From positions 62,001 to 126,000 of IMG/VR virus record IMGVR_UViG_3300043399_000272: 64,000 bases of DNA; one strand, written 5' to 3'. The notes beneath the pieces are model-generated. The model had not been told where the DNA came from and ran no database searches. It worked only from the letters and a program-made list of their open reading frames with translations. Numbering within the stretch: the first letter of the stretch is position 1; each line of letters opens with the position of its first letter. Of this stretch, positions 1 to 64,000 are shown one piece after another. The translations under genes and the position numbers were made by a program.

Positions 1-456
1 GGTCCAATCACACGTGAACAGTTTGAAAAAGAAGATCACATTTACTGGGAACGTAGATTTGCGAACCAAGCGTTTGACGAAATGGTATCTCACAAGACTG
101 GTATCAGCATCGGTAACATTCACAGTATGCGCCGTGGCACTGCACCTACATTAGTGTCTGATGATGTTAATAGAATTAAAAACGGATATCCTGACCTAGG
201 CAAAGCTCTGTTGGGTGATCCATCTGAGTTACTACTAGGACTACAGGAAAAAGTAATGCAAGGTATTGAAGAAGTTACTGGAACTAGTCTTGCTCTAGGC
301 AATGAATCTATCACACAACGATTAGATAATATGCATTCAGATCAAGTAAAACCTTCATTTGGTTCTGATGGTCAGCAATCAACTATGTCACCTAAAACTG
401 TTCAGCAGTCTATTCCATCACCCAAAAAATTGTTTAACTCTGAATACAAAAAATAA
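1..456 (+). CDS. 3' part of a hypothetical phage protein (begins before the window)
   Basis: The frame is open from base 1 (GPITREQFEKEDHIYWERRFANQAFDEM...) and continues into track ORF 82..456; no recognisable catalytic motif. Confidence 0.7.
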   Translation, partial: GPITREQFEKEDHIYWERRFANQAFDEMVSHKTGISIGNIHSMRRGTAPTLVSDDVNRIKNGYPDLGKALLGDPSELLLGLQEKVMQGIEEVTGTSLALGNESITQRLDNMHSDQVKPSFGSDGQQSTMSPKTVQQSIPSPKKLFNSEYKK

Positions 457-470
457 TTTGAAAGACTTTG

Positions 471-1130
471 ATGAAAGATAACTTACTATCCAATATTTTA
501 ATTAAGCCCAATGTCATTTCTAAAGAGGGTCTTGCCTTTATCACAGATTATGTTAGACAACAAAACAAAATTGATCTGTCTGTGTTTGATCCTGAAGAAA
601 CTAACAAGTCAGGGAAGACTTCGTTCACGGTTGACAAAAAAGTACGTGATACACAAATGATAGATATTTCTGGCATCATGGATACTATCGTAGACTTATA
701 TAGAGACATTGTTTTTAATATCATCAATCCAGCATATGATTTTGAGATTAGGGATTCTGAAGCTCCGCAGTTATTATCTTATTCAGTAGGCGGACATTAC
801 TTGCCGCACGTAGACGGTCAATCATTATGGAAAGCTCCTGACGGAGAAGTATTATGGAGGAAATCAACAGATCGTGACTTGAGTACTGTTCTTTTTCTAA
901 ACGATGATTTTGAAGGGGGTGATTTTGTATTCCCAGAACTTAGAGTCAGAATTCGTCCTGAGCCTGGTATGCTAGTATGCTTCCCTTCAACTTTTAGTTA
1001 TTTACATGGTGTAGAACCAGTAACTAAAGGACATCGTTTATCTATGGTAAATTGGATGACTGTCAAGGGTTTCACGACACTAGATGAAGAAACTAAGATT
1101 ATTAACGATAAATATAATATCAAAGGATAA
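471..1130 (+). CDS. 2OG-Fe(II) oxygenase, prolyl-4-hydroxylase-like
   Basis: HxD (PHVDG), STVLFLNDDFEGGDF, distal His and Arg (YLHGVEPVTKGHR); ATG at 471 (track starts at TTG 468). Confidence 0.9.
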   Translation: MKDNLLSNILIKPNVISKEGLAFITDYVRQQNKIDLSVFDPEETNKSGKTSFTVDKKVRDTQMIDISGIMDTIVDLYRDIVFNIINPAYDFEIRDSEAPQLLSYSVGGHYLPHVDGQSLWKAPDGEVLWRKSTDRDLSTVLFLNDDFEGGDFVFPELRVRIRPEPGMLVCFPSTFSYLHGVEPVTKGHRLSMVNWMTVKGFTTLDEETKIINDKYNIKG

Positions 1131-1135
1131 TAATT

Positions 1136-1501
1136 ATGCAATATTTAAAACACTACTACGTTGACAGCAGCAATCCATCAATATATTTAACTGAGAGCAA
1201 CATAGCACCGAACGGAAAAACACATCCGTTGATAGATGGGTTAGATGTAAAGATTTGGATCAATGAGCCACAATCAACAGTAGATTACTGTTTATCTGTA
1301 TGTCCAGATACTACTACTGTTACAGTAGTAACAGGCATTGAAGTATTAACATTTGATCAATGGGCAGATCAAGCAGAATCTCACTTCAATGAAGTCAAAG
1401 GTGATAGTTCCATAGTAATGAATAAGTCTAGTTTAGAAACAGTCATGCAGGCTTACTATGATTTAGCTGTTGAAAACGCTCCAGATATACCGCAACCATA
1501 A
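1136..1501 (+). CDS. hypothetical protein
   Basis: 121-aa ORF tightly packed between co-oriented genes. Confidence 0.7.
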   Translation: MQYLKHYYVDSSNPSIYLTESNIAPNGKTHPLIDGLDVKIWINEPQSTVDYCLSVCPDTTTVTVVTGIEVLTFDQWADQAESHFNEVKGDSSIVMNKSSLETVMQAYYDLAVENAPDIPQP

Positions 1502-1506
1502 AAAAT

Positions 1507-2124
1507 ATGAAGTTCAAGTATGCAGTTGTAGATGATTTCTACAATAATCCATATGATATAAGAAAATACGCACTGTCATTAGATTACCCCGAACCTTTTG
1601 AGGGATATACATATCCGGGAAGGAACTCTACGAAAAGTGTATATGACCAATCACTGCATAACGAGATAGAAAAAATTTGCGGTAGTAAACTTAGATATCC
1701 TAAATCTGATACGGAGGCGGGATATTTTAGACTTTCAACAGAAAACGACACGTTTGAACAATATATTCACGTTGATCCTGGTTGGGATATTGCTGGGGTA
1801 TTGTATTTAAATCCACCAAATCAGTGCGAAATTGAAGGTGGTACTAGTTTTTGGATGCACAAAAAATTAGGAATTGAGCATTGTCCTAGAAACCCTGAAG
1901 AAGCCGCACTATTAGGTTATGATACGTATCATAGTATTCGTGAAAACTTAATTTACGGGGACGGATTAGATGACACTAAATGGTTAAAGTACTTAATGGT
2001 TCCCATGAAGTTCAATCGTTTAGTGTTGTTCGATTCTCTTTTATGGCATAGTCACAATGCAAACTTTGGTGATAAAAAAGAAAACGCACGTTTAGTGCAG
2101 TTGTTCTTCTTAAAATACGCATAA
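1507..2124 (+). CDS. 2OG-Fe(II) oxygenase-like protein (DUF6445-like)
   Basis: HxD (YIHVDP), AGVLYLNP, GGTSFW, KFNRLVLFDSLLWHS. Confidence 0.8.
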   Translation: MKFKYAVVDDFYNNPYDIRKYALSLDYPEPFEGYTYPGRNSTKSVYDQSLHNEIEKICGSKLRYPKSDTEAGYFRLSTENDTFEQYIHVDPGWDIAGVLYLNPPNQCEIEGGTSFWMHKKLGIEHCPRNPEEAALLGYDTYHSIRENLIYGDGLDDTKWLKYLMVPMKFNRLVLFDSLLWHSHNANFGDKKENARLVQLFFLKYA

Positions 2125-2127
2125 ATA
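2120..2127 (+). promoter_or_regulatory. T4-type late promoter-like motif (CATAAATA)
   Basis: Close match to the TATAAATA late -10 element; about 50 nt upstream of ATG 2176; gp55-like sigma is encoded in the window. Confidence 0.55.
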
Positions 2128-2175
2128 CTATATTCATTAGTCGTTCTTAGTGCGGCTACCTCAGGATATAGATAT

Positions 2176-3121
2176 ATGAGTCAAATAACAGATGTTTTCA
2201 CATTAAATGAAGTATATGAATTAATGTTAGATGGGGTATGGCCTACTACGTATTATCAAGTAGTATGGTGATAGGGGTACTTTTGGTGGCGGTGATACAG
2301 GGTCAAAAACAAACGGTATTGACTACATAACAATTTCTACAACTGGTAATGCTACTAGTTTTGGTACTTTGACTAGTTCTAGAGATGGTGTTCGTGCGTG
2401 TTCTAATGGAACACGAGGTGTGTTTGCAGGAGGCTGGATTACATCAGCTCAAAACACAATAGATTATATAACTATTGCTACAACAGGTAATGCTACTAAT
2501 TTTGGCACTCTAGTTACAGCTAGGCAATCGGTCGGTGCCTGCTCTAACGGAATTAGGGGTGTATTTGGGGGCGGTTCTACAGCTACTAAAACTAGTGCAA
2601 TAGATTATATAACAATTGCTACAACTGGTAATGCTACTAGTTTTGGTACTTTAACAGTTGCTAGAACTAGTTTAGCTTCTTGTGCTAATAGTACCCGTGG
2701 TATATTTGCTGGTGGAGACCTTCAAGGAGCCTATAGTGATGTTATCGATTATATAACTATTGACACTACGGGTAATGCTACTAACTTTGGTACTTTAACT
2801 GTAAGTAGAGGTTGGATTAACGGCTGCTCGGATACAACACGAGGTGTATTTGCGGGTGGTTACGCTGGAAGTTTTAGTAATGTTATTGACTATATAACAA
2901 TTGCTACAACTGGTAATGCTACGTATTTCGGCGATTTAAGTTCTACTAATCATGATCTTGGTGCATGCTCAAATGGTACTAGGGGAGTATTTGCTGGCGG
3001 TAGTAATGGAACTAGATTTAATAAAATAGAATATATCGTTATACAGACATTAGGCAATGCTGTAAATTTTGGCACATTAACAGTAGCCAAATCAAATTTT
3101 GGTGCGTGTTCAGGAACCTAA
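2176..3121 (+). CDS. six-repeat beta-propeller-like virion protein split by a +1 frameshift near 2260-2271 (programmed frameshift, pseudogene or assembly error)
   Basis: SD-like AGGA plus ATG 2176 gives MSQITDVFTLNEVYELMLDGVWPTTYYQVVW* (stop 2269-2271). The next frame is open from 2264 (YGDRGTFGGG...) and holds six ~47-aa repeats (RGxFxGG...IDYITIxTTGNATxFGxL). The track start at 2369 cuts the first repeat. Confidence 0.75.
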
Positions 3122-3138
3122 AAATAATTTTTCATCTT

Positions 3139-3176
3139 AATAAAGGATTGATATATAAAAGTATCAATCCTTTATT
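3139..3176 (+). terminator. 15-bp perfect hairpin, probable intrinsic terminator or regulatory stem
   Basis: AATAAAGGATTGATA / TATCAATCCTTTATT with an 8-nt loop (TATAAAAG), ending in a T-rich tract. Confidence 0.6.
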
Positions 3177-3182
3177 TTATCC

Positions 3183-3827
3183 ATGAAAAAAATTTTAATA
3201 GCCACGCCCTGCCTAGATCAAAAAGTTGACGCATACTTTGTACACAGCTTATGTGAATCCATCAAGTTAGGTTTAAAACACGACCTAGATATTAAATGTG
3301 TGTTTCTAGCTAATGAGAGTATTCTACCGATGGCTAGGAATGAACTTTTTGCATTAGCTTACAATGAAAAATATGACACAGTTGTGTTCATTGACGATGA
3401 CGAATATTGGAATCCACAGGTTCTTATAGACATAATTCAATCTGATAAGGATGTAATTTCAGTACCTGTCGTTAATAAATCTGACAACAAACCAACTACA
3501 TTTAACGTTTGGATAGATCCTCAAATTGTAATAGATACTGACGGATACGTAAAAATTAACAAATGTGGCACAGGATTTTTAAAACTTTCTCAAAAAGTAC
3601 TTAATGATCTTTGGGATTCTAATACAGAGTTAGTGTTTAGAAACAAGAAGTTAAAAAACATTTGCGAGTATACATACGTCAACGGCGACTTTGTTGGTGA
3701 AGACATTACGTTATCCAACAAAATTAAAGAACTAGGTTATGACATTTGGCTTAACCCAAATCATACAGTATCCCACATTGGTAATAAAATGTATGTCGGT
3801 GACTTTAAACAGCAACATAAACTATGA
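3183..3827 (+). CDS. glycosyltransferase, GT-A fold (GT2-like)
   Basis: KILIATP N-terminal strand, ILPMARN, DxD-like FIDDD, GTGFL, GEDI and VSHIG motifs. Confidence 0.75.
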   Translation: MKKILIATPCLDQKVDAYFVHSLCESIKLGLKHDLDIKCVFLANESILPMARNELFALAYNEKYDTVVFIDDDEYWNPQVLIDIIQSDKDVISVPVVNKSDNKPTTFNVWIDPQIVIDTDGYVKINKCGTGFLKLSQKVLNDLWDSNTELVFRNKKLKNICEYTYVNGDFVGEDITLSNKIKELGYDIWLNPNHTVSHIGNKMYVGDFKQQHKL

Positions 3828-5107
3828 TCGACATAATCATTCCAACATTATGGATGTCCAGTGACTTTGAAAAGTCGTTAGAAATGTATGTTGAGCAAGC
3901 ACTAGTTAACAAAGTCATTATCATAGACAATGCTATTAATAACAGACCTGACTTCAACGTATTGAAGAATCCTAAAATAGAGTTGATATCATATGGAAGA
4001 AACATCTACGTAAATCCTGCATGGAATGAAGGTGTTTTAAGAGCTACATCAAAAATCATTGGAATAATAAATGATGATATCAAAGTAGACAGTACTGTTT
4101 TTCAGTTAATCACAGATTTCAATTTGTCTCAGGGTGATATCATAGGTGTGAATCTTAGAGGATATCAAAACAATTACAAAATCGATGATTACATCGATAC
4201 CAAAGAAGAAATAGTAAAACTAAACTACAACGAGAATCAACCAATCGGCGGTCAAGCATGGGCGTTTGGTATTTGTATGTTTATGTTGCGTGAATCTTAT
4301 ACCCCTATACCTTCACTATATCAAGTATGGTACGGTGATGATTACTTAGCTCAACGTGCAAAAACTGTATATGCATTGAACTCTAACAAGATAAAAGGTA
4401 AGATTTCTGAAACGCTTACTAAGTTCAATGATCCAAATAGTGATGTGTCAAAAAGAATTGAATTAGACTCAAAAAACCTAATCAAATTCAATCATTTTAA
4501 GAACAGTAATAATTGGGACATTCCCCATAATATGATTAAGATGTATGCCCAACAGCGTAATCAAACACATAACTCTATATTTGAGATGGAATACCAAAAC
4601 GCAAGAAATACACCAAGTGACATTAATGAAAACGTTCACGAACTATATGAACTGGCTAAAGAATGTAAAACAGTAGTAGAAATGGGCGTTAGAACAGGTG
4701 TCAGTACAAGAGCATTCTTGAATACTGATGTTTCATTGATTTCATATGATATAGTTTTGAATTCAAACGTGCAAAGACTGTTTAATGAAGCTAAAAGAGT
4801 GGGCAAACAGGTTCAATACATAAAAGCCAATGTATTAGAGATTGAAATAGGTAACGTTGATTTGTTGTTTATTGACACATTGCACACTTACGATCAATTA
4901 AAACAAGAATTAAAACTACACGGGAACAAAGCCAATAAATATATTGCATTTCACGATACCCACACGTTTGGATTGCGGGATGAAGTCGGTAACGACAACA
5001 AAGGGCTTCTATCAGCTATTATAGAATTTTTGATGGAAAATTCTCATTGGACTTTCTACAAATACAAAACAAATAACAATGGATTAACTATCCTTAAAAG
5101 GACATAA
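3824..5107 (+). CDS. fusion of a GT2-like glycosyltransferase and a class I SAM methyltransferase (Methyltransf_24-like)
   Basis: N-terminal IIIPT, IIIDN, VNPAWN, INDD; C-terminal VVEMGVRTGVST and DLLFIDTLHTYDQL...IAFHDT. Confidence 0.75.
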   Translation: MIDIIIPTLWMSSDFEKSLEMYVEQALVNKVIIIDNAINNRPDFNVLKNPKIELISYGRNIYVNPAWNEGVLRATSKIIGIINDDIKVDSTVFQLITDFNLSQGDIIGVNLRGYQNNYKIDDYIDTKEEIVKLNYNENQPIGGQAWAFGICMFMLRESYTPIPSLYQVWYGDDYLAQRAKTVYALNSNKIKGKISETLTKFNDPNSDVSKRIELDSKNLIKFNHFKNSNNWDIPHNMIKMYAQQRNQTHNSIFEMEYQNARNTPSDINENVHELYELAKECKTVVEMGVRTGVSTRAFLNTDVSLISYDIVLNSNVQRLFNEAKRVGKQVQYIKANVLEIEIGNVDLLFIDTLHTYDQLKQELKLHGNKANKYIAFHDTHTFGLRDEVGNDNKGLLSAIIEFLMENSHWTFYKYKTNNNGLTILKRT

Positions 5108-5110
5108 TAA

Positions 5111-6010
5111 ATGAAATATAGTATTTTTCATCTACAAGGTGGAATTGGGAAACACATCGCAGCAACGGCTGTTGCCAAAGTTATTAAAAACAATCACCCT
5201 GATCGAAAACTCATAGTTGTATGTGCATATCCTGATATTTTTAACAACTTAGATTTTGTAGATAGAGTGTACCAGTTAGGTAATACCAGTTATTTTTACC
5301 AAAACTACGTACAAGACAAAGATTCTTTACTATTTCATCACGAGCCATATTACACTACAGACCATATTCACAAGAAACTACCGTTGATCCAAAACTGGTG
5401 TAAGATGTACGGTCTTACTTATAACGGTGAGAAACCTGTAATCAAGTTTAACAAACTTCAATATGATCTTTCTAAAAGATATTGGGTCAAAGGTAGTAAA
5501 CCTATCATGGTTATTCACACTAATGGTGGCATGATGACTACTGATGCGAAACCTTATGCATGGACTCGTGACATGCCGGAATCAATTGCACAAGAATTAG
5601 TTAATCACTACAAAGCAGATTACATGATCTATCAAGTTACAAAAATTAACTCACCTAAATTAAAAGGTGCTAATCATGTTTTTGCTACACAACAACAAGC
5701 ATTATCGTTGATGGAATTCTTCAGTTTAATGCTACACAGTGAAAAAAGAATTCTAATAGATTCTTCGCTTCAACACGCTGCTGCTGCATTAAATAAACCT
5801 TCAACTGTATTATGGAATGGCACAAGTCCAACTGTTTTTGGTTATGACTTACATGACAACATAACTACAAAGATTCCATACAACTTTAAACTTCCAGGAA
5901 GTTACTTGTTTGACTTTGATTTTAATGGTAATGAAATTGAATATCCATTTACTGAAGATCAAAATCTTTTTGATATAAACGAAATCATTGCGTCGGTAGA
6001 CAAACAATAA
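5111..6010 (+). CDS. glycosyltransferase, GT-B fold (GT9/heptosyltransferase-like)
   Basis: GGIGKHI, LIVV..YPDIF, ILIDSSLQHAAAAL.KPSTVLW, typical of GT9-like proteins. Confidence 0.75.
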   Translation: MKYSIFHLQGGIGKHIAATAVAKVIKNNHPDRKLIVVCAYPDIFNNLDFVDRVYQLGNTSYFYQNYVQDKDSLLFHHEPYYTTDHIHKKLPLIQNWCKMYGLTYNGEKPVIKFNKLQYDLSKRYWVKGSKPIMVIHTNGGMMTTDAKPYAWTRDMPESIAQELVNHYKADYMIYQVTKINSPKLKGANHVFATQQQALSLMEFFSLMLHSEKRILIDSSLQHAAAALNKPSTVLWNGTSPTVFGYDLHDNITTKIPYNFKLPGSYLFDFDFNGNEIEYPFTEDQNLFDINEIIASVDKQ

Positions 6011-6020
6011 GGAACAAATT

Positions 6021-6941
6021 ATGACTAAGAAAAAATATTATTTTATGGCTGGACTACCTAGAAGCGGTAGTACTATGCTATCAGCTATTTTAAATCAAAA
6101 CCCTAGATTTTATTCAGGACCTAGTTCTCCTGTAATACCTACAATGCTAGCGATAGAGAATTCTTTAAGCAATGATGAATTGTTCTTGGCTTATCCTAAA
6201 ATAGACTTTGGGAAGAATCTGATAGCTTCTGTTATGGATCATTACTACGCAGATGTAGATAAGCCAATTGTATTTGAGAAGAACCGTAGCTGGGTTAATA
6301 GAATGGAGTATATCAAAGGTTATTTTGGAATTGAACACCCTAAAGTATTGTACCCAGTACGAGATGTTTCTGAAATCTTAGCTTCATTTATATCTATGAT
6401 TAATAGAAACCCGCATATTATTAACGACCGCATCAACTTCATTGACCAGGCACTTGTTCAACAAGGCATACCAATCAATGATGTTACTCGCTGCCAAGCT
6501 ATTGCCGGTCCCGGTATCTTGGGTCAATCGTTTGATGGACTAAAGAAGGCGTTAGCTGAAGGATATAGAGCAAATATTCATTTCATTGAGTACAAAGACT
6601 TAGTTAATAATCCACGTGAAACAATGAAGAAAGTGTATGAATTCTTAGGTGAACCGGAATATCATCACGATTTTAAGAATCTAAAGAACTTGCACAGAGA
6701 AGACGATGTAAAAATCTATGGTTTTATTGACATGCACGAAGTCAGACCCGAAGTCAAATCAACAGCACTTTATCCAGAAGATGTATTACCTGCTAGTGTA
6801 TTAGACAGTGTACGTGGTGCAGAATTCTGGCGTGAAATAGATGATGTACCACTTAGTGATAGCACTGATACTGAAATTAAGCCACAACAGAGCTTTTTTG
6901 GACAAGTAATCAATGATGATAGTGATACTAAGCTAATCTAA
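6021..6941 (+). CDS. PAPS-dependent sulfotransferase family protein
   Basis: 5'-PSB loop GLPRSGSTML; 3'-PB motif VRDVSEILASF; IEYKDLV.NP. Confidence 0.85.
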   Translation: MTKKKYYFMAGLPRSGSTMLSAILNQNPRFYSGPSSPVIPTMLAIENSLSNDELFLAYPKIDFGKNLIASVMDHYYADVDKPIVFEKNRSWVNRMEYIKGYFGIEHPKVLYPVRDVSEILASFISMINRNPHIINDRINFIDQALVQQGIPINDVTRCQAIAGPGILGQSFDGLKKALAEGYRANIHFIEYKDLVNNPRETMKKVYEFLGEPEYHHDFKNLKNLHREDDVKIYGFIDMHEVRPEVKSTALYPEDVLPASVLDSVRGAEFWREIDDVPLSDSTDTEIKPQQSFFGQVINDDSDTKLI

Positions 6942-6943
6942 AC

Positions 6944-6975
6944 ATAAAGGTCTCTAAACGAGGCCTTTATTTTTT
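6944..6975 (+). terminator. intrinsic terminator
   Basis: ATAAAGGTCTC-TAAAC-GAGGCCTTTAT stem (one G-U pair) followed by a T run. Confidence 0.75.
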
Positions 6976-7041
6976 CCTACCTTTTTTTGTACATTCTTTG
7001 TTTAGGCATAAATTATAATATACATTTTATAAAGGTAAACC

Positions 7042-7266
7042 ATGGAACATCCAATTTTCAACATTCAACTTACACTTGATCAAGTAAACCTAATTCTAGC
7101 TACTGTAGGTAAATTACCATACGAGTCAATTGCCCCATTGATGAATTCTATTCAAGTTCAAGCTAGTACACAAATGCAGCAGTATAATGCTGCCACCGCA
7201 CAACAAGCAGAAGCAGAATCACAAGCATCACAAGCATCAGAAGATACAGGCAATATTATTCAATAA
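7042..7266 (+). CDS. small hypothetical protein
   Basis: 74 aa, AAAGG SD upstream, helical sequence. Confidence 0.7.
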   Translation: MEHPIFNIQLTLDQVNLILATVGKLPYESIAPLMNSIQVQASTQMQQYNAATAQQAEAESQASQASEDTGNIIQ

Positions 7267-7275
7267 GGAATAAAG

Positions 7276-8070
7276 ATGGTACAGCGTATACTAGTTATGG
7301 GTTTACCTGGTGCAGGCAAAACTTACCTGTCTCAACACATCTTAGAGCATTTACAGATCAACGGTAAAAAAGTAGGTTGGTTAAATGCGGATGATGTTCG
7401 CAAGAAGTATAACGACTGGGATTTCAGCAAGGAAGGACGTATCCGTCAAAGTTTACGCATGCGTGAACTTGCTGATTCTATGGTTGATATGGACTTTGTA
7501 ATCTGTGATTTTGTTGCACCATTGATTGAAATGCGTAACAACTTTAAAGCAGATTGGACTATTTGGGTCGACACCATAGATAAAGGTCGTTTTGAAGATA
7601 CAAACAAAGTTTTTATACCACCTGAAGTCTATGATTTCAGAATCACTGAACAAAAATCAGAATGGTGGGGTGAATTTATTGCTGCACATATGATTGATAA
7701 TCGTAGACGCCCTACTTTTGACTGGAAAAAAGAAACAGTTCAAATGTTAGGTCGTTGGCAACCATGGCACGAAGGGCATCGTGCATTGTTTGATCGTGCA
7801 ATTGCTAAAACTGGGCAAGTTGTGATTCAAATTCGTGACTGTCAAGGTTGGCAAGGTTCTAATCCTTTTGCGATTGAACAAGTCAAACACTATATCAAGC
7901 GTGATTTAGATCCTCTATATCAAGGTCAATATGAAATTCAAGTTGTTCCTAACATCGTAAACATTACATATGGGCGTGATGTTGGTTACAAGATTGAACA
8001 AGAAGTTTTTGATGATGCCATTCATTCTATTAGCGCAACGAAGATTCGTAAATCATTGGGCCTAAAGTGA
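7276..8070 (+). CDS. cysC: adenylylsulfate kinase-like domain fused to an HxGH nucleotidyltransferase domain
   Basis: P-loop GLPGAGKT, LNADDVR, DWDFSKEGRIRQ; C-terminal GRWQPWHEGH and ISATKIR. Confidence 0.75.
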   Translation: MVQRILVMGLPGAGKTYLSQHILEHLQINGKKVGWLNADDVRKKYNDWDFSKEGRIRQSLRMRELADSMVDMDFVICDFVAPLIEMRNNFKADWTIWVDTIDKGRFEDTNKVFIPPEVYDFRITEQKSEWWGEFIAAHMIDNRRRPTFDWKKETVQMLGRWQPWHEGHRALFDRAIAKTGQVVIQIRDCQGWQGSNPFAIEQVKHYIKRDLDPLYQGQYEIQVVPNIVNITYGRDVGYKIEQEVFDDAIHSISATKIRKSLGLK

Positions 8071-8291
8071 ATAAGTATCATGTTCGTTTCAATACTAAAC
8101 ACAACGGTAGTGATTTAGTTTGGAGAATTTTTGAAAATGGTGTAGAACATTTAGCAACAGATGTTCGCATCATTGGAGAAACTTACACCGAATGCACACA
8201 CGAACACGGTGAAACCAAATGGAACATAGCCTGCAATGGGCGTATAATTTGGGTTGACAAAGTTGCCGTTATAGTAACTGGGAAAGATTGA
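8067..8291 (+). CDS. small hypothetical protein
   Basis: 74 aa; overlaps both neighbours (translational coupling). Confidence 0.65.
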   Translation: MNKYHVRFNTKHNGSDLVWRIFENGVEHLATDVRIIGETYTECTHEHGETKWNIACNGRIIWVDKVAVIVTGKD

Positions 8292-8497
8292 TGAAAGAAA
8301 CATCGCTACGTAGCTTAGCGAAAACTATTAGTTGGCGCTTGACTGGTTCTAGCGCCACTTTTCTTATTAGTTACCTTATATCACACAATCTTAGTGTAGC
8401 AGGTACTATTGCAATAGTACAGTTGACCGCTAATACGATTCTATACTACATTCATGAAAGAGTATGGAATCGTATTAAGTGGGGTTCCTATAGATAG
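8291..8497 (+). CDS. DUF2061-like small membrane protein
   Basis: RSLAKTISWR and YYIHERVWNRIKWG with hydrophobic helices; TGATG overlap with the previous gene. Confidence 0.8.
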   Translation: MKETSLRSLAKTISWRLTGSSATFLISYLISHNLSVAGTIAIVQLTANTILYYIHERVWNRIKWGSYR

Positions 8498-8499
8498 TA

Positions 8500-9600
8500 T
8501 TACAAGCTGGGTAACGCCTCATAATCGATTGCATCACTCATAACACCAATAACATAGTTAGTAGATTCATTCTCTTGTAACGCAGTTTGCTTTTTACTAG
8601 TATCAGAATGTTTGTTAAACCAAGGAATAGGTGTTGTCTTTGGGTGAGGTTCTGTGTACTTAATACCGATTTCTTTCAATGCACTAACCGCAGTGTAATC
8701 AACAAAATCTTTAAGAACAGTCGCATTTAGACCAATAACTGGTCCTTTTTGAAACAAGTAATCTGCCCATTCTTTTTCTTCACGAATTACATCTAAGTAA
8801 ATTTTATAAACTTCGTCTTTAGTTTCTTCTGCAATTTTAGCAAAACGTGAGTCTTCTTTAACAACTTGGTTAATTAAGAAAGCAGTCCAACCTTTGTGTA
8901 ATAGTTCGTCTTGTAGAATCAAACTGATGATGTTGCCATTACCAATAAAGATTTTGTTTTCTACCATTGCTAGACTTGTCGCAAAAGAAACCATAAATCT
9001 AAATGCTTCTAATGCATAACTAGCGTGTAGTGCTAGATAGATTGCTTTAATGTGTTCATCTTCAGTAACAGTTTCACCTAGTTCTTTGCGACAGTTAATT
9101 TGGTGTAGTGCTTCATAGTAATTACCGACGCTAGAAGCCATACTAACAATTTCTTGTGTATCATGAATAGTGTTGAATACTTCTTTAGGAACATTGTAGA
9201 TGTTACGAATAATATGGCTGTAACTACGACTATGAATGTTTGTTTCAAAGAATGTCCAGTTATAAACTAGTGCTTCTAGTTCAGGTAAACTGATTACAGG
9301 TGTAAAAATCTGACTAGGACCTCTTCCCTGTAAACTATCTAGTGCAGTCTGACGCAATAAATTACTCGTAAAAATATGACGAACAGTTTCACTAGCATCT
9401 TTGAAATCACTAGCATCTTTAGTTAAACTGATTTCTTCCGGGACCCAAAAGAATCCACGTGCAGTTTGTTCAAAATCTGCAATCTTTTTATATTTTACTT
9501 CTTCGAATCGTTGAATAGTTACCGGGCCTTCTGGGTCTAGAAACATTTTGCGACTAAGATAATCTGTTTTTGTGTTTAAGTTATATTGTGCTTGGCTCAT
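8500..9600 (-). CDS. nrdB: ribonucleotide reductase class Ia beta subunit
   Basis: LDSLQGR, ETNIHSRSY, LEAFRF, DELLH iron ligands and radical Tyr; C-terminal NYVIG. Confidence 0.97.
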   Translation of the reverse strand: MSQAQYNLNTKTDYLSRKMFLDPEGPVTIQRFEEVKYKKIADFEQTARGFFWVPEEISLTKDASDFKDASETVRHIFTSNLLRQTALDSLQGRGPSQIFTPVISLPELEALVYNWTFFETNIHSRSYSHIIRNIYNVPKEVFNTIHDTQEIVSMASSVGNYYEALHQINCRKELGETVTEDEHIKAIYLALHASYALEAFRFMVSFATSLAMVENKIFIGNGNIISLILQDELLHKGWTAFLINQVVKEDSRFAKIAEETKDEVYKIYLDVIREEKEWADYLFQKGPVIGLNATVLKDFVDYTAVSALKEIGIKYTEPHPKTTPIPWFNKHSDTSKKQTALQENESTNYVIGVMSDAIDYEALPSL

Positions 9601-10184
9601 TTTTTCTTTACATTTAAAATTATATCAGCGAATGGATCAGGTGCAGCTACTGGGTGCTTAGCACATGCTTTGGGATCTCCTTGACCTGCTTCTGTTAAGA
9701 ATTCAATTCCTTTAGCAATCTGTCCAATTGGGCAGCTACAGTCTGCAACAGTAGTACCGTTAATGGGATCTTTTTTGTATCTACACATCATACCCCAGCA
9801 ATTAGCAGACCCTTGTGCTACGTCTCCTGAGCAAGATTGAACTTTCGCTCTTGTAGCACTCTTTGGAGTTTGTACAAAGTTATTTGCTTCTTGTGGATAA
9901 TGAATGCGAGGAGCAAATAGACTCCATACTTGCGTAGTAGGATCATCTACATTACATGACCCTTTCATTACACCAGCACTTAAATCTGCAATACTAGGAC
10001 CCTCTAGTACTGGACATTTACAAACAACTTCTGGGTATGAAACACCGTTATTAGTTGTAATAGTTTTTCCAGTCTTAGTACAAGTGCTAGCCGCACACAA
10101 TGCATACTTACCATTACAAATAGTAAGATCACCGGCAAATACGGACGTTGCAAAGAATAGAAATAATAGAATAATTTTTTTCAT
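9597..10184 (-). CDS. secreted cysteine-rich hypothetical protein
   Basis: Sec-type signal peptide MKKIILLFLFFATSVFA; 12 Cys in the mature part. Confidence 0.7.
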   Translation of the reverse strand: MKKIILLFLFFATSVFAGDLTICNGKYALCAASTCTKTGKTITTNNGVSYPEVVCKCPVLEGPSIADLSAGVMKGSCNVDDPTTQVWSLFAPRIHYPQEANNFVQTPKSATRAKVQSCSGDVAQGSANCWGMMCRYKKDPINGTTVADCSCPIGQIAKGIEFLTEAGQGDPKACAKHPVAAPDPFADIILNVKKK

Positions 10185-10194
10185 AATTTTTCAC

Positions 10195-11400
10195 TTAAAA
10201 TTGATCTTCTTCAGTTGAATGTTTATTAGCAACTGTAGACTTTGCTCCAACTGCTTCACTAATTAGGTCGAAATATCCAACACCTACTTCACGTTGATGT
10301 TTGACTGTGGTAAAGCCACGGTCTTGTGCAGCAAACTCTCGTTGTTGCATTTCACTGTAACCTGCCATGCCTCTTGCCTTGTAAGCCTCTGCTAGTTCGA
10401 ATGTAGCTAAGTTTACACTATGAAAGCCTGCAAGTGTAATGAATTGGAACTTATAACCCAATTCTCCTAGTTCTCTTTGGAATGTTTCACATTCGTCTTC
10501 ACTCAAAAACTTACGCCAATTAAAACTAGGACTGCAATTATAGGCAAGCATTTGGTCAGGATACTGTGCATGGATGGCGTCAGCGAACTTTCTAGCTTGT
10601 GCGATATCAGGCGTTGAAGTTTCGAACCATAAGAGATCAGCGTAAGGGGCATAAGCAAGACCTCTGCTAATACAAGCATCAATACCGTTTTTAAATTTGT
10701 AAAAACCTTCTTCAGTTCTTTCATTGATTACAAAGTCCTTGTCTAATGGGTCGTGGTCACTAGTAATAAGTGTAGCTGCTTCGGCATCTGTTCGTGCCAT
10801 AATAACAGTATCAACACCTGCAACATCTGCTGCTAGTCGTGCAGCATTCAATGTACGAATCATTTGGCTTGTGGGTACTAGAACTTTACCACCCAAGTGA
10901 CCACATTTCTTTTCACTAGCTAATTGGTCTTCAAAGTGTACACCAGCGGCGCCTGCTTCAATCATTGCTGCCATTAGCTCATATGCATTCAATGCACCAC
11001 CGAACCCAGCTTCTGCATCTGCAACGATAGGCAAGAAATAGTCTGTTTCAACTTTGCCTTCGCTGTGTTCAATTTGGTCTGCACGACGGAAAGCGTTGTT
11101 AATACCTTTAACAACACGAGGTACAGAATCAACAGGATAGAGTGATTGATCCGGGTATGTTTGATTTGAGGTATTGTTTGCACCGGCAACTTGCCATCCT
11201 GACAAGTAAATTGCTTTTAAGCCAGCTTTAGCATGTTGTACTGCCATTTGTCCATTATATGCACCTAGTGTATTGATGTATGGTTCTGTTGCTAGCAATT
11301 CACGTAGTTTTGTCGCTCCGCGTTTCGCTAGTGTGTGTTCAATCTGTACGCTACCTTGTAGCTTTTTAACTGTGTCTTGTGTGTAGTTTCTCTTTTTCAT
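10195..11400 (-). CDS. aceA: isocitrate lyase
   Basis: [25 protein letters not shown], catalytic [27 protein letters not shown]. Confidence 0.97.
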
Positions 11401-11409
11401 TTAGTTTCC

Positions 11410-11733
11410 TTATACTCTAAAACTTTCTCCGCACCCGCATCTATCACGTTCATTCGGGTTCTTAAATTCAAATCCTTCATTCAATCCATTACGTACATAA
11501 TCAATTACGGTGCCATACAAATAAGGTCGATATTTTGGATCCATAAATACTTTGACTCCGTTGCTCTCGTGATGTTCTATGCAATGCGGGTTTTCGTTAT
11601 CTAAAAATTCAAGCACGTAAGCTAGACCACTGCAACCAGTAGTTTTAACACCTATTAGAACACCCAATCCTTTTCCGCGCTTACTGATTTGTTGTTTGAT
11701 TTTTTTAGCAGCAATATCAGTGACTGTTATCAT
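11410..11733 (-). CDS. iscA: A-type Fe-S carrier IscA
   Basis: GVKTTGCSGLAY and C-terminal CGCGESF. Confidence 0.93.
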   Translation of the reverse strand: MITVTDIAAKKIKQQISKRGKGLGVLIGVKTTGCSGLAYVLEFLDNENPHCIEHHESNGVKVFMDPKYRPYLYGTVIDYVRNGLNEGFEFKNPNERDRCGCGESFRV

Positions 11734-12103
11734 GCTTCTTCCTGTAATCTTCTACTGCGGCTTTAATAGCGTCTTCGGCTAAGATTGAACAATGAATTTT
11801 AACAGGGGGCAATGCAAGTTCTTCTGCGATTTGACTATTCTTTAATGCTGCTGCTTCGTCCAACGTTTTGCCTTTGACCCACTCAGTAACAAGACTACTG
11901 GATGCGATGGCAGAGCCACAGCCGTATGTTTTAAACTTTGCATCAGTAATAATACCATCTTCTACTTTTATCTGTAGTTTCATCACATCACCGCAAGCTG
12001 GGGCACCGACCATACCAGTACCTACATCAACGTCATCTTTTGAAAACGATCCTACATTTCTAGGATTTTCATAATGATCTATAACTGCTTCGCTATATGC
12101 CAT
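11717..12103 (-). CDS. iscU: Fe-S scaffold IscU
   Basis: YSEAVIDHYENPRNVG, APACGD, YGCGSAIASSS, LPPVKIHCS; all three Cys intact. Confidence 0.97.
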   Translation of the reverse strand: MAYSEAVIDHYENPRNVGSFSKDDVDVGTGMVGAPACGDVMKLQIKVEDGIITDAKFKTYGCGSAIASSSLVTEWVKGKTLDEAAALKNSQIAEELALPPVKIHCSILAEDAIKAAVEDYRKKHDNSH

Positions 12104-12116
12104 ATCCGTCTCCTAT

Positions 12117-12443
12117 TTAAATTGAAAAGCTACTACCACATCCACATGTAGTTTCTGCATTAGGGTTACTGATACTGAAACTACTGCCCATTAAATCTTC
12201 TTTGTAGTCAATTACTGCACCTGTCAAATATTGCATACTCATTGCATCAACTACAACTTTATATTTCTCGTCAACTGGAAATTCAAAATCATCTTCGTTT
12301 TGTTCAGGGTCAAACGTAAAACCGTACTGAAAACCTGAACACCCGCCACCTTGAACGAATGTCCTAAGTTTTAAATTTGCATCATTTTCTTCATTAAGAA
12401 GGTCAACGATTTTGAACTTTGCTGATTCTGTTATGGTAATCAT
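12117..12443 (-). CDS. erpA: A-type Fe-S carrier ErpA-like
   Basis: [16 protein letters not shown] and CGCGSSF. Confidence 0.9.
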
Positions 12444-14755
12444 AATTTACATGCTTCACAATCTTCTTCTATCAGTTCGATGTTGTTAGGTAAATCTAAA
12501 ACTGCCTCGTCTTTTTGTTTACTTCCTTGTTTATTAATCAATGAGTAATAGAATGTCTTAATACCCCACATCTGAGATTGCATTAGATTCTTAGCAATCA
12601 ATGTTGTCGGTACTTTACGACCTTCAAAATGTGCAGGATTATAGAAAGTATTTGTTGAAATAGATTGGTCAACATATGCTTGCAATACAGCGGCTGTTTT
12701 TAGATACGCATCGCAATCTTTCTGTTCCCACATTAACTGATATTTATTCTTTAACTTATGGTATTCAGGTACAACTTGAGTAAACGATCCTGCTTTACTT
12801 TCTTTGACAGTAATCAAACTCATTGGCATTTCGATACCGTTAGTTGAGTTAATAACAACGCTAGAACTTTCAACAGGTGCAATAGCCATTTGAGTAGCGT
12901 TTCGTACTCCATAAGCTCTCATTTGGGCACGAAGGCCTTCCCAATTTAACTCTGGCGTAAAGTCTGCTAATTCATTGACACCTGGTGCTCTGCGCTCCCA
13001 AGGGAAGATACCTTGACCATAATATGTCTTATCGCTATCAACACATCTACCTCTTTCCTGTGCTAACTCAACACTAGCTTCAGTCAAGTAGAATGCTTGA
13101 TGTTCCATAAAAGATTTTACTTCCTTCAGTGCTTCTTCTGTACCATACTTTAGTCCACGTTTGGCATGCCAGTAAGCTAAGTTAGTAACACCGATACCCA
13201 ATGGGCGGATCTCGTCATTGCTTAATTTACTTTGTATACTCAAGAAATCTTGGTAATCAAGTATATTGTTAAGGCTACGGTGCAAAATACGGCAAGCACG
13301 GCGCATGTCTTCTGGATTACGGAAGGCGCCCCAGTTGATTGATCCGAGTGTGCAAAGAGCGATACGACCAGAATCATCATCCAGACGTTTAAAGGGTTTA
13401 GTAGGAAGAAGTATTTCACAGCAAAGATTACTCTGGTAAATTGTATGATAATCAGGATCAAAAGGACCTTGATTCATTACGTTATCGATAAAAACTAGAT
13501 AGATACGTCCAGTGTCTGTACGCTCTTTAAGGATACCGCCCTTGAAGACTTCCTCAGCACTCATTACTTTCTTTCGAAGGCTCTTATTTTTTTCATACTT
13601 GACATATAATTCTTCAAATAATTCGGTGCTCGAATAGAAAGCCTCATAGAGGTCGGGTACCTCGTTAGGGTCGAAAAATGTGATATTTTCCTTGTTCTTA
13701 AATCTACGCCAAAAGAATGCTGATAGTACCACCCCGTAATCCATGTGTCGTACTCGTGTTTCTTCTGTTCCTTGATTGTTTTTGAGAACAATAAGGTCAT
13801 CAAATTGGTGATGCCATATGGGATAGAAAACTGTAGCACTAGCATTACGAATGCCTCCTTGTGAACAACTACGCAAATCACCGAACCACTTCTTTAAAAA
13901 AGGTATCATCCCAGTGTGCATGATTTCCCCTCCACGAATGGGAGAACCTAATGAACGTAGACGACCAATCTCTAAACCGATGCCAGCACGTTTACTAGCA
14001 TACTTTGCCATCATTTCGCCACTAGCAAAAATGGAGTCTAAATCATCATCACTGCGAATGAGTACACAACTTGAAAACTGCTTGGTAGGAGTACCAAGAC
14101 CAGCTAATACAGGTGTTGCTAATGTAAATAGCCCATCACTAGCAGCATTGTAATATTCTTTGATATAGCGCATTCTTGCGCTGTTAGGTTCTTCTTTATG
14201 AAAAACAGTAGCCGCAGCAATCATGTAACGAACTTGCGGCGTTTCATATGTTTGTTTAGTAGAACGATTGCGAACTAGGTATTTTTCAATCAATTGTTCG
14301 ATTGCAGCATACGAATACTGTTCATCTTTTGAATGGTCTAGCATGTCATCCATCTTGTCCCATTCTTCTTCTGTATACCACTCTAATAGTTCAGGTGTGT
14401 ATAAACCTGTAGCAATATTAGTTTTAACTATTTCGTACAGTCTGGGAGGTGTATAGTCGCCATAGACATCCTTACGTAGCATACTTACACGTTGTTTACC
14501 AGCAACGTATTGGTAGTTTGTGTGACCGATTTCTGGATTTGACTCTACATCGATTAAATCTACGATAGCACGTAGAGTAATTTCATCGATTTCTTTAGTA
14601 GTGATTCCATCATAAAAATGTAACTGCGATTTAATCTCAATCATACTTGAGCTAACATCTGCGATCCCTTTACAAACTTTTGCTACTTGCGCTTGCCATT
14701 TTTCTAGGTTAAGTGGTTCTTTTTTTCCAGAACGCTTAGTTACGTTTATAATCAT
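12440..14755 (-). CDS. nrdA: ribonucleotide reductase class Ia alpha subunit with N-terminal ATP cone
   Basis: VTKRSG ATP cone, QFSSC, SNLCCEI, CTLGSIN, TFYY, C-terminal CEAC. Confidence 0.97.
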
Positions 14756-14873
14756 GTGTTGCCTGTTGTGTTTTTATATTAAATTGTACTGCTTTAAAAA
14801 ATGTTTTAGATTATTACTTATCACGGATCGGACTAGTAATTCAATATATATTTTACGCTGTAGGTATGACTAA

Positions 14874-15027
14874 TAGTATATCATATACTACTCTAGGTAA
14901 CAATAGTAGTTAGAACTGTTTGGATAATCAGACATTGACTAGCTATTAGTTTGGGTAGTCAAATGTAGGAAAGGTTACAAAATTTTGTAACCTTTTTATG
15001 GTATAATATGAATAGTTCATATTATAC
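14874..15027. repeat. cluster of inverted repeats upstream of nrdA
   Basis: 17-bp palindrome 14874-14890; stem 14932-14966; perfect 26-bp palindrome 14970-14995; 12-bp stem with 3-nt loop 15001-15027. Confidence 0.85.
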
Positions 15028-15037
15028 TTATCAACAA

Positions 15038-15682
15038 TCAATCAATGTGTTTAGAAATGTCTTGTTTGATTTTGTCAATTTCCAAATACAAATCTTTGAT
15101 AGCTTCGACTAAAAATGCTGTGATGGCTGCGTAGTTAACGGTTTTCTTTTCGCCATCAGTAACTGCATTTGGCATTACTTTTTCAACTTCTTGAGCAATA
15201 ACACCGTAACTACTACCGGAACCATCTGTCCAATCGAAACTATATCCCGATATTTGTTCTAAGATTTGTCTTACTTTTTCTAACTTGACTAAGTTTGTTT
15301 TAAAGTTTCCGTCAGACAATGAGTTAAAGTCAGTAGCTGCTAGGGCGCCTGTACTTGGATTAAAATACAGTTTAGAACTTGATACGTTTGCTGAGGAAAT
15401 TGTACCTGAAGTTGCAGTAGTTAACGTTGGGTAATAGTTAGCATTAGTAGAGGTGTCATCTGTGATTGAAGTACCAGCTGACACGGTTGACCAACTCAGA
15501 ACCCCTGATCCGTTCGTAGTTAGAACTTGCCCGTTACTTCCTCCGGTGATAGTTACGTTACTGGCAGAACCAAAAATTACATTACCTGTGTTTGCAACTA
15601 CGTTACTTGTAACAGTAACTTTATTAAATGTGAAGTCGCTTGTTTCATCGACTATGTATGGTTTAATTTTTACTAATGCCAT
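15038..15682 (-). CDS. short fibre protein with C-terminal intramolecular chaperone (peptidase S74-like)
   Basis: SDGNFKTN...GYSFDW...GVIAQEVEKVMP...VNY...LVEAIKDL; one ITGGxxGQVLxTxGxGxLSW module. Confidence 0.85.
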   Translation of the reverse strand: MALVKIKPYIVDETSDFTFNKVTVTSNVVANTGNVIFGSASNVTITGGSNGQVLTTNGSGVLSWSTVSAGTSITDDTSTNANYYPTLTTATSGTISSANVSSSKLYFNPSTGALAATDFNSLSDGNFKTNLVKLEKVRQILEQISGYSFDWTDGSGSSYGVIAQEVEKVMPNAVTDGEKKTVNYAAITAFLVEAIKDLYLEIDKIKQDISKHID

Positions 15683-15702
15683 ATTTTTTACCTTTTATTA
15701 TG

Positions 15703-15710
15703 TATTTATT
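15703..15710 (-). promoter_or_regulatory. late promoter-like motif (AATAAATA)
   Basis: About 20 nt upstream of the 15682 start. Confidence 0.5.
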
Positions 15711-17481
15711 ATCCTGGATATCCACCCGCTGCTGCACGGAATCCTTTATCTGCGGTAGACCCTCTTACCGCCATTGTAGTAGTATCTGATGAGTATGTAA
15801 TACGATCTATAACTGTACCAGCAGATGGCCCCCAAACAACCCCTCCCATGAACCACCCGTAATCGATACTACCGGTTGCTCCTATGTATCGTCTACCGCG
15901 AGATATTGGACCACGTGTTGCAGCAGTTCCTGTGTCAGATGCGAAAGTAATTCTATCAACATAAGTCCATACTGTCGGGTATTGACCAAGTCCACCAGCA
16001 AACCATCCATAGTTACTATTTCCAGCAGCACCTATACCGTATCTAGCTGATGATAATGGGCCCCTAGCACTGGCAGTAGTATTATCATTAGCATAGTCAA
16101 CACGGCTGACTCTTGATAACTTGTTCGGGTTAGCACCGCCGCCCCACCATCCGAAGTCACTGTTTCCAGTTGCGGCAACAAAGTATGTAGAGGCTGCTAG
16201 AGGACCTCTAGTCTCACTTGTGTTTAAATCACTAGCATAGGTTATCCTAGTTACAACTGAAACACCAGTAGAAGTTCCGCCGCCGCCACCAAAGTAACCA
16301 TAATTTTGATTACCAGTTGCATATCCTTGATATCTTCCGAACGATAACGGGCCTCGATCTGTAGCGGCAGCATTGTCATTAGAGTAATCTAATCTACATA
16401 TTAATGTCGTATTACTACCGTTTCCAAACCAACCATAACTGCTATTACCGGTAGCCGACATGTATTGGGTGTTGATTGTAGATCCACGTAATGTTGTTGC
16501 AACGTTGTCATTGCTATAATCAATGCGGTCTGATTGAGAAGTAGATGGGCTACTAGTACCTGATGCAAACCAACCATAATTAGCATCAACTGGCAAGGCA
16601 GCTACTGCCCAATTCAATGTTATATTTGCTGTTTTGCTAGTGTTAGTTGCGGTAGCAGTAATTAAACTAGAACTATTACCTGCAGTAGTAAATGTACCAA
16701 ATATATTAGCGGTACCTACACTTAACCCTGCCGGTAGTACATTTGCACTGTATGTTACTGGACTTCCTATTGCACTACTAGCACTTAGTGATACCGAAAA
16801 TACATCATTTACAACATTGCTATAACTTGCACCATTAGCAGGTGTACTCCAAGTAACTACGTCTGGGTTAACTGTAACGCTAAACGATCTACGTGTATCT
16901 TGTAGTTCTGTATCAATTGCATCTACCCCAAATGTGTATGTAGTAGAACTTGATACTGATCCCGCTGTACCTGTAATTGCACCCGTAGAAGAATTTAATG
17001 AACCACCTGACACTAATGTCCCTGTACCAACACTATATGTAATAGTACTATCACTTGTTGCAGACAGAGTATAATTCAATGTTTGTGTTTCGTATAACGT
17101 ACCTAAGCTGCCTGCAGCAGTATTCCAAGTAGGAGTACCACTATATTGCATTCCAGGAATATATATACCAGTACCACCGTCAGAATTAATTACATACAAA
17201 TTATATGATCCGGAAGCTTTTGCAGGACTTATGAACGTGATTGTATTAGAATCTACTACTGAGACAACTCCTATAGTAGAACCGTCAACAGTAACTATTG
17301 CACCAGTTTGAAATCCAGAACCATTAATTGTAATAGTTTGGCCTCCTGCAGTTGACGCTGCGGTATCATCACCTGGATAAGTAATCGAGTTAATTTTTGG
17401 TGATGCAATAGCATCTAACGTAGGTGCTAGAACTTCAGTAAGTGCTTGATTTTGTAATGTAGAGTATGATTGTGTAGTCAT
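15709..17481 (-). CDS. virion protein with IPT/TIG and Ig-like domains plus a C-terminal six-repeat propeller
   Basis: GGQTITINGSGF...ITFISPA (IPT); LPAGLSV (Ig-like); six xGNxxYGWFxGG...DRIxYxxD...RGPL repeats; ATG 17481 overlaps the upstream stop (TAATG). Confidence 0.75.
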   Translation of the reverse strand: MTTQSYSTLQNQALTEVLAPTLDAIASPKINSITYPGDDTAASTAGGQTITINGSGFQTGAIVTVDGSTIGVVSVVDSNTITFISPAKASGSYNLYVINSDGGTGIYIPGMQYSGTPTWNTAAGSLGTLYETQTLNYTLSATSDSTITYSVGTGTLVSGGSLNSSTGAITGTAGSVSSSTTYTFGVDAIDTELQDTRRSFSVTVNPDVVTWSTPANGASYSNVVNDVFSVSLSASSAIGSPVTYSANVLPAGLSVGTANIFGTFTTAGNSSSLITATATNTSKTANITLNWAVAALPVDANYGWFASGTSSPSTSQSDRIDYSNDNVATTLRGSTINTQYMSATGNSSYGWFGNGSNTTLICRLDYSNDNAAATDRGPLSFGRYQGYATGNQNYGYFGGGGGTSTGVSVVTRITYASDLNTSETRGPLAASTYFVAATGNSDFGWWGGGANPNKLSRVSRVDYANDNTTASARGPLSSARYGIGAAGNSNYGWFAGGLGQYPTVWTYVDRITFASDTGTAATRGPISRGRRYIGATGSIDYGWFMGGVVWGPSAGTVIDRITYSSDTTTMAVRGSTADKGFRAAAGGYPG

Positions 17482-19301
17482 TATAGTCCAATTGCCTTCC
17501 ATCCATACGTTACGTTACTGTATATCAACTCTACTGTAGCATTGTCATAATCTACTAGCAAATCTGAAGCAGCTCCTTGAATATTATGCCCATTTCGTAA
17601 TACAGTAATATTATTAGCTGCCGCAGTTCCTGCAAGATCACTTACTTTAACAGTGTCACCTAATGTAGCAACACTAGGTAATGTCACAGAAAGTGCGCCT
17701 GCTGATGTATCAACAAAATATCCATTAAACACTGTCATAGTGACGTTTGAATTAGTCAAGTTCCATGTCAATCCTGTAGGGGGATTAATATTACCAACTG
17801 ATGCAAAACTAGTAACTTCAATAGGTGCTTGATTTGGTGGTGCAGAAGAAAATGTTAATGTATTGCCAGATAATGAATATGTAGTCTTAGGTTGTAATGT
17901 TCCAGCTACACCAACGATTGTATAATTTTCAGAACTAGGTGTTACTGATAAAGTAAAGTTAACGGTAGTACCGTCACCGGTAAATGAATCGACTGCAAGT
18001 TGTGTTGGACCACCGCCTCCTTGTGCCCATGATAAGTTACCTGCACCGTCAGTACTTAATACATAATTAGCTGTTCCACCTGGGATATGTAAGTTAGCTA
18101 TATTGCCTAAACTAACGTTGCTTGCACCAGTAAAGTCTATAGTTCCAGTTGCGGTTAAACCAGTTCCACTAACCACAACAACGTTGGCATTTCCTGCAGC
18201 CTGGAATGTGATGTTACCGTTTTCGATAACATTCATTATGCTATTACCGTTAGTAACGTTTGACACACTAGTAATAATACCAGTTAGTTGGCTACCATTA
18301 CCTTTGAAGTAATCAGCACGAATGTTACCGTAACTAGTAAAAGTTACAACTTCAGAATTAATTGATACTACATCACCGAAACCAAATTCAGCATTACTTA
18401 CATCCCAACCCATAAAAGCCACACGAGCTTGTGTGTCATAATAGTTAAGTGCAGTACCTACATCTTTACCTGAGTTACTTGTAGGAGCAGCAGCGTTTGG
18501 TCCTGTTTGTAATTGAATAATCGGGTCTTCAACTGATAAATCTGAAACATTTACGTAAACCAAATTACCATCTACTGTTAAGTCTCCGCCGACAACTAAG
18601 TTTCCTGAAACACCTAAACTTGTTAAAGTACCAACACTAGTAATATTAGGTTGTGCTGCTGTAGTGACTGTCCCTGCTGTACCGGCAGATGTTGCATTAG
18701 CTACAGTTCCAGTTACATTAGAACCGTTGATCCCAGTCAATGCTTGACCGTTACCGATGATATTTCCTACTTGCACATTACCAGTTGTGGTAATTGTATT
18801 AGATCCAAAACTTGCTAAGAAGGTTGCTACGTTACTGTTATTATATGTTACAGGGGCAGATGCAAATGCACCATTGCCATATAATATGTTACTTGCATTA
18901 CCATCTAAGTTAACAGTAGCAATATTTCCTATTCCACTTACATTTCCAACTGCTACTGAGTTGGCAGTTGTTGCGTATGCTACTGCACCTGTTACGTTAC
19001 CGCCGGGTATACTAGTTAAACCTGCTCCTGAACCATTGAATGTGTTAGCTGTTACGTTACCAGTAACTGACAAAGCGTTAGTAGTATTGTTGAACGTTAA
19101 TGCATTACTACCATCAAGTGACCCATTGTTACTATAATAAATTGCAGTATTAGCGACATTAGGTATAGTTGGGAAAACCGTTACATTTCCGTCAGATTGT
19201 TTTACTACTAGGTCATCGTTAGTATTTAAAAATATAGTACCTTTACCACTACCTGGGGTGGGTACTGCATTTGCGTTTTCCTGTTTTAAAATTAATGACA
19301 T
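17481..19301 (-). CDS. fibre-like virion protein
   Basis: G/N/T/S-rich; one QPNITSVGTL module; FTGDGTTVNFTL domain; C-terminal YFVDTSAG..VTLP...NITV..NG domain. Confidence 0.75.
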   Translation of the reverse strand: MSLILKQENANAVPTPGSGKGTIFLNTNDDLVVKQSDGNVTVFPTIPNVANTAIYYSNNGSLDGSNALTFNNTTNALSVTGNVTANTFNGSGAGLTSIPGGNVTGAVAYATTANSVAVGNVSGIGNIATVNLDGNASNILYGNGAFASAPVTYNNSNVATFLASFGSNTITTTGNVQVGNIIGNGQALTGINGSNVTGTVANATSAGTAGTVTTAAQPNITSVGTLTSLGVSGNLVVGGDLTVDGNLVYVNVSDLSVEDPIIQLQTGPNAAAPTSNSGKDVGTALNYYDTQARVAFMGWDVSNAEFGFGDVVSINSEVVTFTSYGNIRADYFKGNGSQLTGIITSVSNVTNGNSIMNVIENGNITFQAAGNANVVVVSGTGLTATGTIDFTGASNVSLGNIANLHIPGGTANYVLSTDGAGNLSWAQGGGGPTQLAVDSFTGDGTTVNFTLSVTPSSENYTIVGVAGTLQPKTTYSLSGNTLTFSSAPPNQAPIEVTSFASVGNINPPTGLTWNLTNSNVTMTVFNGYFVDTSAGALSVTLPSVATLGDTVKVSDLAGTAAANNITVLRNGHNIQGAASDLLVDYDNATVELIYSNVTYGWKAIGL

Positions 19302-19313
19302 TATTTTTCCTCG

Positions 19314-19928
19314 TTATACTTCTACTAAGATACCTTCAATTTCTAATGTTCCGTCTCCTATATCGATAGGTAAACTGAAAAGACCTTGTCTGTTTGCAGG
19401 AATCAAGTAATGCTCTGACGTATTTATTTGAAACGGCATGTACGCAGCAGTGATTATAGTAGATGATCCTTGTTCGACCCAAGATAAGTTTCCGGCTCCG
19501 TCTGTTGCTAAAACATAACCGTCAATACCACCAGATATGTGTAAATTTTCAACAGCACCTAAATTAGCACTAGATGTAGCTACAAAATTATTTGCGGTAA
19601 GAGTAGTTGTAGTTTTGTCGAAGGTTAGCCCAGCATTTCCGGCAAAAGATCCGCCGTCATTGAATTGAACTTGAGTGTTTGATCCACCAGGTGATCCTGA
19701 ACCGCCTGACTGCGGAACCCAAGACAATGAACCTGATCCGTTAGTGCTAAGTACGTAGTTAGCAGAACCACCGGTTATAGTAACATTTGATACTGAACCA
19801 AGATTTGCAGAACCTGTGACTTGTATATTACCCGAATATGTATTGGCCGTAATACTACTATTACTAGCATTCAATATAATATTACCGGTCGTTAAGCCGT
19901 TCTTAACGTTAAAATATTTTTGTGTCAC
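19314..19928 (-). CDS. short fibre-like virion protein
   Basis: GTG start; KYFNVKxG N-terminus; two TxGxGxLSW modules. Confidence 0.7.
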   Translation of the reverse strand: MTQKYFNVKNGLTTGNIILNASNSSITANTYSGNIQVTGSANLGSVSNVTITGGSANYVLSTNGSGSLSWVPQSGGSGSPGGSNTQVQFNDGGSFAGNAGLTFDKTTTTLTANNFVATSSANLGAVENLHISGGIDGYVLATDGAGNLSWVEQGSSTIITAAYMPFQINTSEHYLIPANRQGLFSLPIDIGDGTLEIEGILVEV

Positions 19929-19981
19929 AGTTCCATATTCCCTGTTGTAAGCAAATTGTAATGTAGAAACCTATATTGCTA

Positions 19982-22981
19982 TTAGATAGCAATGTAAGTA
20001 GCTACTAGTTTAACCTTTGTGTTAGCTCCTGATGCAGTTGCATACAATGCAACGTTTCCTGATACTCCGCTAACATTACTAGAAATTTCAATAATATCAG
20101 CAGTATTATTACTACAGATACTACCGTAAATTGTTACGTATGAATTAACTCCGTCATGTATTAGCAATGTTTCAACAGATTGGTATCCGTCATCACCTTC
20201 AGCACTGATAACATATTTAGCAGTTCTAAAACTAGCGGGAGCAAATTGGTCGATAACAGTGTTAGTTGTTACAGCTACGTTAGCTCTTCCTGAAGTAAAC
20301 GCAGTATTTGCTGCGGAATAGTTAGCCGCTAAATTACCAGAAACATTTAGACTTGTTAGTGTACCTACACTAGTAATATTTGGTTGTGCAGCAGTTGTTA
20401 CTGTACCTGCAGTAGTTGCCGTATTAGCAGTGCCCCATAGATTACCGATGAAGTAATTAGCTGTTGCAGCATTGCCCAAATCAGCATTAGATGCAGTAAT
20501 ATTACCAGTTACTCCTAAGTAGCCAGTTACGTTTGATCCAGTAGCAGTAACAACCATTGTTGTATTACCACCCGCAACAAGATTTACGTTACCATTAGAT
20601 ACTGGGATACTTACATTACTTGTGCCGTTAGATATAGAACTAGAGCTGAGTGTCGCCCACGATAACGTTCCGGTACCATCTGTTTGTAGATATTGACCTG
20701 AAGTACCACCAGTAATACGAACATTACCGACTGGTCCTAAACTTACGTTGCTTGCACCTGTTAGATTTACAGTACCGGTGCTTGTTAAACCAGTTAATGT
20801 ACCAACTGATGTAATATTAGGTTGTGCTGCTGTAGTTACTGTACCCGCAGTAGTTGCTGTGTTAGCAGTACCCCAGAAGTTACCGATGAAGTAATTTGCA
20901 GTTGCTGCATTACCTAAGTTTGCATTATTTGTTACAATATTACCGTTTAGTGTGACAATGTTAGTAGTATCATCAAACGTAAAGTCAGAACTTGCACCAG
21001 CATTACCAGAATTGTTAAACAGTATAGATGTATTTGTACCGGGTACAACAATGTTACCACTGATGTTACCTTGTACGTTACCGATGAAGTACGGTGCAGT
21101 AATGTTACCAGTAGATGTTAATGTACCGTTTGCTCCGCCTACTGTGATAGTGACGTTAGCAGTTGAATTACCGACAACCAATGAAGATAGAGTACCAACA
21201 CTAGTAATATTTGGTTGTGCTGCTGTTGTTAATGTACCAGTTAATAAACTTGCACCGATAGTACCTGAGTTAGCATATACATTACCTGCTGTTACGTTAG
21301 CAGTAACAGATAAACTCGATAGAGTACCAACACTAGTAATATTTGGTTGTGCCGCTGTTGTTAATGTACCAGTTAATAAACTTGCACCGATAGTACCTGA
21401 GTTAGCATAGATATTTGCAGCAGTCACGTTGCCCGTAAATACACCAATATTTGCGCCAATATTACCTACGTTTGCATTACCTGTAATATTTAATGTACCT
21501 GTACCAGTGATGCTTCCTGATTTGAACGGAGCATATGTAGCGTTAGCCCAGTCAATTACCGTAGTTGGCTCTGTAGCAACGCCGTCAAATAGTTTCCAAA
21601 CACCATCTGTGTGGTCACGAACAATACCAGTATGCTCATATGTACCATCGTTATAGCTTGCAACGATACCTAAATCTACGATATTTGCAGTATTATTAGC
21701 ACCAATATAAATTAATGGGTCACCGACTACTAAGTCAGTAACGTTTTGATAATTCAAGTTTCCAGTAACTGTTAAATTGCCTGTAATACCGACATTACCT
21801 GTAAAAGATGCGCCGCCAGCAGCAACAGTCATGCCATTAGAAATATATGCTGAACCATTAGATGATAAATTACCTACTGTTGCATTACCAGTAACACCTA
21901 AACTTGCTAGATCTCCGACACTAGTAATATTAGGTTGTGCTGCTGTTGTTAACGTACCTGTTACGAAATTCGCACTTACTAAATTAGCACCACTCAACTG
22001 AGAGCCTGAGCCACTCATTGTGATGTCACCGTCTGCTACTAAAGTCAAACTTGATAGTGTACCAACACTAGTAATATTTGGTTGTGCCGCTGTTGTTAAT
22101 GTACCAGTTAATAAACTTGCACCAATTGTACCACTATTAGCGTAAACATTACCTGATGTTACGTTACCAGTAACTGATAGTGATGATAATGTACCAACAC
22201 TAGTAATATTTGGTTGAGCCGCAGTTGTTAATGTACCAGTTACAAAGTTTGCGCTTACTAAATTTCCGCCTGATAAAGTTCCTGCACCTTCCATTGTAAC
22301 GTTCTTAACGCCCAATGTATCAGTTGTTTTATCGTATGTAAAGTTTGCATCAGCACCAAATGAACCACCGTCATTAAACTGAACTTGTGTGTTTGAACCT
22401 GCAGTACCTAAACTATTAGGAGAAGCCCAACTTAGAGTACCGGATCCATTTGTACTTAGGACATATCCTGATGTACCACCTGTAATGTGTACATTGCCTA
22501 CAGCACCTAATGCAACATTGCTTGTGCCAGTGAAGTCTACTATTCCAGTGCTGGTTAATCCAGTTAAAGTACCTAAACTAGTAATATTTGGTTGAGCAGC
22601 AGTGACAACATTTCCTGCATATGCAGCATAGTTTGCATTAGCAGTAGTGCCCGTAATATTAGCACCGTTAATACTAGATAATAATGAACCATTACCGCTG
22701 AAGAAATTCGCTGTTACTAAGTTACCTAAGTTAGCGTTTCCTGCAGTTAAATTACCTGTTACGTCTACACTAGATAGTGTACCGACACTGGTAATATTGG
22801 GTTGTGAAGAAGTTGTTAATGTACCAGTAACAAAGTTTGCGGTTGCTAAATTACCTAAGTTAGCAACTCCGCCGGCTTTAACACTAATATTACCTACATT
22901 AGCAATGTTGCCTGAGGCCGCATCTAAAGTAATATTTCCTGTTACAATACCTTGCTTAACGTTAAAATATTTTGTTGTCAT
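19982..22981 (-). CDS. long fibre-like virion protein (999 aa)
   Basis: Nine QPNITSxGxL modules; C-terminal FRTAKY...LLIHDG domain. Confidence 0.8.
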   Translation of the reverse strand: MTTKYFNVKQGIVTGNITLDAASGNIANVGNISVKAGGVANLGNLATANFVTGTLTTSSQPNITSVGTLSSVDVTGNLTAGNANLGNLVTANFFSGNGSLLSSINGANITGTTANANYAAYAGNVVTAAQPNITSLGTLTGLTSTGIVDFTGTSNVALGAVGNVHITGGTSGYVLSTNGSGTLSWASPNSLGTAGSNTQVQFNDGGSFGADANFTYDKTTDTLGVKNVTMEGAGTLSGGNLVSANFVTGTLTTAAQPNITSVGTLSSLSVTGNVTSGNVYANSGTIGASLLTGTLTTAAQPNITSVGTLSSLTLVADGDITMSGSGSQLSGANLVSANFVTGTLTTAAQPNITSVGDLASLGVTGNATVGNLSSNGSAYISNGMTVAAGGASFTGNVGITGNLTVTGNLNYQNVTDLVVGDPLIYIGANNTANIVDLGIVASYNDGTYEHTGIVRDHTDGVWKLFDGVATEPTTVIDWANATYAPFKSGSITGTGTLNITGNANVGNIGANIGVFTGNVTAANIYANSGTIGASLLTGTLTTAAQPNITSVGTLSSLSVTANVTAGNVYANSGTIGASLLTGTLTTAAQPNITSVGTLSSLVVGNSTANVTITVGGANGTLTSTGNITAPYFIGNVQGNISGNIVVPGTNTSILFNNSGNAGASSDFTFDDTTNIVTLNGNIVTNNANLGNAATANYFIGNFWGTANTATTAGTVTTAAQPNITSVGTLTGLTSTGTVNLTGASNVSLGPVGNVRITGGTSGQYLQTDGTGTLSWATLSSSSISNGTSNVSIPVSNGNVNLVAGGNTTMVVTATGSNVTGYLGVTGNITASNADLGNAATANYFIGNLWGTANTATTAGTVTTAAQPNITSVGTLTSLNVSGNLAANYSAANTAFTSGRANVAVTTNTVIDQFAPASFRTAKYVISAEGDDGYQSVETLLIHDGVNSYVTIYGSICSNNTADIIEISSNVSGVSGNVALYATASGANTKVKLVATYIAI
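21186..21409. repeat. near-perfect coding direct repeat (92 nt, period 132 nt; third partial copy at 22053-22123)
   Basis: 21186-21277 vs 21318-21409 match at 91/92 positions; 22053-22123 matches 70/71. Confidence 0.9.
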
Positions 22982-22992
22982 TTTTTATTTCC

Positions 22993-25590
22993 TTATCCTG
23001 TCACATATGTACCAAGTAAATTGATTGTTGTATTCGTTGATGTGGTTGTTGCCAACAATCTTACATTCCCAGAAGTAATATCAGTACTCAAATACACTAT
23101 ATCAGATCCTATAGTTGATAAACTACCATATACAGTAACGTAGCTAGCTGATCCATCGTGTATCAACAAGACTTCAATTGCTTGATAACCGTCATCACTG
23201 TTTGCCCTTATAGTGTATTTAGCTGATCTGTACTTATTTATCGGGAATGAGTCTATTACGGTGCTAGTAGTTACTACCACCGGTGTTCTATTGCTATAAA
23301 AGTCATTAACTTTTAAGTTAGTTATTGTCGCAGTCCCTGAACTAGTTAAGTTGCCAACCGTTGTATTCCCTCGTAAAGTAATATCACCTGTAGTACTTCC
23401 TACAGTCACGTTAGCTGACAATCCGATGTTTACGTTTCCTATAACTGATGTAAAAATACCAGCATCAGTTCCGGTAACTGCAATTAAACCTGAACCCAAA
23501 TTCAAACTGCCTGTAGTTACATTAGCTCCGGTACTAGTAACTACCAATATATTTGCGTTTCCACCAGCACTCAAATTCACATTACCGTTAGCTACTGGAA
23601 TAGATACGTTACTTGTACCGTTTGCTACAGCACTTGTATTAATTGTTTCCCAAGATAAATTACCTGATCCATCTGTTTGTAAATATTGGCCTGCTGCGCC
23701 GCCTGAGATGTGTACATTACCAACTGCGCCTAATGTTACATTAGATGCTGTAGACAAGTTTAATGTACCTGTGCTAGTAATATTAGTTACGCTTAGTACG
23801 TTTGTCGTATCATTAAATGTAAATGCAGCAGAACCTACATAATATGATCCATTGCTGTATGGTATTTGTGAGCTGGTTATAGCAGGTATTACACCATAAA
23901 CAGTTACTTCAATAATAGATCCACTTAGCGGGGCAGTACTAAAGGTAATTTGGTTACTAGATACTGAGTATGTATTAGAAAACTGAGTAATACCATTTAT
24001 GTTTACTGAAACAGCGTCAAGCCCCGAAGGTGTTGTAGTTAATGTAAATGTTGTCTGAGAGCCGTTACCAGTTAATGTATTCTTTACAATATTAACAAAT
24101 CCGCCTGAAGTTCCACCTGCGGGACCCCAAGATAAGTTGCCTGTACCATCGGTAATCAACGCATACCCAGAAGAGCCTCCTGTAATGTGAACGTTACCGA
24201 CAGGACCTAATGCAACATTACTACTACTAGTAAAGTTAACTACTCCGGTACTAGTAACTCCAGAGAGTGTACCAACACTTGTAATGTTAGGTTGTGCGTT
24301 TGTGTATACAGTACCAGCTACCAATGCATTTGATACTTGTCCAGTTACATTGGCTCCATTTAAGCCAGTTAATGCTTGACCATTACCAATGATATTACCA
24401 ACAGTTACATTACCAGTCGTAGTTATTGTGTTTGATCCAAATGATGCTAATAACGAAGTAACATTACTGTTGCTATAATCCGTAACGTCTGCTGCCCAAC
24501 TTAAATTACCTGCACCATCTGTTTTAAGTACATAACCTGCAGAACCACCAGTAATACGAACATTACCGATTGGTCCTAAACTTACGTTGCTTGCATTAGT
24601 TAAGTTAACAGTACCGGTACTAGTAAGACTTGATAAAGTGCCTACACTAGTAATATTAGGTTGAGATGCAGTAGTTAAAGTACCGCTTACAAAATTAGCA
24701 GAAGCTAAGTTACCTAAATTAGCATTTCCAGAAGTAATGTTTCCACTTACATTTAGGTTTGATAATGTACCAACTGATGTGATATTTGGTTGCGCTGCTG
24801 TATAGACAGTCCCGGCTACTAATGCATTTGATACTTGCCCAGTAACGTTAGAACCATTTAGTCCAGTTAATGATTGACCATTACCAATGATATTACCCGC
24901 AGTAATATTACCAGTAGTTGTTATGGTATTAGATCCAAAAGATGCTAGAAGTGAAGTGACGTTAGCGTTACTATAGTCAGTAGTATCTGCTGACCAACTA
25001 AGATTACCTAATCCATCTGTTTTAAGAACTTGTCCTGCGCTGCCACCAGTAATACGAACATTACCGACAGGACCTAAACTTACATTGCTTGCGCCAGTTA
25101 AATTGATTACCCCGGTGCTTGTTAAACCAGTAAGTGTGCCAACTGATGTGATATTTGGTTGCGCTGCTGTATAGACAGTACCTGCAATCAATGCGTTAGC
25201 TACTTGACCGGCTACGTTAGCACCGGTTATGTAGGTAATGCCAGCACCGTTAGCAGTTACGTTGTCAACTGTTAATGTTTTAGAACTATCATTGTATGTT
25301 AAATTTGCACTAGCAGCAAATGATCCACTACCATTATATTGAATCTGTGTATTAGATCCTGCTGGTGAGGCTGTGTCAGTAGCCCAACTTAAATTACCTG
25401 CACCATCAGTTTTTAATACTTGGCCCGATGAGCCACCGGTAATTTTAACATTAGCATTACTACCTAGTTGGCTAGTACCAGTAACAGATAGGTTATTAGC
25501 ATTAACGTTGGCAACATTGTCGATGACTTCAAAAACTACATCGCCACCGACAGAGAACCCAGCCACTGCGTTAAATTTTTTAATTGCCAT
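22993..25590 (-). CDS. long fibre-like virion protein (865 aa)
   Basis: Four QPNITSVGTL modules, five TDGxGNLSW modules, a large internal duplication, C-terminal YRSAKY...LLIHDG domain. Confidence 0.8.
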   Translation of the reverse strand: MAIKKFNAVAGFSVGGDVVFEVIDNVANVNANNLSVTGTSQLGSNANVKITGGSSGQVLKTDGAGNLSWATDTASPAGSNTQIQYNGSGSFAASANLTYNDSSKTLTVDNVTANGAGITYITGANVAGQVANALIAGTVYTAAQPNITSVGTLTGLTSTGVINLTGASNVSLGPVGNVRITGGSAGQVLKTDGLGNLSWSADTTDYSNANVTSLLASFGSNTITTTGNITAGNIIGNGQSLTGLNGSNVTGQVSNALVAGTVYTAAQPNITSVGTLSNLNVSGNITSGNANLGNLASANFVSGTLTTASQPNITSVGTLSSLTSTGTVNLTNASNVSLGPIGNVRITGGSAGYVLKTDGAGNLSWAADVTDYSNSNVTSLLASFGSNTITTTGNVTVGNIIGNGQALTGLNGANVTGQVSNALVAGTVYTNAQPNITSVGTLSGVTSTGVVNFTSSSNVALGPVGNVHITGGSSGYALITDGTGNLSWGPAGGTSGGFVNIVKNTLTGNGSQTTFTLTTTPSGLDAVSVNINGITQFSNTYSVSSNQITFSTAPLSGSIIEVTVYGVIPAITSSQIPYSNGSYYVGSAAFTFNDTTNVLSVTNITSTGTLNLSTASNVTLGAVGNVHISGGAAGQYLQTDGSGNLSWETINTSAVANGTSNVSIPVANGNVNLSAGGNANILVVTSTGANVTTGSLNLGSGLIAVTGTDAGIFTSVIGNVNIGLSANVTVGSTTGDITLRGNTTVGNLTSSGTATITNLKVNDFYSNRTPVVVTTSTVIDSFPINKYRSAKYTIRANSDDGYQAIEVLLIHDGSASYVTVYGSLSTIGSDIVYLSTDITSGNVRLLATTTSTNTTINLLGTYVTG

Positions 25591-25614
25591 AATATATCCT
25601 GTGTTACGGTCTTA

Positions 25615-27795
25615 TTATATTGTTCTATATTGTGTGGTCCAAACAGTTGACGCACTTGTTGCAGGGGTGACTCCTAGTAAAATTTGATTTAATGATATAT
25701 TCACTGCTAATGTTCCAGTTGCTCCACCTAATAATACAGTGCCAGAAACAGAGTAATCTACATTACCAGATCCGTCGTGTACGCAATATACTGTTGCTAC
25801 ACTATATTTTCCGCCAGTTTGATTTTCACCTTTGACATCGAATATAACACCTCTAACACCGGTAGTAGAAACTGCTGCAATAGTTTGATTAGCACCAATA
25901 CTTGAAGTTGTGATAGTTTCGCTGCGTACAGTTGAATTTCCAATCAACAAATTAGCAACAGTAGTGTTGCCTGCTGTTAGTGTATTAGAAATATTTGCGC
26001 TGCCAGTGATTATGACTTGTGGGTTAGCACTTACACCATCTACATTAAGTATATTTGCAACACCATTGCTGCTGACAGTAACGTTTCCGTTTTGATAAAC
26101 AGATATATTGCTATTTCCATTAGCAAGACTACTTGTACTTACTGTAGTCCAAGTTAATGTTCCTGAACCATTTGTTTGTAATACTTGTCCAGCACTACCG
26201 TCGGTTACTGGATAAGACAATCCACTTGCAATCAGAGAATTTAAGTTAGCGGTATTGTTAACTCTTAAATTACCACCAATTGTCAAATTACTCAAAGTAC
26301 CGACTGAGGTAATATTAGGCTGACTTGCTTGTAAAACTGTGCCGTTTAAGTTACCTAAGAATGCTTCACCTCTTATGTTACCGTATGCACTGGCAGTAAC
26401 TACTTCATTAGTGATTGAGCCAACTTGAGAAATTGCCTGGAATTCGTTAGAACCGGTTTTCCAAATGAACGCTTCGTTAATCGGTCCGCTTCCGTTAGCA
26501 TAGTAGTTATGAAGAATCATACCACGGTCTTTACCGTCATATGCTGTTGCATTTGCTCCGTTACCAGAACCACCCATACTAATTAAAGGGTCAGAAATAT
26601 CTAAGTTAGTTACGTTAATATATGTTGTATTTCCACTAACTGTTAGATTTCCTGCAATAGTTGCGTTACCTTGAAACGCTGCATCACCGCGTGAAGTAAA
26701 TGTACCAGTTGATAAATTATTAGCTATATTAGCAGCATCCATCAAAATTACATTAGCACTAGATTTAATGTAAGCTGTTCCAAGGTTAATGTTAGAAACG
26801 TATAAATCTTTCCACTGATTGCTTGAGCTACCTAAATCAAAGTTATTGTTAATACTAGGAATCATTGAGGAAATAACTCTAGCAGTGACATTCAAGTTTG
26901 CGGCGTTAACATTACCACTTACGTTAGCATTTCCAGTAACGTTTAAGCTAGATAATGTACCGATACTAGTAATATTAGGTTGAGCACCAGTAGTTAATGT
27001 ACCACTTACAAAGTTAGCAGATGCTAAGTTACCTAAATTAGCATTTCCAGAAGTAATATTTCCTAAAACGCTTAGTGAACCCAATGTGCCAACTTGTGTT
27101 ATGTTGGGTTGCAATGCAGTAGTTAACGTACCTGAAACATAATTAGCACTTACTACGTTGGCCCCAGAGATACTACCTGCACCGTCTACTACCAAGTTAG
27201 TAAGTGTGCCTACGCTGGTGATGTTAGGTTGCGCTGCTGTTGTTAACGTACCGCTTACAAAATTAGCAGAAGCTAAGTTACCTAAATTAGCATTTCCAGT
27301 AGTAAGGTTACCAACTAGTGCAAGTGAGTTAGCTGAGGCGTTGAACGTTAACCCAGAAGAAACAGTTAATATACCGTTGTTATTGTATGTAACGCCGTTA
27401 GCAGTACCTGATAGTACAGTATTGGCATATATGTTTCCATAGATATTACCATCAATGCGGTTAGCAGTAACATTAGCAGCACTTAATGTGTCTGATATAT
27501 TTGCATTTCCAGTTACTGTTAATAAATTTGTAGATGGGGTGAATTGGAAATTAGCACTAGCACCAAAAGAGCCATCATTATTATATTGAACATAATTATT
27601 TGAACCTGCGGGTAATTGAAAGTCCCACGGCGATCCATTAGCATAAAGTAAGTTATTGGTTAATACGTTACCTGCAGCTACGTTACCAGTAAATGTTGCA
27701 TTTGCGGTAGTAATATCACCGTTAGCCAATATAATCGTGGTTGGGTTTTCTCCTACTGAAAAGCCACCGACTGAGTTAAAGGTTCTAATTGCCAT
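25615..27795 (-). CDS. long fibre-like virion protein (726 aa)
   Basis: FNSVGGFSVG N-terminus; four QPNIT modules; related C-terminal VHDG domain. Confidence 0.8.
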   Translation of the reverse strand: MAIRTFNSVGGFSVGENPTTIILANGDITTANATFTGNVAAGNVLTNNLLYANGSPWDFQLPAGSNNYVQYNNDGSFGASANFQFTPSTNLLTVTGNANISDTLSAANVTANRIDGNIYGNIYANTVLSGTANGVTYNNNGILTVSSGLTFNASANSLALVGNLTTGNANLGNLASANFVSGTLTTAAQPNITSVGTLTNLVVDGAGSISGANVVSANYVSGTLTTALQPNITQVGTLGSLSVLGNITSGNANLGNLASANFVSGTLTTGAQPNITSIGTLSSLNVTGNANVSGNVNAANLNVTARVISSMIPSINNNFDLGSSSNQWKDLYVSNINLGTAYIKSSANVILMDAANIANNLSTGTFTSRGDAAFQGNATIAGNLTVSGNTTYINVTNLDISDPLISMGGSGNGANATAYDGKDRGMILHNYYANGSGPINEAFIWKTGSNEFQAISQVGSITNEVVTASAYGNIRGEAFLGNLNGTVLQASQPNITSVGTLSNLTIGGNLRVNNTANLNSLIASGLSYPVTDGSAGQVLQTNGSGTLTWTTVSTSSLANGNSNISVYQNGNVTVSSNGVANILNVDGVSANPQVIITGSANISNTLTAGNTTVANLLIGNSTVRSETITTSSIGANQTIAAVSTTGVRGVIFDVKGENQTGGKYSVATVYCVHDGSGNVDYSVSGTVLLGGATGTLAVNISLNQILLGVTPATSASTVWTTQYRTI

Positions 27796-27807
27796 TTTTT
27801 ATTTTCC

Positions 27808-28497
27808 TTATTCTTTGTAAGTTGTTATACTCATTTTATATTCAGTTAGATTACTAGTGAGTGGTGTTACTGTTAACTGTAAATTACCTGAATTGTACGA
27901 GAAAGTAAAATCTGCTACACCAGGACTTGAATTGGGTACATCAATGGTACCGTACTCACTGTAGTCAACTTGGTTGTCTAAAATTCCTGCAAACAGCTTA
28001 CTAATCTGTCTATAATTTAATGTGTTATCCGTCGCAATGATCGTAACATCAACTGAAGATATTCCTTCTATAGGAGTAGCATATAATACTTGATTTGATG
28101 CTGTGCTTGCTGTAGTTGCAAATATCACATTAGTACTAGAAAATTCAGATGTGCCTGATCCCAATGCATACGTATTTGCAATAACTTTGTCGGTTACTTG
28201 CAACACACCGGAATTAAAATCAAACTTTAATTTTTCACTAGCATCAGCAAGTCCATTATTGTTAAACAATACCCAAGTATTTTGTCCAGGTACTACAATA
28301 TTTGCTTCAACGTTTCCTTGAAAGGTACCTAAAAACAATTCAGCAGATATAGTACCAGAAGATACTGTATTTCCAGTAATACTTACATTACCTAGTTCTG
28401 CATAACTTGTATAAATGTTGCCGTTGTTATCCGCAAATGGGCGCGGAGGTATACCTATTGTGTACCCGCTTTTACTGTTAAATGGATCTGCAGCCAT
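27808..28497 (-). CDS. short virion protein, first gene of the fibre array
   Basis: FNSKSGYTIG N-terminus; divergent copy of the shared C-terminal domain. Confidence 0.7.
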   Translation of the reverse strand: MAADPFNSKSGYTIGIPPRPFADNNGNIYTSYAELGNVSITGNTVSSGTISAELFLGTFQGNVEANIVVPGQNTWVLFNNNGLADASEKLKFDFNSGVLQVTDKVIANTYALGSGTSEFSSTNVIFATTASTASNQVLYATPIEGISSVDVTIIATDNTLNYRQISKLFAGILDNQVDYSEYGTIDVPNSSPGVADFTFSYNSGNLQLTVTPLTSNLTEYKMSITTYKE

Positions 28498-28525
28498 GAA
28501 TGGTTCCGAATATCATCTTATTACT

Positions 28526-28533
28526 TATTTATC
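28526..28533 (-). promoter_or_regulatory. late promoter-like motif (GATAAATA) for the fibre array
   Basis: Lies between the capsid terminator and the 28497 start. Confidence 0.6.
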
Positions 28534-28562
28534 ATTTTTTCATAATCTTACTCATAGCCAAC

Positions 28563-28586
28563 AAAAAAGCACACCGAAGTGTGCTT
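28563..28586 (-). terminator. intrinsic terminator after the major capsid gene
   Basis: AAGCACAC-TTCG-GTGTGCTT followed by a T run on the - strand (cUUCGg tetraloop). Confidence 0.9.
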
Positions 28587-28617
28587 AATTGTCTTCCCAT
28601 CCCGAAGAAAGATTTGA

Positions 28618-29814
28618 TTATTGGAATGTCAAGTTACTTACAGCGATAGCGCCTAAGTAGTCAGCAGCATTACCGAAGCTGGATGCTGTGTTTGTCAACT
28701 CTACGTAACCATAACGTGTCATGAATGATACGACTGGTTCGAATGTTGTAGGATCTAGAACAACACCAGAACTCATCAATGGGATGTATGGGCAATAGAA
28801 TGCCGCTGCATCAGTCTCAGATGAACCCTTGTAGCCGACTAGAACGTTAGCTGTGTCAGAAGCATATGTGTTAACGAACACACGCATTGCACCGTTCAAT
28901 GTACCAACGAACTTAGTGTTAGTTGGAGCTTCGAATGTACCTTCTGTAGTACGTGCGAATGCAGATGTTGTAGCAGACTGTAGAACAGTCAATGCTGCTG
29001 GAGATACAACTGCCCAGTTACCAGCACCACGGCGTGTGCGTTGTGCGATCAAGTTAGCTGTACGGTTGATTAGAACTGCTAGAGCAGCGTGTTCGTCACC
29101 AACGAATGTAGCTGTACCAGAAACGGTAGCTTGGTTGTATGTGAACTCAGTTGTAGCTAATGTGTTTAGAGACAATAGAATTTCTTGGTCGATTTCAGCA
29201 GTAATTTCTTGTGCTAGAGCGGCCATGATTTCTGCTTCAACGTCAATACCATGCTGGCTTTGTGCGTCTTGAGCAGCTTCGAATGTCCAACGTGCTTGCA
29301 ACTTACGGCTCTTAGCTTCAACAGCTTGACGTAGAATCTGTACAGAAATCTGCTTACCGCCATTACCTTCTAAAGATGCTGTAGGTGCTGCAGTATATGC
29401 GCTAGCTGAAGTAGCAGCGTTAGGTACTGTAGAATAAGCCTGAGCAATCTTGAATGGTGATAGAGCTTCTTCACCTGCTGTTACGCTAGTTTGTGCTGCG
29501 CTGTTGTCTGTTAAAGACTGAGCATAACGTACACGTAGAGTATGGATCTGACCAACTGGGCCAGTCATTGGCTGAACACCAACTAACTCGTTAGCGATAA
29601 CTGTCGGCATTACACGACGGATAACTGGAAGAATAACGCGGTTTAGAGTAGCGATATTACCAGCTGTAGTTGTTCCGGCTGAACTTTCAGACAACAACTG
29701 CTTTTTGGTGTTTTCTAAAATAACACCCATTGTTGAGCGGCGAGTACCTTTAAGACCTTCAAGTAGGGCTTCTTTGGTCTCGTCCCAACGGCTTTCTAAT
29801 AGAACTTGTGACAT
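28618..29814 (-). CDS. gp23: major capsid protein (T4 gp23-like)
   Basis: VGVQPMTGPVGQI, AKSRKLQARWTFEAAQD, EITAEIDQEIL, FYCPYIPL, FMTRYG. Confidence 0.95.
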   Translation of the reverse strand: MSQVLLESRWDETKEALLEGLKGTRRSTMGVILENTKKQLLSESSAGTTTAGNIATLNRVILPVIRRVMPTVIANELVGVQPMTGPVGQIHTLRVRYAQSLTDNSAAQTSVTAGEEALSPFKIAQAYSTVPNAATSASAYTAAPTASLEGNGGKQISVQILRQAVEAKSRKLQARWTFEAAQDAQSQHGIDVEAEIMAALAQEITAEIDQEILLSLNTLATTEFTYNQATVSGTATFVGDEHAALAVLINRTANLIAQRTRRGAGNWAVVSPAALTVLQSATTSAFARTTEGTFEAPTNTKFVGTLNGAMRVFVNTYASDTANVLVGYKGSSETDAAAFYCPYIPLMSSGVVLDPTTFEPVVSFMTRYGYVELTNTASSFGNAADYLGAIAVSNLTFQ

Positions 29815-29846
29815 GTTTATTTTCTCCTAAAATTATGTCTTTATTT

Positions 29847-30956
29847 TTAAAGCCCTGCCAAACGCTTAAAGTCGATTAGGTTATCACCTTCTCCTACTTC
29901 AACATTTTGTTTCACGGCAGTTTTATCCCCAGTTACTGCTTTAACACTTTCTGAAATTACAGTCTTGCTCTTTGGAGCTTCCTTCTTTTCAGTAATATTA
30001 TTCAATACTGCTGGTAGATACTTGTCGAAAGCGGCCTGTAGACGAGGGGTTTGGACGCTTTCTAGTAAGTCTCTCATCACTGTTGCTTTTTCTGCATTTA
30101 ATGTAGATAACAACTCACCCATGACCTTTGTACGTTCATTGGATTCTTTGATGATGCGAACTTCACGTTCTTTGCTTTCAATCAACATCTTAGCGTTGTT
30201 GATTGTTTTAATGGATTCAGATAATTGCTTATCTTTCTCGGCTAATTGTTGCATTAGCTTACGTGCTTCTGCCTTATCATTTAAGTAAGTACCAGAATAT
30301 TCACTTGCGAAAGATTCAAAGATACGGCGACCAAAATCGTTTTCACGAGCAATCTTGATATCTTCTTTCAATTGTCCGATTTCACCCTTTAGATGTTTAG
30401 CTACAGATTCGTTCAATCTCTTAGCACTTTCAGCAACAAAACGTGCCTTTAGTGTTTCAAGTTGTTTACGACCTTCAGCAACTAACTTAACCTTAGCTTC
30501 AACTACAGCCTGTTTGTCTTGTGCAAATTCTTTGATTTCACGAGCAAGAGCAGAAACAACGAATTGTTCTAGCTTTTGTTGGCTTTCTTGTTGTAGCTTG
30601 CGCTCTGAGCGTAGCTCTTTAATTTCTTCACTTAGTTTTTCAACCATGAATTGATTAAATTTAGCTGCACTTTCTTGCAACTTTGCTTTAGCTTTTACGC
30701 GGTCTTCGTTCATTGCTTGACGCTCTTGATTGAATTCTTCAATCTCAGCAGCAAGGCTTTCTGTAACCATTTTATCTAGGGCTTCAACCATTATGTCTTT
30801 GTCATGTTCATAACGTTGTGCGAATTCTTCTCTTAATTCTGCACGAACTTGTTCTCTAGCTTCATTTAACTTGATTTCCCATGCTTCGTTTAAAGCAGTG
30901 GATGTTTCTTCGTTAATAAGTCCAGATTCAAGTAATGGCTTGATTGCGTCTAGCAT
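29847..30956 (-). CDS. prohead core scaffold protein (gp22-like)
   Basis: Long E/K/A-rich coiled coil, GRRIFESF; located between protease and capsid genes. Confidence 0.75.
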   Translation of the reverse strand: MLDAIKPLLESGLINEETSTALNEAWEIKLNEAREQVRAELREEFAQRYEHDKDIMVEALDKMVTESLAAEIEEFNQERQAMNEDRVKAKAKLQESAAKFNQFMVEKLSEEIKELRSERKLQQESQQKLEQFVVSALAREIKEFAQDKQAVVEAKVKLVAEGRKQLETLKARFVAESAKRLNESVAKHLKGEIGQLKEDIKIARENDFGRRIFESFASEYSGTYLNDKAEARKLMQQLAEKDKQLSESIKTINNAKMLIESKEREVRIIKESNERTKVMGELLSTLNAEKATVMRDLLESVQTPRLQAAFDKYLPAVLNNITEKKEAPKSKTVISESVKAVTGDKTAVKQNVEVGEGDNLIDFKRLAGL

Positions 30957-30966
30957 ATCGGTTCCC

Positions 30967-31602
30967 TTATTTTAACTTGAGGTCCTTGATGAGGCGCATT
31001 ACTTCCTCTTTCAAGTATCTCTGTACTTTCATGTCGTTTTGTGCATCTTTTGCAATGTCCAAAGTTCTATGACCATGACGCATATTCATCATCCCTTCAT
31101 AGATTGCTTTAGGATATGCATTAGGCGCACTAGGCTGTGCGACAATATCCACAGTGACTATTTCAAAGTCACTAACCTTTCCTGATGCATCGTCAACGTT
31201 GCCGCTGCCTCTGCTAGAAACTCCTAACTTCACACCACTCTCTAACATAGTAGAAACTAGTTGACCCATCGGTGTTGGAAGTATTTTTAATTTACCAAAA
31301 CCATTTGCACCATCCATCCACATGTTAGTAATCATATGTGATACACGATCCAAATTAATTTTTAAATCATCTGGGTGATCTACTTCACCTAATACAGATA
31401 AACCGTCTGATATTTGCTCATTCAAAGTCTGTACAGCATTTTCAATTTCAGATACAGGATACACACGCTCGTTAGCGTTGCGTACCCCGCCCTGAATGAA
31501 GATCCCTTTCATATAAAGAGACTTCTTGCTACCTTCACCTTCACTTTCAACAACCATTCCTGCGCGGTCGAAAGTAAGATTTTCTTTGAGATACAAAGCC
31601 AT
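30967..31602 (-). CDS. gp21: prohead protease (T4 gp21-like)
   Basis: GIFIQG..RNANERVYP, LGEVDHP, RVSH, GVSSRGSG, DIVAQPSAPNA. Confidence 0.93.
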   Translation of the reverse strand: MALYLKENLTFDRAGMVVESEGEGSKKSLYMKGIFIQGGVRNANERVYPVSEIENAVQTLNEQISDGLSVLGEVDHPDDLKINLDRVSHMITNMWMDGANGFGKLKILPTPMGQLVSTMLESGVKLGVSSRGSGNVDDASGKVSDFEIVTVDIVAQPSAPNAYPKAIYEGMMNMRHGHRTLDIAKDAQNDMKVQRYLKEEVMRLIKDLKLK

Positions 31603-31616
31603 TATCTCAGGTTTCC

Positions 31617-32441
31617 TTATTTAACAATCTTCTTAGCAGACTTTTTAGATTCTGCTACTGGGCTTTTGCTATCAGCGCCATCATCACCATGCTTTGGCTT
31701 TGGTGCTGCTTCGCCCTTTTCGCTAAACTTTGATCCAGGTGCATTCTTGTAGTTACCAGGAATGTCTTTTGGTGTTGGGTTCAATAAACCACCTTGTGTG
31801 CCACCTTTAGTAGCGTCACCGCCTTGACTAAAGTTGATTGGCTTAGCGCCGTTACCAGAAACTTTATTGTTTGCACCTAACGTAGGGCTCTTGGTATTCT
31901 GACCATCGTCACCCATCTTTGCTGTAGGTACTTTCTGTAGTTGAACAGATTCTTCTAGAGTCTCTTCACCTTCTTCTTCGTCATCTTCTTCTGAAGATTC
32001 CATCATTTCTTCGTCTTCGCCGCCAAAGTCTTCGTCGCCTTCTTCATCAGAAGCGCCGCCTTCGTCAGCCATCAATTCTTCAAATTCGGCCATTAATTGA
32101 TCTAGTTTATCTTCTAGATCAACAACACGGTCTTCTAATTCTTCTTCACCTTCTTCGCCGCCCATTTCGTCAGCGTCTAATTCAACTTCTCCGTCGATTT
32201 CTTCGCCGTCGTCTGCAACGTCAATGTCAGCTAATTCTTCTTCTTCGGTCATGCCTTCTTCTTCAGCAGAAATCTCATCTAAAAGACCTTCTACTGGACT
32301 GTCGGTCATTTCCTCGTCCATCATTGATTCATAAATTTCACGGCTTTTTTCAACCACGATATCGTGGAATAAAGCACGTGCTTGTTCCTCGCTCTCATTG
32401 ATAATTAGGTCAATGAGTTGTTCAAACTTTTTGTTATCCAT
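31617..32441 (-). CDS. highly acidic prohead core/scaffold-like protein
   Basis: D/E-rich N-terminal two-thirds and a K/G/P-rich tail; located between portal and protease. Confidence 0.6.
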   Translation of the reverse strand: MDNKKFEQLIDLIINESEEQARALFHDIVVEKSREIYESMMDEEMTDSPVEGLLDEISAEEEGMTEEEELADIDVADDGEEIDGEVELDADEMGGEEGEEELEDRVVDLEDKLDQLMAEFEELMADEGGASDEEGDEDFGGEDEEMMESSEEDDEEEGEETLEESVQLQKVPTAKMGDDGQNTKSPTLGANNKVSGNGAKPINFSQGGDATKGGTQGGLLNPTPKDIPGNYKNAPGSKFSEKGEAAPKPKHGDDGADSKSPVAESKKSAKKIVK

Positions 32442-32480
32442 TATTGTGTTCTCCTGAAATAGAAATGGCTTGTGTAGAAA

Positions 32481-32487
32481 TATTTAG
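32481..32487 (-). promoter_or_regulatory. late promoter-like motif (CTAAATA)
   Basis: About 40 nt upstream of the 32441 start, which has an AGGAG SD. Confidence 0.55.
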
Positions 32488-32548
32488 TGAGTAGCTGTGA
32501 AAAGTACTCAATAAGTGCATATTTTTTGCACTTTTAGCAATGATATGC

Positions 32549-32773
32549 TTATAAAGCTGGAGTTTCTTGTGAAACTGGTTCGTATTGCTTGCGAACCTTC
32601 TTTAAATTTTTACTGTACTCATAGTTACGAACATCCAGCATTTTTCTTAACTTTCGTATTTGACGTAAAGTTAATTTTGTTTTTCTGGTCTCAGTCCACT
32701 TGTAGCGGCTGTTATCATCAGCAGGATCCTGGTATCCTTTGACTGGTTGATCGTACATTTCGTAGAGCTTCAT
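32549..32773 (-). CDS. small conserved-looking head-module protein
   Basis: 74 aa, RKTKLTLRQIRKLRKM; GATAAATA at 32779-32786 just upstream. Confidence 0.65.
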   Translation of the reverse strand: MKLYEMYDQPVKGYQDPADDNSRYKWTETRKTKLTLRQIRKLRKMLDVRNYEYSKNLKKVRKQYEPVSQETPAL

Positions 32774-32787
32774 ATTTTTATTTATCT

Positions 32788-34563
32788 TTAAACTGGTGCC
32801 GCGCCGCCTGGCGCTGGGGCGCCTGCTGCAGGTAATGCTTCAGGTCCTGCAACTGCTGGTCCTATTTCAGGTGGCATTTGTTCAGCAGCTTGATTTTCGT
32901 CCGGTAAGTTTTCTGCTGTCTCTGCATCCTGATCGATATCACCTGGACTTATACCGATACTACGTAAGTCATTACCTTTAGATTCGGATTTTTCAGGCTC
33001 TTCTCTTTCTTCAAACCAAAGTTTACTGTTTTCTTCGATTTCTTCTTCTGTTAAGCCCAAGAAACGTTGCATAGCAAAACGCTTACTTATATACGGGAAT
33101 GCTTCCATAGTTTGGAATACCGTAACTCTAGCAGTATCCAATTCACTTTGACGATATGCTGCAAAGTTTTGTGGGCTATTGAACTTAATGTCAAACAAGC
33201 TACTATCGATATTCAAGCCTCTCCAACGCATGAATAACTTGAATTCATCATTCAACTTTTGACTTACATAATTCTGCAATCTCATGCAGTATTGGTTAAA
33301 TCTAAATTCCTGAATCATAGCAGTACCAACTCGTCCATCGCTCAATGGTGTTGGGTTATCTTCTGGTCCTGTAGGTAAGTAACTACTTGGTACACGCAAT
33401 CCCCTTGCTAATCTGTTGTTGAAGTACCGTAAGTCATCAATCTCGCCTAAGTTTTGTCCGCCCTGTAATGTAGTAACGTCACTACCTCGACCATCAGCAG
33501 TGACAGGGAAAAAATAATCCTCGTTGATACTTAATGGGTTATAAGTAGCGTCCAATACTGACTGTCCGCCTTGTACACTTGGAATTCTGCGTTGGTGAAT
33601 TTCGTTTTTAATTCTATCCACAAACGCCATTGCCATGTGACTTGGCATATTACCTACATCAATTTTGAATATTCTACGCTCTGGTGCACGGCTAATACGA
33701 TAAATCAAAATTGCATCTTCTAACAATTCTTTTTGTTTGTAGACTTTGAAGATGTTTTCCAAAATACTTTGACCGAAGGGCCAATATCTGTCAAGACCTT
33801 CGGTTAGACTAAGATGCACGATATGTTTAGCGTCTATCGCAGATTCATTCAAACCCAAACTAAAACGTGATCCTGTAGTACCGTAAGGTTCATTAGGAAC
33901 AGTATATGAATATGGTGCTGAATAACCCGCTGTAGGCGGTTGTGCTTGAAAATCTGTAGTTGTTTTTTCTGCTATGCTTAAGTTTTGTAAGTTAGGGTTA
34001 ATGTCTTTAACAACATATTGTTCAGGTTTCTTACCTTCACTTTCATTAACAATAACTTTACTTACTTTAGTCATATCTACCCAGTATAACTTAAAGTTCT
34101 CTGGGTCTCGTATGAATACTTGATCACCGTACTTTATAGAATTTCTAAAAATCTTAAAAATTCTAGTCTCGAATTCATTTAGTTTGCACCATTGCTGTAA
34201 TTGCTTTTTAACAATCTCAACTTCGTGTGGAGTTGGTTCCTCATGGAATGTAATTTCAAAAGGAGTATTGTTGTGTTCGTTCTTTTGTGTGCTGAATTCT
34301 GCAATAATATCTAAACATGCATTGATTTCAGCATCCACATCCATCATTTCATATTGATTGTAACGTTCAATACGGTTTGGGTGTCCTGTATAGACTTCTG
34401 GTAATCTACTTTGATAATTTTTATATCCAAAATCGGTGTTATTCCAACCGCCTGTGGGGCCATTGTTCATACCCGGGCCATTCCATGCGCCAGTGTTTTG
34501 GTTGAATCCAGATATAGGACTCATCTGACCTGTTAAGTTGGAGAAACGCTTTTTATAAGACAT
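32788..34563 (-). CDS. gp20: portal protein (T4 gp20-like)
   Basis: YKQKELLEDAILIYRISRAPERRIFKIDVGNMP, EDYFFP, FNNRLARGLRVP; ATG at 34563 lies 5 nt after GATAAATA (34569-34576). Confidence 0.95.
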   Translation of the reverse strand: MSYKKRFSNLTGQMSPISGFNQNTGAWNGPGMNNGPTGGWNNTDFGYKNYQSRLPEVYTGHPNRIERYNQYEMMDVDAEINACLDIIAEFSTQKNEHNNTPFEITFHEEPTPHEVEIVKKQLQQWCKLNEFETRIFKIFRNSIKYGDQVFIRDPENFKLYWVDMTKVSKVIVNESEGKKPEQYVVKDINPNLQNLSIAEKTTTDFQAQPPTAGYSAPYSYTVPNEPYGTTGSRFSLGLNESAIDAKHIVHLSLTEGLDRYWPFGQSILENIFKVYKQKELLEDAILIYRISRAPERRIFKIDVGNMPSHMAMAFVDRIKNEIHQRRIPSVQGGQSVLDATYNPLSINEDYFFPVTADGRGSDVTTLQGGQNLGEIDDLRYFNNRLARGLRVPSSYLPTGPEDNPTPLSDGRVGTAMIQEFRFNQYCMRLQNYVSQKLNDEFKLFMRWRGLNIDSSLFDIKFNSPQNFAAYRQSELDTARVTVFQTMEAFPYISKRFAMQRFLGLTEEEIEENSKLWFEEREEPEKSESKGNDLRSIGISPGDIDQDAETAENLPDENQAAEQMPPEIGPAVAGPEALPAAGAPAPGGAAPV

Positions 34564-34596
34564 AGTGATATTTATCAATCATTGGCGAGTTGTTAG

Positions 34597-37380
34597 TTAA
34601 TTTGTACGCAGTGCAACAAGCATTTCTTCTTGCAGCAACCTAGACTTATACAACTCATTTAGCATCAATCGGCTGTTATCGTCGGTCATAGAGATTAAGT
34701 CAGCTAGTAATTTACCAGCATTTGGTTGCGAACTTAACGGGTTTATAGATGAAATGGGCTGTTTAGAAACTTCATTTCTATAGTTAGTTAAGCTGTTTGC
34801 TGCATCTGATAACAATGCTTGATATGACGCAGCACTTGTAGCTACTTCGTTTTTATGAAGCATTACAGGGTATCCTGAATTAGGACCACTGAATACTCCA
34901 CCGTATCTTGCTTCTTCAAAATGCACAGGGTCTCTAGGTACTGTTTGCTTCAAGCCCTGTGCGTTAAACGCCGTTACTAATTTTGGATCAGTATAGTTTT
35001 GGACATCGATTGCTTTGCCCATTTCATGCTTACTGGAACCAGGAGGAGCTACAGGCATTCCTGTTTTGCCTCTAGCTAAGTAGTCAGCATAAAGTTGTCT
35101 TTGTTTTTCACTATCCCTAAAAGAACTGTTAACTTGTACTTTCTTACCAGTTAATGCGAAATAATCAGTAGCAGCAGAAACAACTTTCTCCTTAAAAGCA
35201 GGATTTAAGTTATCAAAATTAGTTCTTGATCCTGAAGCTCCACCAAAGGATAAAATCTTATCTACTTGTCCAGGTGCTGCGGGCGCAGCTGGGGCTTCAA
35301 CTGAAGGGACTGAAGGTCTTTTACCTCCTACTGCTTTACTGAATTCATCTACTGCCTTTTTAAATGTGTCAGTTGCCCCTTTGTGAATATTAGTCGAAAT
35401 GTTAAATGCTTTAACAACACCATCCATTAACATTGCGGCACCTTGCTGCTTTCGACCAGCATCGATCATATTTTCAGTGTCTTTGTCTCCGCGTTGTGCC
35501 ATTTCAGCTAGTCTACGAGCGACTGCTTGTTGTAGGTCTAAACCTTCAACTAAATTTGAATTTAATTTTTGTTGGGTGTCTAACAATCCTGCAAACTTAC
35601 CTGGTATAATACCCTGAACAGCTTCTGAACCACCAAATCTAACAGTAGGTGCTACTCTTAATAACGCCTCCCTCAAATCAACTGCTATGCTTCCTAATAA
35701 TTGATTAGCTTTTTGACCACTTTCTAATCCTTGTATAAGTCTAGGCATTGACTGCAATACTGCTGCGGCTTCTGCTGATGCTGGACCTCCAGCACCGTAT
35801 TGTGCAATACCTTTAGCTAATTGAGACTGACCCATAGCTTGCATACTAACCGCAGCTTCATAGTATTGTCTTAATCTTTCTAATTCAGCTTGCGGTGCTC
35901 CTCTAGCTTCTGCTTCTAAAATAGATGCTCTTAGCTCGTCTACAGCCATTATAGCTTCACGTGCTTCTTCTTGTTCTTTTCTAGTAGCACCAGTTAATTC
36001 TTGAAGTAGAACCAACTCTTTGATATATGCTTCTGACCCTTTAATTAACTGACTTTCAGTTTTGAGCCTTGACATCCCAAGTCTAGTTTCTTGGGCCATG
36101 TATTTTAAGGTAAGTTCTCGTTGCTCGTTTGCAACAATACCCAATGCTTCTAATTCTTTTCCGGCGCCGCTTTTGAATAGTTCTCCAGCAACTCGAATAT
36201 ACTGTCTAGCTCCTTCGCTAGTTGTAGCCCCAAAATACTTTAAATCTTTTGCACTTTGGGCTAGAATTCTATTGAATTCTTCAATCTCAGCTACAGTCAT
36301 CCCCAATGTCTGCATCTGTTCAAAAACATCAGACATGCCACCGGATAACAAAATACCCGAACGGGATAGATCGTTGAATGACTTAAATAATTTGTCTGAC
36401 TGTATAGCAGCTACTTCGTTTGCTTCACCTGCTTTCTTTATAGCAGTACCACCGATTGCAAGTGCGGCCCCAAATCCCCTTAGTACCCAACGTAATGCGC
36501 CCATTCCAGGTATTAACATCATTGCAATACCTATTGCTTGGGTTGCTGTTCCCAATTCATCAGTAAACTCTTTGACTGCTCTAGCAGAAACAGCGGCACC
36601 CCTAGCACCGTTGTATACTTCTTTAGTCATCTTAGCAGTTGCATTGTATAATCCTGTACCAACAGCAGTTAGTAGAATCCAACCTGCGCTAAGTGTTGCG
36701 CTCTTTCCAATTAAATCAAAGACTTTATTGTTTAAATCTGCTAGGAATGAACCACCTGTTTTATATTTGTCAGTAAGTTCTTTGAGTACGTTCCCGCTTT
36801 CTTCTTTCATTCGGTCACGTAAATCTTCTTTTTTATCTTCAACTGCTTTGCGCTTGTTTTCTTTCTCGATAAGTTTTAAATTTTCTTTTTGCTCTTTTGA
36901 TAAGATATTAACAATGTTTCCATAAGTGTCAATTTTCTTACCTAAGGATTGAAGTCTTATTTCATATTCACTCTGCTTAAAAGTACCACCAGCTTCGCCG
37001 GTTCCGGCTACTTTTACTTTTGTTAACTTGCTTAATGTTTTACCTAACTCGTTGAATTGAGTTATCAATCCCTGAGTTGCTTTTGACAGACTCTTAAAGT
37101 CTTTACCTAATGACTTGCTAGAATCAGATACGGCTCCAAACCCTCGGGTTGCATTATCGCTAGTTTTCTTAGCAGCAGAAGTAGTGGTATTGAGTTCAGT
37201 TGTTTTCTTTAACAACTTATCCAATTCTTTGTTCAACTTAGCTACAGTTGACTTTGTAGTATCAGTAGTAGTATTGAATTTACCAAACCCAGAATCCAAT
37301 CCAGTGGTAGAGTCTGTTAATTCTCGGATACTCTCCGACAATCTTCTAATTTCTTCTGGGTCTATATTATTGTCAGCCAT
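34597..37380 (-). CDS. tape-measure-like protein with a C-terminal M15 (D,D-peptidase-like) domain
   Basis: Long amphipathic helical body with a hydrophobic segment; VNSSFRD..KQRQLY, APPGSSKHEMGKAIDV, DPVHF zinc-peptidase motifs. Confidence 0.75.
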   Translation of the reverse strand: MADNNIDPEEIRRLSESIRELTDSTTGLDSGFGKFNTTTDTTKSTVAKLNKELDKLLKKTTELNTTTSAAKKTSDNATRGFGAVSDSSKSLGKDFKSLSKATQGLITQFNELGKTLSKLTKVKVAGTGEAGGTFKQSEYEIRLQSLGKKIDTYGNIVNILSKEQKENLKLIEKENKRKAVEDKKEDLRDRMKEESGNVLKELTDKYKTGGSFLADLNNKVFDLIGKSATLSAGWILLTAVGTGLYNATAKMTKEVYNGARGAAVSARAVKEFTDELGTATQAIGIAMMLIPGMGALRWVLRGFGAALAIGGTAIKKAGEANEVAAIQSDKLFKSFNDLSRSGILLSGGMSDVFEQMQTLGMTVAEIEEFNRILAQSAKDLKYFGATTSEGARQYIRVAGELFKSGAGKELEALGIVANEQRELTLKYMAQETRLGMSRLKTESQLIKGSEAYIKELVLLQELTGATRKEQEEAREAIMAVDELRASILEAEARGAPQAELERLRQYYEAAVSMQAMGQSQLAKGIAQYGAGGPASAEAAAVLQSMPRLIQGLESGQKANQLLGSIAVDLREALLRVAPTVRFGGSEAVQGIIPGKFAGLLDTQQKLNSNLVEGLDLQQAVARRLAEMAQRGDKDTENMIDAGRKQQGAAMLMDGVVKAFNISTNIHKGATDTFKKAVDEFSKAVGGKRPSVPSVEAPAAPAAPGQVDKILSFGGASGSRTNFDNLNPAFKEKVVSAATDYFALTGKKVQVNSSFRDSEKQRQLYADYLARGKTGMPVAPPGSSKHEMGKAIDVQNYTDPKLVTAFNAQGLKQTVPRDPVHFEEARYGGVFSGPNSGYPVMLHKNEVATSAASYQALLSDAANSLTNYRNEVSKQPISSINPLSSQPNAGKLLADLISMTDDNSRLMLNELYKSRLLQEEMLVALRTN

Positions 37381-37390
37381 TTTTTAGTGA

Positions 37391-37414
37391 TTAAATAATT
37401 CTAATGTATTTATG
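37391..37414. promoter_or_regulatory. pair of opposed late promoter-like motifs
   Basis: TTAAATA at 37391-37397 (+) and CATAAATA at 37407-37414 (-), between divergent genes. Confidence 0.55.
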
Positions 37415-38464
37415 ACCGAAAAAACTGTGTCTACACCAGCCTTCAGAAAACCTGCATTATACTTTAAACTTCCCAGCAACGGTAAATTTTACCCAGAAAA
37501 TAGTTTAAAGTTGCCACCTAACAACGAGTTACCGGTGTATCCCACTACGGGTTTAGATGAAATCACTATAAAAACAGTAGACGCATTGTTTAACGGTTCG
37601 GCAATAGTTGAAGTTATCAGAAGCTGTGTACCCGATATTCCTGATCCTTGGGAAATACCCGTAGTAGATTTAGACCCACTATTGGTTGCAATCAAGTTAG
37701 CATCATTCGGAAACGGCATGGACATTGATTCAACTTGTCCTGAATGCAACGAATCTAGTAAGTACGGGTTAAATTTAACTAACATATTGAATAACTTAAA
37801 ATTAGGTGATTACGACTCTGAATTAGAAGTTGACGGTATCTACGTTAAGTTTCGTCCATTAAAGTACAAAGATTACAACAGATTCAATATCCAAGAGTTT
37901 GAGTTTCAAAAGATTATCAATTCAATTGATATGATAAAAGATGAAAAACTAAAAGAAAAGAAGAATATAGATGCCATCATGGCTTCGCTTGAGATGCACA
38001 TAGAACGCATAACTGCAAGTATAGAATACATTAAAACTTCGGATAACTTAGTTAACAACGCAGACTTTATAAGAGAGTTCCTAGAAAACTGTAATGTTGA
38101 TTATTACCGAAAAATCAGAGAGCGTTATACAACTCTTAAAGAGTCTACACAAACCAAACCACTGGTTATAAAATGCACTCACTGTTCACATGAGTATGAG
38201 CAACTACTAATGCTAAACTATTGCGAATATTTTCGGGTTAGACTATTGTATATGCAACCGGAAGAAATTCAAGAATGGTTAACTAGTATGGAAAAGGATG
38301 CATTAGAAATTAAGAATAGTGCATTGAAAATGTCCTGGTATATGCGTGGAGGTATATCATTCAATGAAATACTGCATTTGTCAGACAGAGAACGAGAAAC
38401 GATTAACGAAATCATTAAAGAAAACTTAGAGACAACTAAAAAGACGCAGTTACCATTCTTCTAA
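37412..38464 (+). CDS. gp26: baseplate hub assembly protein (gp26-like), long form with a C-terminal ~75-aa extension
   Basis: RKPAL..KLPS, DEI..KT...L.NG, SC.PDI.DPW, two CxxC pairs; extension ...SWYMRGG...KENLETTKKTQLPFF. Confidence 0.75.
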   Translation: MTEKTVSTPAFRKPALYFKLPSNGKFYPENSLKLPPNNELPVYPTTGLDEITIKTVDALFNGSAIVEVIRSCVPDIPDPWEIPVVDLDPLLVAIKLASFGNGMDIDSTCPECNESSKYGLNLTNILNNLKLGDYDSELEVDGIYVKFRPLKYKDYNRFNIQEFEFQKIINSIDMIKDEKLKEKKNIDAIMASLEMHIERITASIEYIKTSDNLVNNADFIREFLENCNVDYYRKIRERYTTLKESTQTKPLVIKCTHCSHEYEQLLMLNYCEYFRVRLLYMQPEEIQEWLTSMEKDALEIKNSALKMSWYMRGGISFNEILHLSDRERETINEIIKENLETTKKTQLPFF

Positions 38465-38488
38465 AAAGTACAACTCGTTTTTTTGGTC

Positions 38489-38496
38489 TATAAATA
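38489..38496 (+). promoter_or_regulatory. perfect T4 late promoter TATAAATA
   Basis: Exact consensus, followed by a GGAG SD (38507-38510) and ATG 38516. Confidence 0.8.
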
Positions 38497-38515
38497 CACG
38501 AATATTGGAGATATC

Positions 38516-39334
38516 ATGTCAAACAACCCATTGAAAAATTATTTTCGCAAGCCTGCATTAACAATAAAACTACCTAGCGGTGGTCAAGGTTACAAAGAAG
38601 GTGCATTACAATTGCCTGAATCAGGTGAGTTGTCTATATACCCAATGACGGCAATGGATGAGATCAATGTAAAGACTCCTGAAAATCTAACGAACGGAAA
38701 TGCAGTTGTTGGTTTAGTTCGTAGTTGTATCCCTGATATCAAAGACCCTTGGGAAATTTTAAGTACTGATTTAGATACCCTATTATTGGGTATTAGAATT
38801 GCTACTACTGGTAAGATGCTAAAAGTCGAAACCGAATGCCCAAACTGTAGCGCAGAAAACAAACATGATATTAACGTATATGATATGCTTGCAGCTATTG
38901 GTAATAGCGGCTACGACCAATTGTTATCTTTGAATGGATTGTCAATCAAGTTCAAACCACTGAACTATAGACAAATCATGAAGGCAAATGAATCCCAAAC
39001 ACAGATTCAACGAAAGATTGATTCAATTGATGAACAAACATCAGAAGAAGCAAAACTTAAAATTTCAGCAGAAGTTATTAAAGAACTGAACAACATGTCA
39101 TTTGTATTAGTCGGGGAAGCAGTTGAATATATAAAGACCCCTGACAATGTAGTGTTTGAAAAGGAATTTATTCGTGAATTCCTAGAAAATTGCGACAAAG
39201 ATACATTCGATAAAATCAAGCAAACAAATTTGGATTTACGTGCTGCCACCGATATTAAACCAGTGAATCTCACTTGCACATCATGTAATCATGAATATGA
39301 GTTCTCTTTGGATATCAATGTGAACTCAATCTAA
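38516..39334 (+). CDS. gp26: baseplate hub assembly protein (gp26-like), short paralogue
   Basis: 48 of the first 87 aligned residues are identical to 37412..38464 (by-eye alignment); two CxxC pairs; no extension. Confidence 0.75.
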   Translation: MSNNPLKNYFRKPALTIKLPSGGQGYKEGALQLPESGELSIYPMTAMDEINVKTPENLTNGNAVVGLVRSCIPDIKDPWEILSTDLDTLLLGIRIATTGKMLKVETECPNCSAENKHDINVYDMLAAIGNSGYDQLLSLNGLSIKFKPLNYRQIMKANESQTQIQRKIDSIDEQTSEEAKLKISAEVIKELNNMSFVLVGEAVEYIKTPDNVVFEKEFIREFLENCDKDTFDKIKQTNLDLRAATDIKPVNLTCTSCNHEYEFSLDINVNSI

Positions 39335-39387
39335 GTCCATAGTTACTCATTTATCCTAAACTACACTATCTTACTTTTATCTTTAGT

Positions 39388-39437
39388 AGATGACCTTCGG
39401 TCATCTTACCTTCACAATGTTCACTTCGTTCACATTG
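39388..39437. terminator. two hairpins at the convergence of + and - transcription units
   Basis: AGATGACC-TTC-GGTCATCT (39388-39406); CAATGT...ACATTG (39415-39437). Confidence 0.5.
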
Positions 39438-39499
39438 CTTGGTATACTGATTTATTCTAATTAATTCTTTTTGATTCTAATACTAATCTTTATTAGGGG

Positions 39500-39870
39500 G
39501 ATATATACTGCCGCTTTGAAGCCATGGTAGTGCTATTTTAGCACTACCAATGGATAAACTATGCCATGCCCGTCATCCTTTGCCGTCTGTTCCCCAGCTA
39601 GACGCCCTGTACTGACTCTAGCTGCGATCGGTTGCCCTGTAAATTGTTATGGGACTGTAGTGAGCCTATTGTACTTAGAAACATTCATACAACGACTCGG
39701 CAACGCATGTTACATATCCGCAAGACAGAATTAGATATGTACTCATTGAGGGTTCCCTAATAGATTGCCCTCTCGATCTCCCAAGCAGTATCACTACTAC
39801 TTGCATACTCCAGATCCATCAGCTATCTTTCAAGCATCTTCAAGGAGGTCCTACAAACTAGGACGACTAA
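39500..39870 (-). ncRNA. candidate large structured non-coding RNA (family not recognised; ends approximate)
   Basis: No ORF of 60 aa or more; about 46% GC (137/300 over 39541-39840) in an AT-rich context; at least five stems; GUGA tetraloop and G-U pairs read correctly on the - strand. Confidence 0.55.
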
Positions 39871-39886
39871 TTTTTATGTTAATAAA

Positions 39887-40438
39887 TTAAGTTTGTGATT
39901 TTAAATTTGACGTGGTGTCTGTTGTTGAACCTGAATATAATTTTACTAAGTCTTTGTTATGTTTGAAAAAGCTGTCAAACTCTGTGATCAACCAATCACC
40001 GTATGTTTTACTAGAATAAAAAGTATAACTGTCTATTCTCCAAGTTAGTTTTGGTTGAACTGCAACGAATTGTCCGATACGATTAAACTTCATAAAAAGA
40101 ATGTTTAAATCACCTTCGTCCTCAACGTCTAAAAGTTGATCCAGCCACGAATCAAGTTGTTTGCAGCTTCCGGTAAGCAGTAAGTGAAACGGGAAGTCTT
40201 TATAGAATTTGCATTCTGCATTCATTTTACTGAAGGAGTGCCCCGGAACAATGTCGCCCTTAAAAGAACGAATTTGTCCCTCATGAAGCACTTCTTTACG
40301 GACTTGATTCTTGCCACCTACATATGCGCCGGATCCAGGTGCACGAATGAATGATTCATTGTACAACTCTGATAAAAATTTAGCGACTGTGCGCTCGTAT
40401 CCTGATCCTTTTGCTTTTTGCGGTGATGGCATATTCAT
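39887..40438 (-). CDS. PD-(D/E)xK nuclease, Holliday-junction-resolvase-like
   Basis: KAKGSGYER.VA..L, RAPGSGA, GDIVP, ECKFY; start may be 40432. Confidence 0.75.
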   Translation of the reverse strand: MNMPSPQKAKGSGYERTVAKFLSELYNESFIRAPGSGAYVGGKNQVRKEVLHEGQIRSFKGDIVPGHSFSKMNAECKFYKDFPFHLLLTGSCKQLDSWLDQLLDVEDEGDLNILFMKFNRIGQFVAVQPKLTWRIDSYTFYSSKTYGDWLITEFDSFFKHNKDLVKLYSGSTTDTTSNLKSQT

Positions 40439-40459
40439 ACTTATGTCCGTGTAAACAAA

Positions 40460-40936
40460 TTACAAATTTTTTAGTCTAAAAATGGTATTTTCATACAAAT
40501 CGTGCAATATTCCAATACCGCCGACTCTATTCCACTCATCAATATTCTGTATTCTATCATCAATGAGTATGTCTCCTTGTTTACAATGAAACTGTTTATC
40601 TTTACTAAAAGGACCGAAATGTACAGGAACATCAGGGAAATACGTTTGTCCCCACATGACCTTGTCATAAAATGCCCAATGAAGTTTGTTTGATTTTGGA
40701 ACTGCTGTTAAAAAGTAAAGTTCCATGTTTCTATCTTTAGCAAATGTTCTGCAAAAATTTACCAAATCATCCGCATACGGTGTTTTCTTTAAATCTCTGT
40801 ATAGTCTAGGGTTTCGTGCAATTTGATTCCATAAATTATCGGGATACTCAACTTCCGAACCAAACCCATGCACACGAAATGCATATTCATTGAAGTCTGC
40901 TACGACTCCATCCATATCTAGGTATATCGTATTCAT
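40460..40936 (-). CDS. HAD-family 5'(3')-deoxyribonucleotidase-like protein
   Basis: IYLDMDGVVADF, FLTA.P, K..W, ILIDDR..NIDEW...GG.GILH. Confidence 0.85.
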   Translation of the reverse strand: MNTIYLDMDGVVADFNEYAFRVHGFGSEVEYPDNLWNQIARNPRLYRDLKKTPYADDLVNFCRTFAKDRNMELYFLTAVPKSNKLHWAFYDKVMWGQTYFPDVPVHFGPFSKDKQFHCKQGDILIDDRIQNIDEWNRVGGIGILHDLYENTIFRLKNL

Positions 40937-43005
40937 TCTACTTCTACTGATGTATTATATGACGTAAATCCGCCTTCTTTAATAACTTTCAAAACGTTAG
41001 GTACACGTCCTGCAAGTTCCTCGCGGTGAGACACAAGCCAAATAGATTTGTGTCGCCGGCGACTCATATCTTTTAGAATCGCTAGACTATTCTCTACACC
41101 CATAGTGTCAAGACCACTATCGATTAATTCGTCAATGAATAATGTATTGACTGGAGCATACAAGTTCTCCCATACATCACGGAAAGCAAAACTCAAACCA
41201 AGAATCAGTCTGTTGCGTTCACCACGACTTAAGTTATCAAAGTCAAGTTCACGACCCAACTCAGTTATTTCAACTGAGAGATCGTTTTTAAAGATAACAC
41301 TGTGGGGAAGTCCGATTTTATCTAAGTAGTGAGTTAGTCGTGCGTTTAGATAACTCAAGTTTTGATCGATGATCTTTTTACGAACAAAACTGTCCTTGCT
41401 AGTCAATAAGTCAAGCAAGAACTTTTGGTGTTCCATTGCTTTTGTAATTTCGTTTATCTTGTCAAACTTTACCTCTTGAAGTGCTTGGGCCTCCATGTCT
41501 TGAATTTGGTCTTGATACGGATCCATTTCCGCCGCCTTTGCCTCAATCTGTGATAATAGAGATGATACCTTTGTTCTATGTTCAACGGCTTGTGACTCTG
41601 TATCATAATGAGTAGATGGACATGGGCCAAGAGTGACGCTAGGCGTATCAAAAAGTTGTTCACTAAAGGGGTTATTCTCGCTGGATTTTTCGTCAATCTG
41701 CTTTTTGATGTTATCAATTTCCGTTGACTGACGAACTGCCTCAGCCTCTGTCTTATAATGTGTTGAAGGTTTTTCATTTACAATTATTGGGTTAGCAACT
41801 AACTCATCCAGCTGGAACTTTAAATCATCTAAATGACTTTTGCTAGCATTCCACAAATCAATCTTGTTATTCAAAACCGTAGTATGCTGGTCATCATGGA
41901 AGTCTTGCCCACACGCATAACACTTGTGTTCTTGTAATGTTTTAACTTCTTGCTCTAGCTTTTTGTGGTTTTTATCTTCTTTTACAAATTCTTTACGCAG
42001 ACTTTCAACTTTACCTTCATACGCAGCTTTTAACTGAACCTGTTGATTGTATGTAATCAAGTCTTTATGGGACTGTAGCTCTACTGCAAAATCAATATGA
42101 CTCAACACATCCATTTTGTCTTGGAGTAACTTAATGTCTTTGTCGTGCTTTTGTTGCCAAGCAATTTGCCGCGCAACTAACGCATCATGGGCTTCTTGCT
42201 GACGCTTCTTCTCATTCCAAATTACTAATTCTTTGTGCGCTAGTAATTCATTGTCAATGTCAATTTTACTTAATTCATCATACGTGGACACAAGTGAAGC
42301 GAGGTCTTCGTCATGTTTTTTTTGCCAAAGCATTTGTCTACGTTTAATAGCATCAATTTGTTCTTTGACACGCTTGTTAGCTTCTTCAACTGCTTTAATT
42401 CTAAATTCTTCTTGTTGAATATCATCTTTACTTTGCCGAATCAAATCTTTAACAACTTCTGCTTTCTCAGATAGTAACGTAATACCCAGTAGCTGTTCAA
42501 TGATTTCTCGTTGTTCATTGTTTTTCAAAGCAAGGAATGGTTCGGAATATGTATTCAACACAACAATGTGTTTAAACATTTCCGGAGTCATATTCAACAC
42601 ACGCTCAATTGCAACTTGTGTTTCTTTGTTTTCACCTTGTTGATCTTCAGTTGCCTTTTGCTGGACATCGTTAACATAAAATTTAAGGATGTTGGGTTTA
42701 CGACCACGCTCAATCTTGTAATCAGTACCATTGACTGTAAACTCAAGCGTAACCATCATACCTTTTCCATTAGTACGATTAACTAAGTTATCTTTGCGAA
42801 TTGAGTTGATGGGTTGACCAAACAATGCATATGACAAGCCCTGAATCAGCGTGGTTTTGCCGGTACCATTACGAGCACCGTCACCGCCTAAGTCTAAGTT
42901 CTCACCTAGAATTAGCGTGATATCCTTCTTGTCAAAGTCAACTGCTTGAGTTACGTTACCGATACTTAAAAAATTCCGAAGAGTGATATTTTTAATTGTT
43001 ATCAT
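40933..43005 (-). CDS. gp46: recombination endonuclease ATPase subunit (T4 gp46/Rad50-like)
   Basis: NFLSIGN, Walker A NGTGKT, zinc hook CYAC, signature LSRGE, Walker B FIDELIDSGLD, SHR. Confidence 0.95.
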   Translation of the reverse strand: MITIKNITLRNFLSIGNVTQAVDFDKKDITLILGENLDLGGDGARNGTGKTTLIQGLSYALFGQPINSIRKDNLVNRTNGKGMMVTLEFTVNGTDYKIERGRKPNILKFYVNDVQQKATEDQQGENKETQVAIERVLNMTPEMFKHIVVLNTYSEPFLALKNNEQREIIEQLLGITLLSEKAEVVKDLIRQSKDDIQQEEFRIKAVEEANKRVKEQIDAIKRRQMLWQKKHDEDLASLVSTYDELSKIDIDNELLAHKELVIWNEKKRQQEAHDALVARQIAWQQKHDKDIKLLQDKMDVLSHIDFAVELQSHKDLITYNQQVQLKAAYEGKVESLRKEFVKEDKNHKKLEQEVKTLQEHKCYACGQDFHDDQHTTVLNNKIDLWNASKSHLDDLKFQLDELVANPIIVNEKPSTHYKTEAEAVRQSTEIDNIKKQIDEKSSENNPFSEQLFDTPSVTLGPCPSTHYDTESQAVEHRTKVSSLLSQIEAKAAEMDPYQDQIQDMEAQALQEVKFDKINEITKAMEHQKFLLDLLTSKDSFVRKKIIDQNLSYLNARLTHYLDKIGLPHSVIFKNDLSVEITELGRELDFDNLSRGERNRLILGLSFAFRDVWENLYAPVNTLFIDELIDSGLDTMGVENSLAILKDMSRRRHKSIWLVSHREELAGRVPNVLKVIKEGGFTSYNTSVEVE

Positions 43006-44018
43006 AGATTGTTATAGATGTCCAAAAGAATTTTCTTGTCGAAGTTTTTGCTTTCGATTGCGTTGATTTGGTCAATTACGATTTGATCAACCGACTCAAA
43101 CTTGAGTCCATCTGCGTTTTGTCCTTGCTCAATGCCCTCACCTTTGATAGGAATAAGAGTCATTTCACGTAATTTGTATTCTGGGATAAAAGTTTCTCTC
43201 AAAAAGTTAGCCTCTTCATAGCTAATTTCAATGTCTAAATGAACACGTACATGACTGTCAATTAATAGATGACCTTCAGGGTTTTCTAAAATTTCTGACA
43301 ATTTGTATACACGATAAATCGGTTGTCTTGGCCAAGATTTGAAAACAGGTTCTTGACCCCATTCTAAAATCATCATACCACGAGCATCGTCACCGGCATC
43401 TGCATAGTTATGAGGGAAAGCATTACCAACATACCATACGTTACCTTTAGCCTGACGTTTGTGAAAATGTCCGCTGAATACTTTATCAAATCCAGTCATG
43501 TGTGTAACGTTTAGTTCACCGTGATCTGGCATTTCTACCATGGCATTCATGAAAAAGTTGGGTAGTTCAAAATGACCAAACAAGTACTTACCCGACATTT
43601 TTTGAAGTTTTTTATAGTCTTCACCTACTAACCACGGCGCAATAACGACTTGTCCTTCATTGAAGAAATCATTAATAATTTTAACGTTGGTGAGATGTTT
43701 CGCCCATTCAACGCTATGAATGTCGCGGCGGTCACGATAGTACAAATCGTGATTGCCAGGGATAAAGTAGACAGTATCGAATGCAGCATTTAATTTCTCC
43801 AGTGCTTGTAGACCAAATTGAAGTGTTTGTATATTGATACTTGATCGGTGATGATTCCAATCACCCAAAAAGAAACAAGTTTCACAACCTTCTTTCTTTG
43901 CGGTTGTGATAAACCAATCTACAAAATTAGCACAATCTTGGTTATGTTGTATGCTGTTGCTTTTAAGGCCAAAGTGAATGTCAGTCATCACTGCTGCCTT
44001 TTTAAATAAATTACTCAT
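43002..44018 (-). CDS. gp47: recombination endonuclease nuclease subunit (T4 gp47/Mre11-like)
   Basis: TDIHFG, FLGDWNH, PGNHD, GHFE, FSGHFH. Confidence 0.95.
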   Translation of the reverse strand: MSNLFKKAAVMTDIHFGLKSNSIQHNQDCANFVDWFITTAKKEGCETCFFLGDWNHHRSSINIQTLQFGLQALEKLNAAFDTVYFIPGNHDLYYRDRRDIHSVEWAKHLTNVKIINDFFNEGQVVIAPWLVGEDYKKLQKMSGKYLFGHFELPNFFMNAMVEMPDHGELNVTHMTGFDKVFSGHFHKRQAKGNVWYVGNAFPHNYADAGDDARGMMILEWGQEPVFKSWPRQPIYRVYKLSEILENPEGHLLIDSHVRVHLDIEISYEEANFLRETFIPEYKLREMTLIPIKGEGIEQGQNADGLKFESVDQIVIDQINAIESKNFDKKILLDIYNNL

Positions 44019-44024
44019 CTATGT

Positions 44025-44054
44025 AGTATATGAAAATATTAGTGGGTGACGCAA
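44025..44054 (-). promoter_or_regulatory. sigma70-type promoter upstream of gp47 (probably leaderless)
   Basis: TTGCGT-N18-TATACT; only 6 nt between the -10 box and the ATG. Confidence 0.6.
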
Positions 44055-44068
44055 TGCTGTTGGTTAAA

Positions 44069-44968
44069 TTATTCTTCGTAAGATCCTGAACTGATACCTT
44101 GTCTGGACCAACTAGGATTCAACCCGTTCAATTCTAAAATGTCATCACGTATGTTTTGGTTACGTTTCTCAGTGTTTAAAACACGACAGAAACTATTAGT
44201 AATCGCAGCCGTATAATAAGCAAATGGGTTGGCTGACTTGGCTTCGTTGAATCGTAAACCAACATATGTTAATTGTAGAATAGCTGAGTTACGCATTTCA
44301 TCGTTGTAGGTGTAGCCTCGCCAATTGTACTTCATTGCATATTTTTCACACATCATAATATACATTTTGGCTAATTTGTTCGTGATTTGACCATGATCTT
44401 TGCTGAACTCCCCGTCAATCAGATCACCTTTCCAATGACTCTTGCCCACACAAATTAAAGATCCATTATTATCTATTTTGTAATGTTGGAAAGGGGGGAA
44501 ATTAACTTTGACATGAACCATATCATCAATTTCTTTCGCAGTAGTTGGGTCTTCCAAGTCTTCAAAAATTTCGTCAATGTCGTCTTCAAATTCAAATATA
44601 TCTTTGGCAGTTTTCTTTTTATCTACTTTTCTAGGTTGTTTGGGTGCTACTGGAACATGCTCCCAAGTCATAACTCTAAAAACAAGATCGGTTATTGGAA
44701 TAGACAATGGCTCAATCGAACCCTTGGACAAACCCTGCTCAGCTTCTAACCTAGCTGCTTGGTTTTCTCTGGCTTCCTGTAAAATTTCTGGTTTAAGAAT
44801 GTATTCAAACGATTTTTCTAATGATTCTTCTGGCATGTCTACGATGAAATCGTATCTATGATCTTCAGGGGTTCTATATTTACAATATGTGTTTTTACTA
44901 GAATGTATCTCTTTAAGAATATCTTTGTTATTTAAATAATTGACTGGTTTTTTAGAAGGTAGGCTCAT
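44069..44968 (-). CDS. gp55: late-transcription sigma factor (T4 gp55-like) with an insertion
   Basis: VNYLNNKDILKEI; KYNWRGYTYNDEM; RFNEAKSANPFAYYT..I.NSF.R. Confidence 0.85.
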   Translation of the reverse strand: MSLPSKKPVNYLNNKDILKEIHSSKNTYCKYRTPEDHRYDFIVDMPEESLEKSFEYILKPEILQEARENQAARLEAEQGLSKGSIEPLSIPITDLVFRVMTWEHVPVAPKQPRKVDKKKTAKDIFEFEDDIDEIFEDLEDPTTAKEIDDMVHVKVNFPPFQHYKIDNNGSLICVGKSHWKGDLIDGEFSKDHGQITNKLAKMYIMMCEKYAMKYNWRGYTYNDEMRNSAILQLTYVGLRFNEAKSANPFAYYTAAITNSFCRVLNTEKRNQNIRDDILELNGLNPSWSRQGISSGSYEE

Positions 44969-44993
44969 AATTTTCCGTAGTTATGTTGTGATT

Positions 44994-45023
44994 ATTGTAA
45001 TACTTTTATGTGCAGAATTGCAA
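44994..45023 (-). promoter_or_regulatory. sigma70-type promoter upstream of gp55
   Basis: TTGCAA-N18-TACAAT. Confidence 0.6.
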
Positions 45024-45055
45024 GTATTGTGGTAAAAAACGGGTGTTTTTGATAC

Positions 45056-45063
45056 GATAAATA
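45056..45063 (+). promoter_or_regulatory. late promoter-like motif (GATAAATA) for the baseplate cluster
   Basis: 20 nt upstream of ATG 45084; preceded by an AAAAAC-N4-GTTTTT inverted repeat. Confidence 0.65.
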
Positions 45064-45083
45064 TATTTAGTAAAGGTACATTT

Positions 45084-46133
45084 ATGGCAGAACCATTAAC
45101 AAATCCACCAGAAGTAACTAATGACCCGGAGTATGGGAACCTAGACCAAGCCATAGAAGAACAACAAGAGTTAAATGCTATAGCTGAAACTAGAAAGACA
45201 CCACGAGAAATTGACAACGAAATTGAAGCAGTCACCGCATTTGACGAAGAATCGAGGTTAGCAGCAGAAGCTGCTTTTAACGAAACAGATGGTCCCACAA
45301 TAAGTGACGGCATAACGTCTGTGAATCAAGTAAGATCCCGAGGTGGTGAATCACAAGCTAGCAATACTAGAGCCCAAGAAGACTGGAGACTAAGACTGAA
45401 ACTGGCAAAAAATGCAAATTATTTTTATGCTAATGCTACGAGTACCGACTTACTATGGCCACTAAGAAACACCGACGGTGTTGTGTTTCCCTATACGCCT
45501 AGTATATCTTTGAACTACCGATCTAATTATGAAGTTAGTGATCTAGTCCATACAAACTATAAACAATATTTCTATAAAAATAGTTCAGTTGAAGAAATTT
45601 CTATAACTGCTGACTTTACCGCACAAGACACCGCCGAAGCCAATTATTTGCTTGCGGTAATCCACTTCTTCAAAACAGTTACTAAAATGTTTTATGGGAA
45701 AGACACTAACCCACTCAATGGCACTCCTCCCCCACTTTGTTATTTGCTAGGATATGGTCAGTTTCAATTCAGTGACCACCCTGTTTTAATATCAGGGTTT
45801 CAATACACATTACCCAATGATGTTGATTATATACGAGCCGGAAGTGTTGCTACAATTCAGGGTACTAACTTATCACCATTCAAGCAAAAGCCTTCATTTC
45901 TATCTACATTGGCACCTAGTTTAAATAGGTTATTTGGTAGCAACTTATCTAAGGGAGGTGGACCAACTACACCCGCCTTCAATCCATTGAGTAATCCTGC
46001 AGCAACATATGTACCCACAAAGATTCAGTTGATTATAAATGCTATACCGATAGTAACTAGAGGTGATATTGCAGATAACTTTAGTCTGTCTGAATATGCT
46101 AAAGGTAATTTAGTTAAGAAAGGTTATTGGTAA
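45084..46133 (+). CDS. baseplate/tail-tube initiator-like protein
   Basis: DGVVFPYTP, ISITADFTAQ, HFFKTVTKMFYG, GTPPP; first gene of the baseplate cluster. Confidence 0.6.
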   Translation: MAEPLTNPPEVTNDPEYGNLDQAIEEQQELNAIAETRKTPREIDNEIEAVTAFDEESRLAAEAAFNETDGPTISDGITSVNQVRSRGGESQASNTRAQEDWRLRLKLAKNANYFYANATSTDLLWPLRNTDGVVFPYTPSISLNYRSNYEVSDLVHTNYKQYFYKNSSVEEISITADFTAQDTAEANYLLAVIHFFKTVTKMFYGKDTNPLNGTPPPLCYLLGYGQFQFSDHPVLISGFQYTLPNDVDYIRAGSVATIQGTNLSPFKQKPSFLSTLAPSLNRLFGSNLSKGGGPTTPAFNPLSNPAATYVPTKIQLIINAIPIVTRGDIADNFSLSEYAKGNLVKKGYW

Positions 46134-46432
46134 TGGAATACCCTGCAACTAGTCCGTATTATTTTACAGAAACTTTTAGAAATCAATTTCTGGATATAAT
46201 GATAAATCGTCCTATCACAATGAATCCATTAGATGAATTATGGGTCATAACTAGCACATATAATTTAAGACCTGATCTGCTGGCCTATGACTTATATGAT
46301 GATAGTAAATTATGGTGGGTTTTCGCACAGAGAAATCCAAATACATTAGTCGATCCTTTGTTCGACTTTGTGACCGGGAAACAAATTTATATTCCGCAGA
46401 TACAAACATTGCGTACTGATTTAGGATTCTAA
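46133..46432 (+). CDS. gp53: baseplate wedge protein (gp53/LysM-like)
   Basis: RPDLLAYDLY.D..LWWVF..N; TAATG overlap with the previous gene. Confidence 0.75.
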   Translation: MEYPATSPYYFTETFRNQFLDIMINRPITMNPLDELWVITSTYNLRPDLLAYDLYDDSKLWWVFAQRNPNTLVDPLFDFVTGKQIYIPQIQTLRTDLGF

Positions 46433-46433
46433 T

Positions 46434-48704
46434 ATGGCACAGGCTGATAATAAAGTTTCCGACGACTCAGGTATAGACAAAAGAAATCAATCTGCATCCA
46501 ATGATTTAGGAGAAGTAGTAGTTACGGCTTCACGTATTAAACCCCCACGACAGATTGATAGTGAGGCTGCTAATAGGAGATCATTTAACCCACTTAGAAA
46601 TTATAGTAGCGTTACGTACATCGTTAGTTTATATGCATTGCCACCAAAAGCTCTTGCTGACTTTAACAGAATGGGTAAGTGGGATACTTCTAAAATGGAA
46701 TTATTGATACAAACTGGCGGTATAAATCCTGAAAAAGGTCAAGTCAGAAACAGATTTTTTAATTATGATTTTACGATTGATGATTTAGAGATACACACTC
46801 TAATCAACACAAAAGAAACACAATACGCCTCTAATGCCATCGACTTTAAATTTAAAGTGTATGAACCATATTCTATGACTTTTGTTACACGTTTAGCTGA
46901 AGTTCAGAAACAACTTAGTGCAGAATTAGGATTGCAAATTGAACAACCAACCAAGGCGCTAGCGGCACCGTTGTTACTAGTTGTGAAATTTTACGGGTAT
47001 GATAAAGATGGTAACATAGTTAACACATCCGGAACTACATCGGCTCCACTTGCTACTAATTCTGGCAACGGTGCATTTGAAAGAGCGTTCCCAATTTTTA
47101 TAAACAAACTAACATTTAAACTAGAAAACAGAACTACAGTATACGATATCAATGCTAAAAGTGTTAATATGCAAACAGCGTTTGGTTTAAAGCGCGGTAT
47201 TATAGACGGTGATACTGATATAAACGCCGAGACGGTTGAAGATGCAGTTAAACAATTACTTGAAACTTTTAATAAAAAACAACAAGAACTTAGTTCAGGC
47301 CCAAACAGAAAACAAGAAATACCCGACGAATACAGTTATAAAATTTTGAGTCCATTGATTGCTGAAGCATTTGTTACGGATCAAGGAGAAGTTAAATCAA
47401 GAACTGGTATGCTACCTGTAAAAAGTTCCGTAGACTCAAATGTTAAAAACAGTGCTAAATCATATCCTGTTAATCGTGCTAAACGAAACATACACTTTGC
47501 CTCCGGTACACCTATATTAAAAGCGTTAGATGCGATTATTGCACAAAGTACTTTTATTGGGGATAGTTTAGTTGTGATTGACGAAGAAGCAGATCCTGCA
47601 CAAGAAGGTGACAAAACTGCGTATACCAATCCTAATCCAAAACAACTATACTGGTATAACATCACACCTCAAGTTATTATGAAGGAACAACATGATAACA
47701 TCAGAAATGATTACGCATACAAAGTTGAGTACATTATCCAACCATATAGAATCCCATATGTAAAAACAGTCAGTGCAAATAATTTCACAAGTTATCCAGG
47801 ACCACACAAAGAATATAATTATTTCTACACAGGAGAAAACACTGAAATTATAAACTATGAGCAACAGTATAATTTGTTATATTATTTGGCTGCAAGTAGT
47901 ACAACTGATGCTCCTATAAAAAATAATGATCCTGCAGTTAGCTCTGCTGCTAAACCAGTAACCGGTGCATCTCCGTTAGCTAAAGAATCTAATAAGAATG
48001 AAGTTGTAGGTAATATTATGACCTTCTTGTACAGCCCAGGAGATCAGATAAAAGCACAAATAAGAATTTTAGGTGACCCTGATTATTTGATGCCATCTAT
48101 TGCTACGCCCTCTATTATCACTGAAGCTGACAGATTTTACGGACCCGATTTCACAATCAATCCTAATTCAGGGCAAGTTTTTATAGAGATCGAATTTAAT
48201 CAAGTGGAAGATTACGGGTCTATTCCTGATGGTAGATTAGGTAGAGAAAAAATTAATGATGGATTATTGAATCCAAACGGTGATATACAGTTTTGGGATT
48301 ATCCCAGAGATGTTAAATCACTGGCTCAAAATAAAGTAATTTATATTGTTACTCAAGTAATTAGTAAATTTAGTAGGGGCACTTTCACACAGGATTTAAA
48401 AACTATTTTACCTAGTTTCCCGTCACTCAATTCTAGTCCCAATAAAGTTGATACCCAACGAGAAGTGACTGCGAGTGCCACCGCTAGACCTATAACCAGT
48501 GCAGAATTTCAAAGAACTGATAAAGATACTAGACCTGTACCATTACCCGGCAAATTATTAAGTGGTAAACCTAATTTAGCTCCGGCATCTCCCGATGACC
48601 CTGGGCAGAGAAGGCTAGTGGATATAGTAAATAACGAGGGAAGACCTGTATTGTTTAACCCAAATGATGTGGACCCGAGAACGTTGTTACCGAGAAGAAG
48701 ATAA
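46434..48704 (+). CDS. baseplate hub-like protein (gp27-like position)
   Basis: Located between gp53-like and gp5-like genes; QIRILGDP and VISKFSRGTFTQDL resemble hub C-termini. Confidence 0.55.
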   Translation: MAQADNKVSDDSGIDKRNQSASNDLGEVVVTASRIKPPRQIDSEAANRRSFNPLRNYSSVTYIVSLYALPPKALADFNRMGKWDTSKMELLIQTGGINPEKGQVRNRFFNYDFTIDDLEIHTLINTKETQYASNAIDFKFKVYEPYSMTFVTRLAEVQKQLSAELGLQIEQPTKALAAPLLLVVKFYGYDKDGNIVNTSGTTSAPLATNSGNGAFERAFPIFINKLTFKLENRTTVYDINAKSVNMQTAFGLKRGIIDGDTDINAETVEDAVKQLLETFNKKQQELSSGPNRKQEIPDEYSYKILSPLIAEAFVTDQGEVKSRTGMLPVKSSVDSNVKNSAKSYPVNRAKRNIHFASGTPILKALDAIIAQSTFIGDSLVVIDEEADPAQEGDKTAYTNPNPKQLYWYNITPQVIMKEQHDNIRNDYAYKVEYIIQPYRIPYVKTVSANNFTSYPGPHKEYNYFYTGENTEIINYEQQYNLLYYLAASSTTDAPIKNNDPAVSSAAKPVTGASPLAKESNKNEVVGNIMTFLYSPGDQIKAQIRILGDPDYLMPSIATPSIITEADRFYGPDFTINPNSGQVFIEIEFNQVEDYGSIPDGRLGREKINDGLLNPNGDIQFWDYPRDVKSLAQNKVIYIVTQVISKFSRGTFTQDLKTILPSFPSLNSSPNKVDTQREVTASATARPITSAEFQRTDKDTRPVPLPGKLLSGKPNLAPASPDDPGQRRLVDIVNNEGRPVLFNPNDVDPRTLLPRRR

Positions 48705-48718
48705 ACTGAGTAGATACA

Positions 48719-51661
48719 ATGAGTGAAGACTATATTAATCAAAGTGGAAAAGTAAAAACTTATGCAGATGACCGCGGTGGTTCGACTCTGTATTCCAATC
48801 CTATAATAGGCATAGTTAAAAACAATATTGACTTATTGAAGTCAGGTAAGATTCAAGTTTATCTAAAACGTCAAAACTTACCCAATCAAGACAATCCGTC
48901 GTATTGGACTACTGTTAGCTACATGAGCCCTTTCTTTGGATATACCCCAAATACAGGTAGTCCTAATGCGCCAGGTGATTACGTAGGCAACCCGAACAGT
49001 TATGGCTTTTGGGCCACCCCGCCTGATATTGGAACTGAAGTTGTATGTATTTTTATTAACGGTGACCCTAACTTTGGTTATTATATCGGGTGCATTCCGC
49101 AACCTGCATTAACTCATATGGTTCCTGCTACTGCTCCCGGAAGTAAAAATGTCATACCCAATGAAGGCGAATCAGTGGGTTACGGTGGCGCCAGTGTATT
49201 ACCAGTAACTGAGTTTAATAACGCAAATGCAGAACAAGACAACAGTCCGGTAGTAACACAATCGCCTAGACCAATACACAGTTACCAAGCAGCTATATTA
49301 AATGCGCAGGGCTTAATTCGTGACACTGATCGAGGAGTAATCAGTAGTTCTAGCATGAGAGAAAGTCCAAGTAGAGTTTTTGGTATGAGCACTCCAGGAA
49401 GACCCATTTATGAAGGTGGTTATTCTGACGAAACTATTTCTAATGCTGTTTCCGCAGAAGGTCAAGCACAAAATTATAAAGTAATAGGTAGACGAGGCGG
49501 CCATAGTATTGTTTTAGATGATGGTGATTTAGAAGGAAGAGATCAGTTAACAAGGATAAGAACAGCGGGCGGTCATATGATAATGATGAACGATTATGCA
49601 CAAACGTTGTTCATCATTCATGCTAACGGTTCTAGCTATATTGAATTAGGTAAAGAGGGTACGATTGACATGTACTCAACTAACTCAGTTAATATTCGCA
49701 CACAAGGTGACTTGAACCTACATGCAGACAACAATATCAATATCAACGCAGCAAAAGATTTAAACATATCTGGAAAGAACGTTCATATTGAAAGTTTAGA
49801 AGAAACAACACAATATGTGGGTAAAGATTTTAAACAAAACACTCAAGGTAATCATGGAGTTAAAGTTGACGGCAAAATGTCATTTGCTAGCGCAGGCGAT
49901 AGCATGATTAAGAGTGGTGGTTCAAACTATTTAAAAGGTGGCCCGAACATTTATCTCAATACAGGGGAAAGCTCACTGCAACCCGAAAAAGTAAAACAGC
50001 TTCCGATAGTAGCTCATACCGACACACTACGAGATCAAGAAAAGGGATATATACCCGCACCTGGTAAATTACCAAGTATTGTGACGAGAGCTCCTGCACA
50101 TATGCCATGGTTAAATGCAAATCAGGGTGTAGATGTTAAAACTAATTTAAGTGCAGATGCAAATTTACCCGCAGCTCCATCTAGAAATCTACAACAGACA
50201 AATAATTCTGTTAGTACAACTAACATCACACCTACAACCCCTGCACTAACAGCAACTGTACCACAAAGTGTTAACTCTGATAGTGAGAGTGGAACAAGTG
50301 CGTTAGTTTCTCAAGCTGCTGTAGCTGCATCTGTGGGACCGGCTGCTACAGCAGTCGCTTCAGGAGCAGGCATTGTGTCAGTAAATGGCATTAATACTGC
50401 ATCTATAGGTTCTTTGGGTTTGAATCCAGCCCAACTAGAAAAAGCAGGCATAATCAAAGCAGGAAGTTCTGTTGCAGTAAATGCGTTGATTCAACAAGGT
50501 AAACCGTTATCAGCAGCTTTACCAAACAATGTGTTTACTGGTAAGGATGGCATCAGAACATTAAGTCAATTTGTTGGTAGTTCAGATGCACAAGCAAAAA
50601 CTATGGAATCGTTGTTAGACCAGGGAAAAACTGACTTAGTTAATGCTAACTTAATTTCCGGAAAAGAAAGTTTAACACAAACAGGCGGAGTTATTTTAGC
50701 CTCTGCAATGAAAGGTACTGCAGCAGTAGCAGAGTTTATGAAACAAACATCATCTGGTGCAGTTAATGTTCCAAATGTGACGACAGCCGCAGCTAATTTA
50801 AACAATACAATAAGCGGGTCGATAGAATCGTTAGTCAAGTCCGGTAACTTTGCAGCAAATCTATCTGATAAAGCAACCGGAACTTTAGGTGGTGTTGATG
50901 TAGGTGATAGCCTTAAAGGCGCCGCTGCAGGAGCATTTGCGAAAATTAAAGACACTTATAAAAACCTCAAAGCAAATGTACCTCAAATACTTTCAGGTCC
51001 TGCTACTTCGTCTGATGTTGCACAAGAATCTGATTCTAGGCTTCCGATACCCGGCGGTGAAGGTGCAGTTTCTAATATAGTAAAAGCAGGCGGGGAAAGC
51101 ATTTCAGGTGCGTTGGGTTCTAAGACTCTTTCTGACAGTATTAAGAATATTGCTTCAGGCATCAGCGCAGGACTCAATGGAATAAAATCTAAACTAACAG
51201 CAATTACGCCATCATTAACTAGTAAAGGAGATCTTACTAGTTCAGTAACTTCGGGGCTACCTAAGAATATTTCTTCTGATTTACAGGGTGCAATTGCTTC
51301 TTTAGGCTCAGGTGGAAATATTAAAGCACCTACTGTTGCGTTAGATACAAATGATATCGGTGGCCTAATAGAGCAAAGTAAAAATCTATTAGGAAATCCA
51401 AAGATTCCACCGTTGAACTTCGGTAAATCAAGTGTAGTGAGTGCAAACAGTGCTACCGCACAAGAATATGATACTTTAAGTAGACAATTGGCTGAGTTAG
51501 ACGATGCTAAATTTGATGAAAGAAGAAAATATCTAGATGCAATTCGAGAATTTGGCAAAGACGCTGGAGAAACACTGACAGCAAAGGCCACTTACGAAAA
51601 TACGCTAAAAGAAATAGAAATTTTACGTGAGAAGTTGGCTACATTAGCAACAAGTAGCTAA
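48719..51661 (+). CDS. gp5: central spike protein (gp5/VgrG-like) with a long low-complexity C-terminal extension
   Basis: GIVKNNID...G.IQVY, PPDIGTEVVC.F (OB fold); GGHSIVLDD, RIRTAGGH.I.M.D, IELGKEG.ID beta-helix entry; no lysozyme motif recognised. Confidence 0.75.
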   Translation: MSEDYINQSGKVKTYADDRGGSTLYSNPIIGIVKNNIDLLKSGKIQVYLKRQNLPNQDNPSYWTTVSYMSPFFGYTPNTGSPNAPGDYVGNPNSYGFWATPPDIGTEVVCIFINGDPNFGYYIGCIPQPALTHMVPATAPGSKNVIPNEGESVGYGGASVLPVTEFNNANAEQDNSPVVTQSPRPIHSYQAAILNAQGLIRDTDRGVISSSSMRESPSRVFGMSTPGRPIYEGGYSDETISNAVSAEGQAQNYKVIGRRGGHSIVLDDGDLEGRDQLTRIRTAGGHMIMMNDYAQTLFIIHANGSSYIELGKEGTIDMYSTNSVNIRTQGDLNLHADNNININAAKDLNISGKNVHIESLEETTQYVGKDFKQNTQGNHGVKVDGKMSFASAGDSMIKSGGSNYLKGGPNIYLNTGESSLQPEKVKQLPIVAHTDTLRDQEKGYIPAPGKLPSIVTRAPAHMPWLNANQGVDVKTNLSADANLPAAPSRNLQQTNNSVSTTNITPTTPALTATVPQSVNSDSESGTSALVSQAAVAASVGPAATAVASGAGIVSVNGINTASIGSLGLNPAQLEKAGIIKAGSSVAVNALIQQGKPLSAALPNNVFTGKDGIRTLSQFVGSSDAQAKTMESLLDQGKTDLVNANLISGKESLTQTGGVILASAMKGTAAVAEFMKQTSSGAVNVPNVTTAAANLNNTISGSIESLVKSGNFAANLSDKATGTLGGVDVGDSLKGAAAGAFAKIKDTYKNLKANVPQILSGPATSSDVAQESDSRLPIPGGEGAVSNIVKAGGESISGALGSKTLSDSIKNIASGISAGLNGIKSKLTAITPSLTSKGDLTSSVTSGLPKNISSDLQGAIASLGSGGNIKAPTVALDTNDIGGLIEQSKNLLGNPKIPPLNFGKSSVVSANSATAQEYDTLSRQLAELDDAKFDERRKYLDAIREFGKDAGETLTAKATYENTLKEIEILREKLATLATSS

Positions 51662-51664
51662 ATA
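51658..51664 (+). promoter_or_regulatory. late promoter-like motif (CTAAATA)
   Basis: Overlaps the gp5 stop; AGGTG SD and ATG 51680 follow. Confidence 0.5.
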
Positions 51665-51679
51665 TTATTAGGTGAACTT

Positions 51680-52129
51680 ATGGCAAAATATATTGGTTTT
51701 AGTACACAAGGGTTAGATGAAGTACGTAGGACTCAGACTACCTCGGGTGTTGATGGCGGAGCAGGTTCTATCACAAATCCTGTAAATCCTACGAGAAAGT
51801 TCAGATTACTAGACCAAGAACTAGTTATACGTGACCTTCTAAATGCATTGAACACCCCACAAGGGCAGTTACCTGGAAAACCTGAATATGGTACTAACAT
51901 TTGGAACTTTATATTCGAACCAAACGTTTTTGACGTTCAAACACAATTAGAAGAAGAACTCAAAAGAGTAATAAGTTTAGATCCTAGATTGATATTAAAC
52001 TATGTCACTTGTTACCCTACAGAAAATGGAATTCTAATCGAATTAGAAATTGCTGTGTCATTGTTCAACGATCCTATACAACTTTCAATACTGTTTGATA
52101 AGACAACTTCAACCGCACTCTCATCTTAA
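51680..52129 (+). CDS. gp25: baseplate wedge subunit (gp25-like)
   Basis: DLLNALNTPQGQLPGKPEYGTNIWNFIFEP...DPR. Confidence 0.85.
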   Translation: MAKYIGFSTQGLDEVRRTQTTSGVDGGAGSITNPVNPTRKFRLLDQELVIRDLLNALNTPQGQLPGKPEYGTNIWNFIFEPNVFDVQTQLEEELKRVISLDPRLILNYVTCYPTENGILIELEIAVSLFNDPIQLSILFDKTTSTALSS

Positions 52130-52148
52130 AAACACGGTTTTTTCTTGT

Positions 52149-52156
52149 GATAAATA
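52149..52156 (+). promoter_or_regulatory. late promoter-like motif (GATAAATA)
   Basis: Preceded by AAAAAC-N3-GTTTTT; ATG 52177 downstream. Confidence 0.65.
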
Positions 52157-52176
52157 CATTATTGAGAGATAATAGT

Positions 52177-55100
52177 ATGGCCACAAGTTCAAGACAAACA
52201 AATATTTTTGGTGTAAACGATTGGAAAACAATCTACAAAAACTATAGTCAAGCTGACTTTCAGAGTTATGATTTTGAAACTATCAGAAAAACTTTTGTAG
52301 ATTACCTTCGAACCTACTATCCAGAAACGTTTAACGATTATATCGAGTCTAGCGAATATGTAGCACTCTTAGACGTAATTGCCTATATGGGGCAAGCGTT
52401 AGCGTTCCGCGGAGACTTAAACACCCGTGAAAATTTCATCGATACTGCTGAGCGTAGAGATTCTGTTATCAAGTTAGCTAATTTAGTTGGTTATACCCCT
52501 AAAAGAAATATTGCAGGCCAAGGATATTTGAAAGTATCTAGCATCTCTACAACTGAACAAATTAGAGACATTAACAATCTCAATTTAAGTAATCTTACTA
52601 TTCTCTGGAATGATCCTGCAAATCCAAATTGGCAACAGCAATTCAACACCATTATTAATGCAGCATTAATCGACTCTCAAAAATTCGGTAGTCCCGGCAA
52701 CACTAAGACAGTATTAGGTGTAAAGACTGACGAATATAGCATTGCTTTACCTGCAGGAGCTTCTCCTACAGTTCCATTTACTGCGACTGTTGACAATATT
52801 CCCATGTCATTTGAGGGAGTCAGTGTAACTACGGTTGACAGCGAAGATGTTCGTGAAGTAAGTCCAGGTATCGCTACTACGTTTAATTTATTATATAGAA
52901 ATGATAAGTTGGGGTTTGGAAGTCCAAATACAGGATTTTTTATGTACTTTAAACAAGGTACATTACAAACTTTTGATTTCTTACTAGAAGAACAAATATC
53001 AAATCAATCGGTCGCTATCAATATTGAAGGTATCAACAACACAGATACTTGGTTATATCAAACTAATAGCACAACCGGTGAGTTTATTGAATGGATAAAA
53101 GTTGACAGTGTTTATGCTAGCTCTAACTTACAAAGACTAACATCAAACAAAAAATTATTCAGCGTCAATTCAAGATCCAACGATCAAGTAAGTTATATTT
53201 TTGGTGACGGTGTTTTTAGTGAAATTCCTGTAGGAAGCTTCACATCGTATGTACGCTCTAGTAACGGGCTATCATATGTAATTGACCCTAGTGAATTCCA
53301 AAATCTAATAGTTAATCTAAACTATGTTAGCAGAAGAGGCAGAGTAGAAACATTAACTATGGCATTAACACTAGAATTACCTGTTTCAACAGCACAGGCA
53401 CGAGAAAGTTTAGCTGATATTAAACTTCGTGCTCCGCAAAGATATTACACACAAAACAGAATGGTCAACGGTGAAGACTATAATAACTTCCCGTTTACTT
53501 TGTATAGTTCTATTATAAAATCTAAAGCAATAAATCGCACTAGTATAGGAGTAAGTCGCAATTATGATTTACTTGATCCCAGCGGAAAGTATTCTAGTAC
53601 AAATGATTTTGCAGACGATGGTGCCTTATACCAAGAGTTGAATGATGGTTTCACGTTTTTTGTAGCAAATACGACAAATGATATTATTAACTTTTTAAGT
53701 GAATATCTACCAAACGTGTTGGGCGACAACCGCTCATATCAATACTATACTCAATTTTATTCTAGAAAATTAATAAATGACGCAAGCGGCGACGGCACAA
53801 TCACGTGGAATCAATCTACGAATGACGGTGGACAAAGTACTGGTTATTTTTATAACACATCAAACATTCCAGTAAACATTGGTATTTATGGTTCTAATAA
53901 CTTGAGATATGTAACAGTTGGTTCTATGATTTCGTTTACAGCGCCACCTGGGTATTACTTTGATCCAGTTGATAATCGTCTTATTGCAGGCTTACCTACA
54001 TCTAGTGATGTAACATCAATATGGACAACTGTGTCTGAAGTTATAGGCGATGGGTCTAATTCAGGTGAGGGCAATTTAAGTAACGACTCTGGTCCTGTTA
54101 TTTTAAACAATACTATACCTGACGGTGCAATTCTAACCGTAGTGATTCCTAGTTTTAGTAATACTCTAAGCAACGCATTAGTACAAGAATGCACAACTAA
54201 AATAAGACTAAATCAAAATTTCTCTTTGGTCTACAATAATTCTTTACTGATTAATCAAGAACGTTGGTCAACCAGTTCGTATTCTGATCTACAATATTTT
54301 GTAAAATTTCAAAGTGTAGGCATAGGCAGGTACTTAGTATCTTGGAGAAAGCTAACATATTACTTTGGTAGTGTAAGTGACGTTAGATTCTCATTTGATA
54401 GAGACAAAATCATTTATGATCCAGCATCCGGTAAGTTGATGCAAGATTATATTTCTGTATTGAAATCAAACTCACAACCTTCTAGTAATAGTCCATTGCC
54501 TAAAGACTTTAGGCTAAGTGTAGTTGGGCAGCTATTAGAATCTGATGGATATGTTGATGACTATTCTGTTGAGGTAAGTAATGGATACATAACCGATGTA
54601 GGAACTTTCAAAGATCCTGATTTCTTTTTAAATTTAGTTGGTTATGTAAACAATACTCGAAACACCAAATATTTTACTTTCTTTAGAAAATTAACAGACG
54701 CTAATTTATTGACTCGTTTCGAAATTGTTCCTACGAATGACATTGTGTATGGATACGGGACTCAAGCAGATATTGCGTTAGTAAAATACGAATATAGAGT
54801 AGGTCAGGTATTTTATGCAGTGCTTGAAAATAATTTCTATAGATCAGTTAATGATGCTACATCTGCAAATATAGTAAATTTAGAATTGTTAAATAACTAT
54901 GTAGCTAGAACAGGTAGACAAGGGTTCTATTTCCAGTACAAACATATTTCAAGCGAAACAACTCGTATTGATCCTGGAACTACAAACATTATTGATTTAT
55001 ATATTTTGACATCTGCATATTATACTCAATATACTAACTGGTTACGTGACGCAACCGGTACAGTTGCGGAACCTGCAAAACCAACTATTAATGAATTAAC

Positions 55101-55542
55101 GCAAACATATTATAAAGTCAATGAGTATAAAATGTTGAGCGATAGTTTAGTTGTCAATAGCGCAAAGTTCAAACCGTTATTTGGTGATAAAGCGCCACCT
55201 GAGCTACAAGCAACGATTAAGGTAATCAAATCAAGTACTACCACTGCTAGCGACAATGAAATACGTAGCGCAGTGTTAACAGAAATTAACAATTACTTTA
55301 GTATAGATAATTGGGATTTTGGTGACACGTTCTATTTTAGTGAATTAGCAGCATATCTTCACAATCAAATCGGAGATTTGATTAGCTCTGCTGTTTTAGT
55401 ACCCAACGATCCTCAACTATCTTTCGGTGATTTATACGAAATACATTCTACCCCTTATGAAATTTTTGCAAGTGCAGCACAAGGGTCAGACATTGTAGTA
55501 ATCGCAGCATTGACTCCCGCAGAGTTACAACCAAACAGTTAA
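52177..55542 (+). CDS. gp6: baseplate wedge protein (gp6-like), extended
   Basis: DFETIRKTFVDYLR, FNDY.ESSE, DTAERRDSV.KLA..VGY.P, QNRMV..EDY. Confidence 0.85.
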   Translation: MATSSRQTNIFGVNDWKTIYKNYSQADFQSYDFETIRKTFVDYLRTYYPETFNDYIESSEYVALLDVIAYMGQALAFRGDLNTRENFIDTAERRDSVIKLANLVGYTPKRNIAGQGYLKVSSISTTEQIRDINNLNLSNLTILWNDPANPNWQQQFNTIINAALIDSQKFGSPGNTKTVLGVKTDEYSIALPAGASPTVPFTATVDNIPMSFEGVSVTTVDSEDVREVSPGIATTFNLLYRNDKLGFGSPNTGFFMYFKQGTLQTFDFLLEEQISNQSVAINIEGINNTDTWLYQTNSTTGEFIEWIKVDSVYASSNLQRLTSNKKLFSVNSRSNDQVSYIFGDGVFSEIPVGSFTSYVRSSNGLSYVIDPSEFQNLIVNLNYVSRRGRVETLTMALTLELPVSTAQARESLADIKLRAPQRYYTQNRMVNGEDYNNFPFTLYSSIIKSKAINRTSIGVSRNYDLLDPSGKYSSTNDFADDGALYQELNDGFTFFVANTTNDIINFLSEYLPNVLGDNRSYQYYTQFYSRKLINDASGDGTITWNQSTNDGGQSTGYFYNTSNIPVNIGIYGSNNLRYVTVGSMISFTAPPGYYFDPVDNRLIAGLPTSSDVTSIWTTVSEVIGDGSNSGEGNLSNDSGPVILNNTIPDGAILTVVIPSFSNTLSNALVQECTTKIRLNQNFSLVYNNSLLINQERWSTSSYSDLQYFVKFQSVGIGRYLVSWRKLTYYFGSVSDVRFSFDRDKIIYDPASGKLMQDYISVLKSNSQPSSNSPLPKDFRLSVVGQLLESDGYVDDYSVEVSNGYITDVGTFKDPDFFLNLVGYVNNTRNTKYFTFFRKLTDANLLTRFEIVPTNDIVYGYGTQADIALVKYEYRVGQVFYAVLENNFYRSVNDATSANIVNLELLNNYVARTGRQGFYFQYKHISSETTRIDPGTTNIIDLYILTSAYYTQYTNWLRDATGTVAEPAKPTINELTQTYYKVNEYKMLSDSLVVNSAKFKPLFGDKAPPELQATIKVIKSSTTTASDNEIRSAVLTEINNYFSIDNWDFGDTFYFSELAAYLHNQIGDLISSAVLVPNDPQLSFGDLYEIHSTPYEIFASAAQGSDIVVIAALTPAELQPNS

Positions 55543-55558
55543 ATTATAGGCATAACAA

Positions 55559-58500
55559 ATGGTAACAAGAGTTCGAACAATTGATTTTCTTCCAGAAGTT
55601 TTTAAGACAAAATCAAACAGTCAATTTTTAAAGGGGTCGCTAGATCAACTAGTTCAGCAGCCTGACTTTAAAAGAATTCAAGGATACATAGGCAGTAAAT
55701 TCGGTTATGGAATTAATGCACGTGACAAATATCTAGTTGAACCTACGAAAGTGCGTTCAGATTATCAACTAGAACCTGCAGTAATATTTAAAAAGACCAA
55801 TACAAATACTGCTGTAGATTTACTAACTTATCCTGGATTGACAGATACTCTAACATTGCAGGGTTCAAATGTAACAAATGATTCAGAATTGTTTAATAAT
55901 GAATTTTATTCTTGGGATAGTTTTGTAAATCTAGATACATTGGTTAACTACGCACAGTATTATTGGTTACCAAACGGACCTGATGCAGTTCAAGTTACTA
56001 ATACTAGTTTCTTTGATAGATTAAGTCTTATAGTGACGCAAGGTTCTGCGGGATATGTAATTACTAGTCCTACGACAGTAATTGAAGGTGTCAACCCTAC
56101 TCTTACTTTAATTAGAGGTGGCACATATACATTTGCAGTTAATCAAACTGATGATTTTTGGATTCAATCAGAACCCGGCACGTCTGGCAAAAACATAACA
56201 CGATCTAATTTTAGTACAAGAGAAGTTTTAGGAGTTGAAAACAATGGCATCTCTGAAGGAACAATTACTTTTACAGTTCCAATGTCAACAGCTCAAGATA
56301 CTTGGTTGTTCCCTAATTCAATTGATATCGACTTAGCAACTACTTTAAAATGGGAAGAATTACAGGGCCTTCCTATAACCAGTAATACAAAAATCGACGG
56401 GTTAGCAGTTCAATCACTAATCGGTAAAACTGTTATATTTTACGGCACAACACCTGGTACATTAGGTGCATATAATGATTTCTACGGTGATAGTTATGAT
56501 GATGACGATTACTCAGAAACAACTTACACCGATATTACAAAACATTATTATACTATCACTGCTGCAGGTAACGTTGATTCACCTGTACTGAACCTAACAG
56601 AAACAGGTTTAATACCAGACAACACTTCTTTAAATATATTGTATGGCACAGAATACAGTGGTAGACAGTTTGTAAAAAACTCATATGCAGAAATAGTTTT
56701 AATACCTTACTTAACTGCACCATTAGATGTATTGTGGTATCAAAGTAGTAATAATCCTAACCTAGTAGGTAGAATTGAATTAGTTGATCCTATAACATTG
56801 CCTATTATTAATATCTTAGACATTTTAGGTAAAAAAACATACGTTAGCCCTAATAATGTAACATTTACTAATGGGCTAAAAGTCACATTTGTCGGTAACA
56901 TTGTTCCCGTAGAATATGCAACAGGTAGCTATTATGTTGAGGGAGTGGGATCTGCTATTGAGTTAATACCTACTGAATTCTTCGATAATCCTCCTATTAC
57001 AGAAGCTACAACACCGGACTACATCACTATTGCACGAAATAGTTTTGATAAAAATGAATGGTCACGTAGCAATCGTTGGTTCCATATCGATGTATTGAAT
57101 GCAACAATTGCATATAATGTTACTAGTCCTATTGCTTTAGAGGCTTTGGGTAATGTAAACAATCGTGCCAAGAGACCTATAATTGAATTTTATCCAAATT
57201 TAAAACTTTACAATTCTGGAACACTAAATCGTGAAAACGTGAAGTACATTAATTTTACTGTAACTGATGCATTTACGCAAGTAGCAGGAACTACAAGTTT
57301 TTATCCTGACGGTAGCACTGCACTAGTCAGTGGAGACACTATTATTTTTGCAGGTGACAATTCTGTTGATGTAAGAAATAAAATTTATGTAGCGCAAGTA
57401 TCAACAGTATCACCATCTACTCCTCCAGTGATCACCTTGAGTGAGTCACCTAACGGACAAGTTCAATTCGATCAACAAGTAACTGTTACGTCTGGTACAA
57501 CATACAAACAAAAATCATTTTATTTTGATGGGTTGAATTGGAAGCAAAGTCAAACAAAAGAAAGAAAAAATCAACCGCCTTTGTTTGATGTTTTCGACAA
57601 AAACAATAACAGTTTTGGAGATACTGAGTATTATCCTAGTACAACATTCAATGGATGTACACTGTTTGAGTATGCAACGGGATCAGGTGCAGATGATGCC
57701 GTTTTGGGATTCCCTATTAAGTACACATCAGGCAATCAGTTTGGTGACATTGTTTTCAATGCGTCACTCAATACACAAACTTTTGAATATTTAGATAACT
57801 TTACTGATACTACTTTAAATGTTGGTTCTGGTTTTGTTTTCAAATATGAAACTAGAGATAAGTTCACACGCAACATCGGATGGCAAACAACAGTTGATGA
57901 AAGTTTTCAATATCAAGTTTTCAACAAAGTTTCTACAGAGATTTCTAACTCACGATTTATTTGTGATGTTAAAGTAAATGATCCACAATCTACTGCTTGG
58001 CCAACTATTGTAGTTTATGCAAATAATTCTAGATTAGATTCATCTAAGTATACCGTTTCTACATCTACTAATAGTACAACTATAACTCTCGTGGATGACA
58101 TTGTTCTTGGATCACCTGTTGATATTTTAATTTATAGTGATCAAGTAAGCTCTGAGGGTTATTACCAAGTACCGTTTAACCTAGATCGCAACCCATTCAA
58201 TGGTGAAATCGAACAAATTCCTTTAGGTGACATTCGTGGTCATTACAAGAGTATTTTAAACAATGCTCCTGGTGTAACTGGTATAGCGTTTGGAGCCAAC
58301 AATTATAGAGATTTAGGTAATCTAATTCCTTATGGTACAAAAATAATTCAAAATAGTGCAAGCATCGTAAGTTCTGGTATGTTCTTACGAAACATATACA
58401 ATTTCTTTGATAGCTTGGCTTATAATTCTGTTCAATATACACAGTTTAAAACATTATTAGTAGACTTAGTTGTCACCAATGATTATACAAGTATGGATAG

Positions 58501-61500
58501 TACAGAGTTTGTACTAGACGACATTTTAGAAAAAGTAGCTAGTGTCAAATCAGATACAAATCCGTTTTTCTGGAGTGACATGATTCCTAATAAGGATTCA
58601 TTCTCTACAAAAAGTTACGTATTCAAATCATCAATTGATAATAGTAGATTTACACTTTCTCGTGTATATGATTTTACATCAGCAAACTACTACGGAGTGT
58701 TAGTTTACTTAACCCGCCGCGTGAATGGCCTCATGCAGCAGACACAGTTATTGAAGGATATAGATTATACTATTTCATCTACTGAAAATATTCTTACAGT
58801 CACAAAAGATTTACAATCCGGTGATTTAATTACGATTAAAGAATATGATCAAACGTATGGAAGCTATGTTCCAAATACCCCAACTAAATTAGGTTTATAT
58901 CCCAAGTATATTCCTGAAGTGATCTATGATGATTCTTATAGATATCCTACATACTTCATTCAAGGACACGATGGCTCCTTTAATAAATTATACGGTACTT
59001 ATGAAAATGGAGTACTAAATGATTTACGTGATCGTGTTTTGTTAGAGTTTGAGAAACGAGTATTCAACAACTTGAAAACTAGTAATGCGATTCCTTTAAC
59101 TTATGACGAAATCGTTCCTGGTCAATTTAGAAACGTTGGGTACACATTAGAGGAATACAACACAATGTATTCTAGTATGTTCTTAAATTGGGCTGGCGCT
59201 AACCGTATCGATTATCAAGAACATGACTATCAATCTACTAATCCATATACATTTAACTACAGGGGAGCTTCCTACAAATTCAACTCCAAAAAAATAGCTC
59301 AAGGTAGCTGGAGAGGAATATACTTGTGGCTATATGACACTATATATCCAGACACAAAACCATGGGAAATGTTAGGGTTCACTATTAAACCAGAATGGTG
59401 GGATACAAGATATGGTGTTGCTCCTTATACTAGTGGTAACACGTTCATGTGGCAAGACATTGAGAATGGATACGTTTGGAACAACGGTAACCCTTATATT
59501 AACACTCAAAGAACAAGACCGGGTTTATTGTCGATATTGCCAGTAGATAGTAACGGAGATTTAAAGTCACCGTTCGATTTTCTAATAGGAAGTTATGATG
59601 CTGATAACTTCGGTAATCCATGGATTTTGGGCGATGACGGTCCAGCCGAATACAGTTATTTAAAGAGTAGTACATGGCCATTTGATTTGATGCGCCTTGC
59701 TGCTTTAACTAATCCAGCTAAGTTTTTTGCTTTGGGAATCGATGTAGACAAATACAAATATGACAGTGAGTTCGGACAATATTTGTTTAATGGTCGATAC
59801 AGAGATTACTTGTCACTAACATCTATCTACGGTAACGGTGTCGCTGCACATAGTTACATGAATTGGTTCATTGATTACGTAAATCAGTATGAAGTAAATG
59901 GCACTGACTATGTTACTAATTTAATTGGAAACTTAGATGTTAGATTAACATATCGTCTAGCTGGATTTAGTGATAAAGATTTATTAGATTTCTTTGTTGA
60001 GAAGGGAAGTACATTAAGTAGCAATAATTCTCTATTGATTCCAGAAGATAATTACTCGATACTATTGTATGATAACCAGCCTACCGATACTATCATTTAT
60101 AGTTCTATAATAGTTCAAAAAACAACTAATGGCTATCGTGTATACGGCAACAGCCAAACAAAAACTTACTTCAAATCCTTTATTCCAAGCAGTAACGGGA
60201 TGACAACTGAGTTTACAGTAAACAATAATACAATTTATGTACCTAAGAATTACGTTGATAAAAGTGTTATTATTCCTTATGGTCACGAATTCAGTAATGT
60301 TACTGAGTTAGCTACTTTTATTAGAGGGTATGGTTTATACTTAGCGTCACAAGGACTTAAATTCACTGATATTGAAAACGGTATAGAATTATCATGGGAT
60401 CAAATGATCTATGAAACGTATTATTGGACATTAACAGGATGGGAAGTAGGAAGTACAATAAATGTCAACCCATCAGCTAGAAATATTATTATTGACAAAG
60501 AAAGTCACGTTGTTCAACCATTAACGATTGCAAAAGACAATTTTGTACTAAATCAAAACTTGTTACCAATCAACTTAAATGATCTTTATGTTTATCGTGA
60601 CGGTACTTACTTCAACGTTAAATCGTTGAATCAAGGTGATAGTCTATCATTTATCACTGCAAACACTAGTACCATTGAACACGTTGTCGTATTTGACAAT
60701 GAAACTATTTTCAATGACGTAATTTATAACCTTACCACCGGTCTAAGACAACAGCGTATGTATGTTAAAGGATCTAAAACCGCTGAATGGAATGGTACAG
60801 TTAATGCTGCAGGTTTTATCATTAACCAAGATAACATCCAAGAATGGCAACAAAATACAAAATACACTAAAGGTACTATTGTTAAATTCAAGAATGATTA
60901 CTATATCGCTAACGAAGTGGTAATTATCCCTAGTCCTACTTTTGATTATACTAAGTGGTTAAAAACTTCTTACGACATGATTCAAAAGGGCTTATTGCCT
61001 AATCCAAGTACACGTGCATATGAAAGCACATTGTACTATGACACAACTAACCCCAATTTAGAATCAGATGCTGATTTATTAGCATTTTCTTTGATTGGTT
61101 TTAGACCTAGACAATATTTTGCTCAAGCTAACCTAGACGATGCAACACAGGTAAACTTGTACAAGAATATGATTGAGGTTAAAGGAACTGTTAGCGGAGT
61201 AACGCAGCTTGAAGGAATTAATCTACAAGAAAATACATTAAATTATGATGTACACGAAAACTGGGCTATTAAAGTTACTGAGTTTGGCGGTATATTGAAT
61301 CAAAACTTCATAGAAATCACACTTGATGAAACTGCATTAACTGGCAACCCTAGTATTGCTTCTATAGTTGATAGAAATACAGTAGAAGGAACACAACAAG
61401 CTATACCATTATATAATATCAAAAATTATGGCAGACCAGTAACATCAGTAGATATCCTTCCTACTATCCCACAAGGACGTAATACTAGATTACCCTCAGC

Positions 61501-64000
61501 AGGTTATGTGAACCTAAACGATATTACTCAATATGGATACAATGTAAGTAATTTACCAGATGCATTAATTAACGAAGTATATAGAAATGATTACTTGTAT
61601 GTTGCCGACAAAGGCAGTACCTGGCAAGTCTATACTCCGGTATCAACTAACGCACAAGTAATCAGTGTAGTTAATAATTTGAATGGCACTGTTACTGTTG
61701 AGTTTGATAAAAACCATAACTTATACAAAAATCAAGTTATGGGTATACTAGGATTCGATAGTCGAATTGATGGATATCATACTGTTATAGATGTAATTGG
61801 TTTACAGTCATTGACTGTTTCATTGACACTTGATCCGGGCGTTACTGTTATAAACGGTGCAGGTATAAGTTTCTTGTTACAAAGTCAGAGAGTTGTTACA
61901 GCTAGAGATATTCCTAGTCTACCGCTTTTAAATTCAGAGTATTCTACAAATAAAGTATGGGTAGATAGTAACGTTGACGGTAATTGGACAGTTTATGAAA
62001 AAACTAACAATTACGCAAATGTGCCATTTGCTAAATCAGGAGGAATGATAACAGAAACATTTGGAACAAGTGTTGCGTATATTCCTGACTTTGGATATCT
62101 AGTAGGTGATAGTGCTGCTGGAAAAGTTTATGTGTTTGTACAGGCTGATAACGGAAGTTTCTTCTTAAAAGATACTATGTCATATCCTGGTACTACATTT
62201 GGCACAGTAATTGCATACAGTGAACAATTGGTTGTAATTACTGCACCGGGTCCAGCCCTAGGGATCAGTCAAATTTATATTTACAGAATACCAACTACCA
62301 ACAGTATCAATGGTTTGACACTACAACAAGTAATTACATTTGGTGGCACTATAGGTAAGAGTGTAACTATCTCACAAGATAGTAACTTATTGTATTTAGG
62401 AAGTGAAGATAACAACCTAGTTGTAATATTCCAATTAGATCGTGTTCCAACTCACACTGGTTCAGGACTTAGTTTAGCGGCGGCTACTCAGGTCAGAAGC
62501 AAACAGTTTATATGTTCCGGTAATGTAGGTAACTTAATAACTGAAGGACAGCGTGTAAGTTTCTCAACAGCTTATACTAATTTAGGAGTAACAACTTATT
62601 ACCCTATAACTGAATTCATGAATGAATTTAAAGTCTTGGGTAACCAAACAGGATTATTATCCTATGGTGATCAAGTGACGTTTAATACATCTGGAACCGG
62701 TAGCACAATTGCATACACAATTGGTTCTTTCTATGTTGATGAAGGTCTAACATTAAATATCACCGGCGCTGCAGGCAATGGCACCTTTGCTGCGGTATCT
62801 TATGCAGCACAAGCAGTTGCACCTTTCCAAATAGGAGAGAAAATTATAATCTCCGGTATGACACCGGCAGCGTACAATGGAACTCATACCGTAGTAGCTT
62901 GTACTACAACTCAAGTCACCTTTGCATCAACTGCGACTGGACCAATGACAGTTGCAGGCACGGTGTCAGCACCTACAATAACTGTATTCAGTACTATAGA
63001 AAACTTTGCTACAGGAACTAATATTAATGTAGGTAACCCAATTTACAAGATTACTTTTAGCCAAGATGATGTGCATACTGTTGTAACGAGCACCTATAAT
63101 TCGTCTACAAATAAAACTACTTTCTTGTTGCAAGATGAAATTAGTTATTCTACTCCATCTGGATCTAATATCTTTATAGTGTCAGATGCATTTAGTATTG
63201 GTGGTATACTATCATCAGTATTAGCCGCAGAAGACGACAAGTATGGTTTTAGCCTAACTACCAATTACGATGGTAGTAAATTGTTTGTTGGAGCACCGTA
63301 CACTGATTTTAGCGAAAGTCTAACAGATACAGGTGTCGTGTTCGCATATGACAGATTGATCATAAATGTAGAAGTACAGTATGATCAAAAAGAAGGTCAA
63401 CCATTCGTTATTCGTCCTCCATTCACACCTACAGACCAAACTAGAGTACTGTTAAACGGTGTATTGTTACAGAGTAATCAATATATTGTTATATTTGGTG
63501 TAATATTTATTGATGATATTGGAATGGTTGCAGGAGATATCTTAACAGTTAACAGCATTAATTTTGTGCTAACATCACAATTGTTCAGCCAAGACAATTT
63601 AAGTGATTTGCGTCAAGGTGAGTTGTTCGGGTACAGTCTTTCTTCTAACAAGTATGGTAGTGAGTTATTAGTGGGTGTACCGTTCGATGTGTCGAATAAT
63701 ACACAAAAAGAGGGTTCTGTAATACGTTTTACAAATGCAGGAAAGCGTTTTGGAAGAATACAAGGTGTAATAGAATGCAACCTATATGAACCGACTTACT
63801 TATTACTAAACGGTCAGATTGTTAATGCATTCTCTGAAACACCATTGCTAGCTACTATAAGTACAGGTGCAACAACATGTACTATTAGTGCATTAGCAGC
63901 CTCATACTTACCTAACTCAGGTGTTATCTCGTTTACGAATACGTTAACTGGTAGCATACAGTCAATTGCTTATACTAGTGTAAACGCTACAACAGGTGTA
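55559..64000 (+). CDS. giant virion structural protein, at least 2,814 aa, truncated by the window end (absent from the ORF track)
   Basis: ATG 55559 (MVTRVRTIDFLPEVFKT...); same frame is open wherever checked (60002, 62042, 63242, 63602, 63962); FG-GAP-like repeats near 62050-62420 and 63230-63720. Confidence 0.85.
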   Translation, partial: MVTRVRTIDFLPEVFKTKSNSQFLKGSLDQLVQQPDFKRIQGYIGSKFGYGINARDKYLVEPTKVRSDYQLEPAVIFKKTNTNTAVDLLTYPGLTDTLTLQGSNVTNDSELFNNEFYSWDSFVNLDTLVNYAQYYWLPNGPDAVQVTNTSFFDRLSLIVTQGSAGYVITSPTTVIEGVNPTLTLIRGGTYTFAVNQTDDFWIQSEPGTSGKNITRSNFSTREVLGVENNGISEGTITFTVPMSTAQDTWLFPNSIDIDLATTLKWEELQGLPITSNTKIDGLAVQSLIGKTVIFYGTTPGTLGAYNDFYGDSYDDDDYSETTYTDITKHYYTITAAGNVDSPVLNLTETGLIPDNTSLNILYGTEYSGRQFVKNSYAEIVLIPYLTAPLDVLWYQSSNNPNLVGRIELVDPITLPIINILDILGKKTYVSPNNVTFTNGLKVTFVGNIVPVEYATGSYYVEGVGSAIELIPTEFFDNPPITEATTPDYITIARNSFDKNEWSRSNRWFHIDVLNATIAYNVTSPIALEALGNVNNRAKRPIIEFYPNLKLYNSGTLNRENVKYINFTVTDAFTQVAGTTSFYPDGSTALVSGDTIIFAGDNSVDVRNKIYVAQVSTVSPSTPPVITLSESPNGQVQFDQQVTVTSGTTYKQKSFYFDGLNWKQSQTKERKNQPPLFDVFDKNNNSFGDTEYYPSTTFNGCTLFEYATGSGADDAVLGFPIKYTSGNQFGDIVFNASLNTQTFEYLDNFTDTTLNVGSGFVFKYETRDKFTRNIGWQTTVDESFQYQVFNKVSTEISNSRFICDVKVNDPQSTAWPTIVVYANNSRLDSSKYTVSTSTNSTTITLVDDIVLGSPVDILIYSDQVSSEGYYQVPFNLDRNPFNGEIEQIPLGDIRGHYKSILNNAPGVTGIAFGANNYRDLGNLIPYGTKIIQNSASIVSSGMFLRNIYNFFDSLAYNSVQYTQFKTLLVDLVVTNDYTSMDSTEFVLDDILEKVASVKSDTNPFFWSDMIPNKDSFSTKSYVFKSSIDNSRFTLSRVYDFTSANYYGVLVYLTRRVNGLMQQTQLLKDIDYTISSTENILTVTKDLQSGDLITIKEYDQTYGSYVPNTPTKLGLYPKYIPEVIYDDSYRYPTYFIQGHDGSFNKLYGTYENGVLNDLRDRVLLEFEKRVFNNLKTSNAIPLTYDEIVPGQFRNVGYTLEEYNTMYSSMFLNWAGANRIDYQEHDYQSTNPYTFNYRGASYKFNSKKIAQGSWRGIYLWLYDTIYPDTKPWEMLGFTIKPEWWDTRYGVAPYTSGNTFMWQDIENGYVWNNGNPYINTQRTRPGLLSILPVDSNGDLKSPFDFLIGSYDADNFGNPWILGDDGPAEYSYLKSSTWPFDLMRLAALTNPAKFFALGIDVDKYKYDSEFGQYLFNGRYRDYLSLTSIYGNGVAAHSYMNWFIDYVNQYEVNGTDYVTNLIGNLDVRLTYRLAGFSDKDLLDFFVEKGSTLSSNNSLLIPEDNYSILLYDNQPTDTIIYSSIIVQKTTNGYRVYGNSQTKTYFKSFIPSSNGMTTEFTVNNNTIYVPKNYVDKSVIIPYGHEFSNVTELATFIRGYGLYLASQGLKFTDIENGIELSWDQMIYETYYWTLTGWEVGSTINVNPSARNIIIDKESHVVQPLTIAKDNFVLNQNLLPINLNDLYVYRDGTYFNVKSLNQGDSLSFITANTSTIEHVVVFDNETIFNDVIYNLTTGLRQQRMYVKGSKTAEWNGTVNAAGFIINQDNIQEWQQNTKYTKGTIVKFKNDYYIANEVVIIPSPTFDYTKWLKTSYDMIQKGLLPNPSTRAYESTLYYDTTNPNLESDADLLAFSLIGFRPRQYFAQANLDDATQVNLYKNMIEVKGTVSGVTQLEGINLQENTLNYDVHENWAIKVTEFGGILNQNFIEITLDETALTGNPSIASIVDRNTVEGTQQAIPLYNIKNYGRPVTSVDILPTIPQGRNTRLPSAGYVNLNDITQYGYNVSNLPDALINEVYRNDYLYVADKGSTWQVYTPVSTNAQVISVVNNLNGTVTVEFDKNHNLYKNQVMGILGFDSRIDGYHTVIDVIGLQSLTVSLTLDPGVTVINGAGISFLLQSQRVVTARDIPSLPLLNSEYSTNKVWVDSNVDGNWTVYEKTNNYANVPFAKSGGMITETFGTSVAYIPDFGYLVGDSAAGKVYVFVQADNGSFFLKDTMSYPGTTFGTVIAYSEQLVVITAPGPALGISQIYIYRIPTTNSINGLTLQQVITFGGTIGKSVTISQDSNLLYLGSEDNNLVVIFQLDRVPTHTGSGLSLAAATQVRSKQFICSGNVGNLITEGQRVSFSTAYTNLGVTTYYPITEFMNEFKVLGNQTGLLSYGDQVTFNTSGTGSTIAYTIGSFYVDEGLTLNITGAAGNGTFAAVSYAAQAVAPFQIGEKIIISGMTPAAYNGTHTVVACTTTQVTFASTATGPMTVAGTVSAPTITVFSTIENFATGTNINVGNPIYKITFSQDDVHTVVTSTYNSSTNKTTFLLQDEISYSTPSGSNIFIVSDAFSIGGILSSVLAAEDDKYGFSLTTNYDGSKLFVGAPYTDFSESLTDTGVVFAYDRLIINVEVQYDQKEGQPFVIRPPFTPTDQTRVLLNGVLLQSNQYIVIFGVIFIDDIGMVAGDILTVNSINFVLTSQLFSQDNLSDLRQGELFGYSLSSNKYGSELLVGVPFDVSNNTQKEGSVIRFTNAGKRFGRIQGVIECNLYEPTYLLLNGQIVNAFSETPLLATISTGATTCTISALAASYLPNSGVISFTNTLTGSIQSIAYTSVNATTGV

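Follow-up and report, generated by a model that had tools for sequence, protein, structure and literature searches.

What does an isocitrate lyase (ICL) do in a phage genome in which malate synthase, its partner in the glyoxylate shunt, is not encoded? ICL is the committed step of this shunt and a major switch in bacterial carbon use. The gene considered here lies in the window, a 64,000-nucleotide stretch that is part of a 260-kb freshwater IMG/VR virus record. The protein, its gene neighborhood, its possible role and its ancestry are taken in turn.

The isocitrate lyase and its short N-terminus

The open reading frame at 10195..11400 on the minus strand begins with ATG and encodes an intact ICL of 401 residues with the full set of catalytic motifs, as the first-pass annotation had proposed. 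A profile search matched the protein to the Pfam ICL family PF00463 with 345.8 bits (cut-off 26, E = 5e-103), and a six-frame search repeated the match. The match is divided into two stretches, as expected for prokaryotic ICLs without the eukaryotic insert. Solved bacterial ICLs are about 65% (61–68%) identical to the phage protein over ~398 residues (E = 3e-170), and the alignment runs nearly gap-free from their residues 24–36 to their last C-terminal residue. Identity of about 65% to solved ICLs leaves no doubt about the fold.

The KKCGH catalytic loop with the active-site cysteine occupies residues 164–168 and aligns to the loop of the solved ICLs. The remaining motifs are SGW (67–69), YPDQ (82–85), a ten-residue motif at 126–135, FEDQ (156–159), ARTDA (202–206), WFET (258–261), NCSPSFNW (288–295), FITLAGFH (320–327) and the C-terminal STEEDQF (395–401). 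The Mg2+ and substrate residues of the Mycobacterium tuberculosis enzyme are S91/G92/W93, D108, D153, E155, E182, R228, E285, N313/S315/S317 and T347. The Mg2+- and substrate-binding motifs, together with FITLAGFH, are all kept in the phage protein, which aligns column for column with 5dql and 1f61. Its catalytic and ligand-binding motifs, including KKCGH, and its C-terminal lid are identical to those of bacterial group-I AceA/ICL1 enzymes (6lrp, 7cmx, 3i4e, 5dql, 1f61/1f8i, 3e5b and 1igw). Across 155 viral and 111 cellular ICLs, 139 of the 401 positions are universally conserved. The family match and the intact active-site motifs predict a catalytically competent enzyme.

A homodimer model of the phage ICL gave an ipSAE of 0.77, compared with 0.00 for the best of three controls, a score to which the model's prior exposure to solved ICLs may have contributed. 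Of 30 solved homodimers, 21 reach the ipSAE mark, and of 23 monomers none does. Three runs had at least 97% of contacts in common with pLDDT of at least 92. The predicted dimer interface comprises about 390 contacts and includes residues 321–377 and the C-terminal lid at 385–401. Several otherwise near-invariant positions have substitutions common to both viral subclades (W33R, L48Y, D74A/S, P197D, T374V and V380I in query numbering). An enrichment of clade-specific substitutions in the predicted interface was considered and is not convincing, with 8 of 17 found there against about 5.5 expected by a plain count.

The phage ICL is without an N-terminal segment of about 17–27 residues found in almost every cellular enzyme sampled, which bears out an early impression that its N-terminus is shorter than that of bacterial AceA. 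The 9-nt intergenic spacer that follows the iscA stop (11401..11411, minus strand) contains an AAGGA Shine-Dalgarno-like site 6 nt before the ATG and a TAA in the ICL frame. This TAA lies directly upstream of the ATG, and the short N-terminus is therefore fixed. Of the 83 loci in the window's subclade, 75 start at the same position, and in the second subclade the starts of 65 of 75 loci differ by 0–1 residues. The missing segment is a non-catalytic part of the enzyme, and its loss is a variant feature that gives no ground for excluding the protein from the ICL family.

Gene neighborhood and partner enzymes

The ICL gene is the fifth of seven genes in a gap-free, same-strand string with the order nrdA-iscA-iscU-iscA-ICL-orf195-nrdB and gaps or overlaps of −17 to +13 nt. 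All seven genes are on the minus strand. The string begins with an nrdA-like gene (12440..14755) for the large subunit of a class I ribonucleotide reductase (RNR; 771 residues), whose homologues carry ATP-cone, Ribonuc_red_lgN and Ribonuc_red_lgC domains and which overlaps the next gene by 4 nt. This is followed by an IscA-like Fe-S biosynthesis protein (12117..12443, 108 residues, PF01521), an IscU/NifU-N scaffold protein (11717..12103, 128 residues, PF01592 with 177 bits) and a second IscA-like protein (11410..11733, 107 residues, PF01521) that ends 9 nt before the ICL start. Downstream, orf195 (9597..10184) begins 10 nt beyond the ICL stop; its product, a cysteine-rich protein of 195 residues, is hydrophobic at the N-terminus and falls in no Pfam family. 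This gene is present in just 8 of 83 related loci and is thus no constant partner of ICL. The last gene, which orf195 overlaps by 4 nt, is nrdB-like (8500..9600, 366 residues, PF00268) and encodes the RNR small subunit.

A promoter of the seven-gene string could plausibly lie only in the intergenic region upstream of nrdA. This region contains two weak sigma-70-like matches (14843..14903, minus strand) from a promoter scan whose match count was no better than in shuffled sequence. A terminator scan, with counts likewise no better than in shuffled sequence, gave no minus-strand terminator-like site within the string. The gap-free same-strand packing from nrdA to nrdB therefore makes it most likely that ICL is transcribed together with the phage nucleotide-synthesis genes. 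Four RNA-labelled metatranscriptome runs contained only short contigs 80–90% alike; two of these runs are probably DNA, and DNA carry-over is possible. Of 34 related loci that have 4 kb or more of sequence on each side of ICL, 21 carry both nrdA and nrdB, and the order seen most often is nrdA-ICL-nrdB. The operon position of ICL may be historical rather than functional, because nrd genes do not adjoin ICL in the second viral subclade or in part of the first.

The first reading of the window had recorded no malate synthase, and this absence extends to the whole 260-kb record and to near-complete relatives. The malate synthase profile PF01274 matched nothing across the whole record at E ≤ 1, and neither did a tblastn search with Salmonella AceB. 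PF01274 was also not found in the 374-kb (100% complete) and 338-kb (97% complete) relatives, a 183-kb fragment, a 160-kb phage of the second group or the complete genome of the cultured phage C48C1 (OQ984149.1, Kyanoviridae, 156 kb). In the window's genome, the two relatives that are at least 97% complete, the 160-kb phage and C48C1, profiles PF01274, PF00180, PF00330, PF00266 and PF00155 had no match and PF02826 had sub-threshold matches only. Malate synthase, isocitrate dehydrogenase (ICDH; PF00180), aconitase, glyoxylate reductase and class I/II/V aminotransferases were not found in the window's genome, these two relatives or C48C1. The phage locus differs in this respect from the bacterial glyoxylate-shunt operon aceB-aceA[-aceK], with neither aceB nor aceK beside ICL. 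By AceB tblastn of the loci, an AceB-like gene flanks ICL in none of 163 viral-clade loci compared with 76 of 120 cellular loci.

Proposed role during infection

The best explanation, to which a probability of about 0.55 is assigned, is a competent ICL of an old phage-specific lineage that gives the phage control over opening of the glyoxylate branch, with the branch completed by host enzymes. The phage ICL would split isocitrate into succinate and glyoxylate during infection, under phage rather than host control, and would thereby open the branch at its committed step. It would also bypass the two TCA-cycle steps that release CO2 and produce NAD(P)H, and would supply C4 skeletons (succinate to oxaloacetate to aspartate) to pyrimidine and purine synthesis. 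No glyoxylate-consuming phage enzyme was found, and the second step would therefore have to be the host's, most simply catalyzed by host malate synthase. Use of host malate synthase is plausible in that, in the one candidate host order examined, 204 of 301 genomes have malate synthase and 181 of 301 have ICL. Diversion of isocitrate from ICDH would yield less NADPH, which RNR ultimately needs, so the link to nucleotide synthesis is not self-evident.

The same absence of malate synthase from all phage genomes checked would fit a different fate for glyoxylate, already raised in the first-pass annotation, namely transamination to glycine rather than condensation to malate. ICL would then be a supply enzyme for glycine and purines that feeds purine and one-carbon metabolism. 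Its neighbors in nucleotide metabolism, which are nrdA and nrdB in the window and include dCMP deaminase and glutaredoxin in relatives, are consistent with this. The glycine route is nevertheless considered unlikely. It depends on the host just as the malate synthase route does, no class V or class I/II aminotransferase was found in the five phage genomes, and no sequence feature separates the two routes.

A role in stress relief rather than carbon supply is also improbable as the main function. The glyoxylate shunt has a role under iron limitation and oxidative stress in bacteria. By bypassing NADH-generating TCA steps, the phage ICL could lower respiratory demand, oxidative stress or iron demand, and could belong, with IscU/IscA and the di-iron RNR, to a single iron/redox module. 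In the window, nrdA and ICL are separated by three Isc genes, and IscU and IscA genes occur repeatedly close to ICL in each of the two viral subclades. IscU is within 6 kb in 13 of 34 first-group loci with full flanks and in 17 of 81 second-group loci, and C48C1 has a NifU-like gene and a peroxiredoxin at most 4 kb from ICL. The Isc-ICL linkage is however far from universal, no cysteine desulfurase is encoded, and stress relief is compatible with the main explanation rather than exclusive of it.

The ICL reaction is reversible, and the enzyme could run mainly in reverse or act as a glyoxylate buffer. Glyoxylate, which might derive from algal glycolate that the host takes up, would be joined to succinate to form isocitrate and feed 2-oxoglutarate, glutamate and the phage 2OG-Fe(II) oxygenases. 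The window encodes a 2OG-Fe(II) oxygenase (468–1130) and a DUF6445 protein that is taken as related to it (1507–2124), and no phage enzyme draws glyoxylate off. The argument is purely inferential and cleavage is the in vivo direction of known ICLs, which leaves reverse operation very unlikely.

It is more improbable still that the protein is a 2-methylisocitrate lyase or another lyase of the PEP-mutase superfamily that detoxifies propionyl-CoA products. Some ICLs, such as M. tuberculosis ICL1, accept methylisocitrate, and the phage protein has a weaker Pfam PEP_mutase match (68 bits) and matches methylisocitrate lyases in the PDB (E = 1e-20). PrpB and other lyases of the PEP-mutase/ICL superfamily have the same fold and a related catalytic loop, with PDB matches of E = 1e-20 to 1e-12. 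PrpB-type lyases are however about 290–320 residues long and match just residues ~30–210, whereas the phage protein has the KKCGH loop, the length of an ICL and the ICL-specific C-terminal half with its lid. PrpB structures match it with E = 1e-15 to 1e-20 and ICL structures with E = 1e-150 to 1e-170, about 150 orders of magnitude better, which places the protein outside PrpB.

Viral origin, lineage and related systems

The window encodes a major capsid protein, a portal and an SbcC-like nuclease, which agrees with the initial view that the ICL is phage-encoded. The 260-kb record has 46 tRNAs, a tmRNA and a 5439-residue open reading frame. Its T4-type capsid protein is 65–69% identical to those of cultured jumbo phages of Proteobacteria and 79–89% identical among the window's own relatives (79–81% for 338–374-kb genomes). 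A megablast search of cultured phages gave no match to the 7-kb region. About 180 IMG/VR viral contigs carry an ICL 88–100% identical to that of the window in phage contexts. The best cellular ICLs are 66–68% identical among 301 Bacteroidota, 401 Pseudomonadota and pattern-matched Actinomycetota genomes. The gene matches the phage genome in GC3 (0.274, with 0.291 ± 0.049 as the genome mean) and in codon usage.

Of 164 viral loci, 158 have an uninterrupted ICL frame, and the remaining six are cut by contig ends. The median dN/dS is 0.039 across 83 relatives, with dS saturated, and a dN/dS of about 0.04 indicates strong purifying selection on viral ICLs. The gene is thus a host-type gene with phage genes on both sides that is maintained by selection, as is characteristic of a phage auxiliary metabolic gene. 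The alternative of host DNA, from a chimeric assembly or a misbinned contig, or of a decaying passenger gene may apply to one viral-database contig (L253) with a Bacteroidota-like aceB-aceA pair, but for the window's gene, where contamination had been named at the outset as one possible refutation, it is refuted by the phage genes on both flanks, the recurrence in ~180 viral contigs that include the 338–374-kb genomes, the phage-only clade, the best cellular identity of 68%, the GC3 and codon usage ameliorated to the phage, and the dN/dS.

Viral ICLs were found in 180 plus 98 IMG/VR stretches. All sampled viral ICLs, including those of a distant group of 150-kb phages, form one clade with support of 100/99, and the N-terminal truncation is common to its members. 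The clade groups with alphaproteobacterial ICLs in an unrooted tree, so that a position nested in Alphaproteobacteria assumes that the root lies elsewhere. Distant representatives tried as outgroups had very long branches and drew long-branch warnings, and were dropped from the careful tree. Representatives at 50% identity placed the phage ICL in a cluster of ordinary bacterial AceA (representative 62% identical) and gave no finer placement. The comparison with bacterial AceA had been suggested at the start as a means to find a phage clade and predict the host. The clade was recovered and the host was not predicted, with an alphaproteobacterial ICL set against a betaproteobacterial-type tmRNA. 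The phage tmRNA is of the beta_tmRNA type, a weak host hint, and a BLAST search with it against 401 genomes of one order gave just 28–55-nt matches.

A broader evolutionary account is put forward tentatively. Aquatic myoviruses would own an ICL lineage that arose by a single ancient capture, probably alphaproteobacterial, lost the N-terminal segment, passed between phage groups that are not related (freshwater jumbo phages and ~150-kb T4-like phages with capsids 35% identical) and became strongly constrained. The truncation and the clade substitutions, several of them in the predicted interface, could free the enzyme from host regulation or from mixing with host subunits, and the result might be a phage-tailored metabolic valve in a nucleotide-synthesis operon. 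The presence of ICL in hundreds of viral contigs at 88–100% protein identity despite saturated synonymous sites suggests that re-routing of the host TCA cycle at isocitrate is important to a widespread group of large phages of freshwater and other aquatic habitats, with a bearing on carbon flow through infected cells.

C48C1 is the sole genuine ICL record among 50,697 cultured phages, and its ICL (WJE87928.1) is annotated as a hypothetical protein. A literature search on this phage found nothing. Its ICL is 63% identical to that of the window, has the same truncated start (MKKR...) and belongs to the same viral clade. The two phages are also alike in that the complete C48C1 genome is without malate synthase and has the NifU-like gene near ICL. 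C48C1 belongs to another phage group, with a capsid identity of 35% as opposed to 79–89% among the window's relatives, and its ICL is not embedded between RNR genes as it is in the window.

The first-pass annotation had described ICL as an uncommon auxiliary metabolic gene. It is rare in cultured phages, yet common in metagenomic viral contigs and already published. Phage or virus ICLs are described in PMC4053976 (virome aceAB), PMC5332604, PMC10721903 (Ross Ice Shelf viruses) and bioRxiv 10.1101/2025.02.27.640493. Phage ICL is thus known, and the window's gene is a well-supported example and no discovery. The value of the present analysis is confirmation with added detail, namely one viral clade, a defined truncated form, the nrd operon position and the absence of every partner enzyme searched for. 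Relative to the cited portions of the published work, the single viral clade, the common N-terminal truncation, the alphaproteobacterial affinity, the strength of purifying selection and the nrdA-nrdB operon position appear new.

The viral ICLs in these reports, as far as the cited portions describe them, represent the same phenomenon as here, an ICL in a large aquatic myovirus. The 179-kb marine T4-like virus of PMC5332604 is described with an aceBA operon in which malate synthase adjoins ICL, an arrangement that none of the 163 viral-clade loci has. The 2025 survey of huge phages (bioRxiv 10.1101/2025.02.27.640493) gives 98 ICL genes and 22 malate synthase genes, and reports malate synthase as confined to marine, soil and plant-related habitats. 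By that account the surveyed freshwater huge phages are therefore ICL-only, like the phage of the window.

An intact isocitrate lyase in a phage nrd gene string

The minus-strand ORF at 10195-11400 encodes a 401-residue protein that scores 345.8 bits against the Pfam isocitrate lyase (ICL) family PF00463, which has a curated cut-off of 26. A PDB search matched the protein to bacterial ICLs with E values of 1e-151 to 3e-170. The alignments start at phage residue 3-4, which corresponds to residue 24-36 of the solved enzymes, and continue nearly without gaps to the last residue. The full set of catalytic-loop and metal/substrate-ligand motifs is kept: SGW (residues 67-69), YPDQ (82-85), a 10-residue motif (126-135), FEDQ (156-159), KKCGH (164-168), ARTDA (202-206), WFET (258-261), NCSPSFNW (288-295), FITLAGFH (320-327) and the C-terminal lid (395-401), with residue roles that we presume from the M. 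tuberculosis ICL structures. These results confirm the first-pass annotation of an intact ICL. Its impression that the N terminus is shorter than in cellular AceA was also correct, since cellular ICLs reach 17-27 residues beyond the viral start. On the 5' side of the ATG, an in-frame TAA abuts the codon and an AAGGA site is found at a distance of 6 nt, which rejects a mis-called start as the cause. The homodimer model had an ipSAE of 0.77 versus 0.00 for the best of three controls, to which the model's memory of solved ICLs may contribute; the ipSAE mark is reached by 21 of 30 solved homodimers and none of 23 monomers. At least 97% of contacts were common to three runs with pLDDT of at least 92, and the predicted interface of ~390 contacts takes in residues 321-377 and the C-terminal lid.

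The ICL gene is part of a same-strand gene string in which neighbours are spaced -17 (overlap) to +13 nt apart, in the order nrdA (12440-14755, minus), iscA-iscU-iscA (11410-12443, minus), ICL, a 195-residue cysteine-rich ORF (9597-10184, minus) and nrdB (8500-9600, minus). A scan of the minus strand found no terminator-like site inside the nrdA-nrdB string. The cysteine-rich protein has a hydrophobic, signal-peptide-like N terminus and no Pfam family, and only 8 of the 83 related loci have it. Most loci of the window's own subclade of freshwater jumbo phages (first group) place ICL between nrdA and nrdB. Of the 34 first-group loci with 4 kb or more of sequence on both sides, 21 have both nrd genes and 13 have IscU within 6 kb of ICL. 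The corresponding IscU count is 17 of 81 in a second group of ~150-kb phages, where no ribonucleotide reductase (RNR) genes were found near ICL. A cysteine desulfurase (Aminotran_5) was not found in the window's genome or four related phage genomes, so the sulfur for the Isc proteins must come from host IscS/SufS. A 338-kb relative (L004, locus 19520-20877) has ClpS, an HSP20-family protein and ribosomal protein bS21 near ICL, and a fatty-acid desaturase gene directly downstream of it.

Phage origin and a single viral clade

The 260,148-bp IMG/VR virus record, whose bases 62001-126000 form the window, has a CheckV completeness estimate of 74%, and the DNA runs containing it are freshwater metagenomes. 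Genes for a gp23-type major capsid protein, a portal and an SbcC-like nuclease lie in the window. Cultured jumbo phages, namely Vibrio phage 2.275.O, PA5oct-like Pseudomonas phages and PBECO4-like Escherichia phages, have capsid proteins 65-69% identical to this one. The record carries 46 tRNA genes plus a two-piece tmRNA, and has a 5439-residue ORF that begins at window position 55559 and runs past the window end (64000) to position 133878 of the whole record (G000:C1). A block of 45 tRNA genes lies outside the window at G000:C1:8642-24649 and includes an ARAGORN call with the four-base anticodon ctcc (15334-15433). Apart from this block, a tRNA outside the window (160460-160533, called tRNA-Pyl) is a potential amber suppressor, judged by its CUA anticodon. 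On the plus strand of the window, a sulfotransferase (PF13469/PF00685; 6021-6941) adjoins a 264-residue protein with an APS-kinase-like N-terminal P-loop domain (7276-8070), and the two may form a phage sulfation module. A plus-strand 2OG-Fe(II) oxygenase (468-1130) is near a DUF6445 protein (1507-2124, plus), which we take to be 2OG-oxygenase-like; 2OG oxygenases consume 2-oxoglutarate and release succinate.

The best 120 matches in a search of 5.8 billion proteins were all metagenomic, 92-100% identical and 401-409 residues long. IMG/VR holds about 180 stretches 88-100% identical to the ICL, some on contigs of 338 and 374 kb with capsid genes 79-81% identical to the window's, and the inspected surroundings of related loci were phage-like. 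Among cellular ICLs, identity to the phage protein peaks at 66% across 301 sampled Bacteroidota, at 68% across 401 sampled Pseudomonadota and at 67% for pattern-matched Streptomyces and others. The gene's GC3 of 0.274 fits the genome mean (0.291 ± 0.049), and its codon usage ranks 41st of 62 similar-sized genes. Comparison with 83 relatives gave a median dN of 0.068 and a median dN/dS of 0.039, with dS saturated (median 1.7, finite in 67 pairs), and the reading frame is open in every viral locus not cut by a contig end. The identities, composition and dN/dS together rule out host contamination or recent capture, and the ICL is phage-encoded as first proposed.

The only genuine match in the cultured-phage collection was C48C1 (156 kb, Kyanoviridae), whose 63% identical homologue is annotated 'hypothetical protein'; the other matches were bacterial records or fragments. 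The second group, around C48C1, comprises 98 IMG/VR stretches. An unrooted IQ-TREE analysis of 105 ICLs (47 viral, 58 cellular) placed the viral enzymes of both groups on one side of a branch with 100/99 support, with one exception, which answers the phylogenetic question raised by the first-pass annotation with a phage clade. The exception, L253 (IMGVR_UViG_3300025133_007637, locus 4441-7206), groups with Bacteroidota, keeps an N-terminal extension and directly follows an aceB-like gene that shares 50% identity with Salmonella AceB. L253 represents either a separate capture of aceBA or a bacterial contig. The start position (MKKR...) is identical in both viral groups. No N-terminal extension is possible at 75 of 83 first-group loci, and it is limited to 0-1 residue at 65 of 75 second-group loci. 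Both groups also have W33R, L48Y, D74A/S, P197D, T374V and V380I (window ICL numbering) at positions 91-100% conserved in cellular ICLs. The capsids of the two groups are only 35-36% identical, so a single capture with later transfer between phages is the likeliest origin of this shared, derived ICL form.

The viral clade joins four Pseudomonadota ICLs with 91/82 support and fourteen with 93/96. An alphaproteobacterial-type tmRNA was detected in 14/14 of those genomes (196-307 bits; cut-off 50), and among the named control genomes only in Caulobacter; the unrooted tree thus gives the viral ICLs an alphaproteobacterial affinity. Two of these cellular ICLs near the viral clade (L267 and L275, from the alpha_tmRNA-positive genomes G330 and G502) have an unusually short N terminus, ~7 residues past the viral start, and L267 has R at position 33, where other cellular enzymes have W. 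They may mark the lineage that donated the gene, or a transfer back from phages.

Partner enzymes, host and proposed role

Malate synthase (PF01274) was not found in the 260-kb record, its 374-kb (100% complete) and 338-kb (97% complete) relatives, a 183-kb fragment, a second-group 160-kb phage or the complete C48C1 genome, which extends the initial observation for the window to the rest of the genome. An AceB-like gene flanks ICL at 0 of 163 viral-clade loci versus 76 of 120 cellular loci. The same genomes except the 183-kb fragment gave no match to isocitrate dehydrogenase, aconitase, or class V and class I/II aminotransferases, and nothing above cut-off for D-2-hydroxyacid dehydrogenases.

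The phage tmRNA (G000:C1:154113-154498, equal to L287:514-899, outside the window) is permuted, encodes the tag peptide ANAANDEVFALAA and scores 120 bits with Rfam tmRNA_permuted and 99 bits with beta_tmRNA (gathering score 84). The latter match may point to a betaproteobacterial host. The 374-kb relative and the second-group 160-kb phage have weaker full-length matches, and BLAST of the window phage's tmRNA against 401 genomes of the order of a Parazoarcus genome returned short matches only. Malate synthase is present in 204 and ICL in 181 of 301 sampled genomes of that order. Approximate tallies, from comparing two lists by hand and including one unpublished genome with both enzymes (G983) that enters no other result here, are ~167 with both, ~37 with malate synthase only, ~14 with ICL only and ~83 with neither. 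If the hosts are of this kind, most already own the full shunt, and the phage ICL would then add a further isozyme with phage timing instead of filling in a missing step. The ICLs of sampled genomes in these order-level lists sit apart from the viral clade, so the ICL phylogeny gives no host prediction, contrary to what was first anticipated.

At the sequence level, the data support an active ICL that would be made together with phage RNR and Fe-S assembly proteins. It would open the glyoxylate branch independently of host regulation, conserving carbon and giving C4 acids for aspartate and nucleotides. Glyoxylate would be removed by host enzymes, malate synthase being the simplest. Supply of glycine and purine is an unlikely purpose, and a function in redox or iron sparing is just as doubtful. 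Operation in the reverse direction is highly improbable. Cleavage of methylisocitrate is the least credible, as Pfam and PDB matches give an ICL identity far stronger than any likeness to methylisocitrate lyase.

Relation to known viral ICLs

Ocean viromes have yielded viral aceA/aceB (PMC4053976), and viruses assigned to Pelagibacter and Woeseiales have been noted to carry ICL (PMC10721903). A 2025 preprint on 98 huge phages counts 98 ICL genes and 22 malate synthase genes, the latter only from marine, soil and plant-associated samples (10.1101/2025.02.27.640493). The window's ICL thus exemplifies a pattern already published, and with about 180 plus 98 IMG/VR stretches the first-pass view of an uncommon auxiliary metabolic gene does not hold. 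The available portions of these accounts make no mention of a single viral clade with a shared truncation, nor of the alphaproteobacterial affinity, strength of constraint or nrd-operon position. The observation holds up with good support and is of an ordinary kind, within a known class of phage auxiliary metabolic genes. The window's phage, with ICL but no aceB found in its record, differs from a 179-kb marine T4-like virus for which an aceBA operon has been described (PMC5332604).

What the first reader, a model, noticed from the sequence alone, without database searches (positions are those of the whole stretch)
11410..12443. Three-gene Fe-S kit (scaffold plus two distinct A-type carriers) lacking IscS, HscAB and IscR
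Seen: iscU with all ligands, plus both IscA-type and ErpA-type carriers, in the order erpA-iscU-iscA. Established: bacteria usually keep erpA apart from the isc operon. Inference: the phage assembled a custom minimal module that uses host cysteine desulfurase and escapes IscR control, to mature phage or host Fe-S clients.
Basis: partly seen in the sequence, partly recalled or inferred. Interest (0 to 1): 0.7.

Follow-up and report, generated by a model that had tools for sequence, protein, structure and literature searches.

The report
Jumbo-phage iron-sulfur assembly gene trio
A freshwater giant phage carries three intact genes for building and handing over iron-sulfur clusters (one scaffold, two carriers) inside its ribonucleotide-reductase operon; this is a real but already known kind of phage "helper metabolism", here probably feeding the phage's own ten radical-SAM enzymes.

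Summary
On the minus strand lie erpA-type (12117-12443), iscU (11717-12103) and iscA-type (11410-11733) genes, with every cluster ligand and the HscA-binding LPPVK motif intact. No IscS, HscA, HscB, Fdx or IscR gene was found in this 260-kb record (74% complete) or in a complete 374-kb relative. The trio is not a one-off. At least 600 IMG/VR stretches encode close IscU relatives, and none of the 80 best has iscS, iscR, hscBA or fdx nearby. Most have iscU-iscA; about a tenth of the loci also have erpA nearby, in several orders. In two larger relatives erpA lies 73-99 kb away. Viral IscA forms one clade next to Burkholderiales IscA, while viral ErpA falls outside the sampled bacterial ErpA clade. 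The block therefore looks phage-assembled. It is packed into one operon: nrdA-erpA-iscU-iscA-isocitrate lyase-orf-nrdB. The genome has ten radical-SAM genes, whereas four kit-less cultured relatives have 0-4. Best reading: the phage supplies the cluster-holding parts of the ISC relay and borrows the host's catalytic parts. Viral iscU and A-type-carrier genes, and this rationale, are already published. Verdict: new member of a known kind, moderate interest. The repeated nesting beside class I RNR genes is unexplained.

The parts
12440..14755 (-). nrdA, class I ribonucleotide reductase large subunit with ATP-cone. It is the first gene of the run, and its stop overlaps the erpA start by 4 bp.
   Evidence: Pfam Ribonuc_red_lgC 368.7 bits, lgN and ATP-cone; coordinates.
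12117..12443 (-). ErpA-type (type I) A-type Fe-S carrier, 108 aa, with Cys35, Cys100 and Cys102.
   Evidence: NF010147 153.8 bits against a cut-off of 117. Nearest solved structure is H. influenzae HI1723, 2APN. Falls in the ErpA-type side of the carrier tree, split 96*. Cysteines are invariant in 11 of 11 viral rows.
11717..12103 (-). IscU scaffold, 128 aa, with C37, D39, C62, H104, C105 and LPPVK at 98-102.
   Evidence: TIGR01999 224.4 bits against 192.4. PDB 1Q48, 2L4X and 3LVL at E 1e-64 to 1e-65. Ligands and LPPVK in 80 of 80 viral homologues.
11410..11733 (-). IscA-type (type II) A-type Fe-S carrier, 107 aa, with Cys34, Cys99 and Cys101. It overlaps the iscU stop by 17 bp, in the same order as iscU-iscA in isc operons.
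   Evidence: TIGR02011 135.5 bits, below the cut-off of 150.6; TIGR00049 99.9 bits against 58.8. Nearest solved structure is E. coli IscA/YfhF, 1S98. Member of a single viral IscA clade, 99*.
10195..11400 (-). Isocitrate lyase (aceA-like, 401 aa), 9 bp after iscA in the same gene run.
   Evidence: NF011645 690.6 bits against 562. More than 100 homologues at 93-96% identity; all three contexts inspected are phage-like.
9597..10184 (-). Cysteine-rich protein with a signal-peptide-like N-terminus, 195 aa, function unknown. It occupies the slot before nrdB.
   Evidence: No Pfam or NCBIfam hit. The ESM Atlas finds only virus-only hypothetical clusters.
8500..9600 (-). nrdB, class I RNR small subunit and last gene of the run. 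The translation shows motifs resembling the E. coli di-iron and tyrosyl-radical sites (read by eye).
   Evidence: Pfam Ribonuc_red_sm 142.3 bits. The motif comparison with E. coli NrdB is from my own knowledge and was not aligned with a tool.

Best explanation
The trio is an auxiliary metabolic module of a freshwater jumbo myovirus with a T4-like core. It encodes the three ISC-pathway proteins that physically hold clusters:
- the IscU scaffold, on which a [2Fe-2S] cluster is built;
- a type II carrier (IscA-like);
- a type I carrier (ErpA-like), which in E. coli is the last hand-over step to [4Fe-4S] apo-proteins.

It omits the parts that act catalytically or regulate: IscS (sulfur), Fdx (electrons), HscA/HscB (release) and IscR. 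The phage therefore raises the infected cell's capacity to hold and deliver clusters while drawing sulfur, electrons and chaperone action from the host. Because it is transcribed from the phage's nrd operon, it is not under the host isc promoter.

The most likely beneficiaries are the phage's own radical-SAM enzymes, ten in this genome and mostly of the twitch-domain type. Host Fe-S enzymes are secondary beneficiaries.

Shown: gene identity, intact ligands, operon packing, absence of the other isc genes, presence of clients, and wide conservation in phages. Inferred: cluster binding, use of host IscS/HscBA/Fdx, the direction of the relay, and who the clients are.
For: - Identity and intact ligands.
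- Real phage: T4-type major head protein phrog_138 at E 5e-100, gp46-like nuclease and baseplate hub. The nearest cultured capsids are jumbo phages at 65-69% identity.
- No IscS, HscA, Fdx, IscR or HscB in G000 or in the complete relative G423. LPPVK is kept in 80 of 80 viral IscU.
- Conservation: at least 600 viral stretches. The best 80 are 82-92% identical by tblastn and none has iscS, iscR, hscBA or fdx nearby.
- Clients: ten Radical_SAM matches in G000. Seven are over the cut-off of the twitch-domain radical SAM family NF033640, and nine have the CX3CX2C motif.
- Relatives with the kit have 12 matches (G423, complete) and 15 (G426, an 83-kb fragment). Four kit-less cultured relatives have 0, 0, 1 and 4 (they are not among the IscU or IscA matches in the phage collection).
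- An independent marine case pairs an A-type carrier with 12 radical-SAM genes (PMC5332604).
- Fe/Mn superoxide dismutase sits directly beside the kit in 4 of 80 loci and beside erpA in G424. That fits a role in keeping clusters intact in air.
- The IscU to IscA to ErpA order of transfer is from E. coli genetics (my knowledge: Vinella et al. 2009).
Against: - No expression or biochemical data. No RNA run was listed.
- The kit-versus-radical-SAM comparison rests on three kit-bearing and four kit-less genomes, without phylogenetic correction.
- The radical-SAM clusters lie 35-70 kb from the kit, not beside it.
- The kit's steady neighbours are RNR genes, which this explanation does not account for.
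- G000 is only 74% complete, so absence in it is weak on its own.
Confidence: 0.6

Rival explanations
1. RNR-centred role. The kit serves the class Ia ribonucleotide reductase it is nested in. It could do so by maturing the host [2Fe-2S] ferredoxin (YfaE-like) that keeps the NrdB di-iron/tyrosyl cofactor active, or by handing iron to new NrdB.
For: - The trio lies between nrdA and nrdB with overlapping or near-abutting genes.
- 17 of 23 viral loci with at least 5 kb on both sides of iscU have nrdA or nrdB within about 6 kb.
- In L066, a different phage type, NrdA and NrdB are only 22-23% identical to the window's. The order there is again nrdA-iscU-iscA-erpA-x-x-nrdB.
- L026 and L031 also have iscU between nrdA and nrdB.
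- The phage has no Fer2 ferredoxin of its own.
- Dependence of class Ia cofactor upkeep on YfaE in E. coli, and on Fe-S proteins in yeast, is from my knowledge.
Against: - NrdB itself has no Fe-S cluster.
- The nrdA-nrdB spacer is a known landing site for mobile genes in T4-like phages (my knowledge). Here it also holds unrelated cargo: isocitrate lyase, superoxide dismutase and an unknown Cys-rich protein.
- In G423 and G424 erpA lies 73-99 kb from iscU-iscA.
- ErpA is chiefly a [4Fe-4S] carrier, which RNR does not need.
Confidence: 0.17
2. Host-metabolism upkeep. The kit mainly keeps host Fe-S enzymes working after host gene expression is shut off, or under iron shortage or oxidative stress. 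Candidates are aconitase, succinate dehydrogenase, NADH dehydrogenase and IspG/H. It would act together with the neighbouring isocitrate lyase, which needs aconitase-made isocitrate.
For: - Isocitrate lyase lies 9 bp downstream in the same run, and it is very conserved in this phage group.
- Superoxide dismutase occupies the same slot or adjoins the kit in relatives.
- Induction of the glyoxylate shunt under iron limitation in aquatic bacteria is from my knowledge.
Against: - Isocitrate lyase is near the kit in only 1 of 80 viral loci (L039), and it lies elsewhere in a 338-kb relative (L208). The link is therefore not general.
- This reading does not explain why the kit co-occurs with large radical-SAM sets.
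- It is not exclusive of the best explanation.
Confidence: 0.17
3. Regulatory decoy. Excess phage IscU and carriers change the cluster loading of host sensors (IscR, and perhaps SoxR or Fnr), or tie up host IscS, so as to reprogramme host transcription or sulfur traffic rather than to make more holo-enzymes.
For: Only indirect: the phage supplies partners of IscS and of IscR loading without the regulator itself.
Against: A decoy would not need all cluster ligands, LPPVK and two carrier types to stay invariant across 64-81 diverged viral homologues per protein. No positive evidence.
Confidence: 0.04
4. Artefact: a bacterial isc fragment mis-assembled or mis-binned into a viral contig.
For: Several 'phage' records in GenBank that match IscU are plainly bacterial chromosome, for example 'Acinetobacter phage MD-2021a' with iscRSUA-hscBA-fdx.
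Against: - The genes abut phage nrdA and nrdB with overlapping stops and starts.
- G+C is 0.39-0.40, against 0.33-0.41 across the window.
- The same order occurs in an independent contig from another sample (L031).
- Eighty viral loci share the trait without any iscS or hscBA.
- Contigs of two runs from the source sample hold 0.99 and 0.92 of the sampled words.
Confidence: 0.01

Closest known systems
Bacterial ISC system (E. coli and H. influenzae IscU, IscA/YfhF, ErpA/YadR)
   Same: All three proteins are orthologue-grade matches with the same ligands. IscU matches PDB 1Q48, 2L4X and 3LVL at E 1e-64 to 1e-65. IscA matches 1S98 at 5e-34. ErpA matches 2APN at 9e-35. Bacterial IscU is 83-89% identical. 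The iscU-iscA order is as in isc operons.
   Different: No iscR, iscS, hscB, hscA or fdx. erpA is fused to the block, whereas it stands alone in 77 of the 80 closest bacterial loci. The block is driven from a phage RNR operon.
Viral Fe-S assembly auxiliary genes in marine and lake viromes (Nishimura et al. 2017, PMC5332604; lake study PMC13760526)
   Same: Phage-borne IscU and/or A-type carrier genes of gammaproteobacterial type, without the rest of the pathway, co-occurring with radical-SAM genes. The same functional rationale was proposed. iscU/nifU and erpA are both listed as lake viral AMGs.
   Different: Those reports list genes. In what I read, they do not describe a contiguous scaffold plus both carrier types, nesting in nrdA-nrdB, a freshwater clade of about 350 kb, or the single-clade viral IscA.
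Azohydromonas isc operon variant (iscS-iscU-erpA-type-iscA-type-hscA-fdx)
   Same: Both carrier types lie next to iscU in one operon (L100, L104, L117). The genome also keeps a second, stand-alone ErpA.
   Different: The order is iscU-erpA-iscA, with iscS, hscA and fdx present. Its IscA-type branch is separate from the viral IscA clade. It occurs in 3 of 80 loci, all one genus.
Mitochondrial ISCU with the ISCA1/ISCA2 pair
   Same: One scaffold plus one carrier of each A-type class, which together make [4Fe-4S] from [2Fe-2S]. The class assignment is from my knowledge of Vinella et al. 2009. PMC5437272 was listed but not read in depth.
   Different: A eukaryotic system with IBA57, NFS1, frataxin and chaperones. 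No evidence here that the phage pair forms a hetero-complex.
Phage C48C1 (Kyanoviridae, OQ984149): lone iscU
   Same: A deposited complete phage genome with an IscU gene that is 74.6% identical and has no isc neighbours.
   Different: The search with the window's IscA found no A-type carrier in it. Its IscU groups with gammaproteobacterial (Cellvibrionales) IscU, so it is a separate capture (weak support).

Membership tests
IscU scaffold (TIGR01999 / PF01592 NifU_N) | Score over the curated equivalog cut-off | tested here: met
   224.4 bits against 192.4; Pfam 177.1 against 22.
IscU scaffold (TIGR01999 / PF01592 NifU_N) | Cluster ligands Cys37, Asp39, Cys63, His105, Cys106 (E. coli numbering) and the HscA-binding LPPVK motif | tested here: met
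   C37, D39, C62, H104, C105 and LPPVK 98-102 in the window, invariant in 80 of 80 viral homologues. Alignment to 1Q48.
IscU scaffold (TIGR01999 / PF01592 NifU_N) | Assembles a [2Fe-2S] cluster with IscS | not testable with these tools
   Needs biochemistry.
ErpA (type I A-type carrier, NF010147) | Score over the curated equivalog cut-off, and better than the IscA and SufA models | tested here: met
   153.8 bits against 117; IscA model 71.8, SufA model 72.7.
ErpA (type I A-type carrier, NF010147) | Three conserved cysteines (C-x(n)-C-G-C) | tested here: met
   C35, C100, C102 in 11 of 11 viral rows.
ErpA (type I A-type carrier, NF010147) | Branches with ErpA and not with IscA/SufA in a joint tree | tested here: met
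   ErpA-type versus IscA-type split 96*. However, all 13 viral-type rows lie outside the clade of 33 beta/gamma bacterial ErpA, 98/86*.
IscA (type II A-type carrier, TIGR02011) | Score over the curated equivalog cut-off | tested here: not met
   135.5 bits against 150.6; NF007049 126.8 against 181. It passes only the wider subfamily TIGR00049, 99.9 against 58.8. I therefore call it 'IscA-type', a diverged viral branch.
IscA (type II A-type carrier, TIGR02011) | Three conserved cysteines; gene directly after iscU; branches with IscA of isc operons | tested here: met
   C34, C99, C101 in 64 of 64. 17-bp overlap with iscU. The viral clade (99*) is sister to Comamonadaceae/Burkholderiales IscA, SH-aLRT 85 and 92.
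Complete isc operon (iscRSUA-hscBA-fdx) | Cysteine desulfurase, chaperone pair, ferredoxin and the IscR regulator encoded alongside | tested here: not met
   None found in G000 or in complete G423. None in 80 viral loci.
Viral auxiliary metabolic gene (Fe-S assembly class) | Host-derived metabolic gene inside a bona fide phage genome, flanked by phage genes, recurring in independent viral contigs | tested here: met
   Phage hallmark genes in the window. Flanked by phage nrdA and nrdB. At least 600 viral stretches.
Viral auxiliary metabolic gene (Fe-S assembly class) | Expressed during infection and changes host or phage Fe-S protein maturation | not testable with these tools
   No RNA run listed; no isolate.

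The most novel reading that the evidence does not exclude
The Fe-S trio is functionally tied to class I ribonucleotide reductase. Phages place a scaffold and carriers inside nrdA-nrdB because making large amounts of active di-iron/tyrosyl NrdB in an infected cell is limited by an Fe-S-dependent step (a YfaE-type ferredoxin, or iron hand-over). Neighbouring cargo (superoxide dismutase, isocitrate lyase) would then form an 'iron and oxidative-stress island' around RNR. The evidence does not exclude this. The nesting recurs in two phage types whose RNRs are only 22-23% identical.
Probability: 0.12. Interest if true: 0.7.

Novelty: new member of a known kind. Interest (0 to 1): 0.4.

Why it matters
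Fe-S supply is a hidden bottleneck for radical-SAM chemistry and for much of central metabolism. This phage clade appears to be common in fresh and estuarine waters. The evidence is hundreds of IMG/VR contigs, plus thousands of isocitrate-lyase matches at E 1e-50 or better, the best 120 at 92-100% identity. The phages carry exactly the cluster-holding half of the ISC pathway and borrow the catalytic half. That suggests scaffold and carrier proteins, not sulfur mobilisation, limit Fe-S protein output in infected cells.

The clade also offers a natural minimal set (IscU plus one carrier of each class) for testing the order of cluster transfer. It could serve as a compact helper cassette for expressing radical-SAM enzymes.

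The general phenomenon is already published, so the value lies in the detail: both carrier classes, a single viral IscA clade, RNR nesting, and the scale of conservation.

Tried and rejected
- **IscU tree.** Too conserved to resolve donors. Bacterial IscU at 83-89% identity is as close as viral IscU at 82-93%.
- **Class-wide adjacency test of erpA and iscU.** 359 of 401 genomes have an ErpA over cut-off, but only 150 match rows are printed, so adjacency could not be computed. The tally includes one unpublished genome (G043), and no conclusion rests on it. I relied instead on the 80 closest ErpA loci.
- **Host identification through isocitrate lyase.** All three close homologues inspected sit in phage-like contexts, so there is no host signal. 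No tRNA in the window.
- **Cas4-like Fe-S nuclease as a client.** The PD-(D/E)XK gene next to iscA in L047, and its homologue in G000, lack the four-cysteine motif. Rejected.
- **Monothiol glutaredoxin partner.** The only Grx has a dithiol CPYC site, typical of an RNR reductant. Rejected.
- **DUF59/PaaD/SufT-like protein.** None found.
- **Transcription evidence.** No RNA run listed. Only the source freshwater sample holds the stretch.
- **Near-identical DNA in GenBank phages.** None.
- **Complex prediction for an IscA-ErpA heterodimer.** Considered and not run. Any two A-type carriers would be expected to dimerise in silico, so it would not discriminate.
Full report
**1. What is there**

The window is bases 62001-126000 of a 260,148-bp IMG/VR virus record that CheckV rates 74% complete. 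On the minus strand, seven ORFs run head to tail:
- nrdA, 12440-14755
- an ErpA-type carrier, 12117-12443
- iscU, 11717-12103
- an IscA-type carrier, 11410-11733
- isocitrate lyase, 10195-11400
- a cysteine-rich ORF with a signal-peptide-like start, 9597-10184
- nrdB, 8500-9600

Junctions are 4-bp and 17-bp overlaps or 9-13-bp gaps. A simple scan finds no minus-strand terminator-like site inside the run, and promoter-like hits are no more frequent than in shuffles. I therefore read it as one transcription unit. This is an inference.

Curated models identify the genes:

| Gene | Model | Score (bits) | Cut-off (bits) |
|---|---|---|---|
| ErpA-type | NF010147 | 153.8 | 117 |
| IscU | TIGR01999 | 224.4 | 192.4 |
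| IscA-type | TIGR02011 (IscA) | 135.5 | 150.6 |
| IscA-type | TIGR00049 (A-type subfamily) | 99.9 | 58.8 |
| Isocitrate lyase | NF011645 | 690.6 | 562 |

The third carrier gene is thus below the IscA cut-off but well over the A-type subfamily cut-off. The nearest solved structures are H. influenzae and E. coli IscU, H. influenzae HI1723 (ErpA orthologue) and E. coli IscA.

All ligands are present, as is the LPPVK motif that HscA recognises in E. coli IscU. They are invariant in 80 viral IscU, 63 viral IscA and 10 viral ErpA homologues.

**2. It is a phage, and the other isc genes are missing**

The window encodes a T4-type major head protein (phrog_138, E 5e-100), a gp46/SbcC-like nuclease and a baseplate hub. 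The capsid's nearest cultured relatives are jumbo myoviruses at 65-69% identity: Vibrio phage 2.275.O, Pseudomonas phages PA5oct and MIJ3, Escherichia phage Turkey5 and Sinorhizobium phage Phosso.

Family searches of the whole record find:
- no Aminotran_5 (IscS/SufS/NifS), HSP70 (HscA), Fer2 (Fdx/YfaE), Rrf2 (IscR), HscB_C or DUF59;
- only these two A-type carriers;
- one dithiol (CPYC) glutaredoxin.

Because the record is incomplete, I repeated the searches on relatives. These include one that CheckV rates 100% complete (G423, 374,314 bp). It too has no IscS, HscA, Fdx, IscR or HscB.

**3. It is a lineage trait, not a one-off**

The best 80 loci are 82-92% identical. A tblastn context survey used the window's proteins plus Acinetobacter IscR, IscS, HscB, HscA and Fdx as probes. 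It found none of the latter five in any of the 80 loci.

Arrangements among the 80 loci:

| Arrangement | Loci |
|---|---|
| iscU-iscA | 42 |
| iscU and iscA separated by other genes | 15 |
| iscU alone in the fragment | 10 |
| iscU-iscA-erpA | 4 |
| iscA-iscU | 3 |
| iscU-erpA | 3 |
| erpA-iscU | 1 |
| iscU-erpA-iscA | 1 |
| erpA-iscU-iscA (L031, the window's order) | 1 |

In the complete relative G423, an ErpA-type gene 70% identical to the window's lies about 99 kb from iscU-iscA. In G424 it lies 73 kb away. CheckV estimates for the fragments mostly imply genomes of about 350 kb: 104 kb is rated 30% and 85 kb is rated 25%. At least one fragment, L066/G440, implies about 175 kb. The three genes are therefore a common genome-level set, and their fusion into one block is secondary and variable.

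Among 50,697 deposited phage records, no genuine isolate has the viral-type IscA. The only clean deposited case of IscU is phage C48C1. Several other 'phage' hits are bacterial chromosome.

**4. Origin**

The closest bacterial ErpA proteins, among one genome per species, are 59-65% identical. They are mostly Comamonadaceae, Neisseriaceae and Oleiphilus. In 77 of those 80 loci erpA stands alone. In three, all Azohydromonas, it lies in an operon iscS-iscU-erpA-type-iscA-type-hscA-fdx. That genome also has a second, stand-alone ErpA.

A joint tree of A-type carriers splits ErpA-type from IscA-type (96*). It puts all 63 viral IscA, the window's IscA and two rows from a 'Haliscomenobacter' MAG into one clade (99*). 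That clade is sister to Comamonadaceae/Burkholderiales IscA from isc operons, with SH-aLRT 85 and 92.

A careful tree of ErpA-type proteins groups all 33 bacterial beta/gamma rows into a clade (98/86*) that excludes all 13 viral-type rows. A single viral clade is not rejected (p-AU 0.50).

The simplest reading has two parts. iscU-iscA was captured once from a Burkholderiales-like isc operon. erpA has a different or older history and was joined to the pair more than once. Two caveats apply: the bacterial sample is the set of best hits only, and fast viral evolution can push rows outward. The IscU tree is uninformative.

**5. Likely function**

The genome has ten Radical_SAM matches in two clusters, G000:C1:26975-37739 and 141863-147213.
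- Eight hit NCBIfam NF033640, 'twitch domain-containing radical SAM protein', seven of them over its cut-off.
- Nine have the CX3CX2C motif.

Kit-bearing relatives have 12 matches (complete G423) and 15 (the 83-kb fragment G426). Four kit-less cultured relatives chosen by capsid similarity have 0, 0, 1 and 4. This is suggestive, but the numbers are small and uncorrected for phylogeny. It echoes a marine T4-like genome with an A-type carrier and 12 radical-SAM genes (PMC5332604).

The trio consists of exactly the proteins that hold clusters stoichiometrically. Everything that acts catalytically is absent (IscS, Fdx, HscAB), and so is the regulator (IscR). From E. coli genetics (my knowledge), the aerobic route to [4Fe-4S] clients runs IscU to IscA to ErpA.

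I therefore propose that the phage boosts holding and delivery capacity and borrows sulfur, electrons and chaperones from the host. Retention of LPPVK fits continued use of HscA.

Fe/Mn superoxide dismutase directly adjoins the kit in L031, L048, L065 and L080, and adjoins erpA in G424. This fits protection of clusters in oxic water.

**6. What this does not explain**

The kit's most constant neighbours are class I RNR genes. Of 23 loci with at least 5 kb on both sides of iscU, 17 have nrdA or nrdB nearby. In L066 the RNR is only 22-23% identical to the window's, yet the order is again thyX-nrdA-iscU-iscA-erpA-x-x-nrdB. Either the nrdA-nrdB spacer is a landing pad for cargo, as it is for mobile elements in T4-like phages (my knowledge), or there is a functional tie to the di-iron/tyrosyl cofactor. 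I keep the latter as a rival and as the most novel reading.

**7. Novelty**

Viral iscU, sufA and A-type carrier genes have been reported from ocean viromes and from complete environmental viral genomes, with the same rationale. A 2026 lake study lists both iscU/nifU and erpA as viral AMGs.

What I did not find described in the papers read:
- the scaffold plus both carrier classes as one block;
- the single viral IscA clade;
- the scale of conservation in a freshwater jumbo-phage clade;
- the RNR nesting with isocitrate lyase or SOD as co-cargo.

That makes it a new member of a known kind, with moderate interest.

**8. Limits**

There is no expression or biochemical evidence. No RNA run was listed, and only the source freshwater sample holds the stretch. 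The host is unknown. The attempt to find it through isocitrate lyase failed, because all three close homologues inspected are phage-borne. One class-wide tally includes an unpublished genome, G043. No claim here depends on it.

Noticed in passing
window 10195-11400 (-): A full-length isocitrate lyase (NF011645, 690 bits) lies in the same gene run. The database holds over 100 homologues at 93-96% identity, far more conserved than NrdA or IscA among the same phages. All three contexts inspected are phage-like: nrdA-ICL-x-x-nrdB-grx twice, and once beside a fatty-acid desaturase in a 338-kb contig.
   Followed up: partly
window 9597-10184 (-): A 195-aa cysteine-rich protein with a signal-peptide-like N-terminus lies between isocitrate lyase and nrdB. 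It has no Pfam or NCBIfam hit. The ESM Atlas finds only virus-only hypothetical clusters (77 hits) and no informative fold match.
   Followed up: partly
G000:C1:26975-37739 and 141863-147213 (outside the window): Two clusters hold ten radical-SAM genes in all, mostly of the 'twitch domain' family NF033640. They sit among a glycosyltransferase-like gene, an Asp/Asn beta-hydroxylase-like gene and DUF2061. Their substrate is unknown.
   Followed up: partly
window 6021-8070 (+): A sulfotransferase (PF13469/PF00685) is followed by an APS-kinase-like P-loop protein. This is a possible phage sulfation module just upstream of the nrd run.
   Followed up: no
L031 4105-4656; L048, L065, L080; G424:C1:103332-103607: An Fe/Mn superoxide dismutase gene directly adjoins iscU, iscA or erpA in several relatives. 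In L031 it fills the slot that isocitrate lyase plus the Cys-rich ORF fill here. G000 itself has none.
   Followed up: partly
L066 3467-9271: A different phage type of about 175 kb has thyX-nrdA-iscU-iscA-erpA-GATase-like-x-nrdB. Its NrdA and NrdB are only 22-23% identical to the window's. The Fe-S genes are thus nested in RNR operons of two deeply diverged kinds.
   Followed up: partly
L097, L099, L185, L196 (NZ_JBBAKG01 contigs 36, 49, 31, 57): A MAG labelled Haliscomenobacter (Bacteroidota) holds contigs whose IscA nests inside the viral IscA clade and whose ErpA groups with the viral-type rows. These are probably mis-binned phage contigs of this clade.
   Followed up: partly
L100, L104, L117 (Azohydromonas): A native isc operon variant reads iscS-iscU-erpA-type-iscA-type-hscA-fdx, with no room for hscB between iscA and hscA. 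It is present in addition to a canonical stand-alone erpA and a second iscU-iscA locus.
   Followed up: partly
L003 (CAKLQH020000011.1, 'Acinetobacter phage MD-2021a'): This record in the phage collection is ordinary bacterial chromosome (ppiD, hupB, iscRSUA-hscBA-fdx, mfd). It is a mislabelled entry that would mislead a naive 'phage IscU' count.
   Followed up: yes
window 15038-15682 (-): A 214-aa ORF with a Peptidase_S74 (endosialidase chaperone) domain lies just upstream of nrdA. It is followed by large tail-fibre-like ORFs.
   Followed up: no

What the first reader, a model, noticed from the sequence alone, without database searches (positions are those of the whole stretch)
15038..28497. 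Eight-gene, 13.5-kb fibre array assembled from a small shared module library
Seen: 18 QPNIT(S)xGxL modules across four genes (1, 9, 4 and 4 copies), 12 GGxxGxxLxTxGxGxLSW-type modules across six genes, and recurrent xNTQVQFNxxGSF modules, in different orders and numbers per gene. Inference: a combinatorial fibre system in which length and tip composition vary by module shuffling.
Basis: partly seen in the sequence, partly recalled or inferred. Interest (0 to 1): 0.6.

Follow-up and report, generated by a model that had tools for sequence, protein, structure and literature searches.

The report
Modular fibre-gene array in freshwater jumbo phage
Right after its capsid gene, an uncultured freshwater jumbo phage carries a row of fibre genes built from about ten reusable sequence modules; relatives keep the fibre ends but change fibre length by adding or losing whole modules, a clear but not unprecedented case of how phage host-recognition fibres evolve.

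Summary
Eight co-oriented minus-strand ORFs fill 15038-28497. They hold exactly 18 QPNIT modules (1/9/4/4) and 12 GxGxL[S/T]W modules in six genes, against about 0.002 and 0.01 expected from composition.

The window lies in a 260-kb IMG/VR record of a T4-like jumbo myovirus from freshwater. Its capsid protein is 65-69% identical to those of Vibrio phage 2.275.O, PA5oct and PBECO4. The array starts 120 bp after the capsid gene.

I defined eleven modules: N, Q, W, FN, D, E, F, G, T, X and S74.
- Four genes share both ends: an N-terminal anchor and a C-terminal T beta-sandwich.
- One gene ends in a TSP4-XD1/gp9-like domain, and one in an S74 chaperone.
- One gene, 15709-17502, has no shared module. 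It is an Ig/repeat adhesin-like protein, always paired with the XD1-ended fibre.

In all 79 related loci with enough upstream sequence, the array follows the capsid gene. Gene 1 keeps a fixed architecture and gene 2 nearly so. Gene 3 ranges from 378 to over 2,600 aa. Near-identical relatives differ by whole-module insertions or deletions. T tips group by gene position, so shafts vary and tips do not.

A homotrimer of gene 1 is supported (0.87 against control 0.00). Virion location, most likely the tail, is inferred. Verdict: a new variant of a known kind, of moderate interest.

The parts
27808..28497 (-). Gene 1 (229 aa), architecture N-FN-T. It is the minimal member and a conserved core gene of the clade.
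   Evidence: Module HMMs. 118 homologues of 127-264 aa (nearly all full-length ones 225-246 aa), down to 43% identity. Same architecture in about 80 loci. AF2 pLDDT 89.5. Homotrimer ipSAE 0.87 against best control 0.00.
25615..27795 (-). Gene 2 (726 aa), architecture N-FN-FN-Q-Q-Q-E-Q-W-F-T.
   Evidence: Across orthologues the N terminus is 84% identical, E 70%, the Q region 27-40% with gaps, and T 45-60%.
22993..25590 (-). Gene 3 (865 aa), architecture N-W-FN-Q-W-D-Q-Q-W-D-Q-W-G-FN-W-F-T. This is the most variable position among relatives.
   Evidence: A 498-nt Q-W-D supermodule is duplicated at 79% DNA identity (family D10).
19982..22981 (-). Gene 4 (999 aa), architecture N-Q-Q-W-FN-Q-Q-Q-E-Q-Q-FN-Q-W-F-Q-T.
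   Evidence: It has one extra 49-aa Q module relative to the L019 orthologue.
19314..19928 (-). Gene 5 (204 aa, GTG start), architecture N-W-FN-W plus a unique 50-aa C terminus.
   Evidence: The N terminus aligns with those of genes 1-4. The L019 orthologue is N-W-FN-W-G.
17481..19301 (-). Gene 6 (606 aa), architecture FN-D-Q-E-F-W-G-X. It has a different N terminus from genes 1-5 and a C-terminal XD1-like domain.
   Evidence: Domain-wise tblastn hits to tail-fibre or structural proteins of Pelagibacter phage Mosig (X, 46% identity) and of cyanophages (E).
17484..17768 (-). X domain (aa 512-606 of gene 6), homologous to XD1 of CBA120 TSP4-N (T4 gp9 middle-domain fold).
   Evidence: phmmer against 7rej/7rfo/7rfv, residues 93-173, E 6.5e-9. 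Domain identity taken from PMC8825819.
15709..17502 (-). Gene 7 (597 aa). It has no shared module: TIG plus He_PIG Ig-like domains, then six repeats of about 47 aa with a [Y/F]GW[F/W] motif (probably a propeller). It overlaps the end of gene 6.
   Evidence: Pfam PF01833 and PF05345. phrog_19111. Repeats. Conserved adjacency to G-X-ended fibres in L105-L110 and L020. Atlas leads to TIG/He_PIG proteins with Kelch, RCC1 or Laminin_G C termini.
15038..15682 (-). Gene 8 (214 aa): one W module plus a Peptidase_S74 intramolecular chaperone.
   Evidence: PF13884, 50.9 bits against a cut-off of 22. 18 tail-fibre or baseplate PHROGs among 25 family hits. SDGNFK motif at aa 123.
15041..15325 (-). S74 chaperone domain of gene 8 (aa 120-214).
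27811..28110 (-). T domain of gene 1. T domains also lie at 25618-25905, 22999-23277 and 19985-20275. It is a C-terminal beta-sandwich.
   Evidence: VIA-align Z 11.2 to the Fri1 tailspike gp49 C-terminal domain and Z 10.9 to 9f4a_LA. The same top hits appear for the gene 2 T domain. Foldseek hit to T4 gp9, E 1e-4. T domains cluster by gene position.
28567..28586 (-). Terminator-like hairpin between the capsid gene and gene 1.
   Evidence: 8-bp stem, 4-nt loop, T run. Consensus match only.
28526..28533 (-). GATAAATA, a late-promoter-like motif 36 nt upstream of the gene 1 start. A similar AATAAATA lies 28 nt upstream of gene 8.
   Evidence: The same [G/A]ATAAATA spacing occurs before two other virion-protein genes (34597-37380 and 45084-46133). 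Suggestive only.
28618..29814 (-). Gp23-type major capsid protein gene, immediately upstream. It is context and the anchor for synteny.
   Evidence: phrog_138, E 5e-100. 65-69% identity to jumbo-phage capsid proteins. Found upstream of the array in 79 of 79 loci.

Best explanation
The locus encodes the variable fibre set of an uncultured freshwater T4-like jumbo myovirus. Most likely these fibres are baseplate- or tail-attached and recognise the host.

Composition. Seven genes encode all-beta, homotrimeric fibre proteins. They are built from short recurrent modules (N, Q, W, FN, D, E, F, G) and closed by one of a few end domains:
- T, a gp9/tailspike-type C-terminal beta-sandwich;
- X, a TSP4-XD1/gp9-middle-like domain;
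- an S74 auto-chaperone.

Attachment. Genes 1-5 share the N module, the best-conserved part. I take it to be a common plug into one kind of virion socket.

A two-part fibre. Gene 6 ends in X and is translationally coupled to gene 7. Gene 7's conserved Ig-like N-terminal half would sit on X, and its exchangeable C-terminal repeat domain would act as the adhesin.

Diversification. Shaft length changes by gain, loss and exchange of whole modules, through recombination between the 60-88% identical in-frame DNA repeats. This happens both within a gene (tandem duplication) and between paralogues. The ends stay fixed.

Shown: module content, trimer prediction, synteny, module indels among relatives, and position-specific T types.
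Inferred: virion location, the anchor role of N, X-Ig docking, receptor binding, and the recombination mechanism.
For: - Module counts and maps.
- DNA-level repeats with in-frame spacings of 132, 147 and 498 nt.
- 8 of 18 Q modules have their closest copy in another gene; the rest are intragenic copies.
- Phage identity and head/baseplate context.
- The array follows the capsid gene in 79 of 79 loci. Capsid proteins there are 83-100% identical, while 77 of the 80 gene 1 relatives are only 41-56% identical to the window's.
- Architectures across about 80 loci.
- Whole-module indels between near-identical relatives.
- The N terminus is the most conserved part and the Q region the least.
- T domains cluster by position.
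- Homotrimer: score 0.87, best of 3 controls 0.00, runs agree in at least 95% of contacts, partner pLDDT at least 89. The mark was reached by 20 of 30 proteins solved as pairs and 1 of 23 solved as single chains. The calibration is only rough here, because I used my own alignment and three copies.
- Tail affinity of the parts: S74; tail-fibre PHROGs; X matches TSP4-N XD1; the T fold matches tailspike C-terminal domains, a Klebsiella phage baseplate chain and T4 gp9; BFVD best hits are cyanophage tail-fibre-like or virion proteins; the E, X and G/W parts hit annotated tail fibres of cultured cyanophages, pelagiphages and a roseophage; some metagenomic homologues carry the T7 tail-fibre N-terminal domain PF03906.
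- The X-ended fibre and the Ig gene are adjacent and overlapping in seven loci, although both have otherwise different sequences.
Against: - There is no virion proteomics, microscopy or expression data, because the phage is uncultured. No RNA run holds the array.
- The position directly after the capsid gene, in the head-gene orientation, would equally suit head fibres.
- The XD1 domain is described as a spacer, not a docking domain, in CBA120 TSP4. The X-Ig docking therefore rests on gene adjacency alone.
- T is well conserved, which is unusual for a receptor-binding tip.
- The cultured relatives PA5oct and Vibrio phage 2.275.O lack this array, so nothing can be transferred from their proteomes.
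- Read-level evidence for ongoing module rearrangement was uninterpretable.
Confidence: 0.7

Rival explanations
1. Head fibres or capsid decoration. The N...T proteins are trimeric fibres of graded length anchored on the capsid, by analogy with T4 Hoc, phi29 head fibres or Dec-type trimers. On this reading their position in the head-gene block reflects function. Gene 1 would be a short, conserved decoration trimer.
For: The array begins 120 bp after the capsid gene, on the same strand as portal, protease, scaffold and capsid genes. This holds in 79 of 79 loci. Gene 1 has a near-constant length and a conserved T domain, like a structural lattice component. A terminator-like hairpin plus its own late-like motif could set lower stoichiometry.
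Against: Every recognisable part points to tails: S74, the XD1-like domain, the tailspike-type T fold, tail-fibre PHROGs, and homologues with the T7 tail-fibre N domain. In the cultured relatives the same post-capsid slot holds tail-collar or short-tail-fibre genes, or an S74 tail fibre found in the virion proteome. A second FN-T protein in the genome has a gp9/10-type baseplate N terminus.
Confidence: 0.15
2. End-to-end or branched network. T is a socket of the same fold type as the T4 gp9 C-terminal domain, and N is its plug. The paralogues would dock onto one another and onto a gp9-like 259-aa protein, forming concatenated or branched fibres rather than independent ones.
For: Five proteins carry N and five carry T, counting the ORF at G000 175821-176600 with a gp9/10_N-like start, an FN module and a T domain. 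Foldseek's top PDB hit for gene 1 is T4 gp9, the tail-fibre connector. The Atlas gives leads to PF07880 clusters. N and T are the conserved ends. Related jumbo phages are known to build branched fibre complexes (abstracts of PMC9700779 and PMC10253068).
Against: The best T matches are distal C-terminal domains of tailspikes that carry nothing further. The PF07880 hits are below the cut-off, and the Atlas scores are below 0.9.
Confidence: 0.12
3. Artefact or non-virion proteins. The repeats would be a misassembly of several strains, or the proteins would be non-structural.
For: This is a short-read metagenome assembly of a repeat-rich region. Logan contigs break at Q repeats.
Against: Exact repeats are at most 69 bp. 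An identical 23-kb sequence exists in a second record. Zero-difference contig pieces tile the genes. Long intact ORFs with the same architectures recur in about 80 independent contigs.
Confidence: 0.03

Closest known systems
Branched tailspike complex of Ackermannviridae (CBA120 TSP1-4) and the T4 gp9/gp10 XD domains
   Same: Several receptor-binding trimers are encoded side by side. Gene 6 carries a domain homologous to TSP4 XD1, which has the T4 gp9 middle-domain fold (E 6.5e-9).
   Different: Only XD1 was matched, and it lies at the C-terminal end rather than near the N terminus. No XD2/XD3 docking jellyrolls were matched, and Pfam found no depolymerase domain. The proteins are repeat-module fibres rather than beta-helix tailspikes.
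Hyperbranched or multi-fibre adsorption apparatus of related jumbo phages (RaK2/phiK64-1, PMC10253068; phiKp24, PMC9700779)
   Same: The broad phage group is probably the same: the window's capsid protein is 65-69% identical to those of PA5oct and PBECO4, and a PA5oct abstract places RaK2 and K64-1 with these. Both have many fibre genes.
   Different: Those fibres are described in connection with capsule depolymerases or capsulated hosts (abstracts). Here Pfam found no enzymatic domain. The module library is different, the position directly after the capsid gene is fixed, and the cultured relatives examined lack the gene 1 family and the modules.
T4 long tail fibre (gp34-gp37) with its gp9 socket, and the mosaic evolution of T-even fibres by recombination at repeated motifs (from my own knowledge)
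   Same: Trimeric beta-structured fibres with internal repeats. Serial genes. The X region hits a 'tail fiber proximal subunit' PHROG (phrog_972). The T fold resembles gp9. Diversification occurs by recombination between repeats (inferred).
   Different: No sequence membership in the gp34-37 families. The paralogues share both ends. No gp38- or gp57-type chaperone was noted (no dedicated search); an S74 auto-chaperone occurs on one short member only.
'Tail fiber-like', 'structural' or 'virion' proteins of T4-like cyanophages and pelagiphages (S-SM2, S-TIM5, S-MbCM100, Pelagibacter phage Mosig)
   Same: The E, X and G/W parts match at sequence level. The FN-T part matches at fold level.
   Different: tblastn against 50,697 phage records gave no hit to the Q-rich gene 4, none to gene 5, and only an E-domain hit for gene 2 (BLAST's low-complexity filter may contribute). 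The ordered N...T paralogue series after the capsid gene was seen only in the uncultured clade.
Endosialidase-type C-terminal intramolecular chaperone (Peptidase_S74), as in K1F endosialidase and the T5 L-shaped fibre (from my own knowledge)
   Same: Gene 8 has a full-length PF13884 domain with the SDxxxK start.
   Different: After release of the chaperone the mature protein would be only about 120 aa, with one W module. It is a very short member.

Membership tests
Tail fibre or spike with a Peptidase_S74 intramolecular chaperone | PF13884 match above the gathering score at the C terminus | tested here: met
   Gene 8: 50.9 bits against a cut-off of 22, profile positions 1-58 of 58.
Tail fibre or spike with a Peptidase_S74 intramolecular chaperone | Conserved Ser...Lys self-cleavage motif at the start of the domain, and actual autoproteolysis | tested here: inconclusive
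   An SDGNFK motif lies at aa 123-128. That it matches the catalytic pair is from my memory of the family. Cleavage cannot be tested here.
T4 gp10/gp9-type XD adaptor domains (CBA120 TSP4-N) | Sequence homology to an XD domain | tested here: met
   Gene 6 aa 522-602 against 7rej residues 93-173 (XD1), E 6.5e-9.
T4 gp10/gp9-type XD adaptor domains (CBA120 TSP4-N) | XD2/XD3 jellyroll domains that bind partner trimers | tested here: not met
   Only XD1 aligned. No match to TSP4 residues beyond 173. The paper regards XD1 as a spacer.
T4 gp9 (baseplate tail-fibre connector), considered for gene 1 | PF07880 gp9/10 N-terminal domain | tested here: not met
   No Pfam hit in gene 1. Weak sub-threshold PF07880 hits occur only in two other ORFs of the genome.
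T4 gp9 (baseplate tail-fibre connector), considered for gene 1 | Trimer with a C-terminal beta-sandwich of the gp9 type | tested here: inconclusive
   Trimer supported. Foldseek hit to 1qex at E 1e-4 but TM only 0.39. Stronger matches are tailspike C-terminal domains, Z 10-11.
Depolymerase tailspike sets of RaK2/phiKp24-type jumbo phages | Enzymatic beta-helix or lyase domains in the fibre genes | tested here: not met
   Pfam scan of all eight proteins found none. No PDB sequence hit for gene 3.
PA5oct/PBECO4/Vibrio 2.275.O-type T4-like jumbo phages (identity of the phage) | Gp23-type capsid protein, portal-protease-scaffold-capsid synteny, T4-type baseplate genes | tested here: met
Hoc-like or head-fibre capsid decoration | Location on the capsid; Ig-like Hoc-type domains | not testable with these tools
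   Only positional evidence, adjacency to the capsid gene. The N...T proteins have no Ig-domain hits.
DGR-diversified receptor-binding protein (Mtd type) | Reverse transcriptase and template repeat in the genome | tested here: not met
   No PF00078 match in the 260-kb record, which is 74% complete. The template repeat was not searched.

The most novel reading that the evidence does not exclude
The conserved ends may be complementary connectors. The T domain, whose fold resembles the C-terminal domain of T4 gp9 (the tail-fibre connector), would be a socket. The N module would be its plug.

The paralogues would then assemble onto a gp9-like FN-T protein and onto each other. This would give concatenated or branched fibres whose length and composition are set combinatorially, by which paralogues and how many shaft modules a strain carries. 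The XD1-ended fibre plus the Ig adhesin would be one terminal branch.
Probability: 0.12. Interest if true: 0.75.

Novelty: new variant of a known kind. Interest (0 to 1): 0.45.

Why it matters
Host recognition is the least predictable part of uncultured phage genomes. This locus gives a clean natural experiment. In at least 218 IMG/VR loci of one freshwater or aquatic jumbo-phage clade, a nearly invariant capsid gene is followed by fibre genes whose ends are fixed and whose shafts change by whole modules.

Three things follow:
- It defines a repeat family (Q, W, FN and others). No Pfam model matches it above threshold (one weak DUF7770 hit), and the QPNIT motif appears in no phage paper in the library searched.
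- It shows that fibre length, not tip type, is the fast-evolving variable. This may suit hosts with surface layers of different thickness.
- It offers a conserved landmark (capsid gene plus gene 1) for pulling such loci out of metagenomes.

The principle of modular, recombining, multi-copy tail fibres is long established, so this is an extension rather than a surprise.

Tried and rejected
- **tblastn against cultured phages.** Genes 4 and 5 gave no match, and gene 2 only an E-domain hit. BLAST's low-complexity filter may be partly responsible, so I do not claim absence.
- **PDB sequence search.** Gene 3 and the 259-aa gp9-like ORF gave nothing.
- **All-against-all BLASTP with composition correction off.** This produced long spurious alignments, even to g15709, because of the T/G/S/N-rich composition. 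I replaced it with module HMMs.
- **T4 late promoter TATAAATA.** It occurs once in the window against 9.4 expected. Only a looser [G/A]ATAAATA motif fits.
- **Reads.** Only contigs were available. The 'joints' at 85% likeness come from other module-bearing genes in the same samples and cannot show within-population rearrangement. No RNA holder was found.
- **AF2 monomer of gene 2.** Confidence was low (mean pLDDT 62) through the Q region, as expected for an intertwined trimer. Only the FN, E and T parts are usable, and the E fold remains unidentified.
- **DGR explanation.** Rejected, because there is no reverse transcriptase.
- **Literature.** The 'moraphage' paper (PMC12619734) describes a different, non-T4-like lineage. 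No paper was found for PDB 9f4a.
- **Large protein-representative search.** Not used, because the word search and family scans sufficed.


Full report
**1. Observation**

Region 15038-28497 holds eight tightly packed minus-strand ORFs of 214, 597, 606, 204, 999, 865, 726 and 229 aa.
There are 18 QPNIT[S/Q]xGxL motifs, split 1/9/4/4. There are 12 GxGxL[S/T]W motifs in six genes.
- From the amino-acid composition of these proteins one expects 0.002 and 0.01 such motifs. The maximum in 2,000 shuffles was one of each.
- The repeats are also visible in DNA, as 16 direct-repeat families at 60-88% identity. Spacings are in frame: 132, 147, 369, 438 and 498 nt.
- Misassembly is unlikely. The longest exact repeat is 60-69 bp. 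A second IMG/VR record is 100% identical over 23,219 bp. Contigs from two freshwater metagenome runs tile most of the 5.6 kb that was laid without a single difference, although they break at Q repeats.

**2. The genome**

The window is bases 62001-126000 of a 260,148-bp IMG/VR virus record, estimated 74% complete. The runs that hold it are freshwater metagenomes.

Gene order on the minus strand upstream of the array is portal, head protease, a scaffold-like gene and a Gp23-type major capsid protein. Downstream lie nrdA and nrdB. T4-type baseplate hub, gp5-, gp25- and gp6-like genes lie at 37-56 kb.

The capsid protein is 65-69% identical to those of Vibrio phage 2.275.O, Pseudomonas phage PA5oct and Escherichia phage PBECO4. 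This is therefore a T4-core jumbo myovirus of that broad group. In the two cultured relatives I examined, the stretch after the capsid gene is different:
- small ORFs, tail-collar and short-tail-fibre genes in the Vibrio phage;
- a homing endonuclease and an S74-ended 'tail fiber protein H' found by virion mass spectrometry in PA5oct.

Neither has the gene 1 family or the modules.

**3. Anatomy**

I built profile HMMs for eleven recurrent segments from the window's proteins.

| Gene | Coordinates | Architecture |
|---|---|---|
| 1 | 27808-28497 | N-FN-T |
| 2 | 25615-27795 | N-FN-FN-Q-Q-Q-E-Q-W-F-T |
| 3 | 22993-25590 | N-W-FN-Q-W-D-Q-Q-W-D-Q-W-G-FN-W-F-T |
| 4 | 19982-22981 | N-Q-Q-W-FN-Q-Q-Q-E-Q-Q-FN-Q-W-F-Q-T |
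| 5 | 19314-19928 | N-W-FN-W plus a unique tail |
| 6 | 17481-19301 | FN-D-Q-E-F-W-G-X |
| 7 | 15709-17502 | no shared module |
| 8 | 15038-15682 | W-S74 |

Four fibres therefore share both the N-terminal 24-aa module and the roughly 100-aa C-terminal T domain, and differ only in the shaft.

Gene 7 is a different kind of protein. It has TIG and He_PIG Ig-like domains, followed by six repeats of about 47 aa with a [Y/F]GW[F/W] motif (phrog_19111).

Five more ORFs elsewhere in the genome carry modules. One is a 259-aa protein with FN and T and a weak gp9/10-type N terminus. Another is a 1,036-aa protein with the same kind of N terminus plus Q and FN modules.

**4. What the parts are**

- **S74.** Gene 8 has a full Peptidase_S74 chaperone domain and hits 18 tail-fibre or baseplate PHROGs among 25 family hits.
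- **X.** The X domain matches CBA120 TSP4-N residues 93-173 at E 6.5e-9. These residues are the XD1 domain, whose closest structural relative is the T4 gp9 middle domain (PMC8825819). That paper treats XD1 as a spacer rather than a docking surface.
- **Gene 1 model.** It is confident (pLDDT 89.5, all beta).
- **T.** The T domain of gene 1 aligns with the C-terminal domains of Acinetobacter phage tailspikes (Fri1 gp49 Z 11.2, phage vB_ApiP_P1 Z 9.9). It also aligns with a chain of a Klebsiella phage baseplate (9f4a_LA, Z 10.9) and with Kp9 gp42 (Z 8.3). The independently modelled T of gene 2 gives the same list.
- **gp9 link.** Foldseek's first PDB hit is T4 gp9 (E 1e-4). Its best viral hits are cyanophage 'tail fiber-like' or 'virion' proteins.
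- **Trimer.** A three-copy prediction of gene 1 passed: score 0.87, best of 3 controls 0.00. The runs agree in at least 95% of contacts and the partner pLDDT is at least 89. The mark was reached by 20 of 30 proteins solved as pairs and 1 of 23 solved as single chains. The calibration is only rough here, because I used my own alignment and three copies. The interface runs through residues 2-126 and the T domain, as in an intertwined fibre.
- **Cultured-phage matches.** The E, X and G/W parts of gene 6 hit annotated tail-fibre or structural proteins in 345 phage records. Most are cyanophages, and they also include Pelagibacter phage Mosig and Roseobacter phage CRP-2. The Salmonella, Dickeya and Escherichia records are probably Ackermannviridae (my inference).
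- **Metagenomic relatives.** Some homologues of gene 3 carry the T7 tail-fibre N-terminal domain or S74.

Every recognisable element therefore has a tail-fibre or baseplate affinity.

**5. Comparison with relatives**

A word search with gene 3 returned more than 6,500 significant proteins, so the module family is very large in metagenomes.

Gene 1 has 118 homologues. The full-length ones are nearly all 225-246 aa, and they are down to 43% identical. A scan of IMG/VR with the gene 1 alignment found 218 loci, of which 80 were fetched. Two longer contigs were added.

- **Synteny.** In 79 of 79 loci with enough upstream sequence, a capsid gene lies upstream on the same strand. In 48 of them the gap is 123-157 bp. 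Capsid proteins are 83-100% identical (median 91%), while 77 of the 80 gene 1 relatives are only 41-56% identical to the window's. This is a fast-evolving locus next to a slow one.
- **Architectures**. Gene 1 is N-FN-T in nearly every locus (N-T in a few). Gene 2 keeps N-FN-FN-Q(0-5)-E-Q-W-F-T at 611-1,068 aa. Gene 3 always starts N-W-FN but ranges from 378 aa (N-W-G-FN-T) to over 2,601 aa with about 20 Q modules. Gene 4 starts N-Q-Q and ends in T.
- **Recent changes.** L030 and L033 have identical gene 1 and 92% identical gene 3, yet their gene 3 products are 2,166 and 2,025 aa. The differences are insertions of 24-48 aa, one of them a complete Q module. Between the window and L019, gene 2 differs by two Q modules (40 and 43 aa) and gene 4 by one (49 aa).
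- **Within the window.** Eight of 18 Q modules have their nearest copy in another gene, at up to 81% DNA identity. The others are tandem intragenic copies.
- **Conservation along gene 2.** It is highest in N (84%) and E (70%). It is lowest, with gaps, in the Q region (27-40%).
- **T domains.** T domains from six genomes form position-specific clades: T1, T2 and a joint T3/4 clade. Shafts vary and tips do not.

**6. The gene 6 / gene 7 pair**

Relatives of gene 7 share only the N-terminal roughly 300 aa (48-59% identity). Their C-terminal parts differ, and the whole proteins range from 591 to 1,956 aa.

In L105-L110 and L020, the gene immediately upstream ends in G-X and overlaps or abuts the Ig gene. 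The upstream proteins otherwise have different N termini and lengths of 384-1,460 aa.

Atlas leads point to viral TIG/He_PIG proteins with Kelch, RCC1 or Laminin_G C termini. All scores are below 0.9, so these are leads only.

A conserved N-terminal half, a swappable C-terminal half and a fixed upstream partner are the usual signature of an adaptor plus receptor-binding protein. I infer that gene 7 sits on the X end of gene 6. This was not tested.

**7. Mechanism proposed**

The eight genes would be a late transcription unit. A terminator-like hairpin follows the capsid gene. A [G/A]ATAAATA motif lies about 30 nt before genes 1 and 8, and before two other virion-protein genes. This is suggestive only.

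The unit would encode trimeric virion fibres:
- N is a common anchor.
- The shaft is a string of small beta modules.
- T, X or S74 closes the trimer.

Length evolves by unequal recombination among in-frame repeats and by exchange between paralogues.

I put 0.7 on the whole picture. I am more confident in 'modular trimeric virion fibres' and less in 'tail-attached'.

A diversity-generating retroelement is excluded as far as the 260 kb go, because there is no reverse transcriptase.

**8. Rivals**

- **Head fibres, 0.15.** Supported only by position.
- **A plug-and-socket network, 0.12.** N would dock on the gp9-like T. It is suggested by the gp9 links but is untested.
- **Artefact, 0.03.**

**9. 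Novelty**

Multi-gene fibre sets in jumbo phages, branched receptor-binding complexes and mosaic repeat-driven fibre evolution are all known (and my own knowledge of T-even fibres).

Three things are new here:
- the module family itself: no Pfam model reaches threshold (only a weak DUF7770 hit in gene 5), and the motif 'QPNIT' appears in no phage paper of the library;
- the ordered series of paralogues that share both ends;
- the fixed position after the capsid gene in a large uncultured clade.

I rate it a new variant of a known kind, with interest 0.45.

**10. Constraints**

- No alternative genetic code was used.

Noticed in passing
window 55559-64000 (+), runs off the window: A giant ORF of over 2,814 aa lies directly after the gp6-like baseplate wedge gene. 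It carries none of the fibre modules. It may be a gp7-like giant wedge protein.
   Followed up: no
G000:C1 175821-176600 (+) and 230552-233662 (+), outside the window (loci L101, L103): A 259-aa ORF has a weak gp9/10_N-like start plus FN and T modules. A 1,036-aa ORF has the same type of start plus Q and FN modules. They are candidate gp9 and gp10 analogues built from the same module library.
   Followed up: partly
G000:C1 165123-166505 (-), 210225-211463 (+), 254646-257033 (+) (L100, L102, L104): Three more module-bearing ORFs are scattered in the genome. The 412-aa one has a sub-threshold Mtd_N hit.
   Followed up: partly
window 28567-28586 (-) and 28526-28533 (-): A strong terminator-like hairpin lies right after the capsid gene, followed by GATAAATA 36 nt before gene 1. 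A [G/A]ATAAATA motif also precedes 15038-15682, 34597-37380, 45084-46133 and 1136-1501. The canonical TATAAATA is depleted (1 against 9.4 expected).
   Followed up: partly
window 17481-17502: Gene 7's longest ORF overlaps the end of gene 6 by 22 nt. The Atlas record starts at Met8, which would give a 1-nt stop/start overlap. The same overlap recurs in L107, L109 and L110.
   Followed up: partly
window 37412-38464 and 38483-39334 (+): Two adjacent paralogous 'baseplate hub' genes (phrog_150).
   Followed up: no
window 10195-11400 (-): A 401-aa ORF with no PHROG match sits between nrdA and nrdB.
   Followed up: no
L019 22135 onward (NCBI GCA_013572995.1 contig): In this relative the array is followed by a tail-assembly-chaperone-like gene and a 3,433-aa protein with RCC1 and Laminin_G_3 repeats. 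The Atlas leads for the window's gene 7 point to Ig proteins with RCC1 or Laminin_G domains, so it may be a giant counterpart.
   Followed up: no
L042, L046, L048, L049, L057 and similar loci: In another sub-branch, gene 3 is short (378-515 aa). It is followed by a 174-203-aa protein with only the N module, then a fibre of about 1,320-1,400 aa that starts with E and lacks N. This may be a split fibre.
   Followed up: no
runs X1, X2 and X3, laid on window 19982-25590: 114-197 contigs per run were laid, and well over half of them are under 90% alike. They pile up on the Q, W and D modules. The same freshwater samples and a wastewater sample therefore hold many other genes with these modules.
   Followed up: no
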